NCBI GenBank assembly: GCA_040386355.1 | Contig: JAZKFP010000029.1 | Span: forward strand, 1 to 50,393 | Direction: 5' to 3' | DNA from: Pseudomonadota bacterium | GTDB taxonomy: Bacteria > Pseudomonadota > Gammaproteobacteria > Pseudomonadales > UBA6940 | DNA length: 50,393 bases | Part shown: positions 1 through 50,393 of the stretch, one piece after another | Layout: each line of letters opens with the position of its first letter | Numbering within the stretch: the first letter of the stretch is position 1 | Program-made: the position numbers and the translations under genes | Notes under the pieces: model-generated | What the model was told of the DNA's origin: nothing | The model's database searches: none | What the model saw: the letters and a program-made list of their open reading frames with translations, nothing else

Positions 1-2
1 AT

Positions 3-446
3 AGTATCCGTCACATAACGCGAGATGCAAACGATACAATATTTATCGCAATGCAGTACGAAGGCCCTGTAAAAGATTTTCCTCCACTTATCGCTGTACA
101 TAAACAAGGAAAAGAAAATCTTCAATTGTTAGCCGCTCCAAAAAATATCCAACAAAAAATGTTGAATTATTGTGGCAGCATTTGTACCGATGTTTCCCAG
201 AAATATTTTGCTGTGTCTTCACCTAAAGGTGGAATTATTACTTTTTGGAATGCAGAAAAACTTCAGTATGTTCGCAGTCTGGATGTATTTGATGGTTGCG
301 GAATTTCAGCTGGTAGTGAAGCTGGAAGTTTTTTAATTAGCAGCGGTGATGGCAGAATCTTTGAAATGAGTGTGGCTGACAGTCAGCAGGGACTTAAAAC
401 CGTGATGCAATTGCAAACTAGTTGGGATAATCATCTAGTTCGATAA
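3..446 (+). CDS. DUF1513-family beta-propeller protein, C-terminal part (5'-truncated by window edge)
   Basis: Frame is open from nt 3 (SIRHIT...IAMQYEG). Motifs NYCGSI, SSPKGG, DGCG and terminal WDNH match my recollection of DUF1513 proteins. Confidence 0.75.
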   Translation, partial: SIRHITRDANDTIFIAMQYEGPVKDFPPLIAVHKQGKENLQLLAAPKNIQQKMLNYCGSICTDVSQKYFAVSSPKGGIITFWNAEKLQYVRSLDVFDGCGISAGSEAGSFLISSGDGRIFEMSVADSQQGLKTVMQLQTSWDNHLVR

Positions 447-460
447 CATTAATCTTTTGC

Positions 461-505
461 TCATCCTTGTAATTTGAAACTCAAACTTTCAAATTACAAG
501 GATGA
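461..505. terminator. Perfect 19-bp stem-loop, likely bidirectional terminator
   Basis: tcatccttgtaatttgaaa (461-479) pairs with tttcaaattacaaggatga (487-505), between convergent genes. Confidence 0.7.
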
Positions 506-527
506 TTGTAAAAAATAAGTGCAGTTC

Positions 528-749
528 TATATCAAACGCAGATAGGATTTCCTAGAACACTTTTCCAATATTCAATCAGGGATTGGCAGCGTTTAACACG
601 GGCGAATGATTATTCGCCCCTACACACACTGATCAATTTCCTAAAAATACATCAATCTCTAACGGATACCGTAGGGGCGAATAATTATTCGCCCGCATGT
701 ACTTTCCAAGATACCTTTCACTTGGTAAAACCAATGTGCGTTTGGCATA
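528..749. mobile_element. MITE-like element copy 1 with two internal GTAG-type REP hairpins
   Basis: Imperfect TIRs tatatcaaacgca / tgcgtttggcata. REPs at 600-623 (minus) and 671-694 (gtaggggcgaataattattcgccc). Similar along its length to 1887-2122 and 6546-6779. Confidence 0.75.
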
Positions 750-764
750 GACATGTTAATGTGG

Positions 765-1673
765 TTAATTTCGACATGTTTCCTGTGGACACGTATGTTT
801 TTTACTCGCTGTTTCAATTTGAAGGGTAGGGTGAATTATTCCGAACATTTCATGCAAATCATGTGCAGCCCGATGAATAAAATCATCACCAGGATGACCG
901 TTTGGCATAATCAAATGCGCGGTTAATGCAACTTCGGTTGTGCTTAATGCCCAAATATGCAGATCATGAATATCTGTAACACCGGGCCTTGTTATCAACC
1001 ACTCACGCACTTCATTGAAACTGATATTTTCTGGTACGCCATCAAATAATAAGTGTACGGATTCAGATAATAATTTCCAGCTACTCCATACAATAATAAT
1101 TGCAATGCCAAGACTCACTACAGGGTCTAACCATTCCCATTGAAAATACAAATAAACAATACCGCTTACAACTACGCCTGCAGAAATAGCCGCGTCCGCT
1201 GCCATATGTAAAAAAGCACCGCGTACATTTAAATCGTGTGATTGATCGCGAAAAAATAAAAATGCGGTGAGACCATTGATAAATAAACCTATACCTGCGA
1301 CGACAATAATAGTTAAACCATCGGTAGAGGTTGCACTATGCAAACGATGTAGCGCTTCCCAAGTCAACACACCCATTGCAATGAGTAATACAATCGAATT
1401 TATAAAAGCGGCTAATACGGAGGCGCGTTGCAAGCCATAGGTATGGCGATGATTCGGTTTTACGCGTCCGATTAATAATGCAATCCATGCGAGTATTAAT
1501 CCGGCAACGTCTGACAAGTTATGTCCTGCATCCGCCATCAACGCTAACGAATCAACCCGCCAACCATAGAATGCTTCGACAGCTACAAACGTAATGTTGA
1601 GAACGATACCGACAGCAAAAGCTTGGTTTAAGCTTGTCCCTACATGACTGCGATGATTATGGTATTCGCCCAC
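765..1673 (-). CDS. Cation diffusion facilitator (CzcD/ZitB-like Zn/Co/Cd exporter)
   Basis: SLALMADAGHNLSD, LNVRGAFLHMAAD, HDLHIW and HPTLQIE motifs; about six hydrophobic helices. Confidence 0.93.
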   Translation of the reverse strand: MGEYHNHRSHVGTSLNQAFAVGIVLNITFVAVEAFYGWRVDSLALMADAGHNLSDVAGLILAWIALLIGRVKPNHRHTYGLQRASVLAAFINSIVLLIAMGVLTWEALHRLHSATSTDGLTIIVVAGIGLFINGLTAFLFFRDQSHDLNVRGAFLHMAADAAISAGVVVSGIVYLYFQWEWLDPVVSLGIAIIIVWSSWKLLSESVHLLFDGVPENISFNEVREWLITRPGVTDIHDLHIWALSTTEVALTAHLIMPNGHPGDDFIHRAAHDLHEMFGIIHPTLQIETASKKHTCPQETCRN

Positions 1674-1886
1674 TGGTACAAATCCCTTTGCAAAATGTCT
1701 TCAAAATTTTGGTTTATACCCGTAGCGAATTAAAATTAGGTGTTTATCATGATCTTTTTTTCCACTTGCTGTGTTGCTTTTCCTTGCGTAAAGCTTTGGC
1801 TACGCAGCGTCAAAGCGCCTTGCGATTGAAAAAAAATATTCATGCTAAACCGTTTCACTTAACCTAATTTTCAAACGCTACGGGTA

Positions 1887-2122
1887 TATAGTGAACGCAG
1901 ATGAGATTTCCTAAAACACTTTTCAAATATTGAATCAGTAATAGGCAGCGTTCAACACGGGCGAAAAATGTTTCGCCCCTACATAAAATGATCACTTTCC
2001 TAAAAATACCCAAGTCCTTGAAGAATATGTAGGGGCGAATAATTATTCGCCCGCATGGTCTTTCCCACCAAACATCATTCATAAGATATTACAACATGGA
2101 AAACTCATGTGCATTTGGTATT
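1887..2122. mobile_element. MITE-like element copy 2 with two REP hairpins
   Basis: Starts tatagtgaacgcagatgagatttcc and ends aaactcatgtgcatttggtatt. REPs at 1959-1982 and 2029-2052. Same orientation as copy 1. Confidence 0.75.
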
Positions 2123-2201
2123 GGAAAGGTAGTTTAACTCACTAAAAATTAATAACCAGAATTTAAGCGAATCTTAATCGTGAGTCATTAATTGACATTC
2201 A

Positions 2202-3485
2202 TTATCGAACAATTGGAATGTCTTTCCAATGAGTCGTATAGCGCGGCGAAAGATGCTTGCGCTTCATCTTCCAATCCTGTTTAAAACCCTGGCTTGCAAA
2301 TCGCAATTGTGCTTTACCTTTTTTATTAATTGCATCGATGGTTTGCATTAATAAGGTGCTGCGTTGTTGTTCAGCTTGTGTAGGTAATGGATTTACAGGA
2401 AACAAATCATATTGGCAAATAGCATGCGGATAAAAATCATTTAACATGATTCCTGCTTTTGCATAGCGATAACCGTCGCGCCAAAGACTTTCTAATAGTT
2501 TCCGTGCAGTTTGAAGAATAATGCGGGTATCTTGTGTAGGTAAATCAAGCTCAGCCGTTGCAGACTGACCATAGTACGAATTCTTTTCTGAAAAATAACT
2601 TGTACGTAAAAAAACCGTAATCGATTTTGTAAATTGTTTTTCGCTACGTAATTTTTTCATAGCGTAACTAGCGTATTCGCTAATTGCTTCGCTTAAATCC
2701 GTTAATTCAGTAATGCGTTCACCAAAAGATCGCGAACAAAGGATTTGTTTTTTTGTAGTTGGATGTTCTTCTAATGCAAAACATACTTCACCATTTAATT
2801 CACGTAATGTTCGTTCGATCACAACAGAGAATTGTTTACGAATGGTAGGTGGGTGAGACTGTGCTAAATCAAGTGCAGTATGAATACTTAATGCTTGCAT
2901 ACGTTTTGAAAGTCGTCGTCCAATTCCCCACACCTGAGCAACGGGTGTAGTTCGTAAAATAGTAAGTCTTTCGATTGGATCACTTAAATCTAAAACACCA
3001 GCGCTGGTAATTTGTTTTTTTGCTGCATGATTTGCTAATTTAGCAAGCGTTTTAGTTGGACCAATACCTATGCAAACTGGCAAACCAATCCATTCTTGAA
3101 TTTTGCTTTTAATATTTTTTCCTATATCCGTTGGATTCAATATTCCCGATATATCTAGAAATGCTTCATCTATCGAATAGACTTCAACACGCGGTGCTAA
3201 TTCTTCTAAAGTTTGCATCACTCGTGCAGACATATCCGCATAAAAAGCAAAATTAGAGGAAAATACATTAATTCGATGTTTTTCAATACACTCTCGTATT
3301 TTAAAATACGGTGCACCCATGGGAATACCTAATGCTTTGGCTTCACGCGAACGCGCAATAACACACCCATCATTATTTGATAAAACGACCACAGGCTGAT
3401 GTTTTAAATCAGGACGAAATAATTTTTCACAACTGGCGTAAAAATTATTGCAATCGACTAAAGCAAATTTTTTTTCAGAACTCAT
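2202..3485 (-). CDS. umuC: DNA polymerase V catalytic subunit (Y family)
   Basis: FALVDCNNFYASCE, VLSNNDGC, YSIDEAFLD and C-terminal LSPRYTT. The ATG at 3485 overlaps the umuD stop (ATGA). Confidence 0.95.
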   Translation of the reverse strand: MSSEKKFALVDCNNFYASCEKLFRPDLKHQPVVVLSNNDGCVIARSREAKALGIPMGAPYFKIRECIEKHRINVFSSNFAFYADMSARVMQTLEELAPRVEVYSIDEAFLDISGILNPTDIGKNIKSKIQEWIGLPVCIGIGPTKTLAKLANHAAKKQITSAGVLDLSDPIERLTILRTTPVAQVWGIGRRLSKRMQALSIHTALDLAQSHPPTIRKQFSVVIERTLRELNGEVCFALEEHPTTKKQILCSRSFGERITELTDLSEAISEYASYAMKKLRSEKQFTKSITVFLRTSYFSEKNSYYGQSATAELDLPTQDTRIILQTARKLLESLWRDGYRYAKAGIMLNDFYPHAICQYDLFPVNPLPTQAEQQRSTLLMQTIDAINKKGKAQLRFASQGFKQDWKMKRKHLSPRYTTHWKDIPIVR

Positions 3486-3946
3486 GACGACGCACTTTTT
3501 TTCGTACGCGGTGCGCATACCGCGTGAATCGTATAACGCACGACGCCAAAAATTTCTAACTCCATATCCTTAATAATTTCAATCGCCGGATAATCTTTAT
3601 TGCACGCGACTAATTTAGGTGTTGGCTTAGTCAATAGTTGTTTAACCGTAAATTCACCTTGTACGCTCGCAATCACAACATCGCCATGCATCGCTTGCAA
3701 AGTGCGATCTACTACCAAAATATCACCCGGTAAAATATGCGCATCAATCATCGAGTTGCCTTGAACTCGCACGAAAAAAGTTGCATTTGGATGATGAATA
3801 CATAATTCATTTAAATCGAGAGACTGCTCAACATAACTTTGCGCAGGCGATGGAAAACCTGCGGATACACTTTCAATAAATAGCGGAATGGACAAATGAG
3901 AAAGGATAAAGCTTTCGCTAACCTCTCCGAGAAAGATGACAGACAT
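3482..3946 (-). CDS. umuD: DNA polymerase V accessory subunit (S24 autopeptidase)
   Basis: VSAGFPSPA cleavage region, GNSM catalytic Ser and FTVK catalytic Lys. ATG at 3946 preferred over TTG at 3958. Confidence 0.93.
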   Translation of the reverse strand: MSVIFLGEVSESFILSHLSIPLFIESVSAGFPSPAQSYVEQSLDLNELCIHHPNATFFVRVQGNSMIDAHILPGDILVVDRTLQAMHGDVVIASVQGEFTVKQLLTKPTPKLVACNKDYPAIEIIKDMELEIFGVVRYTIHAVCAPRTKKSASS

Positions 3947-3967
3947 AGTGAAACTCAACTGCTCGTT

Positions 3968-3987
3968 TACTGTGGATATGTACAGTA
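3968..3987. promoter_or_regulatory. LexA (SOS) box upstream of umuDC
   Basis: TACTGTGGATATGTACAGTA fits the gammaproteobacterial CTGT-N8-ACAG consensus, about 20 nt upstream of the umuD ATG. Confidence 0.9.
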
Positions 3988-4134
3988 TCTTAGAGAGTAG
4001 AGTTTTTTCAAGTTAAAGTGTGGCTAAAAATGAGAGGCTGGTAGTTCGATAAGAATAAAATAAAACTTAAGCTTTTGATTTATAAAGAATAAGTCGATCT
4101 TATTCTGATTCGTATTTAAAAAAAGGAGAACTTC

Positions 4135-4398
4135 ATGAGTAAAACTGCCAAACTTTTTATGTACGATGGCAGTCAGGCAGTGTTATTGCCGGCGGCTTAT
4201 CGATTTGAAGGTAAAGAAGTTTTTATCCGACAAGACCCTGAAACTGGCGACATAATTTTGTCTCGTAGACCACTTACGTGGGATAGTTTTTTTGAAGCCC
4301 TACAAAAAGTTGATATTCCCTCGGATTTTTTAAATAAAAATGAACGACAACAGTTACCACAAAATCGCGATCCTTTTGAAGAAGGAACAGGAGCATGA
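4135..4398 (+). CDS. VapB/VagC-type AbrB-fold antitoxin (orphan)
   Basis: TAKLF..GSQAVLLP..YRFEGKEVFIR..GDIILS signature and AGGAG RBS. No PIN toxin follows. Confidence 0.85.
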   Translation: MSKTAKLFMYDGSQAVLLPAAYRFEGKEVFIRQDPETGDIILSRRPLTWDSFFEALQKVDIPSDFLNKNERQQLPQNRDPFEEGTGA

Positions 4399-4452
4399 GT
4401 TATAAAAATCGGTTTTATAACTCATGAAACCGCCTAAAAATGAGTTATAAAA
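4394..4452. repeat. Three copies of ATGAGTTATAAAA (two form a 14-bp perfect inverted repeat)
   Basis: catgagttataaaa-atcgg-ttttataactcatg (4394-4426) plus a direct copy at 4440-4452. Confidence 0.85.
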
Positions 4453-4527
4453 TTTCTAATCCTTTGTTTATTATTAAAAGCAGTGCGTAGCTACTCTATA
4501 TTGCTTCTTCAAGTGAGGCGTTTATAC

Positions 4528-4541
4528 TATGTTTAAACATA
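4528..4541. promoter_or_regulatory. Palindromic operator candidate for mazEF autoregulation
   Basis: Perfect palindrome tatgtttaaacata overlapping the end of a TATACT -10-like hexamer, 16 nt before the ATG. Confidence 0.55.
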
Positions 4542-4557
4542 TTTGCAAGAGGTCGAT

Positions 4558-4809
4558 ATGGTTCAGGTAATAATCAACGTAAAGCAGTGGGGCAATAATC
4601 TAGGCGTAAGACTTCCTGCAGCAATTGCCAATACTTTGCATTTGTATGCTAATCAACAAGTTTGTATGACTGTTGAAGATAAACGCGTAATTATCACGCC
4701 TATTATTCAAGAAGAATCAACTCTTGCTGCAAAACTTGCACAATTTGATCGTGTAAAACATAGCGGAGAAGTAATGATAACGCAGCCAGTTGGGAGGGAG
4801 ATTTGTTAA
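4558..4809 (+). CDS. mazE: MazE/AbrB-family antitoxin
   Basis: VKQWGNNLGVRLP motif. GAGG RBS before ATG 4558. Overlaps the toxin start. Confidence 0.88.
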   Translation: MVQVIINVKQWGNNLGVRLPAAIANTLHLYANQQVCMTVEDKRVIITPIIQEESTLAAKLAQFDRVKHSGEVMITQPVGREIC

Positions 4810-5189
4810 AAACTGCTTCTAAAGCTAAGAAAAAATCTCAGTGGGTGCCAGATCGAAAAGATATTATTTGGATTAACTGTAGCCCCCAAGTTGGGCAAGA
4901 AATGCAAAACATACATCCATTTTTAGTCCTGTCTCCCAAAGCTTTTAATGATGTGACTTCAATAGTCATTGGGCTTCCAATGACTACCGCTGAATATAAT
5001 TCGGATAATCCTTTCGCTGTTCAAGTTGGTTTAATAAAGTCTAGTAAATCAAAAAAAAGCTATGTTCTCTGCCATCAACCAAAATCTTTTGATTGGCTAA
5101 CACGAGGTGCTAAACCCCATCCACTAAAAACACTTTCAGATGATCTGTTTGAAAAAGTTAGTAAGTGCTTACATCAAATTATCTTTTAA
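4803..5189 (+). CDS. mazF: MazF/PemK-family endoribonuclease toxin
   Basis: WVPDRKDIIWIN..PQVGQEM...HPFLVLSPKAFN, GLPMTT and HQPKSFDW motifs. Confidence 0.9.
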   Translation: MLKTASKAKKKSQWVPDRKDIIWINCSPQVGQEMQNIHPFLVLSPKAFNDVTSIVIGLPMTTAEYNSDNPFAVQVGLIKSSKSKKSYVLCHQPKSFDWLTRGAKPHPLKTLSDDLFEKVSKCLHQIIF

Positions 5190-5206
5190 GACCACCTAAC
5201 TTGAAG

Positions 5207-5250
5207 AATCTCACATAATCTCACATAATCTCACATAAGTAATGTGGGGT
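5207..5250. repeat. 3x tandem AATCTCACAT plus one degenerate inverted copy upstream of Fic gene
   Basis: Exact copies at 5207, 5217 and 5227; inverted atgtgggg at about 5242-5249. Confidence 0.85.
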
Positions 5251-5255
5251 TAAAA

Positions 5256-6332
5256 ATGGATTGGCTAAATTTTCGATTAAGCACACGTTTGAATATGCCA
5301 GCGGTTTTGGTAGAAAACCTGTATTCAAAAATTGCTGAAATAGATGCTGTAAAAAATACGTTTCAACTATCTCATAAGCTGTTGCCGCAAACTATTAATC
5401 GTCTTACTCAATCAGTGATTGTCACTTCAACAGGATCTTCCAATCGAATTGAAGGCAATGCATTAACCGATGATGAAGTAGAAGCGCTTTATAAATCGAT
5501 GAAAATCAGATCATTAAAATCCCGCGACGAACAAGAAGTAGTCGGATATCTTGAAACACTGACATTAGTATTCGATTCATACAAAGATATGGGTCTTTCT
5601 GAATCAATTATTTTGCAATTGCACAGTAATATGTTGACACATAGCGAAAAAGATCAACGTCATAAAGGTTTATATAAATTTGGATCTAATCGTGTAGAAG
5701 CAAAAGATCAAAGTGGAAATATTGTTGCAGTTATTTTCGATCCAACACGACCGCATCTAACGCCTAAAGCAATGCAAGAATTAGTAGGATGGTACGACTG
5801 GGCAAAACAAGAAAAATTTAAACATCCATTGTTGATCATTGCTAATTTTATTTTTGAATATTTAGCAATTCATCCATTTCAAGATGGTAATGGCCGTACC
5901 AGCCGTTTAATCACTAATTTATTGCTTTTACATCATGGTTATCAATTCGCATCGCTAGTTTCTCATGAAAAGCTTATCGAACAACGTAAAGCAGAATATT
6001 ATTTGGCATTAAATAAAACGCAAAAAACTTGGAAAACAGATCAAGAAGATATGTCATCTTGGCTGATATTTATTTTTGAAATATTTCACAAGCAAGCGCA
6101 AGAAGCACAAAAAATTCTTGAAAGCGATCAATTTGAATATTTGTTATCTGAAAAGCAATCCATCTTTTGGCAATGGGCAAAACAACAAAATGAATTTTCA
6201 CGCCAATCTGCAATACAGGCTTTGAATTTCCCCGCTCGAACGATTGAAGAAATCACAAAAAAATTTCTTACTATGAAAAAAATTGAACGATTGGGGCAGG
6301 GAAGGGCGGTGCGGTATCGTGTGATAAATTAA
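5256..6332 (+). CDS. Fic-domain protein (class II type) with C-terminal wHTH-like region
   Basis: HPFQDGNGRTSR catalytic motif, SNRIEG inhibitory-type motif and GQGRAVRY wing. Start codon uncertain (5244/5256). Confidence 0.92.
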   Translation: MDWLNFRLSTRLNMPAVLVENLYSKIAEIDAVKNTFQLSHKLLPQTINRLTQSVIVTSTGSSNRIEGNALTDDEVEALYKSMKIRSLKSRDEQEVVGYLETLTLVFDSYKDMGLSESIILQLHSNMLTHSEKDQRHKGLYKFGSNRVEAKDQSGNIVAVIFDPTRPHLTPKAMQELVGWYDWAKQEKFKHPLLIIANFIFEYLAIHPFQDGNGRTSRLITNLLLLHHGYQFASLVSHEKLIEQRKAEYYLALNKTQKTWKTDQEDMSSWLIFIFEIFHKQAQEAQKILESDQFEYLLSEKQSIFWQWAKQQNEFSRQSAIQALNFPARTIEEITKKFLTMKKIERLGQGRAVRYRVIN

Positions 6333-6545
6333 ATTTTTAAATTCACAAAATAATAACTATGATATTTAAGGAATTGTAAAATTAATTACCAAAGATTCAG
6401 ATTAAAAACTTATTTCCATTTTTAATTCATTTTCAGCTACTTTTCTAACTGAAATAATATGAATCATATCATTATCATCTCGAAAGCAATTATGCAACGC
6501 TAGTAGTTTCAGAATATTGCTCACTACAAATTTTCTTTAGACCAA

Positions 6546-6779
6546 TATACCAAAGGCATATCAGCTTTCCATGGTGGAATTTTCTATGAGTGATGTTTTG
6601 TGGGAAAGCACATGCGGGCGAAAGATGTTTCGCCCCTACAACAATCATCACTTTCCTAAAAATATCTCAATCTTTAACGGATACCGTAGGGGCGAATAAC
6701 TATTCGCCCGCATGTACTTTCCCACCAATCACCTGTCATAAAAAATTTCACTCGGGAAATCTCATCTGCGTTCGCTATA
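6546..6779. mobile_element. MITE-like element copy 3 (arms rearranged)
   Basis: REPs at 6616-6639 and 6686-6709. The left arm is the reverse complement of the copy 2 right arm, and the right end is the reverse complement of the copy 2 left end. Confidence 0.75.
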
Positions 6780-6977
6780 TACAAAAGAAGCCAATAATTC
6801 CTTGTCACTGCATGCAACTACATTTTCTCTTTTGACTAAATATTTAAACTTATCTTTTTTATCATTTAGTTTGATTTTCAATCGATACCCATATCTTTTA
6901 ATTTCAACAGACTTTGCAGTTTTGATGATTTGGTTGAAAACTTGAGAAAATTTACGCCTCAAATTAGTTAATTTCAT
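6762..6977 (-). CDS. Phd/YefM-like antitoxin (orphan; 3' end runs into MITE)
   Basis: TNLRRKFSQVFNQIIKTAKSVEIKRYGYRLKI resembles the Phd-family N-terminus. The last codons lie in the MITE terminus. Confidence 0.6.
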   Translation of the reverse strand: MKLTNLRRKFSQVFNQIIKTAKSVEIKRYGYRLKIKLNDKKDKFKYLVKRENVVACSDKELLASFVYSERR

Positions 6978-7049
6978 TGCTTTAATACCTGAAGAGCCTA
7001 AGAAAAACCATGTGCATTAAAAAAATATTATGTATATAGTTTGTTAAAG

Positions 7050-10000
7050 TCACATCACCGCACAGTTATCTTTTTGTTTAGCTTGAGCTGCTCTAATTCT
7101 TTGAAGTTCTAAATCATTTCGGTCAATTTGATTTTGTAAATCTTCTCTGGTTTCTGCTAGTTCTTCTCTTAAACGAGGTACTTGTTCTAGCAAAGGCGAG
7201 ATGACCATTAATAAATCTTCTAAAAATTGAGCGATTTTAATATTTCTAGGATGATTGCCAAATAATTCATTTTGCTCACGACGTAATTTGAAAACAGCTT
7301 CTTTTAATTGATTGCCTTCTTCAATAATTGCACTATTGATAAATGTTGTTTTAGGCCAACTAGGATTTTGTGAAGATAATTGATTGATTTTATTTTTGAA
7401 CTCATTAATTTGCTGATTCATCTCCACCATTTTCGCTTCCATTTTTTGGTGGTCTTCAAGGGTTGCGTGTGATGGCTTAGGCGCTGAAAGGTTTGCAGTT
7501 TGATTTGATCCACCTTCTGAAATACTACGCAATCCATCATAAGCGGAATAAGATACTGAATCCGTTGAACCGTCATCTGATTCTGCATCTGAAAAATGTG
7601 TAGTGGTTTCATGTAAGCTTTGAACTAAAGATAATGAAACTGCTACGTTCAATTCCTCATCGGAAGAGTTTGCTTTTTCTTCATCAGCGTCTCGAATAAC
7701 TCGTAAAAATGGTTTAGGCGATAATACTGATAATGGCGCCACACTAGGTGTGACTAATGAAATATTTGAAGAGGAAACTTCAACCTTTAAAGCATTTAAT
7801 AAAAATTCAATCTTTGCATCGATAGTGTTATTTTTTAAGTCAACATATTCTGTATTGTTGCTCACTGAACTATTAAAACATTTAAGTAAAGCCGATTGAA
7901 TAACATGTATATCATCTAATGCTTTGAGCATTGCGGGTGTTTCTTCTATTTGAATACCTATCAAAGCATTTTGCTGTGCAAATAATTTTAATTTAGCAAA
8001 TTGATCTTTTAACGTTTTAATACGTTCATTATCCGCATGATCTGCCCAATATTCTTTAGCACTTGCTACCGCTTGAGAGGCATGTGTACTCACCACATTC
8101 ATTTTAGTTCGCATGAATTTAGGCATGCGCGACTTAGCAGGAGCTGCAAGACTTGGTGAATTTGAGTTTGTTCCAAAATCATTAATACGATCAACATCCG
8201 AATGCAAACACACTAACTCGGCTAATTTTGCGGCGACGACTTCAAACTCATGACCTGCAAAACTAAACATTTCGGAAAAAGCACGCAAACTATTTAAAAC
8301 CTGAGTGTCTCGGTGATATATGTAAGCACTAGATATGGTAGATGCTACAGCGCTAACCCCTGGAATCGGAATCGCGATTGCAATTTTTTCTAAACCTTGT
8401 GCGGCTAACGACATAGCTGTGCTTAGTCCTTCAATATCCCCGGCAGCTTGTGAATTAAAACTTACTATTCCTGTACCTAGTACCTGCGCAACCATAAATT
8501 GCTTGGCAAAATAATGATTAAAATATTTATAATATTCTTGGATGATGGGATTTTTATCTTTTAATGAATTTGGTATATCCGACATAATACGTAATACATT
8601 ATCTAAGTTACCGCGTTCGTTATATATATGCTGAAAGTAATTTAAGACATCATGCTTTTGAAAAAAATCTGAAAATGTTGTGTGTATTAATGGGCCAAAT
8701 TTTTGAGAGTAATGGGTAGTGAGTTGTTGGGAGCTAATATGTTGGTATGTAGAGGAATAAAGTTTGTCTTCCTCGTGTTTAAAATTTTTAGAATCTTCCT
8801 GAGCAACCTTGTTTTCTGTTTCAGTAGATGAGTTGTTATCAGAGCTGACGGTGTTTTCAATTTTATAGATTAAGCAATTTGGATCATCAAGGTCACATGT
8901 CATAAGAGCGTTGAATTCTTTTTTAAATTTATCATCTTCTACTTTGACTTTTTCTTCCAATTTTTGAATGTATTGATTCTTTTCAAATTTAGTCGTAAGC
9001 AACTGCAAGTTTTGAACATGCTCGTCAATGTGGTTGCAATCAATATCTTTAATCTGATTTATTTGATTTTGAGATAGAATTTTTAATCTGTTTTTCTCTT
9101 TCAAATTTAAAGTTTTTTTGGCTTTGTTAATTATGCTTATTGTTGCCTTCAGCTTACTTACCTCCTGATCTCGGAATGTATTGCACTCCTTGAAATGTTT
9201 CCGTTTTAAATCGACTTCAGTAGCTGCTCGCGCAACGGAAAGACCTTCAGTTGTATCCCATATCCATCTGTCTGGATAGGAATGAAGTTGTCCTCGGTAT
9301 CTTTCATATAGTTTTTCAAAATCTAAACTAATTAAATCATTACACAATCGTTGAACAGACTTCGATGAAAGGCTGGGGGTAATTCCATAATCTAAAAGTA
9401 AATTTAATATCTTAAGGTTGTTTTTATATGCTGCAATATCGACACAGTTCATTAGAAAACCATTTACGTTGCAAATTTCCTGTACGTTTGCTCCGAAATT
9501 TTTAAGTTTTTTAATTGTTTCACTTTGATCTCCTTTTCCTTCATCGATTGACTCTACTGCAACAAAAAATGGTGTTTTATTACGTTTGCATTTTCTGTCA
9601 ATGATCATTCCGATTGCATGCAAACTTTGAATAGATATCACATGTCCATGAAAAGCTGCCTCATGAAGAGGTGAGCCACCGTGAATAGTTACTCCATTAG
9701 GTGAAGTGCCCTCTCCAAAAAATTCTAGATTTGCGCCAAGCCGTGCAAGTAAAATTAAAACCTTATGTTGACCATATCTGGCTGCAACATGGGCGGCAGT
9801 AGATGTTGCTTCGTCTAATGCATTAAGGTCGAAATTAACTTTATGTAAAATATGAATTACATTAGTGTTTCCATTCATTGCCGCATGGTGTATGGGTTTG
9901 AATCCAAATTTATCTTTAGCCTCTAAATCCACGTTCGCTAGTGAAATTAATAGTTCTAATGTTTTTGCTTTCCCAGTAATGGCGGCTAAATGAGCTAGAT

Positions 10001-10628
10001 TTTGATCTTTTTTATTTTTTTCATTAAAAGTAAAGTCCTTTTCATGAAGATATTTAATAATATTTTCATGCCCTTGTATTACAGCTGTTTGTAGTAATGT
10101 TTGATCATGTTTTTCAATTTTAGTTATTAAATTTGTTCCACCGTTCTCTATCAAGAACTTTACAATTTTTAAAGATCCACTGTTGACGGCAAAAAATAAT
10201 GCTGTGGAGTCATCTTTATCGTGTAAATTTAAGTCCGCCCCTAATTCCAATAAAACTTTTATGCAGTCATCTTTTCCTAAAAATGCTGCCAAATGAAGTG
10301 CAGTTATATCATCTTCAATTCTTTGGTCTGCATCCACCAGCTTCTCTGTGATCAACCATCTCAATTTTTCAGTATCACCATTTTCTACAGCTTCAAAAAA
10401 AGCCTTTACTGGATCAGCAGGCGTTGCTCTTTTTTGAACATTTTCCAATCGTGAAGTGATTGCTGGACTTCTAGGTGATTTTGGATCATTTGCATTAAAT
10501 GTAAGCGATGCAGCTGGCGCTTGTGAATCAATTCCCGATAAAGTTTGAGATTCTGGCTGGCTAATTGTTGAAAAAACTTCATTACTATTATTTCTAGAGG
10601 TGAAAATACTTTGAAATGCTGTGAACAT
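7050..10628 (-). CDS. Ankyrin-repeat, coiled-coil protein with C-terminal CaaX box (CAVM); putative secreted effector
   Basis: About 9-10 ankyrin repeats (TALHLAA, TALFFAV, KPIHHAA, SPLHEAA), S/T/P-rich N-terminus, heptad-rich C-terminus; ends tgt gcg gtg atg tga. Confidence 0.88.
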   Translation of the reverse strand: MFTAFQSIFTSRNNSNEVFSTISQPESQTLSGIDSQAPAASLTFNANDPKSPRSPAITSRLENVQKRATPADPVKAFFEAVENGDTEKLRWLITEKLVDADQRIEDDITALHLAAFLGKDDCIKVLLELGADLNLHDKDDSTALFFAVNSGSLKIVKFLIENGGTNLITKIEKHDQTLLQTAVIQGHENIIKYLHEKDFTFNEKNKKDQNLAHLAAITGKAKTLELLISLANVDLEAKDKFGFKPIHHAAMNGNTNVIHILHKVNFDLNALDEATSTAAHVAARYGQHKVLILLARLGANLEFFGEGTSPNGVTIHGGSPLHEAAFHGHVISIQSLHAIGMIIDRKCKRNKTPFFVAVESIDEGKGDQSETIKKLKNFGANVQEICNVNGFLMNCVDIAAYKNNLKILNLLLDYGITPSLSSKSVQRLCNDLISLDFEKLYERYRGQLHSYPDRWIWDTTEGLSVARAATEVDLKRKHFKECNTFRDQEVSKLKATISIINKAKKTLNLKEKNRLKILSQNQINQIKDIDCNHIDEHVQNLQLLTTKFEKNQYIQKLEEKVKVEDDKFKKEFNALMTCDLDDPNCLIYKIENTVSSDNNSSTETENKVAQEDSKNFKHEEDKLYSSTYQHISSQQLTTHYSQKFGPLIHTTFSDFFQKHDVLNYFQHIYNERGNLDNVLRIMSDIPNSLKDKNPIIQEYYKYFNHYFAKQFMVAQVLGTGIVSFNSQAAGDIEGLSTAMSLAAQGLEKIAIAIPIPGVSAVASTISSAYIYHRDTQVLNSLRAFSEMFSFAGHEFEVVAAKLAELVCLHSDVDRINDFGTNSNSPSLAAPAKSRMPKFMRTKMNVVSTHASQAVASAKEYWADHADNERIKTLKDQFAKLKLFAQQNALIGIQIEETPAMLKALDDIHVIQSALLKCFNSSVSNNTEYVDLKNNTIDAKIEFLLNALKVEVSSSNISLVTPSVAPLSVLSPKPFLRVIRDADEEKANSSDEELNVAVSLSLVQSLHETTTHFSDAESDDGSTDSVSYSAYDGLRSISEGGSNQTANLSAPKPSHATLEDHQKMEAKMVEMNQQINEFKNKINQLSSQNPSWPKTTFINSAIIEEGNQLKEAVFKLRREQNELFGNHPRNIKIAQFLEDLLMVISPLLEQVPRLREELAETREDLQNQIDRNDLELQRIRAAQAKQKDNCAVM

Positions 10629-11141
10629 AAGTGTTCCTTAAAAAAATATAAAATAGTATGAAAATTAAATTATTTATTTTTAATTTAAAAATTAGTGCAT
10701 AAAGATTTTTGACAGGATGATTGAATGATTACTTGGTTGTCAAACAATTTCTAATTTTTTTGATTCAATTTAAGAGTGTTGTATCGAATAATTTATTTAA
10801 TGGAAAATTTTTTGATCTTAGATCAAAAATCTGTAATTAATGCTTGGAAAATATTTAAACCTAAAAAGTGGTTCAATTCTTAATCCATGCTAGTGCGATC
10901 TGCTTCATCGTGGGGCGTTTTTGAAGATTCTGGTTTCTCTGAGAAGTGAGATAACAACGAGACGGCTTACTTTAAGCTGTTCTCACCTTGCCTGCCAAGT
11001 CTGCTGAAGTTTAAAAAGTGTGTAATTTCAAAGGGCTTAATGAAAGTGTGATGGTCTTCACAAAAATGCCAAGCCTGTGTTCGAGAACACTTTTCGTTAA
11101 ATTTCTATTGGCTTTTCTTCTTAATAGTCAAATCAGCTGTC

Positions 11142-11157
11142 TGGAACAGTTCATGCA
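11142..11157 (+). promoter_or_regulatory. Candidate sigma-54 (-24/-12) promoter for the giant ORF
   Basis: TGGAACAGTTCATGCA has GG-N10-GC spacing, about 70 nt upstream of ATG 11225. Confidence 0.45.
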
Positions 11158-11224
11158 AAACTCAGACATCATATTGAAAGAATAAAATTTGAGCCCCCTT
11201 TTTTAAAAGGGTGTGGAGGTTTTT

Positions 11225-14200
11225 ATGGGAATGACAACGTCGGCTTCTTTAACACCTGTGGCAACCCCTATTGGAAATCCTTTTTTTTCAATGGAAGTAG
11301 AAGCACTTGAAGTAAAAGCACCTGAGGTAACAATAGGCTTCATTAATTCTGATAATGGCCCCGATCCTACTAATGGCGCATTTCATGGTCCCTGCAAACA
11401 TACACTTAGGGGAGTGGCAAATCGTTTAAAAAATATCAAAAATAGCGTAAATGTTAGCATTGCTGAGAGTGATTACTATAAAAGTTGTCGAGCTGGCTTG
11501 AGCATAATGAGAGACAACATTAATAAAGCTTCTACCGCTTCCAAATGGCAGCCCGTCAAAAATTTTAATAAAGGACGCCATCAACCAGGTCGACAAGATG
11601 ACAGTTATTCCAGGGGAGTTAATATCACCAGAAATCAAATGATTGCTCAAGGAACTGAAAATAAGAAAACAATTAATCAATCCCTTTTACATCAATGTAT
11701 TGCCTATTTAAAAAAACTTGTTCACACACCATCTTCAAAAGTAGAAAATAGCTCAAGTGAAAATCCAGAACATTGCCATACCGATTTGTCAAAACAATTG
11801 GATGTATCCACACCTTGGCGGTCATTAACTGTACAGCAAAAAAAACGATTTAACTCACAGGTAGAACACAATAGACAAAAATTGTTTTCTAACAATATTG
11901 GCAACAGTGAAATTAATCAAAACCTAGAAAATATTGAAATTTTTAGACAATGCACTGATTATGTTTCTTTTAATGTTAAAGATCTCGGAACTCGATTAGC
12001 TCAATTAGAAAAAGTATTAAGTGATATTTCAATACGCACGTCACATAGCGAATTCGATAGTATTCGATTTGAATTTATTCGTAATATAAATAATGATTTT
12101 GGACTGGATTTAAAAAATGAAGATCTAACTACCAATGCGAACAATACGTTAGCCAAGCCAGCTTTTGAAGATAAATTAAAAAATGCTTTTGAAAAAAGAT
12201 TATATGGTGCAGCTATCGTAACAACAGCTTTTGCATACGCTGATGCACTCAATCACATCCCTTCAGCTGAAGAATTATTAGACCCTCAATTGTTTGCCGA
12301 TCATTATGTGTGTGAAGCCTTAACAGGAGATGGATTCAGATATTTTGCAACACCTGCTAAACCAAATGCTGATTGCATTTCCGAAGGTCAAGTTTCTTGG
12401 CAGCACTATATTGATTACCGAGCATCTCAAGTATTGAAATATCGCGTTGCAAATGTTGTAGCAAAAGATATTGAAGGCCAAATGTCTGATAAAAAGAAAT
12501 GGAATATTTTGAGAACTAATGGATACAGTTATAACGTGGCTGATGATATAGGCGGTAGTTATGGCGCAGCCGCAAATAATCCTTTTCGCGCATGGACCCA
12601 ATTTTTAGATGTCGTGATGTCTCTTTCAGAAAAAGAATTTGAGCAATTAAGAAAAGGTGAAGAAAAAGCGACTTTATTAATGGGGCCCTGTGGAGCACAA
12701 CAAGCGGTTGGTAAAATGTTGGGTGCGCCTATTTTTGCACTTGAACATAGTAGTGGACGTATGAGTCAACTTGGTCCGCATTGTGGTGATTTCCATGAAG
12801 TCAGTTTTCTACAAAAAAGCTTAGTAAATCGGACTTTTGATAAAATTCAACCTGGATCGGCGCATGACGCAATTATGCAAAAGTCTATTGCCAATTTAAC
12901 GCAAGAAGAGTTTGAAAAACACTCGCAAGACGCTTTTCCAAATAATTTACCTTCTTTTATGCTGGATCATTCTGAATTCAATGAAGGCGAAGTCAAAGTG
13001 CCGACATTAATTCGGCCAACGGATTGTGTGCATACTCAAGCCATATTAAATGTAAAAAATTTAGATCGACTGATGTCGCATAATTTGCGTCTTCTAACGC
13101 AAAACGACAAATTAAGAGCTACAGTTGATTCTCATGCTTGTTTAGTTGATGGGGCTGATCGCACATACATAAATGGCGATAAAACATCTGTTCAAGCGAT
13201 TGCCGATAATTCTAATGGACTAGCGCCTTATGATGTAACGGATTCCGAAACTACTATTGGGCGCGAAAAATTAATTGTTGAATCTTTAGCAATTTTAGAA
13301 AAGATTCTTGATGATCGGCCTGAAATAGTTCGAGCTGTATATGCACAGCATCATGATGACGCAAGTTGGGGCAGTACAAAAAATGCGATACTTCCTGCGG
13401 AAAATAATCCTGGTACTAGTACTCATGGTCATGCAGAAGAAGGGTCAAGATTAGCTTACAATCCGATTATTGTTCATGTACAGGCTTTAGAAGCTGCACT
13501 TATAAATGATAATCGTCGATCAATAGAAATGAAGGTTAGAATTCGAAGAAACGCTGATATTCTTGAAATCCGCCCCATCAGAAAAAACTCTTCACAAAGC
13601 AAATCATTTCCACATACCTTCCAATTTTATGAAACTATGTTTGGTTTGAGAAAACCTGGAGGGCCTTCCAAAGGAAGTTTTTTCCTAACGGAAGAAACCA
13701 AAGCATCGGTGAAACAAACTATTAATAAATTATTATTTGATGATTTTATTGAAAGCCTACAAACAACTGTCCTAACAAATAACGATGAAGTTGTCGAAAA
13801 GTTTGACAAGCAAATTTCGAAATTAGAAGAGATTCAAAAAATATTCCAATCTAATGATTTAGCGGAAGTGGAATTTTTAGTGCGTTGCGGTTTTGATCAT
13901 TATTATCATGAAAATTTAATTTTTGAATTTAAAAAGGTGTTTTCATGTGAAAATAATATTGTTGATTTATTGAAGAGCGAGCGAGAAAAAGTAAAAGATT
14001 GGCCAATTTCTGTGAGACAAAGCAGAGAAAATTCTACAGCTTCAGTGGTTTCAAATAAGTCTACAGAAGAAAATAATATCTTTTTAAGAACTTTAATAGC
14101 TGTTTTTGGATGTGTTGTGGACGCAACCGAAGAGGATAAAATCGAAGTCTTAGAAGGCAGCCACACAGAATCACCATCGACTCAAAAAAATGCTTTTCAA

Positions 14201-17200
14201 TATTTGGATGTTTCGCTCATTGAAGGCTTAAACAATATCGAAAATAAAATCTCAAATTCCATTGAAGCAGATGTAAAAAACATTCACTCAAATGTTTTAC
14301 AAATACCATTAAAGAATTCTATTCCTGAGGCAAATCGTAAAACTTTAACTTTAGAAAATATTTATAAGTCTGCTGACAGCATAAAAAAAGCCGATGATAA
14401 ATTGGTAGCAAAACAAGAAGTATTAAAGGAAGCGTGGGGTCAGCTACACGCTGAAAGCTTATTATCTTTAATTGAGAAATCAACAAAAAAAATTCTTAGT
14501 TTAAATGAAGAAGGTCCTAATGTTGTTAAGGGTCTTTTTGAGGCGACAGAGGCAAATCAGAATAAAATATTTAACAGTATTGTTCATCAGCTGGAAGTAA
14601 AATTGTCATATGGAGTTATCAATGATAAAGAAGATCAGATAATAAGAGCTTTTATAAAAATTTTAAAGTCTACCCATCTTTCTACCATTCAAGTTGCTAA
14701 TAATCATGATAGCCAATTATTAAAAGACCTTAAATTAAAAGTTGAAAATTCATTTTCTGCAGACCCAAGTTTTCAGTTGTATGATCAAATAAAAGATTTG
14801 CCAGATTTGGTAAAATATAAAGCATTTACTGATGAAAAAAATGACGATAGTTTTGATACTAGAAAATTTGATGAATTTTGTGACGAAATTAAAAAAATTA
14901 CGGGTGAAGTTCGCCTGTTTTTAAATTTTGCAATTGATGCTGGTGCAGCATCGGAAAATTTTCATCAAACTCTTGGTGGAAATGAGCGTAATGATAAACT
15001 TAAAGAAATTGACGGCATTCAATTTAGAGCAGATCCTAAAACTGCCTCTTATTCTCAAAATGAAAACACTTCTTTCTCTATTCCCAGAAGACTGCCTGGT
15101 TTAGTAGGTGTAGGAGGGGTGATAGGTCAGGCAGCTACCCTAACCTCAACGGTTGCTAGTGGTGCAGGAAAATTTCTTGCTGGCATTTCACCGGTTGTAA
15201 GTGGTTTGTTTGGAGCAGTCTTGGTGGGTGTCGGGTCAGAAGCGATTCATAAAGCACGCATTTCAATGCGAAAGTTACCTGAGCAGTTACTAATTAAAAA
15301 GGAAAGTTTTGAAAATCAAAAAATAACTTATGAAGAATTGCAAACAGTCGTTAATCGAATTGATTCAAAAATTGCTAAAAATGTTCAAGATAAACAAAAA
15401 TTAGCATCAAAGGTCGAAGCATTTTCAAACGATCAAAATAATCGCGCACTGGAAACTGAAATTAATGATTTACGAGCAGTAATTAACGAATTTAATTCTT
15501 CTGAAGCGATTAAAACAAAAGAAATATTACAACATCATTTTATTAGAGCTGCTGCAGATTTAGAAAAATTGCAAACAGAAATTAAGAGTTTATTGCGGGA
15601 AAGAAATGATAATTGGATTAATGGGTATTTAATTGGAGGCATGTATATAGCTGCAGGCGCTCTAACCATGACAGGATCAGCAATTGCACTTTCAGGTGCC
15701 TTGACTGTAGCTTCACCCGCTATATTTGGTATAAATTTGGCGGCAAATTGTTTAGTGCTTGCTATTTCTGGAATTTCTATTCTGAAAAACTATCGAGATG
15801 GTTTATATAAAAATGAAACTCATATAGTTTTTGAAGAAGAAGGCTTTAGTGCCGATGGTAATAATAAAGTATTAAATGCTACGTTTGTTCGAGAAAAAAA
15901 CTATACCAAAAAGATAATAAATACAGATTATTATTATGATGATCTTACCAGTAAGTGGAAAAATAAAAATGGTCAAGAACAGGAACCGATTAACGAAGTG
16001 AAAAATGATAATGCCTTCTTTTTAGAAAACGAAGGAATTTTTCAAATTATTAAAAATGATAAAGTAGTTAAGGTCGACTATTACGGCCATGAAGTCGAAC
16101 TAAAAAAGGATAACGCCGGCAATGCAATTCCCAACACGTATATTCGAAAAAAATCTGGTGATGCTATTGCACGAGTCGAGTTAAGAAAATCTTTTATGCC
16201 CAGTCTGCGCGGCAGAGATGCGCAGGTTTTAGTTCGGGTTACTAATCAAATGCTTGCCCACGAAGAAGCGGTGAAGCATTGGATGGGATTGGCTGCAGCA
16301 ACCGCCTCAATCATTGCTGTTTCAGTGGCTTATTATAGTTTTGGTGCAGCGACTATGGGTGTAGGTAGTGTTGCCCTGGCGCCATTGACTACCTTACCTC
16401 TCATGATTTGGTCAGCGCATCATATTCATAAATTGTTTGTTGATGTAGGTCCACGGTTAGCTGCAACTGGATCTCGACATAATTTAGATGGTTTGCACGT
16501 TCACACAAATAGATTGTTATCTAAAACGGATCTTACAGGATCAAAAAACTCTTCTAATGAAGCAGCTAAATTACTTTCTGGTTTGCCAGCTGTGCTGAAT
16601 GAAAAAACTGATGAATCAGGTAAAGCGTTAAATATAAGTGCAAAAAATAAAGCGCTTGAGGGAGCTGTTATTCAAAAGAATATGCGACATGGTCATTTAC
16701 CAGGTCAATTCATTGGCTCTGACCAACGTATGAATTCTAATCGAAAAATTAACACTTTATTTGAAGGTTTTGTTAATGCTAATTTTACCGATCAAAAAAT
16801 TGTTGAAGAGTTAACTAAGAACTGGGAAAACCGCGACCAAAGAGATACGCGTGTTTTATCGGCCCTTATTCAAATTATGGATAGGTCGGCTCAAATAAGT
16901 TTAAACTCAAATCAGATAGAACTTTCGCATTTGCGTGCAGAAATTATTCATATTGATGAAACGATGAATGTGTTGAGTTTGGTCGACGATAATGAACAGT
17001 TAAAAGATTCTTTAAAAAAAGATTTAAATAAAAAATTAGCATTGCATGATCGGTCTTATGAAAGGATTCTTGCATCTCAAGAAGCGCTACAATCTATTCG
17101 CATTTTTAAATCGTATATTGCAAAATATAATTTTGAATTAGAAAAAGCAAAAAATTCGCCAGCATCTCAGGAGCAAATTAATCGCTTGGAAGCCGAATTT

Positions 17201-17767
17201 AAAAATAGATGCAACCAAGAAGTGATGAAGTTTATGGTCAAAACTCGTTGGATAACTCAAGTATTGCCCAGAGCACACTTTAAAGAAATGATTAATAAAA
17301 ATGATTCGCCTTTTCAAGTTGAGCAATATGGTAACAATCATCTTAAAACAGTAGATGTTAAATCTATTCACCTTCCCTGGAGTGAGTGGAAAGCTATCGC
17401 AGGTCACGATGCATGGTTAAATGAACTGCTCAATAATGGTAAAGCAATGCAATTGTTTTTTAATCTTGTAGTGCATACTATGCCTCAACAAGCAAGTTAC
17501 GAGGCAAACAAAATTTTTGAATCTGAGGCTCAAAGTAGAAGAGCCACGTCATATCGACAAATTGAATTTAACAACATTAAACCTAAAGCGGATTGGAGGT
17601 ATGACCTAGCCAAAATAACAGATAACCGGACAGAGGCAATGGTTAATTGGATTAACAAGCCTGGCTTAGCTACTAAAGGATGGGATGTAACCAAGCATCA
17701 ATTAGAGGGATTTAGGGATCGTTTGGATGGAATGAAGACTTCAGAACTTAGACCTACCTATGCATAG
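11225..17767 (+). CDS. Giant (about 2,180 aa) hypothetical protein with three Gly/Ala-rich hydrophobic segments and coiled coils
   Basis: Uninterrupted 6.5-kb ORF with GGAGG RBS before ATG 11225. Hydrophobic stretches at about 15091-15240, 15625-15783 and 16280-16420. No recognised family. Confidence 0.85.
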   Translation: MGMTTSASLTPVATPIGNPFFSMEVEALEVKAPEVTIGFINSDNGPDPTNGAFHGPCKHTLRGVANRLKNIKNSVNVSIAESDYYKSCRAGLSIMRDNINKASTASKWQPVKNFNKGRHQPGRQDDSYSRGVNITRNQMIAQGTENKKTINQSLLHQCIAYLKKLVHTPSSKVENSSSENPEHCHTDLSKQLDVSTPWRSLTVQQKKRFNSQVEHNRQKLFSNNIGNSEINQNLENIEIFRQCTDYVSFNVKDLGTRLAQLEKVLSDISIRTSHSEFDSIRFEFIRNINNDFGLDLKNEDLTTNANNTLAKPAFEDKLKNAFEKRLYGAAIVTTAFAYADALNHIPSAEELLDPQLFADHYVCEALTGDGFRYFATPAKPNADCISEGQVSWQHYIDYRASQVLKYRVANVVAKDIEGQMSDKKKWNILRTNGYSYNVADDIGGSYGAAANNPFRAWTQFLDVVMSLSEKEFEQLRKGEEKATLLMGPCGAQQAVGKMLGAPIFALEHSSGRMSQLGPHCGDFHEVSFLQKSLVNRTFDKIQPGSAHDAIMQKSIANLTQEEFEKHSQDAFPNNLPSFMLDHSEFNEGEVKVPTLIRPTDCVHTQAILNVKNLDRLMSHNLRLLTQNDKLRATVDSHACLVDGADRTYINGDKTSVQAIADNSNGLAPYDVTDSETTIGREKLIVESLAILEKILDDRPEIVRAVYAQHHDDASWGSTKNAILPAENNPGTSTHGHAEEGSRLAYNPIIVHVQALEAALINDNRRSIEMKVRIRRNADILEIRPIRKNSSQSKSFPHTFQFYETMFGLRKPGGPSKGSFFLTEETKASVKQTINKLLFDDFIESLQTTVLTNNDEVVEKFDKQISKLEEIQKIFQSNDLAEVEFLVRCGFDHYYHENLIFEFKKVFSCENNIVDLLKSEREKVKDWPISVRQSRENSTASVVSNKSTEENNIFLRTLIAVFGCVVDATEEDKIEVLEGSHTESPSTQKNAFQYLDVSLIEGLNNIENKISNSIEADVKNIHSNVLQIPLKNSIPEANRKTLTLENIYKSADSIKKADDKLVAKQEVLKEAWGQLHAESLLSLIEKSTKKILSLNEEGPNVVKGLFEATEANQNKIFNSIVHQLEVKLSYGVINDKEDQIIRAFIKILKSTHLSTIQVANNHDSQLLKDLKLKVENSFSADPSFQLYDQIKDLPDLVKYKAFTDEKNDDSFDTRKFDEFCDEIKKITGEVRLFLNFAIDAGAASENFHQTLGGNERNDKLKEIDGIQFRADPKTASYSQNENTSFSIPRRLPGLVGVGGVIGQAATLTSTVASGAGKFLAGISPVVSGLFGAVLVGVGSEAIHKARISMRKLPEQLLIKKESFENQKITYEELQTVVNRIDSKIAKNVQDKQKLASKVEAFSNDQNNRALETEINDLRAVINEFNSSEAIKTKEILQHHFIRAAADLEKLQTEIKSLLRERNDNWINGYLIGGMYIAAGALTMTGSAIALSGALTVASPAIFGINLAANCLVLAISGISILKNYRDGLYKNETHIVFEEEGFSADGNNKVLNATFVREKNYTKKIINTDYYYDDLTSKWKNKNGQEQEPINEVKNDNAFFLENEGIFQIIKNDKVVKVDYYGHEVELKKDNAGNAIPNTYIRKKSGDAIARVELRKSFMPSLRGRDAQVLVRVTNQMLAHEEAVKHWMGLAAATASIIAVSVAYYSFGAATMGVGSVALAPLTTLPLMIWSAHHIHKLFVDVGPRLAATGSRHNLDGLHVHTNRLLSKTDLTGSKNSSNEAAKLLSGLPAVLNEKTDESGKALNISAKNKALEGAVIQKNMRHGHLPGQFIGSDQRMNSNRKINTLFEGFVNANFTDQKIVEELTKNWENRDQRDTRVLSALIQIMDRSAQISLNSNQIELSHLRAEIIHIDETMNVLSLVDDNEQLKDSLKKDLNKKLALHDRSYERILASQEALQSIRIFKSYIAKYNFELEKAKNSPASQEQINRLEAEFKNRCNQEVMKFMVKTRWITQVLPRAHFKEMINKNDSPFQVEQYGNNHLKTVDVKSIHLPWSEWKAIAGHDAWLNELLNNGKAMQLFFNLVVHTMPQQASYEANKIFESEAQSRRATSYRQIEFNNIKPKADWRYDLAKITDNRTEAMVNWINKPGLATKGWDVTKHQLEGFRDRLDGMKTSELRPTYA

Positions 17768-17894
17768 ATAATATGCACAAATGGGTTTAAAACAAAATCT
17801 TAATTACACCCCCATCAAGGTCTTTCCATTTTTTTCGTATATTTTTTAATATGCGTTAATTAATTCCATATCTAATGAAAATTGGTTCATCTTT

Positions 17895-26845: not shown

Positions 26846-28762
26846 TTAATGCAAAATATTGTCATGGTCATCGGAATCTAAAAAGCTACGTAATAATTTA
26901 GATCGCGACGGGTGACGTAATTTACGCAATGCTTTTGCTTCAATTTGACGAATCCGTTCACGCGTTACGTCAAATTGTTTTCCAACTTCTTCAAGCGTGT
27001 GATCGGTATTCATATCAATACCAAACCGCATACTTAATACTTTTGCTTCGCGTGCTGTGAGCCCTGCTAAGACTTTACGAGTCGACTCACGTAAGCCTTC
27101 AGTGGTTGCAGCGTCGACTGGAAGTTCCATTGTAGTGTCTTCAATAAAGTCGCCTAAGTGGCTGTCTTCATCATCACCAATGGGCGTTTCCATTGAGATT
27201 GGTTCTTTCGCAATTTTTAATACTTTGCGAACTTTATCTTCTGGCATTTCTAAACGTTCACCCAATTCTTCAGGCGTTGGTTCGCGTCCCATTTCTTGTA
27301 ACATCTGACGAGATACACGATTTAATTTATTAATCGTTTCAATCATATGTACTGGAATACGAATCGTACGCGCTTGATCGGCAATCGAACGAGTAATTGC
27401 TTGACGAATCCACCATGTTGCATAGGTCGAAAATTTATAGCCGCGACGGTATTCGAATTTATCAACCGCTTTCATCAAACCAATATTGCCTTCTTGGATT
27501 AAATCTAAGAATTGCAAACCGCGGTTGGTGTATTTTTTTGCAATCGAAATTACTAATCTTAAATTCGCTTCCACCATTTCTTTTTTTGCACGACGTGCTT
27601 TCGCTTCACCAATCGATAAACGGCGATTGATATCTTTTATTTCTGCGATATTAATGCCGACTTTAGTTTGAATATCGATAAAACGTTGTTGCGCTTTTAA
27701 TACTTCCGGTTTTACCGCATCTAAATTTGCAGCAAGTGCTGGAAATTTTGTTTTTTGAGCTTCGATCCAATCTAAATTGTCTTCTTGCCCTGGAAAACGT
27801 TTAATAAAATCTTTACGTGGAAATTTTGCTTTAGTAATACAAATTTTTAAAATATTACGTTCTTGAGTTCGGATTTCTTCCAAAGCACCGCGCACTTGAT
27901 TGATAAAAAATTCGAATAAACGAGGAGCCAATTTAAAGCACTGTACGCTTTCAGCCATGGCTTCAACGGCTTTAAGAACGACTTTAGAATCGCGAGTGTT
28001 ACGCTTTAACGAGGTTTGAACTTTTTTATGCAGTTTATCTAATTCTTCAAAACGTCGACGTGCTTCTTCTGGATCGAGTCCGCCTTCTTCGGCATCGTCT
28101 TCTGTCGCGCCTTCAACCGCGGTTTCACCTTCAGCTTCTTCTTCGCCTTCTAAAGCGGCAGCCGCTTTTTCAGGACTAACAAGCGGAATTGCATCGGGAT
28201 CAATATTTAAATCGACTTCAGGAAGTGGCGGGGCAATAACGATTACGTCATCTAAGTAACCCGTGATCACTTCGTTAATACGACGATTGCCTGCTTCAAC
28301 GGCAGCCCATTCGGCCAATAAATGTTCGACAATACCAGGCCAGTACGTCATCGCATTTAAAACTTGGCGAAAACCTTCTTCAATACGTTTGGCGATTTCA
28401 ATTTCGCCTTCACGCGTTAATAATTCAACGCTACCCATTTCACGCATGTACATGCGAACGGGGTCAGTAGTGCGACCAGGCTCAGTTTCAACGGACGCTA
28501 ATGCAGCCGCAGCTTCTTCTGCCGCGTCTTCATCGGATTCACTGGGAGCTTCGTCGTTGAGTAACAATGCATCTTCTTCTGGAGCCGATTCATAGACCGG
28601 AATCCCCATGTCATTAATCATCCCGATGATGTCTTCAATCTGATCGGGATCGGTAATGTCTTCTGGAAGATGGTCATTGACTTCGGCGTAGGTAAGATAA
28701 CCTTGCTCTTTACCGCGACTGATCAAATTTTTTAACTGGGAAGCTTGTTCTTGCGTACTCAT
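26846..28762 (-). CDS. rpoD: RNA polymerase sigma-70 factor
   Basis: [48 protein letters not shown] and region 4 HTH. Confidence 0.99.
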
Positions 28763-28872
28763 GAAATATCCAAAATGGAGTCAAAAGCTGAGATGCAGAA
28801 AACCAAACGGCGGATTATACATACCGGGCTTCAAACTGGCTACTCAGATTGAGACATTAAAGGGTTTGAATT

Positions 28873-30786
28873 CTAAATACTTTCGTCGGCTTTCTGTTGC
28901 AAAAGATGAAGTATTTTCTTCATATTGCGTTCAGGTCGGCTTAATTCAAGTTCTAATTCTTGTTCTAAAAACCAACGTTGCAGCTGTTGGGTGACATCGG
29001 TGAATTCTAATTCAATCGAATCGGCGTTTAATAAAAATTCATTGGCGGTAAGTTGACTTAATAATTGGCCTTCTGGTTGGCCGTGCCAAAGCCCCATTAA
29101 AAAGGCAATGCTAATTTTAGGATCGAGTTGCAGCTGGTCAATTAATTCCGCCAAAATTTTTGCTTCTGGGGGAAGTGAAGGGAAGTGAGTCCAGCCTTTA
29201 GGTAATTGTAATTCTTGTACGCGCTCTGGTTGTTTTAATAGATGCCGAATCAAAATATTAAATAAGGAGGGCGGTGCCGTAGTTCTGGTCGGCTGTGGCG
29301 TCCATCCAGCACGCGGTTTAAAAGGTCCATTCCAGGTTTTTTTAGCCCCAGAATATTTTGAATTGTATTTATTTTCCGGAGGTTTCGAATGCAATAGAAA
29401 TACATTTGGATCATTGTTTTCAGTGGGTGGAATATTCGGTGAATAATTTGGTTCAGCGTTTGATTTTTTACTGGCAGAATATTTCGGTTGCGTGAGCTGT
29501 TGTTGAAGTTGATCGATAGCCAAGCCTGATTGTCGACTCAATTCTTGTAATAATAAATCACGTAAAATACCGTTTTTCATTTCACGCAAATGCTGCAGCG
29601 CGTTTTGCACAAAAATCGCACGGCCTTCAATTTCTTTAAGTGAAACATTTTCACTTAAATGTCGAAAGAAGAAATCCGTTAATGATTCGGACCCCTCAAC
29701 TTGCGCTAAAAAACGCGCTTTACCTTGTTTGCGTACAAACGAATCCGGATCTTCACCGTCCGGCAAAAAAATCAGACGACAAGTTTTTCCTTCCGGTAAT
29801 TCACGTAATAAAATTTCAGTCGCACGCCATGCTGCTTTATGACCGGCGCTATCGCCATCAAAACAAAAAATTAGTTGATCGGTGTAACGAAATAATTGTC
29901 GAATATGTTCTTGGCTTGTGCTTGTGCCAAGCGTTGCAACAACGTCATGAATGCCGTGTTCATGCAATGCAATGACATCCAAATACCCTTCAACAATCAT
30001 CATCCACGGATGATTGCGAGATTGTTTTAACGCGTGGTCAATACCGTACAGTTCATGAATTTTTTGGAATAACGTGGTTTCAGGAGAATTTAAATATTTG
30101 GGTTTGCTGTCGCCAATCGCACGTCCACCAAAACCAATGAGTTCACCTCGGTGATTACGAATCGGAAACATAATTCGATGACGGAATCGATCGTACATTC
30201 GACCTTGCGCATGGTCCGCAAATAGCCCAGATTCTTTTAATTGTGCTTCGTGAATTTTTTGTTTTTTTAATTGTTGTAATAAGCCATCCCATTGATTTGG
30301 AGCGTATCCAATTTCGAAATTACGTTGGCTTTCTATCCTCACGCCGCGAGATATTAAATATTCTTTGGCCGGGTGATTGTGCGGAGCGCTGGTAAGTTGT
30401 TGCCGAAAAAATGTATTCGCAATTTCAAGTAATTCACGACTACTTTTTTTCTGGTCGCGGTATTCTTGGGCATTGCTGGATTCTGCTTCGAGTTCTAGCG
30501 TAATGTTTGCTTGCTCTGCTAATCGACCCACAGCTTCTGGAAAAGATAAATGTTGGTAATCCATTAAAAAACCAATGGCATTGCCTTTAGCGCCACAGCC
30601 AAAGCAATAAAAAAAAGATTTATCTGGGCTTACGGTGAAAGAGGGTGAATGTTCGTCGTGAAAAGGGCAGCATGCTGCCCAATTTTTACCAGCGCGTTTG
30701 AGAGGAACAAACTGGCGTACAAGGTCAACAATATCGGTACGTTGAAGAATTTCTTCGATGGTCGATTGGGGGATGCGACCAGCCAT
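28873..30786 (-). CDS. dnaG: DNA primase
   Basis: CPFH...CFGC zinc ribbon, KYLNSPET, TOPRIM VEGYLDV and FDGD motifs. Confidence 0.99.
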   Translation of the reverse strand: MAGRIPQSTIEEILQRTDIVDLVRQFVPLKRAGKNWAACCPFHDEHSPSFTVSPDKSFFYCFGCGAKGNAIGFLMDYQHLSFPEAVGRLAEQANITLELEAESSNAQEYRDQKKSSRELLEIANTFFRQQLTSAPHNHPAKEYLISRGVRIESQRNFEIGYAPNQWDGLLQQLKKQKIHEAQLKESGLFADHAQGRMYDRFRHRIMFPIRNHRGELIGFGGRAIGDSKPKYLNSPETTLFQKIHELYGIDHALKQSRNHPWMMIVEGYLDVIALHEHGIHDVVATLGTSTSQEHIRQLFRYTDQLIFCFDGDSAGHKAAWRATEILLRELPEGKTCRLIFLPDGEDPDSFVRKQGKARFLAQVEGSESLTDFFFRHLSENVSLKEIEGRAIFVQNALQHLREMKNGILRDLLLQELSRQSGLAIDQLQQQLTQPKYSASKKSNAEPNYSPNIPPTENNDPNVFLLHSKPPENKYNSKYSGAKKTWNGPFKPRAGWTPQPTRTTAPPSLFNILIRHLLKQPERVQELQLPKGWTHFPSLPPEAKILAELIDQLQLDPKISIAFLMGLWHGQPEGQLLSQLTANEFLLNADSIELEFTDVTQQLQRWFLEQELELELSRPERNMKKILHLLQQKADESI

Positions 30787-30804
30787 AGCTGTCCTTGAAA
30801 TGTT

Positions 30805-30970
30805 TACCTTTATCGAAATAATTTTCCAGGTTGTTGCCGCTTATTCGCCCTGAACTTTTTTAATCAAAAAGGTTCAGCATACTTTTAGTACGCTGCGCGG
30901 GCTTATTTCACGAGCGCGTGCAACGCCATTCGCAAGACGTTGCACTAGAAAATCATTTCGCTTTCGGTAT
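30805..30970. repeat. Second MITE/ERIC-like family, copy B
   Basis: tacctttatcgaaataattttccagg ... gtgcaacgccattcgcaagacgttgcactagaaaatcatttcgctttcggtat. Confidence 0.6.
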
Positions 30971-31000
30971 ATGCGAACTAAATAATAAATTGTTATCTCT

Positions 31001-31453
31001 TTAAGCAGAAGCTAATTCTGTTTTAACCAATCGGCTTACAGCGCTCATGTCAGCGCGACCTTGTAATTCAGATTTTAAAATTGCCATAACCAAGCCCATA
31101 TCGGTTGGACCTTTAGCGCCGGATTGTTGAATCGCAGCCTGAATACGTTGTTGAACTTCCGCATCACTCAGCGGCTGTGGTAAGAAAGAACGAAACAATT
31201 GAATTTCAGACCGTTCTTTTTCTGCGCTTTCAGCTCGGCCAGCGCCATCAAATTGTGCCGCTGATTCTTCACCGCGCTTAATTAATTTGGTGATAACCGC
31301 CATGCAGCGTGCATCATCTAATTCAATACGTTCGTCGACTTCAATTTGTTTGAAAGCAGCAGACAACATACGAAGGGCCGTTAATCGATCTTTTTCTTTG
31401 GCTCGCATTGCATCTTTAATAGCGTGTTGAACGGATTCTTTAATGGCACTCAT
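31001..31453 (-). CDS. GatB/YqeY domain protein
   Basis: IKDAMRAKEK.RL..LR, KQIEVD and GRADM motifs; typical rpsU-yqeY-dnaG position. Confidence 0.93.
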   Translation of the reverse strand: MSAIKESVQHAIKDAMRAKEKDRLTALRMLSAAFKQIEVDERIELDDARCMAVITKLIKRGEESAAQFDGAGRAESAEKERSEIQLFRSFLPQPLSDAEVQQRIQAAIQQSGAKGPTDMGLVMAILKSELQGRADMSAVSRLVKTELASA

Positions 31454-31475
31454 TGAGGTACATCCGATTTTGACT

Positions 31476-31551
31476 TACCTGCCCAGAATTATTTTCCAAG
31501 TGCAATGCCGTTTGTAAGACATTTCACTTGGAAAATAATTCTGAATTGGTA
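31476..31551. repeat. Second MITE/ERIC-like family, copy C (short, long hairpin)
   Basis: cagaattattttccaagtg ... cacttggaaaataattctg inverted arms. Confidence 0.65.
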
Positions 31552-31593
31552 CAGATCGCAAGAGCTATAAATTTTTTATAAAAAAAATGGGGA

Positions 31594-31809
31594 TTAATAC
31601 AAACGCTTACGACGTGCTTGCTCGCGAGCTAGTTTTTTAGCATGTCTTTTAACTGCCGCAGCCAGTTTTCGCTTCCGAACCTGAGTTGGTTTTTCATAAT
31701 GCTCACGTCGACGTACTTCTGCGAGAATTCCAGATTTTTCACAGGAACGCTTAAAACGACGTAAAGCGATATCAAAGGGTTCGTTGTCTCTAACTTTTAC
31801 TTGTGGCAT
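31594..31809 (-). CDS. rpsU: 30S ribosomal protein S21
   Basis: [25 protein letters not shown]...YEKPT. Confidence 0.99.
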
Positions 31810-31958
31810 AAAATCATGTACCTAAAAAATTAAAACGTAAGATGAAAACAGACAAATTCAAAAGGAGCGACAGTGTAATCTGGCCGCAAAAAAAAAGCAA
31901 AACCAAAAACACGGACATTGATAGCAGGTTAACGAATGATTTCATTAGCAATGAATGA

Positions 31959-33305
31959 TTAAAGGTATACCAATGAGGCTAAGCCTAAAAATGAAAAAAA
32001 TCCGACAATATCGGTCACAGTAGTTAATACCACACTCCCTGCAAGCGCCGGATCAACTCGCATACGTTTTAAAACCGCTGGAATAATGCTTCCCGCTATT
32101 GCCGCGCACATTAGGTTAATCATCATTGCAGCTGCAATAATTAACCCCAAAGAAATATCCGAGAACCAAACCGATGCAGTCATACCAACTACCACCGCCC
32201 ACACTAGACCATTGATAGCTGCGACACCCATTTCACGCATTAAAAACCAGCGAAAGTTTTTGGAATGCAATTGTCCTAGCGCCATGCCACGAATAACTAA
32301 GGTTAATGTTTGGTTGCCCGCAACGCCCCCCATGCTGGCAACAATTGGCATAAGCACTGCCAACGCAACAATTTTCGCTAGGGTGACTTCAAAAAGATCA
32401 ATTACTGCGGAGGCAGCGAGAGCTGTTAATAAATTCATCCCAAGCCAAAATGCGCGTCGCTGACTGGTGCGCACTACAGGTGCAAAAGTATCCTCAGCTT
32501 CATCAAGACCTGCCATGCTCATTAATGAATGCGCGCCTTCGTTGCGGATAACATCTACTACGTCATCAATCGTAATACGGCCTAATAATTTACCGTTTAA
32601 ATCCAATACAGGCAGGCTAATTAAATCCCGACGTTCAAATAATTGAGCAACTTTGAATGCTGGAACATTGGGTGTGACAAAGGTGAATTCAGTCCGCATA
32701 ACGTCTTTAACAAGCTTGTTCGGATCTGAAACTAACAGAGTTGAAATTGGTAATGTACCGATAACAACGTCTTGGCGATCGATCACTATTAAGTGATCAG
32801 TTGTTTCCGGAAGTGCGGTATGTCGACGTAAATAGCGCGACACAACTTCCAACGTAATATTGGGCCGAATCGTTATTGAATCGGTATTTAATAATCCTCC
32901 CGCCGTATCTTCGTCGTATGACAAAACATGTTGAATACGCTGACGACGTTGTTCATCAAATGAGGCAAGAATTTGTTCGGTAATTGCAGCGGGCAGTTCT
33001 TGTAAAACATCGACTAAGTCATCGGCTTCAAGGGTTGTCATTAATTGCGCAATAGTGGCAGCGTCTAAATCTTTGAGATACTCCGCCCGAATTTCTTCAT
33101 TTAAATGTGAGAGAACTTCACTTTCTTGTTTAGGGTCAATCAACCGCCATAATAAGGCGCGGTAACGAGGCGGACTCGACTCGATAAAATGGCTAATGTC
33201 TGCGGCGGGCATGTCATGCAATAATGTTTGTAATGCGTGAAATGAGCCAAGATCTAACGCTTCTGTTAAATGTTTTTTAGGATGAGATAAAGAGCTATTT
33301 GACAT
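31959..33305 (-). CDS. mgtE: Magnesium transporter MgtE
   Basis: CBS pair, GRITIDD, SMGGVAGNQT, DPALAG and TTVTD motifs. Confidence 0.97.
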   Translation of the reverse strand: MSNSSLSHPKKHLTEALDLGSFHALQTLLHDMPAADISHFIESSPPRYRALLWRLIDPKQESEVLSHLNEEIRAEYLKDLDAATIAQLMTTLEADDLVDVLQELPAAITEQILASFDEQRRQRIQHVLSYDEDTAGGLLNTDSITIRPNITLEVVSRYLRRHTALPETTDHLIVIDRQDVVIGTLPISTLLVSDPNKLVKDVMRTEFTFVTPNVPAFKVAQLFERRDLISLPVLDLNGKLLGRITIDDVVDVIRNEGAHSLMSMAGLDEAEDTFAPVVRTSQRRAFWLGMNLLTALAASAVIDLFEVTLAKIVALAVLMPIVASMGGVAGNQTLTLVIRGMALGQLHSKNFRWFLMREMGVAAINGLVWAVVVGMTASVWFSDISLGLIIAAAMMINLMCAAIAGSIIPAVLKRMRVDPALAGSVVLTTVTDIVGFFSFLGLASLVYL

Positions 33306-33462
33306 AGGTAATCACGTTTATGCAAAAGGAAGAATTATATCAAAGATCGACAGCCTGATCTTGAAACATAGATCATTTATCGTTGATTCGGATTCACTAG
33401 AAAGGAAATAATTGTAGGATGTGAGATAGGTTTATACTTTTTGGTTGAAGAATGACCACTAG

Positions 33463-33744
33463 TTATTCTGATTCACCGAATCGATTTTTAAATAACTCGG
33501 TAATTGCTACACGGGCTTCTTCGGCGTCATCACCTTCAATGCGCAGCTCCAACTCTGTGCCTTGATTTGCTGCCAACATTAAAACAGACATAATACTTTT
33601 TGCATTCACTGTAATATCTTTCTTTGTTAATTCAATTGAGCATACATAGTGATTGGCCAATGCAACCAATTTCGCGGCAGCACGGGCATGAATGCCTAGC
33701 TTATTCTCAACTAATAAACGCTCATGTAAAGAATGTGACGACAT
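33463..33744 (-). CDS. npr: HPr-family phosphocarrier (NPr)
   Basis: NKLGIHARAAA and NAKSIM motifs; position in the rpoN cluster. Confidence 0.93.
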   Translation of the reverse strand: MSSHSLHERLLVENKLGIHARAAAKLVALANHYVCSIELTKKDITVNAKSIMSVLMLAANQGTELELRIEGDDAEEARVAITELFKNRFGESE

Positions 33745-33755
33745 AAACTCTGTTC

Positions 33756-34694
33756 TCAGCAAGCCAGTGAAGTACGATCAAGACTGGCTAGCTGCTCATG
33801 ACGAATTTGTAATTGTTCACCAAAATCAGCCTGCAGTTCTTTAAATAAATGTTCTGCTAAAAAAACCGAGCGATGTTGGCCGCCAGTACAGCCGATCGAT
33901 ACAGTAATGTAATGCCGATTATTTTGCTCAAATCGCGGCAGCCATTTTTTTAACAATACTAAATAATCGTTGCATAGCTCTGTTGTAATTGTTTGTTGCG
34001 ATAAAAATTCAATAACCGGTTGATCTTTTCCCGTAAGATTTCTCAATGCTGGGATCCAATGCGGATTAGGTAAACAACGTACGTCTAATACAAAATCGGA
34101 TTCTGCCGGTACGCCATGTTTATATCCGAACGATTGAATCAAAATCGACATGCGTTTGGTATTTTGATCGGCTTGTGCGGTCATTCGATCGCGCAATTCA
34201 TGTAAGGTCATGCGTGAGGTATCGATAACGCAGTTGGCTTCGTTGGCAATTGGGTTAAGAAGAGCTTGCTCTAATTGCAAAGCTTCCCGTAAAGATAAAC
34301 TTTTAGTTTGCAATGGATGTTTACGCCGCGTTTCACTAAAACGTCGAAGCAAAATAGCTTCGGATGCATCAAGAAATACAATATAAATATTGAGAGCTGG
34401 ATCACCGCGTAATTTTGCTAAGGTTTCGGGAAAGGTTTTAAAGTGCTGCATTAAATTGCGTGCGTCGACGCCAATTGCAAGTTTTTGCTGTGGTTCCGAA
34501 CCAGGTGCTAGACGTACTTGATCTACCAATTCTGCAAGCAGTGCTAAAGGTAAATTATCCACACAATAAAAACCAAGATCTTCTAATACATGCAATGCGG
34601 TTGTTTTGCCCGATCCCGAACGCCCGCTAATAATGTATAAATTCAATATTTTTGTATGAGAGGATTTGTCTGTAGCACCAGTGACATCAGTCAT
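33756..34694 (-). CDS. rapZ: RNase adaptor RapZ
   Basis: ISGRSGSGKT, CVDNLP, RRFSETRRKHPL and GCTGGQHRSV motifs. Confidence 0.98.
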   Translation of the reverse strand: MTDVTGATDKSSHTKILNLYIISGRSGSGKTTALHVLEDLGFYCVDNLPLALLAELVDQVRLAPGSEPQQKLAIGVDARNLMQHFKTFPETLAKLRGDPALNIYIVFLDASEAILLRRFSETRRKHPLQTKSLSLREALQLEQALLNPIANEANCVIDTSRMTLHELRDRMTAQADQNTKRMSILIQSFGYKHGVPAESDFVLDVRCLPNPHWIPALRNLTGKDQPVIEFLSQQTITTELCNDYLVLLKKWLPRFEQNNRHYITVSIGCTGGQHRSVFLAEHLFKELQADFGEQLQIRHEQLASLDRTSLAC

Positions 34695-34735
34695 AAATGT
34701 ATTTCATCCTTGAAACAACTCATGTGAGTTTTAAT

Positions 34736-35221
34736 TTAAGCAGTTACTGGACTATATGACTCTGTTTTTATTTCAAGCGATTGAAAGCGCATATGTAAAT
34801 CAGGTGTGGATTGTGCAGTCGTTAAATATTGATGATGAGAAGTGTGGCTTAATAAAACGGCAATATCTCGTAATAACCCTAAATGTTGTTCATGCTCATG
34901 CAGTGGTGCAATTAAAATAAAAATTAGATTAACCCACTGATTATCAATTGCATCAAAATCAACTGGTTTTTCTAAAGTAATAAGCATTCCTATAGGACGG
35001 GTTAATCCTGAAACTCTACAGTGTGGAATAGCAACACCTCCACCTAATGCCGTACTTCCCAATTTTTCCCTGCTCATAAGATTTTTATAAAGCTCATGCG
35101 CATCTACTTCCGGCATTCGTTCCACAACATGTTCAGCAACTAAGGTGAATAGACTTTTTTTGCTTTGGACTTGTACATGATGCAACGTGAAAGGTTCAGT
35201 AATAACATTCTGAATTTTCAT
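34736..35221 (-). CDS. ptsN: PTS IIA-Ntr
   Basis: REKLGSTALGGGVAIPHCR and DFDAID motifs. Confidence 0.95.
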   Translation of the reverse strand: MKIQNVITEPFTLHHVQVQSKKSLFTLVAEHVVERMPEVDAHELYKNLMSREKLGSTALGGGVAIPHCRVSGLTRPIGMLITLEKPVDFDAIDNQWVNLIFILIAPLHEHEQHLGLLRDIAVLLSHTSHHQYLTTAQSTPDLHMRFQSLEIKTESYSPVTA

Positions 35222-35437
35222 GATTTTAATAATCCACAACTTTAAAGCAACGCATTAATTTAAAATGAGCGCTAATCCTACCACAGAGAATTTGAGTAAT
35301 CTGCTTTGGTCGTTGGTTGATTTGCAATGATAAATCTAGAAGGGAGTTTTAAATCCTTCTCTTCTCACTATGGTTTACATTTCAAGAATGAAGTAAGTCA
35401 GTGGTAAGAGAAGGAAAATACAGAAATTCAAAAAGTT

Positions 35438-35734
35438 TTAAGCTCGACGCTTAAGTTGTTTTTCTTTGTGTTTGAGTAATTGTCTATCGAGTTTATCAAC
35501 GAGGGTATCAATAGCGGCGTACATATCATCGTGAATTTGTTCAGCGAAGATTTCAGTACCTTTGATATGTAATATTGCTTCTGCTTTATGTCCAATTTTT
35601 TGTTCGACCGAAAGAATCACATTGGCTTGAATAATTCCATCGGAATGGCGAGCTAGTCTTTGAAGTTTCTCCTTAACGTATGTTTCTAGCGCTTCAGTGA
35701 GGTCAACATGATGTCCGCTGATGGTGAGTTGCAT
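35438..35734 (-). CDS. hpf: Ribosome hibernation promoting factor
   Basis: MQLTISGHHVDLTEAL...DMYAAID...LDRQL; directly downstream of rpoN. Confidence 0.97.
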   Translation of the reverse strand: MQLTISGHHVDLTEALETYVKEKLQRLARHSDGIIQANVILSVEQKIGHKAEAILHIKGTEIFAEQIHDDMYAAIDTLVDKLDRQLLKHKEKQLKRRA

Positions 35735-35909
35735 AATGCGCTCCTATCTTCTCAGATCGTTTTTTACATTCCTATTAACCTTAACGAATAGTTTGTAATT
35801 AGTCGCCCCAATTCGTAAGGCTTTCTAAGATCTTGACTTTGAATTAACAAATATTCATGCCTGATAATCCTTTTTAACTAATTTTATTCTGGCAAAATTA
35901 TTAAAAAAA

Positions 35910-37418
35910 TTAATCAATTAACTTCTTTCTTTGGTTGGAGGAAGCAATTTTCAAGATCTTGCGATATTTAGCAATCGTTCTACGCGCTACATTAATGCCA
36001 CGTTCTATCATCAAATCAGCAATTTGATTATCACTTAATGGATTTTGTGGAGATTCCTCCATAACCAATTTTTTAATCATCGCTTGAATTGCAGTTGAAG
36101 AGCATTCGCCGCCACTCTCCGTATTCACATGACTTGAAAAAAAGTATTTTAATTCAAAAATACCGTACGTTGTATGCATAAATTTTTGAGTCGTCACCCG
36201 AGAAATAGTTGATTCATGCATACCAACTGCCGCCGCAATATCACTTAAAATAAGCGGCTTCATAAATTCTTCGCCCTTTTCAAAAAAATCTAATTGATGT
36301 TCAACAATCTGCGTAGCTACTTTGAGCAGTGTTTCATTACGACTCTGTAAGCTTTTAATAAACCAGCGTGCTTCTTGTAAATGCTGCTTAATATAACCCG
36401 CACTTGCGCTGTCTGTACGCGCCAAACTGGCGTAATGATTATTAATTCTCAAAGAAGGAATAGCGTCAGTATTTAATTCAATCCGCCAGCGATCACTGGT
36501 TTTGCGGACAATGACATCCGGTATTACGTACTCGGTTGGAGTCGAAAACATGCATTCGCCAGGTGCTGGATCGAGCGTTTGGATAAGCGATAGCACAGCT
36601 TTAGATTCTTCATCAGAAATTTGCGCTTTTCGCAATAGCATATGAAAATCACGTTGGGATTTAATTTGATCCGCAGCTTTTAACACTTCAATTGCGCGGT
36701 CGCGATATTCTATAAACATCGAAGACTCTAATTGCTTAAGTTGAAGAATAAGACATTCTTGTAAAGACCTTGCGCCAATTCCTGCAGGTTCAAAATGTTG
36801 AATACGATGCAAAACCGCTTCTAATTCTTCTACGTCTATTGAGTTATCTTCTTCAGAATCTTGATCAATTAACTCGCTAATCTCAGCTATCCAAGCCGTT
36901 TGGCAGGTTTCTAAGAGATCTGCTAATGGCGTGATTAAATAGCCACGTGAGTCGATGCTTTCAATAAGAATTTCTGCAATTAAACGGTCTTTATCAGTAA
37001 AGGGCGTCAAATTTAACTGCCATAACAAATGATCTGTCAGCGTCGTAACAGCAGTATTTTTTTCATCGAAATTCATGTCGTCGTCATCAGAACTGCCGCT
37101 CGATCCAGATCCGCTTCCGCTAAATACATCATCCCAAACTGAATCGATTGGAAGGTCTTCTGGAATATCTTGTTGCTGTTCTAGATCCAGGCTTTGTTCG
37201 CTGTCCTCAACAGTTTCTGCCGCGCGAATAGGCTCATCCACTTCACTGCCAAAACTTTCTTGCTCTTCGTTAAGTTCAAGTAATGGATTCGATTCCAATG
37301 CTTGTTGAATTTCTAGTTCTAAATCAATGGATGAGAGCTGAAGTAGTTTGATAGCCTGCTGCAATTGTGGGGTCATCGTCAGTTGCTGACTCATTTTTAG
37401 CATCAAGCTTTGTTTCAT
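35910..37418 (-). CDS. rpoN: RNA polymerase sigma-54 factor
   Basis: QQLTMTPQLQQAIKLLQL, HESTISR and RpoN box ARRTIAKYR. Confidence 0.99.
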   Translation of the reverse strand: MKQSLMLKMSQQLTMTPQLQQAIKLLQLSSIDLELEIQQALESNPLLELNEEQESFGSEVDEPIRAAETVEDSEQSLDLEQQQDIPEDLPIDSVWDDVFSGSGSGSSGSSDDDDMNFDEKNTAVTTLTDHLLWQLNLTPFTDKDRLIAEILIESIDSRGYLITPLADLLETCQTAWIAEISELIDQDSEEDNSIDVEELEAVLHRIQHFEPAGIGARSLQECLILQLKQLESSMFIEYRDRAIEVLKAADQIKSQRDFHMLLRKAQISDEESKAVLSLIQTLDPAPGECMFSTPTEYVIPDVIVRKTSDRWRIELNTDAIPSLRINNHYASLARTDSASAGYIKQHLQEARWFIKSLQSRNETLLKVATQIVEHQLDFFEKGEEFMKPLILSDIAAAVGMHESTISRVTTQKFMHTTYGIFELKYFFSSHVNTESGGECSSTAIQAMIKKLVMEESPQNPLSDNQIADLMIERGINVARRTIAKYRKILKIASSNQRKKLID

Positions 37419-37540
37419 TGGATCGTAAAACTCCTAGAATAAATTTGATCAGTCTTATATCAAAGTAATTGAATTTAAAGAAATTTTTCTAATTTCAAAT
37501 TTGTAGCCACCTATGATACTTTAAAAATTGACATGCCGTA

Positions 37541-37557
37541 TAGCAATTAATATGCCA
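37541..37557 (-). promoter_or_regulatory. Sigma-54 consensus site upstream of rpoN, oriented toward it
   Basis: Minus strand TGGCATATTAATTGCTA matches TGGCA-N6-TTGC (GG-N10-GC). Confidence 0.7.
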
Positions 37558-37864
37558 TGCAAATTTGGATGATTTTTAAAGTTAATACAACAGAGTTGAA
37601 TACTAGAATGCTGACTCGATAACAGAACATTGTCATGGGAATATTTTTAGATGAGATTTTTGTAAAAAAGTGGCATATGGAATAAATTACCGCTCAAATA
37701 CTTTTGATGCGGACTTAAGTTAATCCGAATAATTAAGGAAATGCAGCAAATAAATTAAGTGAGAACAGAAAGGTGATAACAACGTAATGATGGATCAAAA
37801 TAATTAAACGTGTGCAAAGCATTCAGCAAAGAAAAAATCGTAATGCCAATTTCCCCTTCATATA

Positions 37865-38719
37865 GGGCGTGTCGTCAGTTAAGCAAGATAGTGACAGCCG
37901 CCAAATGAATCGCCCCTAAAAAATTTTGCGCGGTTTTATCGTACCGCGTAGCAATCGCTCTAAATTGTTTTAATTTACAAAAAAAATTCTCAATTAAATG
38001 CCGCGCTTTGTATAAAACTTTATCGTGCAGTTTCGGATCAATACTATTTTTCTTCGCCGGAATAACAGCATGAATACCACGGTGCTTTAACGGCTCAATC
38101 ACTTTCTCAAACGCATAATAGGCTTTGTCCGCAAGCACCGCGTTGGCTTTTATCGACGGCAACAATGTTGTTGCACCATGAACATCGTGCACCGCTCCAG
38201 CCGTCAAATAAAATCCCGTCGGATTTCCCAACGCATCACACGTGCTATGAATCTTTGTACTTAATCCGCCAGCGCTGCGTCCAATAGCTTGAGCATCTTT
38301 TTCTTTTTTTTCGCTCCCGCACTGTGCTGATGGGCACGCACAATCGTACTGTCAATCATCGCGTACTCATTATCCGCATCAAGAGATAACTGGGTGAATA
38401 TCTTTTTCCAAACCCCCGATTCAGCCCACCGGCTGTGACGCCTGTGAATATTCTTCCAATCCCCAAAACGCTCCGGTACATCACGCCACGCACACCCAGA
38501 ACGGTACCGATATAAAACCGCTTCAATAAACAAACGATTATTATTCGCTCGACCTCCCACGTGGCCTTCGCGTCCAGGCAATAATCCTTCAATCTTGATC
38601 CATTGATCATCTCGTAATCCGTAGCGTCTTCCTGACATACATCACTCCAGCTTTTATTCGAAGCCAGTCTTACACCATATTTTTAGACAATTTGCAAATG
38701 CCTATCTGACGACACGCCC
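37865..38719 (-). mobile_element. IS5-family (IS427-group-like) insertion sequence, apparently intact
   Basis: Perfect 14-bp TIRs GGGCGTGTCGTCAG flanked by TA on both sides. Confidence 0.93.
37875..38638 (-). CDS. IS5-family transposase in two ORFs joined by a -1 frameshift
   Basis: OrfA (IDSTIVRAHQHSAGAKK) and OrfB (GRSAGGLSTKIH, LADKAY, RHLIENFF, IATRYDK) overlap at an A8G slippery run near 38303-38311. Confidence 0.9.
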
Positions 38720-38736
38720 TAATAAAGCATAAAGTA

Positions 38737-39018
38737 TATGAAAAAATTTTAGACACATTGAATTGTAGAATTTATTCTACGAATTTATATTGCTCGAAAG
38801 AGTATGAAACAAACGAAAATCTAAATAAATTGATTCGGCTGTATTTTCCAAAAGGATCTGACTTAAATAGAATAAATGAAAAAGTACAGTAAGTGATGCA
38901 TCCTTTAAATAATCAACTGTCAAAAGCACGTGTTCATGATAATGCCGAATGAATTATTCTATGGGTAGCAAAGAAAATATCTCACAGCATGACCAACTGC
39001 ACTTATTTTGTAAATCTG
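38737..39018 (+). pseudogene. Degenerate IS30-family transposase 3' remnant and right end
   Basis: YEKILDTLNCRIY...ETNENLNKLIRLYFPKGSDL aligns with HEKIAKAIECDFY...LNENTNGLIRQYFPKQTDF of the 44.2-kb copy; tgcacttattttgtaaatctg resembles its right IR. Confidence 0.75.
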
Positions 39019-39304
39019 AATTTTAAAAAGTAATTAATCGTAAATTTTCATCCACTACCAATCAAATATCATTTGAATTCTTCAGTTTTTCGTATTTCCA
39101 ATTTAAATATTTTCTCCAAAATAAGCTTAATCTGCCTTTGATGCATAAATTCATCGAATAATAACATTCCGTCACCTTAACAAAGTATATAAGATTTCAT
39201 AGGTTAATTGGCTTTAAAGACTTAGGCACGACATTCACATATTTTTTGCTTTATCAGGATTAGCAGAACCATTAGCTAATATTTAAGTATTTTTAGGTGC
39301 AATT

Positions 39305-42300
39305 ATGAGTATTAAAAAAAATACAAATAAAAAAATACTGAGAAAATTTTCAATTTTGTTTTTTCTTTGTGGAATTTCGGTTTCAACATTTGCGAATGCA
39401 AATGCAGCCTTAACTTGTGAAGTTGGTAAAGTTTTATTTTATCAAAAAAGATTTAATATATCGGAAATTAAAATCAAAAATAATAGTTTATTACCAATTT
39501 CGAATTGGCAAATAAGTCTCACGTTTCAAACTAAAATTTATCCCACATCGGTTAAATTATTTCATGGTGCGCGAAAAGGTGACTACTCTATTTTACTTTC
39601 GGGAAAAGGAGTGCACAAGACAATCGATAGTAATGAATCTTTAATTGGTGGATTGCGAGGTCACTTTCAAGGCCCATTAAACGAGCCTACATGTGCCATT
39701 GTGAGTCCGGCACCTGTATCAAATGTTCCTGCACCAACATTATCTCCAACGCCGACTGTAACTCCAACGCCGACTGTAACTCCAACGCCGACTGTAACTC
39801 CAACGCCAACAGTGATGCCAACCTCTGTACCGACAGTTCCAACACCTGTGCCAACAGTTATGCCGACAGTTATGCCGACAGTTATGCCGACAGTAGCCCC
39901 AACGCCTGCGCCAACAGCTATGCCGACAGTAGCCCCAACGCCTGCGCCAACAGCTATGCCGACAGTAGCCCCAACACCTGCACCAACAGTTATGCCGACA
40001 GTAGCCCCAACACCAGTTCCGACTGTGATGCCGACAGTAGCCCCAACACCAGTTCCGACTGTGATGCCAACACCAATTGGAAATATTTCAAATGGTGTAT
40101 ATGTAATATATTCATTGTTTAGCAACAAAACGTTAGATGCTTCAAATCAAACCAATAATGTACATCAATGGGCAGCACACGGGGAAAGCAATCAAAGTTG
40201 GAAGGTAACTCAAATAAATAGTGATTTATACCAATTTGAGAACGTTAAACATCGCGACTGTTTGCATGTTGCAAATGGAAGTTATGAAAATGGTGCCAAT
40301 ATTCAAAGAGAGCCATGTTCAGTTGCAAAGTTAGAGCAGATTTTCCGTATTGAGCCTAAGGATAATGGAACCTATGCAATCGTAAATAATGAAACAAATA
40401 AAGTGGTTGACGTTTCATGGAATCACAATGGACCGTCTATGTTAGATGGGCAAAATATTCATCAATGGATTTATGTAGGAATAGCGAATCAAAAATGGAA
40501 ATTTGAAAAAGTTTCTGATGTTAATCCAGGCTTACCGACACCTGTGCCAACGGTAGCTCCAACGCCTTCACCAACGGTAATGCCAACGGTAGCACCGACA
40601 CCTGCACCAACGGTAATGCCAACGGTAGCGCCGACACCTGCACCAACTGTAATGCCGACACCTGCACCAACGGTAATGCCAACGGTAGCACCGACACCTG
40701 CACCAACTGTAATGCCGACACCTGCACCAACGGTAATGCCAACGGTAGCTCCAACGCCTTCACCAACGGTGATGCCGACAGTAGCGCCAACGCCTTCACC
40801 AACGGTGATGCCGACAGTAGCGCCAACGCCTGTGCCAACGGTAGCACCGACACCTGCACCGACAGTAGCCCCAACCCCTAACGCAACTGTAATTCAAGCA
40901 AAAATTGCTCAGGGTAAAGTTGAATTTGATAAGCAATGTGCAGTTTGCCATGGAGCTGGGGCAATCTCTGCCATACAAATCTATAGCCTTGAAGGTGTAA
41001 AACAAAAAACATTTGCTGAAGTACAGAACAAAATTTTGCTAACGATGCCTTTTGGTAATCCAAATGCATGCGGCGTAGAATGTTCTGAAGTTGCTGCATA
41101 CTACGTAATGAGCATTCATAATCCAGCTGCTATAGGTCAAAATCCTGCGCCCGCACCAACGCCCACTCCAGTAGCCACTCCAATTCCATTAAGTTTTAAA
41201 AATGTAAATGCTCCACTACTCAGAATGACACGGCCGCAATTAAATAATACTTTATCTGATTTGATAGGTTCACCTGTTGCGATTGCTGAAAACTATATTC
41301 CTGCTGATTCGGTTTTCGGAATATTTCCATCAAATATAACTAGCGTCGGGGAAGGCGTATTTGATAGGTATCATGATTTAGCTGAAGCTGCTAGCCGATT
41401 GGCAGTGGCCAAGCTGAATACATTGTTACCGTGCCCAAAATCTGAGGGAGTAAATTGCGCAAAAGAATTTATTGAAAGCTTTGGTATGCGAGCTCTTAAA
41501 AGACCTCTAACTGCAAATCAAGTAACACGTTATTTGGAAATATTTTCTGCTCAAAACAATTTTGATTTGGGTGTTGAACATATGCTTACAGCATTGTTTC
41601 AATCGCCATATTTTATTTATCACATTGAATTAGGTTCTGGGGCTGTCAATAACCAAACACAATCAGTTCCACTTACTAATTTTGAATTAGCCTCACGCCT
41701 TTCCTATTTTTTAACAGGGGCGGCTCCAGATCAAATTTTGTTAACAGCGGCAGCTCAAGGACAGTTAAATAATGCTGCTGGTTTACGGCAACAGGCAGAA
41801 CGATTATTAGCAAATCCAAAAGTTCGCAAGCAGCTCGCAAATTTTCATAATGAACTATTTAAATTACAAACTTTAAATAGTACAAACAGTGGTGCGCCCA
41901 ACAGTGCATTAATTGGGGCCATGGCTTTAGAAACCGAAAACTTTGTATCCGATATTATTTTAAATAATAAAGGGTTTAAAGAATTGATGACGCAGACAAC
42001 TTCCTACCCTCAAGCCAATTTATGGCCAATCTACAATATTAATCCGAATCAACCTGCGAATACTCCAATTGAAATTGGCCGAGCTGGAATATTGTCACAA
42101 GCCGCATTTCTATCAGCTTATTCATTGAATGCACAAACGAATCCAGTGAAACGTGGTGCGTTAGTTCTTAAAAATTTACTCTGTCAAAATCTTGCACCAC
42201 CTGATAATGCAAATGCAGTTGCAGCGGCTAATCAAGCACGTTCAACTTTTGATACAGCTCGAGATTGGCTTGAGACTTCCGTTAAAGGGCCTGCATGTGA

Positions 42301-42661
42301 TGGCTGTCATCAAAAAATTAATCCAGTTGGATTGGTATTTGAAAAATTTGATGGGACTGGAAAAGCGCGTACTTTGGAAAATGGCAACCCGATTAGTACG
42401 CAAGGCTCGGTACCTAGTATTCCAGGTCTGAACGAGGTATTTGAAGATAGTGATAATTTTCTTGCAACTATTTCTGAGCTACCCGCCGCAAACGATTGCT
42501 ATGCCAAACAATGGATGGATTATGCGCTGGGATATTCTTCAACAACTGCAGATGCTTATAGTGTTCAGCAAATCCAAAATACTTTTAAAGAAAATAATGA
42601 AATTCGAGAATTATTAATCAACATTGTTCTTTCGCGATCATTTGGCTCTAAATCAATTTAA
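39305..42661 (+). CDS. Secreted modular protein: CBM2-like, Pro/Thr linker, ricin-B lectin, Pro/Thr linker, cytochrome c, DUF1587/1595/1592/1588/1585-type block
   Basis: Signal peptide, QxW repeats (HQW, QSW, QKW), CAVCH...MP, RMTRPQLNNTLSDL, FGMRALKRPL, QSPYFIY, ELASRLSYFL, PVKRG...LLC, CDGCH..INPVG..FE.FD..G. Confidence 0.85.
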   Translation: MSIKKNTNKKILRKFSILFFLCGISVSTFANANAALTCEVGKVLFYQKRFNISEIKIKNNSLLPISNWQISLTFQTKIYPTSVKLFHGARKGDYSILLSGKGVHKTIDSNESLIGGLRGHFQGPLNEPTCAIVSPAPVSNVPAPTLSPTPTVTPTPTVTPTPTVTPTPTVMPTSVPTVPTPVPTVMPTVMPTVMPTVAPTPAPTAMPTVAPTPAPTAMPTVAPTPAPTVMPTVAPTPVPTVMPTVAPTPVPTVMPTPIGNISNGVYVIYSLFSNKTLDASNQTNNVHQWAAHGESNQSWKVTQINSDLYQFENVKHRDCLHVANGSYENGANIQREPCSVAKLEQIFRIEPKDNGTYAIVNNETNKVVDVSWNHNGPSMLDGQNIHQWIYVGIANQKWKFEKVSDVNPGLPTPVPTVAPTPSPTVMPTVAPTPAPTVMPTVAPTPAPTVMPTPAPTVMPTVAPTPAPTVMPTPAPTVMPTVAPTPSPTVMPTVAPTPSPTVMPTVAPTPVPTVAPTPAPTVAPTPNATVIQAKIAQGKVEFDKQCAVCHGAGAISAIQIYSLEGVKQKTFAEVQNKILLTMPFGNPNACGVECSEVAAYYVMSIHNPAAIGQNPAPAPTPTPVATPIPLSFKNVNAPLLRMTRPQLNNTLSDLIGSPVAIAENYIPADSVFGIFPSNITSVGEGVFDRYHDLAEAASRLAVAKLNTLLPCPKSEGVNCAKEFIESFGMRALKRPLTANQVTRYLEIFSAQNNFDLGVEHMLTALFQSPYFIYHIELGSGAVNNQTQSVPLTNFELASRLSYFLTGAAPDQILLTAAAQGQLNNAAGLRQQAERLLANPKVRKQLANFHNELFKLQTLNSTNSGAPNSALIGAMALETENFVSDIILNNKGFKELMTQTTSYPQANLWPIYNINPNQPANTPIEIGRAGILSQAAFLSAYSLNAQTNPVKRGALVLKNLLCQNLAPPDNANAVAAANQARSTFDTARDWLETSVKGPACDGCHQKINPVGLVFEKFDGTGKARTLENGNPISTQGSVPSIPGLNEVFEDSDNFLATISELPAANDCYAKQWMDYALGYSSTTADAYSVQQIQNTFKENNEIRELLINIVLSRSFGSKSI
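39700..40075 (+). repeat. Coding tandem repeats, Pro/Thr linker 1
   Basis: 18-nt ccaacgccgactgtaact x3, 12-nt PTVM units and 36-nt PTVAPTPAPTxM units. Confidence 0.95.
40535..40885 (+). repeat. Coding tandem repeats, Pro/Thr linker 2
   Basis: Repeated PTVMPTVAPTP(A/S) units. Confidence 0.95.
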
Positions 42662-42697
42662 TACATTTGAACGAATTACATGTTGTCGGAGTTGAAA

Positions 42698-44101
42698 ATG
42701 TCTAAAGGTAAAAAATCTGAATATAACGCAATTAGTGATTTCCGTCGTAGAGAATTTTTGAAGAAATTAGGTTTAGGCGTTTCTGCAAGTATGTTACTGC
42801 CTTTTATTCCAGTGCTAAGTGCCTCTGGCGCTGAGTGCCCGATTGGTAAAAGACTTATTATTTTTTATACAGGTGATGGTAATAACGGATATAACTGGGA
42901 GCCAAACGGAACAGGTGCTAATTTCCAATTAAGCAATGTTCATGAAGCGCTAAACCCTCATAAATCCAGCCTAACTTTATTAGTTGGTATGGAAAATGTG
43001 CGGGGTGGACCTGGTGATGGTCATATTCAAGCCGGTGCATCCATGTGGACTGCGTCACAAGCCACAGATGCTCCAGCAGGAATTTCAGATGCAATAGTTA
43101 AAGATCCAGATAGTAATGGTCGTGGTTATTACGCGAATACACCTTCTATTGATCAAACAATTGCAAATGGAGTGGCCTGTTATGGTGATAGCCCAAGAAA
43201 ATCGTATCATTTGGGAGTTAATATTGGTGCTGAACGAACTAGAACACGTGTTTTTCAACAGGGAAATAGAATTCCTACGCACGTAGAAACAAATATAAAT
43301 GGGATTTTAAAAGATTTATTTCCATCAGATTTACCAAGCATGCCTGGTAGCGCTTTAGGTTATCGAGAAAAAATATTCGATACAGTTTTATTCGAATTAG
43401 AATCCATTAAAAATCTTGCTCCAGCAGCAGACCGTCCAAAATTTGACCAGCACATTACTGCGTTGCAATCGAGTCGACAACGACTCGAAACTGAATCACC
43501 TCCTACAAATACTAATACGTGCCAATCACCAGTAATTGATACCAGCAACTGGAACGGACTTGAGCACGATAGACAATTAAAAATTATGATCCCGCTTGCA
43601 GTAAATGCAATGGCTTGTGATCGCACCAAAATCATGTGTTTTCAACTCAATCATTCGCAAAATGATTCGGATGATTCTGACAAAACCCCTTTGCGAATTG
43701 CAGGTGATGGAAATAACTACTCTGCATATTCTGGATTCGTTCATGGAGAACAACACGGTGGAAATACTTTAAATATCGACAGATTTTATTCATCCATGTT
43801 TGCATTGTTGCTGCAAAAATTAAAAGAAGTTCCTGAAGGCAATGGAACAATGCTCGATAACACATTAGTAGTTTGGTCTAGGGATTTAGCAAATGGTTCA
43901 GGTCACGGCTCTAGCCCCATTCAAACCGTGCTTGCAGGTTCTGCAGGGGGACAAATTCAAACTGGACGCGTAATCAATGTCAATAATGAACCTAATGCAA
44001 AATTGTTTGTGAGCATGGGACGGTTAATGGGCATGCAAAATTTTAACAGCTTTGGAAATCTGCGTGGAAATTCTGGAGCATTAACGCAATTTTTTAGTTA
44101 A
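42698..44101 (+). CDS. DUF1552-family protein with twin-arginine (Tat) signal
   Basis: RRREFLKKLG, SIDQTIA, AMACDRTK, H...H, EGNGTMLDNTLVVW and NGSGH motifs; GGAG RBS before ATG 42698. Confidence 0.88.
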   Translation: MSKGKKSEYNAISDFRRREFLKKLGLGVSASMLLPFIPVLSASGAECPIGKRLIIFYTGDGNNGYNWEPNGTGANFQLSNVHEALNPHKSSLTLLVGMENVRGGPGDGHIQAGASMWTASQATDAPAGISDAIVKDPDSNGRGYYANTPSIDQTIANGVACYGDSPRKSYHLGVNIGAERTRTRVFQQGNRIPTHVETNINGILKDLFPSDLPSMPGSALGYREKIFDTVLFELESIKNLAPAADRPKFDQHITALQSSRQRLETESPPTNTNTCQSPVIDTSNWNGLEHDRQLKIMIPLAVNAMACDRTKIMCFQLNHSQNDSDDSDKTPLRIAGDGNNYSAYSGFVHGEQHGGNTLNIDRFYSSMFALLLQKLKEVPEGNGTMLDNTLVVWSRDLANGSGHGSSPIQTVLAGSAGGQIQTGRVINVNNEPNAKLFVSMGRLMGMQNFNSFGNLRGNSGALTQFFS

Positions 44102-44130
44102 TAATTTGATTTGGTTTTATAGCGTCTCTT

Positions 44131-45223
44131 GGATTCAACTCTGAAGTGCATAACTCAACCTGAGTAGAGAAGTTGGTCAGCTGCCTGTAGTCTGATCGAT
44201 TTTTCTCCGGCAAGAGATTATGAGATGAGACGATACAATCAACTGACCTACGAACAACGATGCCAGATTGAAGTGTTAAATAAAAGCTATTTTACGCACG
44301 CTGCGATCGCGCAAGCGATGGGTGTTCATCAATCTACCATTTCCCGAGAATTACAGCGCAACACAGGATTACGTGGATATCGTCATGATCAAGCCCAGCG
44401 CCGAACGTGCACACGCCGTCGAGCGACACACCTGTGCGTAAAAATGACAGACTCATTTATCGATGAAATTGAAGATAAGCTATATCAGCGCTGGAGTCCG
44501 GAACAAATCAGTGGCTGGTTCAAAACAGAGAAAAATATTCGCATCAGTCATGAGCGCATCTATCAATACATTTGGAATAATAAATACGACGGTGGTGATT
44601 TACACGCGTATTTAAGACGTCGTGGTAAAAAATACCAATTCCGCGGCAGCAATGGTAAAACCAGCCGAGGCCAGATTAAAAACCGAGTGAGCATTGATCA
44701 ACGTCCCAAGATTGTGGAAGAAAAAACGCAGATAGGGCATTGGGAAATTGACACGATGATTGGCAAAAACCATAGCGGTGCCTTGGTAACGATTGTGGAA
44801 CGCGTTACGCGATTTACGGTGTCAACGCGCGTGAATCGTAAAGATGCGCAAGGCGTTTGTGCTGCAACCATTCGATTGCTTTTACCTTACAAAGATCAGG
44901 TGTTGACGATTACGTCAGACAATGGAAAAGAATTTGCGTACCATGAGAAAATAGCCAAGGCCATAGAGTGTGATTTTTATTTTGCGCATCCGTATCATTC
45001 GCGGGAGCGCGGATTAAATGAAAATACTAACGGATTAATTAGGCAATATTTTCCAAAACAAACGGATTTTAAAAAAGTCAGTCAGAGAGAAGTAGTTCAG
45101 GCAATTGAGGCATTAAATAATTGGCCTAGAAAAGTGTTGGGCTTTAATACACCGAATGATGTAATGCAAAAATATAAGGTGGCACAAGCTGCTTAATCCG
45201 TTATGCACTTCACTGTTGAATCT
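44131..45223 (+). mobile_element. IS30-family insertion sequence
   Basis: Imperfect 24-bp IRs ggattcaactctgaagtgcataac / gttatgcacttcactgttgaatct; exact ends uncertain by a few nt. Confidence 0.9.
44225..45196 (+). CDS. IS30-family transposase
   Basis: STISRELQRN, WSPEQIS, GHWEIDT, SDNGKEF and NENTNGLIRQYFPK motifs. Confidence 0.96.
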   Translation: MRRYNQLTYEQRCQIEVLNKSYFTHAAIAQAMGVHQSTISRELQRNTGLRGYRHDQAQRRTCTRRRATHLCVKMTDSFIDEIEDKLYQRWSPEQISGWFKTEKNIRISHERIYQYIWNNKYDGGDLHAYLRRRGKKYQFRGSNGKTSRGQIKNRVSIDQRPKIVEEKTQIGHWEIDTMIGKNHSGALVTIVERVTRFTVSTRVNRKDAQGVCAATIRLLLPYKDQVLTITSDNGKEFAYHEKIAKAIECDFYFAHPYHSRERGLNENTNGLIRQYFPKQTDFKKVSQREVVQAIEALNNWPRKVLGFNTPNDVMQKYKVAQAA

Positions 45224-45318
45224 GCGATAAATAATTAAAAATTATTCGTAATTAATCGAACCTAGCTAGCGAATTCAAATAGTAAGCTTATTACATTAAG
45301 ATCACCAGTTACTATGAT

Positions 45319-45762
45319 CTATTGGTTTTCGACAAGAGTTTTCAGATCTTCTAATGCTTGCGGCCAACTTTTATCAAACATGTCTAAAAAATCTTTGTGC
45401 GTATGCATTTCAATGGATAACGTTGTTTGACTATTTTTTTCATTAAAACGATAAATCTCGCGGGAGCCTACCCATTTCTCTGTCATCTCACCCGTTGTTT
45501 CTTGTACTAAATCTTTGGTAAGTGTTGCAATATGCACTGCATCGACAATTACGTAAGGTTTCAACTCCTCAAAACGCGCAATGGTTCCACCCATAGCTGG
45601 ATCGATAAACATCATCTCAGCCCCTTGCTTCCATTCACCTTGGAATTGCGAATTAGGAGAAAAGGCTTTAGTCCATAATGCATATCGATTTGGATCGATC
45701 ATGGTTTCCCATACGATTTTCGCAGGAGCAGAGATAGTGATTCCGTAGTATAGAGTTTGCAT
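45319..45762 (-). CDS. SRPBCC/START-like domain protein
   Basis: ITISAPAKIVWETM...W and C-terminal WPQALEDLKTLVE helix. Confidence 0.85.
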   Translation of the reverse strand: MQTLYYGITISAPAKIVWETMIDPNRYALWTKAFSPNSQFQGEWKQGAEMMFIDPAMGGTIARFEELKPYVIVDAVHIATLTKDLVQETTGEMTEKWVGSREIYRFNEKNSQTTLSIEMHTHKDFLDMFDKSWPQALEDLKTLVENQ

Positions 45763-45986
45763 AACAAAGTTCTTCTATAATTCATTTCGTATTTAGTGCA
45801 ACTTTTAGTGTAAAAAGTTCTATACGATTTTTTATAGTAAAACGTTATTTGAAAATGATGTTGAGTGAAAATTTAATTAACAATCTTATTATGAGAAATT
45901 TTTTTTCATATATCTTGAGTCATAAAATACTATGGCTCCTATAGTACTGTTCAACCTATGGGCAGTAGCTTCAATAAGATTTTTAG

Positions 45987-48179
<2,193 letters not shown>

Positions 48180-48190
48180 AGAAGTTAGTT

Positions 48191-48215
48191 GACGCGTCTT
48201 TTTGAAAGACGTGTC
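48191..48215 (+). terminator. Stem-loop after katG
   Basis: gacgcgtcttt / aaagacgtgtc. Confidence 0.55.
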
Positions 48216-48229
48216 CTCTGTAAAATGAT

Positions 48230-48253
48230 CTAGGGGCTAATAATTATTCGCCC
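48230..48253 (+). repeat. Solo degenerate REP hairpin
   Basis: ctaggggctaataattattcgccc, two mismatches from the 671-694 copy. Confidence 0.75.
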
Positions 48254-48330
48254 GCTTTTAAAATATTGCATGCATATTCAGTGCTTGACATTCAAATCGG
48301 TTGGATAAATTTCTCTTACTTAAGCTTAAC

Positions 48331-48423
48331 AACGTGTCGATAAAATCCAAAAATATCGACACGTTTTCTTGTTATGTCGATGGGATCGACATAAGCTTGT
48401 TAATATTCTTACATATGTCGATA
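48331..48423. repeat. TGTCGAT/ATCGACA motif array upstream of Fic gene
   Basis: Inverted pairs 48331-48342/48354-48365 and 48372-48381/48385-48394, plus a fifth half-site at 48414-48423. Confidence 0.85.
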
Positions 48424-48441
48424 TTTTGCCGGAATCTAAAC

Positions 48442-49557
48442 ATGACATGGCGCCCCGATAAACCTTACAACAAGCTACCTATTTTGCCTCCACAACTGGA
48501 AGTGATTGAAAATTCTACCATTTTAAAAACTTGCATCGATGCACGGGTAGCATTAGCTGAATTAAAGCAAGCGGGGAAATTGCTTCCTAATCAAGGATTA
48601 TTAATTAATCTTTTGCCATTGCTAGAAGCAAAAGATAGCTCTGAAATCGAAAATATTGTTACCACAACAGACAAACTCTTTCAGTATTCAGAAGAAGATA
48701 GCGGTGCAGATGCTAATACAAAAGAAGCATTACGTTACAGCACCGCGTTAAAAGAGGGGTTTATCCATTTACGTAAGAAACCATTATGTACTGCTACGGC
48801 AATTGAAATCTGTAGCACGCTGAAAGGTCGTGAAATGGAAATTCGAAAAATTCCCGGAACTGTTATCAGTAATCAGATAACAGGCGAAACTATTTATACA
48901 CCTCCCATGGGTGAATCTGTTATTCGAGATTTGTTAGGTAATTGGGAACAGTTTATTCATGCAAAAGACAATATAGACCCATTAATAAAAATGGCTGTCA
49001 GTCATTATCAGTTTGAAGCTATCCATCCTTTTCATGATGGCAATGGTCGTACTGGAAGAATTCTAAATATTCTTTATCTGATTCAAGAAGATTTATTAAC
49101 CTTACCTATTCTTTATCTCAGTCGTTTTATTATGCAAAACAAAGCACATTATTATGCGATGTTAAATCAAGTCACTAAAGAGGGAGTATGGATAGATTGG
49201 ATTTTATTTATGCTTATCGGTGTAAAACATACAGCGCAATGGACAAACAATAAAATCACTGCTATTCGAGAGTTAATTGAAAATACCACCTATTTTATAA
49301 AACATAAACTACCAAAAATTTATAGCTATGAATTAATTCAGATTATTTTTGAACAACCCTATTGTCGTATTCATAATTTAATTAAACGTAATATCGCAAA
49401 ACGTCAAACCGCATCGGTGTACTTAAAACAGCTTGCAGATATTGGTGTGTTGCAAGAATTAGTTTTTGGTAAAGAAAAGGTGTTTGTACATCCAAAGTTA
49501 ATGCAGTTAATGACGCAAGAAAAGAATGAAGTAATTTATTATCCTGAATCAAAATAA
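48442..49557 (+). CDS. fic: Protein adenylyltransferase Fic (SoFic-like)
   Basis: MTWRPDKPYNKLP start, EAKDSSEIENIVTT, HPFHDGNGRTGR and AKRQTASVYLKQL wHTH. Confidence 0.94.
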   Translation: MTWRPDKPYNKLPILPPQLEVIENSTILKTCIDARVALAELKQAGKLLPNQGLLINLLPLLEAKDSSEIENIVTTTDKLFQYSEEDSGADANTKEALRYSTALKEGFIHLRKKPLCTATAIEICSTLKGREMEIRKIPGTVISNQITGETIYTPPMGESVIRDLLGNWEQFIHAKDNIDPLIKMAVSHYQFEAIHPFHDGNGRTGRILNILYLIQEDLLTLPILYLSRFIMQNKAHYYAMLNQVTKEGVWIDWILFMLIGVKHTAQWTNNKITAIRELIENTTYFIKHKLPKIYSYELIQIIFEQPYCRIHNLIKRNIAKRQTASVYLKQLADIGVLQELVFGKEKVFVHPKLMQLMTQEKNEVIYYPESK

Positions 49558-49722
49558 ATAGTTTATTTAAAAGACGGATTCGTATAGTAAGTGCAATCGC
49601 AAGACAAGTTCGAACAGGCAACACAGCGTGTGTAAAAAAGATCAGTATGAACGCCTAAATCTCATTCATTACGGATATAACATGCGGCACGCTTTTCTAC
49701 GTAAAACGAAAATGGGGTTTTT

Positions 49723-50393: not shown

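Follow-up and report, generated by a model that had tools for sequence, protein, structure and literature searches.

P0001 and P0002, two ankyrin-repeat proteins with C-terminal CaaX boxes encoded in the window (the whole 50,393-nucleotide stretch of DNA that was analysed), have in common the core of a previously undescribed all-alpha domain (~230-300 residues). The domain recurs in a rare, modular family whose members are most likely delivered into eukaryotic cells by injection, in the present organism probably through a type III secretion system.

The gene for P0001 (1192 amino acids; 7050..10628, minus strand) was delineated from its open reading frame and translation, matches Pfam Ank_2 at E 9.2e-39, and encodes a Ser/Thr/Pro-rich N-terminus, ankyrins, the conserved helical domain, a linker, a helical tail, and a CAVM end. 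The ATG at 10628 is favoured over the recorded 1132-aa model because residues 16-69 of P0001 align with residues 5-55 of its paralog P0002 within the first BLASTP segment. The ankyrin region (~residues 78-410; 9399..10397, minus strand), recognised from 5-6 stretches above the Pfam Ank cut-offs and by BLASTP to the P0002 ankyrins, precedes the conserved all-alpha domain (residues 669-939; 7812..8624, minus strand), which was placed by profile envelope, the family alignments A3 and A5, and AF2 model. Within the domain, hydrophobicity and conservation mark a helix-turn-helix with an IPIPG turn (~residues 745-775; 8304..8396, minus strand), the equivalent of the PFxG block of the family. The tail, as read from the sequence, comprises a Ser-rich acidic linker and helical segments (7065..7811, minus strand), and the translation closes with the CaaX box CAVM (7053..7064, minus strand).

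P0002 (834 amino acids; 20220..22724, minus strand; open reading frame and translation, Pfam Ank_2 E 4.6e-24) likewise carries a Ser/Thr/Pro-rich N-terminus, a Pfam-defined ankyrin region (~residues 59-206; 22107..22550, minus strand), and the conserved domain (residues 366-625; 20850..21629, minus strand), for which the profile envelope covers 366-589 and alignments carry the last block to ~625. A Ser/Thr linker and a coiled coil follow, the heptad-repeat (coiled-coil-like) segment at residues 776-817 (20274..20399, minus strand) standing directly before the CaaX box CEIM (20223..20234, minus strand), which has an extra Cys ahead of it in the translation (CCEIM). An earlier note had described a coiled coil as part of the shared architecture; a crude heptad test supports this for P0002 (0.76 against 0.62, the 95th percentile of shuffle maxima, with a second segment at 708-744) but not for P0001, whose score of 0.62 at 1053-1088 lies below the 0.68 shuffle threshold. 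The remainder of that architecture, namely a Ser/Thr/Pro-rich N-terminus, ankyrins, a helical domain with a PFxG turn, a low-complexity linker, a helical tail, and a CaaX end, recurs in relatives.

The similarity that had first been aligned by eye is statistically robust. The segments concerned, 8200-8540 and 21170-21525, were correctly located and correspond to ~residues 697-810 of P0001 (minus strand) and ~401-518 of P0002, outside the Pfam ankyrin matches, which are confined to the N-terminal parts of both proteins. BLASTP aligns P0001 687-809 with P0002 390-518 at 32/132 identical positions (44.7 bits, E 2e-8). After ankyrins and tails were masked, Smith-Waterman comparison of P0001 640-945 with P0002 335-625 scored 106 against 34.7 +/- 5.5 for shuffles (z 13.0; score reached by 0/2000 shuffles; Gumbel p 1.6e-8), and the core of the shared segment alone gave z 14.5 against shuffles. 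The similarity spans ~230-300 residues and thus exceeds the stretch initially noted; for the family alignments, P0001 residues 640-945 (window 7794-8711) were used. The further match KALDDI/QAIQDV proved to belong to the domain as well, in its fifth conserved block, where A264 (numbered from residue 640) is nearly invariant and an aspartate stands at +3 in most rows.

The PKPS/PKPN and ELFG matches are present, but they fall in the tails, outside the domain, and the similarity between tails is weak: it is collinear, with a Smith-Waterman score of 66 against 40.5 +/- 6.8 that 7/1000 shuffles reach (p 0.004), and no such similarity links the tail of P0001 to that of its closest paralog (p 0.097). 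A V-x-x-G-x-Q tail motif seen by eye across subfamilies was rejected on a held-out test, wherein 14 held-out tails, with 100 shuffles each, were scored with a profile built from 8 tails of three subfamilies and only 1/14 tails beat nearly all shuffles. That tail, of P0026, had its score reached by 1/100 shuffles, yet at a different kind of site; the same profile gave P0001 a score reached by 25/100 shuffles and found no match in P0002.

The family is rare, numbering 32 proteins at E <= 1e-3 and 16 at <= 1e-10 among 1,835,955,588 protein representatives. The genome from which the window derives holds six copies of the domain, two of them decayed with stop codons; elsewhere in the same order the domain occurs in 1/400 sampled genomes (G168, at two loci with E 1.8e-13 and 1.2e-10), and at class level in 1/399 genomes scored. 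The carrier bacteria have injectisomes and are known solely from draft or metagenome assemblies. Members are modular: a variable module at the N-terminus is followed by the domain, then by a low-complexity linker and helical tails. Ankyrins exceed the Pfam cut-off in ten members (P0001, P0002, C294, P0005, P0012, P0013, P0016, P0017, P0023, and P0045), and the same position is taken by LRR_6 in P0038 (E 1e-22), Sel1 in a protein of genome G607, and a NEL E3 ligase (PF14496, E 6.2e-8, 32.7 bits against a cut-off of 24) in P0024. The NEL and LRR modules recall type III effectors of the IpaH/SspH type and therefore place the domain among the same kind of shuffled effector architectures; unlike those effectors, P0024 carries its NEL N-terminally with the new domain after it, and P0001 and P0002 have neither NEL nor LRR.

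The suggested check for protist and giant-virus relatives was positive for protists, as the domain was found, again fused to ankyrins, in three diatom species. The diatom sequences include the proteins A0ABD3NGZ4 and A0A7R9YXY3 and the loci KAL3775202.1 and KAL7489902.1; the EukProt label of the Cyclotella cryptica model, if its MAKER quality string is interpreted correctly, indicates one exon flanked by UTRs. Among viral contigs, none of the 18 pattern matches to the diatom-type protein (0/18) were relatives, and no giant-virus relative was seen in these contigs or in the BFVD viral library. A single 27-residue match of the window domain to viral contigs lay in a low-complexity insertion and was taken as chance. 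Searches with the subfamily alignment A7 returned 0 relatives among 45 pattern matches in genome contigs and 0 among 167 in metagenome contigs. The diatom proteins belong to one clade of 10 clusters. A tree of 25 domain rows separates the subfamilies and leaves their branching order open (8/22 inner branches, midpoint root only), and therefore no donor can be named.

The C-terminal lipid-anchor signal is strongly enriched. Among the 22 non-diatom clusters, 10 have Cys at position -4 (a CaaX end), where ~0.24 would be expected from a Cys frequency of 1.1%; these clusters are spread over at least five separately supported subfamilies, and six of the 10 show the CC-aaX form. Some members (P0033, P0027) also bear a polybasic run ahead of the Cys, and a paralog on contig C97 ends in CLIS. 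The other 12 clusters, several of which are fragments, have no visible CaaX, and the acidic a1 residue of CEIM is unusual for a CaaX box. Because all 10 diatom-type clusters lack a CaaX, the domain itself needs no lipid anchor. Bacteria are not known to possess CaaX prenyltransferases.

Most known effectors that combine prenylation with repeats come from Legionella, which uses type IV secretion, along with isolated cases such as SifA, which has a WxxxE fold and is much smaller than the window proteins. Prenylation of the CaaX effectors AnkB, PelH, and SifA by host enzymes is established; host farnesylation of the CaaX box anchors AnkB and PelH to a host membrane, and the C-terminal Cys motif of SifA, a Salmonella type III effector, is geranylgeranylated while the adjoining Cys is S-acylated by the host (PMC4951486, PMC7542358 for AnkB and PelH; PMC4951486 for SifA). 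The dual modification of SifA is therefore a precedent for reading CC-aaX ends as sites of dual lipidation, a comparison limited to the principle of anchoring. With the AnkB/Pel effectors of Legionella pneumophila, which are Dot/Icm substrates, the window proteins share eukaryote-type ankyrins and a C-terminal CaaX. They differ in having no F-box (no Pfam F-box family at E <= 1), in being unrelated to Legionella ankyrin effectors outside the ankyrins, and in a central conserved domain for which no counterpart was found there; the NCBIfam Dot/Icm ankyrin models (AnkY, AnkH, AnkX, AnkG) reached 24-69 bits against cut-offs of 500-1400, and only over ankyrin stretches.

The secretion genes detected may set the two systems further apart. 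The window genome, a draft of 330 contigs (85% complete, 2.66% contamination), contains one FlhA and two SctV proteins above the TIGR01399 cut-off (936.5 and 816.4 bits against 692), on contigs that could be mis-binned; SctV is also present in G168 and in both genomes of the window's family. The Dot/Icm markers DotH (PF12293), DotI (PF11393), and DotA (TIGR04346) had no match in this 85%-complete genome, with the control genomes silent too. Given two SctV genes and no Dot/Icm marker match, P0001 and P0002 are therefore probably type III substrates rather than Legionella-type effectors. Secretion signals of the family proteins were judged by eye.

Taken together, the explanation preferred here, to which we give about even credence, is that the domain serves effectors prenylated by the host as a scaffold or membrane-proximal module and has no enzymatic role. 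The Ser/Thr/Pro-rich N-terminus would direct export, and the variable module behind it (ankyrins here; LRR, Sel1, or NEL elsewhere) would determine the choice of host protein. Host farnesyl- or geranylgeranyl-transferase would lipidate the CaaX cysteine, the adjoining Cys in CC-aaX forms such as CCEIM could also be palmitoylated, and the C-terminus would thereby be held on a host membrane. The conserved domain, as the non-enzymatic core, would then lie on that membrane or bind a conserved eukaryotic partner, keeping the repeat module in place.

Conservation within the domain itself is concentrated in five blocks. An aromatic-striped helix (YYxxFxxxF) closes with SG; beyond a variable loop come a hairpin of moderate hydrophobicity (helix-PFxG-helix), a helix with T-x3-N, one with KLAxxxCL, and, late in the domain, one with KALxD. 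Within the PFxG block, P115 is nearly invariant among 31 rows. AF2 models are all-helical both for the P0001 domain (pLDDT 69.1, pTM 0.60) and for P0002 residues 380-625 (pLDDT 76.4, pTM 0.73), and in the latter, helices 60-85 and 89-106 meet at the IPFAG turn.

The earlier impression that no named family covers this segment holds: Pfam and NCBIfam matched only ankyrins in the two window proteins, with nothing on the segment at E <= 1. Across 26 relatives, Pfam-A and NCBIfam gave no match over the domain at E <= 0.01, and among 25 domain-only members no Pfam family at E <= 10 appeared in more than 2. Against PDB sequences, the A3 profile found nothing below E 0.1, and the A5 profile produced one marginal match, in which profile positions 119-189 align with Habc of syntaxin-1A (E 0.011, 18.3 bits). 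Structural comparison was similarly unproductive. Foldseek against the PDB gave no significant match (best E 0.33 for the P0001 model and 0.086 for the P0002 model), nor did VIA-align wide, with best Z of 5.3 and 5.2, respectively, below the helical-model background; the best VIA-align row was an unrelated viral protein. The BFVD viral structure library yielded a best E of 0.75, and the ESM Atlas, queried with P0001 640-945 and residues 225-460 of a diatom protein, returned nothing >= 0.8, with structure rows at TM 0.25-0.37. A word-indexed protein search with region 630-930, or with the A5 profile and longer lengths, recovered only the query itself. No account of the domain was found in the literature, where a domain without a name is hardly searchable by words.

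In 10 members, 19-residue Kyte-Doolittle maxima are borderline (1.05-1.85), and the hairpin is the most hydrophobic window in 6 of them (P0001, P0007, P0010, P0013, P0027, and P0028), reaching 1.61 at residue 749 in P0001. It offers one hydrophobic run of 12-22 residues, which in P0025 and P0028 is ~12 residues long and ends in Asp/Lys. The hairpin is also the least confident part of both AF2 models (pLDDT <50 in P0001 and 52-65 in P0002). Short and borderline-hydrophobic, it would fit a buried core helix equally well as a membrane-facing one.

The strongest competitor, although somewhat unlikely, makes the domain a soluble bundle of helices whose binding partner is a conserved eukaryotic protein; it would never reside on the membrane, and the hairpin would form its buried core. 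A conserved hydrophobic stripe is typical of bundle cores, most members have a hydrophobic run too short to cross a bilayer, and the diatom homologs do without a CaaX. One version of this proposal envisages a trafficking factor in which the domain is a regulatory bundle of the syntaxin-Habc kind, followed by a SNARE-like coiled coil and then by a lipid anchor, in keeping with the sole near-threshold PDB sequence match and with the heptad segment of P0002 shortly before CCEIM. The P0002 layout resembles lipid-anchored SNAREs such as Ykt6. A precedent exists in LseA of Legionella, a CaaX-bearing Qc-SNARE mimic (PMC7542358); the layout resembles that of LseA and of syntaxins, in that a helical region on the N-terminal side is followed by a coiled coil and, after a short spacer, by the lipid anchor. 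Nevertheless, the syntaxin match is marginal and spans just 70 residues. Pfam families for SNAREs or syntaxins are missing at E <= 1 from both window proteins and, at E <= 10, from the 25 families that recur most among the 25 domain-only members. Syntaxin is also missing from the fold-search rows. The family members thus matched no SNARE-motif family in these searches, and several with a CaaX, including P0028 and P0033, have no coiled coil.

The earlier note had also raised possible membrane insertion or tethering; the stretch concerned is borderline hydrophobic and is modelled with the least confidence, and insertion of the PFxG hairpin is no more than possible. The corresponding proposal, that the hairpin leaves the bundle and inserts in the manner of ClyA, of Bcl-2 and colicins, or of hairpin-anchored effectors, so that the protein, together with its lipid anchor and coiled coil, remodels, tethers, or permeabilises membranes, is improbable. 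It draws on the rank of the hairpin among hydrophobic windows, its conservation despite low model confidence, and the co-occurrence of CaaX boxes, which puts the family at membranes. The Foldseek top rows for the P0002 model, none of them significant, were the ClyA pore and monomer, AhlC, MakE, BDLP, and Bcl-xL/Mcl-1, and the predicted bundle, whose long helix-turn-helix is comparatively hydrophobic, is reminiscent of ClyA-family toxins and Bcl-2-like bundles. However, those rows are at noise level (E 0.086-2, TM 0.10-0.19) and have no sequence signal behind them, the VIA-align scores lie under background, and the family hairpin is shorter and less hydrophobic than in those proteins. Its Kyte-Doolittle maxima are not consistently membrane-like, and the run in P0025 and P0028 is interrupted early by charge. 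Nor does a single hydrophobic run match the two bilayer-spanning segments of Inc/Tir transmembrane-hairpin effectors. A broader formulation has only a small chance of being right: a membrane-active hairpin module common to type III-secreting marine gammaproteobacteria and diatoms, delivered into an algal or protist host and held there by a dual lipid anchor (CC-aaX) that follows a coiled coil, with PFxG inserting and the protein tethering or remodelling membranes.

It is very improbable that the proteins are not injected at all and are instead cell-intrinsic or surface proteins of the bacterium with incidental CaaX-like ends and eukaryote-type repeats. The type III needle family PF09392 had no match in the genome (the control was silent) and 12 of the 22 clusters lack a CaaX, but the excess of cysteines at -4, with the second Cys in six clusters and some polybasic runs, speaks against it, as do partner modules such as Ank, LRR, Sel1, and NEL, the expansion and decay of copies inside one genome, SctV in both T3SS-bearing carrier genomes tested, and the existence of diatom homologs. 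There is similarly scant likelihood of a cryptic enzyme with a catalytic fold of a new kind, in which 25-35 sequences would be too few to make the active site evident: no known fold matched, a Thr/Asn pair four residues apart is widely conserved, and an Asp is kept in the last block, but the family alignments retain no catalytic set of His, Cys, Glu, Lys, or Ser, the invariant and near-invariant positions are only Y, F, G, P, N, A, and L, all structural or hydrophobic, and P0024 already has its own enzyme, the NEL E3 ligase, beside the domain.

The window proteins belong to an entire family of putative effectors organised around one undescribed domain, for which neither sequence libraries nor solved structures offer an explanation. 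If the domain is a scaffold only, the finding still annotates ~30 orphan proteins; if it is a membrane-targeting or trafficking module, it adds a tool for positioning bacterial proteins on host membranes and deserves its own Pfam family model. Were the broader formulation of a membrane-active module common to bacteria and diatoms true, the family would constitute a new class of tethers with lipid anchors, or of SNARE-like mimics, that either derives from diatom proteins or gave rise to them, and the bacterium would target stramenopile algae by injectisome. The presence of the domain in diatoms, together with ankyrins, offers a tangible starting point for studying how bacteria and microalgae may have exchanged genes or come to mimic each other's molecules.

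Two minus-strand genes of the window encode large ankyrin proteins: P0001 (7050-10628, 1192 aa, C-terminus CAVM) and P0002 (20220-22724, 834 aa, C-terminus CCEIM). Each opens with ~60-70 residues enriched in Ser, Thr, Pro, and Asn; ankyrin repeats come next (Pfam Ank_2, E 9.2e-39 and 4.6e-24, respectively). The earlier note had aligned by eye a segment at 8200-8540 with one at about 21170-21525 (residues ~697-810 of P0001 and ~401-518 of P0002), and this similarity is genuine: BLASTP pairs P0001 687-809 with P0002 390-518 (24% identity, 48% positives, E 2e-8), and comparison of P0001 640-945 with P0002 335-625, after removal of ankyrins and tails, gave a Smith-Waterman score of 106 vs 34.7 ± 5.5 for composition-preserving shuffles (z 13, equaled by 0/2000 shuffles, Gumbel p 1.6e-8). 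The span 8200-8540 was nevertheless far too narrow, as the family profile envelope extends over P0001 669-939 and P0002 366-589; the KALDDI/QAIQDV match, also noticed by eye, proved to be the last conserved helix of the shared domain and takes the P0002 copy to ~625. The PKPS/PKPN and ELFG matches are sited in the tails, outside the domain, where the two proteins show only weak collinear similarity (p 0.004); the tails of P0001 and its nearest paralog show none (p 0.097). The coiled coil proposed for both proteins is supported by a crude heptad test for P0002 (708-744 and 776-817 exceed the shuffle threshold) but not clearly for P0001 (0.62 vs a threshold of 0.68).

As the earlier note had supposed, the segment matches no recognized family. 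Pfam and NCBIfam returned only ankyrins for P0001 and P0002; a Pfam scan at E ≤ 0.01 of 26/32 family representatives (the window proteins having been scanned earlier and 4 short fragments left out) placed no family over the shared domain in any of the 26; and when 25 domain-only sequences were searched against Pfam at E ≤ 10, every family was limited to at most two of them. A six-sequence profile had no match below E 0.1 among all PDB sequences, and the sole PDB match of a 25-sequence profile was a marginal one to the syntaxin-1A Habc domain (E 0.011, 18.3 bits, 70 residues). AlphaFold2 models built from family alignments are all-helical (P0001 640-945, model 1: pLDDT 69.1, pTM 0.60; P0002 380-625, model 2: pLDDT 76.4, pTM 0.73); conserved blocks 1, 4, and 5 are confidently modeled (above 90), and confidence is lowest in the conserved helix-PFxG-helix hairpin (model 1, under 50; model 2, 52-65). 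No named fold emerged: Foldseek gave no meaningful neighbor (best E 0.33 for model 1 and 0.086 for model 2), and the best VIA-align Z-scores (5.3 and 5.2, respectively) lie under the background stated for helical models. For model 2, Foldseek ranked ClyA-family pore formers, BDLP, and Bcl-2 relatives highest (TM 0.10-0.19), which is a lead rather than evidence.

The segment is interpreted here as the core of a helical domain that is new and non-enzymatic. The foremost rival account of its action, a soluble bundle that binds a partner, draws on the hairpin, whose hydrophobic run of 12-22 residues (19-residue Kyte-Doolittle maxima of 1.05-1.85 in 10 members) would be compatible with a buried core helix. 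A shallow membrane-facing helix would fit the same values, and a hairpin that truly inserts into the membrane ranks second; the shortness and variability of the run, however, speak against a transmembrane hairpin. A cryptic enzyme, third in rank, is unlikely because only Tyr, Phe, Gly, Pro, Asn, Ala, and Leu occupy the positions that vary little or not at all, and the domain alignments show no conserved group of His, Cys, Asp, Glu, Lys, or Ser.

Among relatives, the domain is preceded by differing N-terminal modules that pass Pfam cut-offs: ankyrins in 10 proteins (P0001, P0002, the contig C294 protein, P0005, P0012, P0013, P0016, P0017, P0023, and P0045), RI-type LRRs in P0038 (LRR_6, E 1e-22), Sel1 repeats in the protein of carrier genome G607 (E 2.2e-24), and a NEL E3-ligase domain in P0024 (E 6.2e-8). 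IpaH-like LRRs in P0010 and TPRs in P0025/P0026 were assigned by eye or source name only, Pfam giving no confirmation. C-terminal to the domain lie a low-complexity Ser/Thr/Gln/Pro linker and then helical tails.

Within the window's own draft genome (3.12 Mb, 330 contigs, 85% complete), the domain occurs at six places, both window genes included. The paralog closest to P0001 (contig C97, L002; 250-3186, minus strand, C-terminus CLIS) is split by one in-frame stop within an ankyrin repeat into 161-aa and 815-aa ORFs, which could reflect a pseudogene, a sequencing error, or read-through. The C294 gene encodes ankyrins and the domain without a CaaX end, and decayed copies with TGA/TAA stops lie on C315 (L010) and C161 (L011/L012), one of which persists as an 85-aa ORF recorded as protein P0009. 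The family is both expanding and decaying inside one genome. Elsewhere the domain is rare: it was found in 0/2 other genomes of the taxonomic family, 1/400 other sampled genomes of the order (G168, two loci), and 1/399 scored sampled genomes of the class (G607, E 4.6e-6; one more genome was unscored), and an exhaustive HMMER search of 1,835,955,588 representatives with the six-sequence profile yielded 32 proteins at E ≤ 1e-3, 16 of them at ≤ 1e-10. Both G168 proteins are labeled by NCBI as Gammaproteobacteria MAG-derived. At one G168 locus (L013, contig C307), an LRR_6 ORF (3-734) runs into the beginning of the domain ORF (679-2640) and has a repeated peptide segment in common with it; the likely explanation is an LRR-domain fusion that is frameshifted or repeat-variable.

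The earlier note had raised protists and giant viruses as possible holders of relatives. Proteins named as diatom in their source records do carry the domain and fall in one clade (support 100/100): P0023 (KAL7489902.1, Cyclotella cf. meneghiniana), P0017/P0039 (EukProt CCRYP_020980, KAL3775202.1; a Cyclotella cryptica gene on a 39-kb contig), and P0020 (UniRef A0A7R9YXY3, Pseudictyota dubia). No viral relative was found in a viral structure library or viral contigs. The diatom proteins run from ankyrins through the domain and a coiled coil to a further C-terminal domain of their own; in the diatom-type P0013, P0023, and P0039, the C-terminal ~150 residues, ending ...NLK, are conserved, lack a Pfam match, and occur also in metagenome members of this clade. 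The domain tree does not order its deep branches and so gives no direction of transfer.

A CaaX end was counted over 22 representatives (the 32 minus 10 of the diatom-type clade). Cys stands at -4 in 10/22, versus 0.24 expected with Cys at 1.1% of residues, and the endings (CAVM, CEIM, CLIS, CVIL, CTIA, CIIL, CVIS, CTVM, CSIF, and CVVS, the last taken from a longer member of its cluster) come from no fewer than five subfamilies that the domain tree supports separately; the diatom-type clusters have none (0/10). P0011, a fragment ending inside the domain, was dropped as a case. A second Cys directly before the box (CC-aaX) is present in 6/10, and Lys-rich runs precede it in P0033 and P0027; both features are the "second signals" of Ras-type proteins. 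The ten cases also include the endings of both window proteins. Among bacterial CaaX effectors, AnkB, PelH, and SifA are documented to be prenylated by the host, SifA being additionally S-acylated (PMC4951486), and LseA is a SNARE mimic with a CaaX end (PMC7542358).

Three FHIPEP genes are present in the window's genome (C71, C3, and C158; L019-L021), one assigned by NCBIfam to flagellar FlhA and two to injectisome SctV (936.5 and 816.4 bits vs a cut-off of 692), which points to two distinct type III systems within ~3.1 Mb. SctV is present also in G168 and both sister genomes of the family, and was not found in G607. DotH, DotI, and DotA were unmatched in the window's genome, a result that is suggestive only, as the controls, too, gave no signal and the assembly is incomplete. 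Given SctV and the unmatched Dot/Icm markers, the domain proteins, if injected, would likely be exported by a type III system, and this route fits the NEL and LRR partners of relatives; that the proteins are non-effectors ranks last among the rivals.

Other genes of the window merit mention. Divergent from the P0001 gene, a 2184-aa ORF (11213-17767, plus strand) has no Pfam family (best E 0.084) and three long Gly/Ala/Val-rich hydrophobic stretches resembling membrane hairpins; its product may be a further large effector or translocator-like protein. A 505-aa ORF (17895-19412, plus strand) with a dozen RING/PHD-type zinc-finger matches (E 0.003-0.07, all sub-cut-off) and finger halves ~45 residues apart may encode an E3 mimic with a split RING-like finger. 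The 50 kb also include four Fic-domain genes and a MazF/PemK toxin gene (4803-6332, 22930-24216, 25411-26529, and 48301-49557); one Fic gene (22930-23757) and a 138-aa ORF lie directly upstream of the P0002 gene on the same strand, so the three may be co-transcribed. Transposase/integrase pieces, namely a 114-aa ORF (19550-19894, integrase-core-like by eye only), a DUF4096 IS4/5 piece (38261-38638), and an rve integrase (44225-45196), bracket the effector-like genes, and the stretch 4.8-25.5 kb has the look of an accessory island next to rpoD-dnaG. Farther along, at 39305-44101 (plus strand), an 1118-aa protein with ricin-B lectin repeats and PSD/PSCyt domains (DUF1585/1587/1588/1592/1595) is followed by a DUF1552 (HXXSHH) protein, a pair unexpected in a gammaproteobacterium because it is best known from Planctomycetes.

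In summary, confidence is high that the domain and its family exist as described, fair that the proteins are effectors, and low that the domain itself has a membrane role. A repeat-bearing effector prenylated by the host is an already known kind; what appear to be undescribed are the domain, the range of Ank, LRR, Sel1, and NEL architectures in which it is found, its association with CaaX ends in gammaproteobacteria that carry injectisomes, and its occurrence in proteins recorded as diatom, no description having been found in the literature (weak evidence, since the domain is unnamed). The domain is read as the invariable element in a shuffled family of proteins that are probably injected; the variable repeat module would pick the host target, host enzymes would lipidate the CaaX (often CC-aaX) end, and the domain would act at or near that host membrane.
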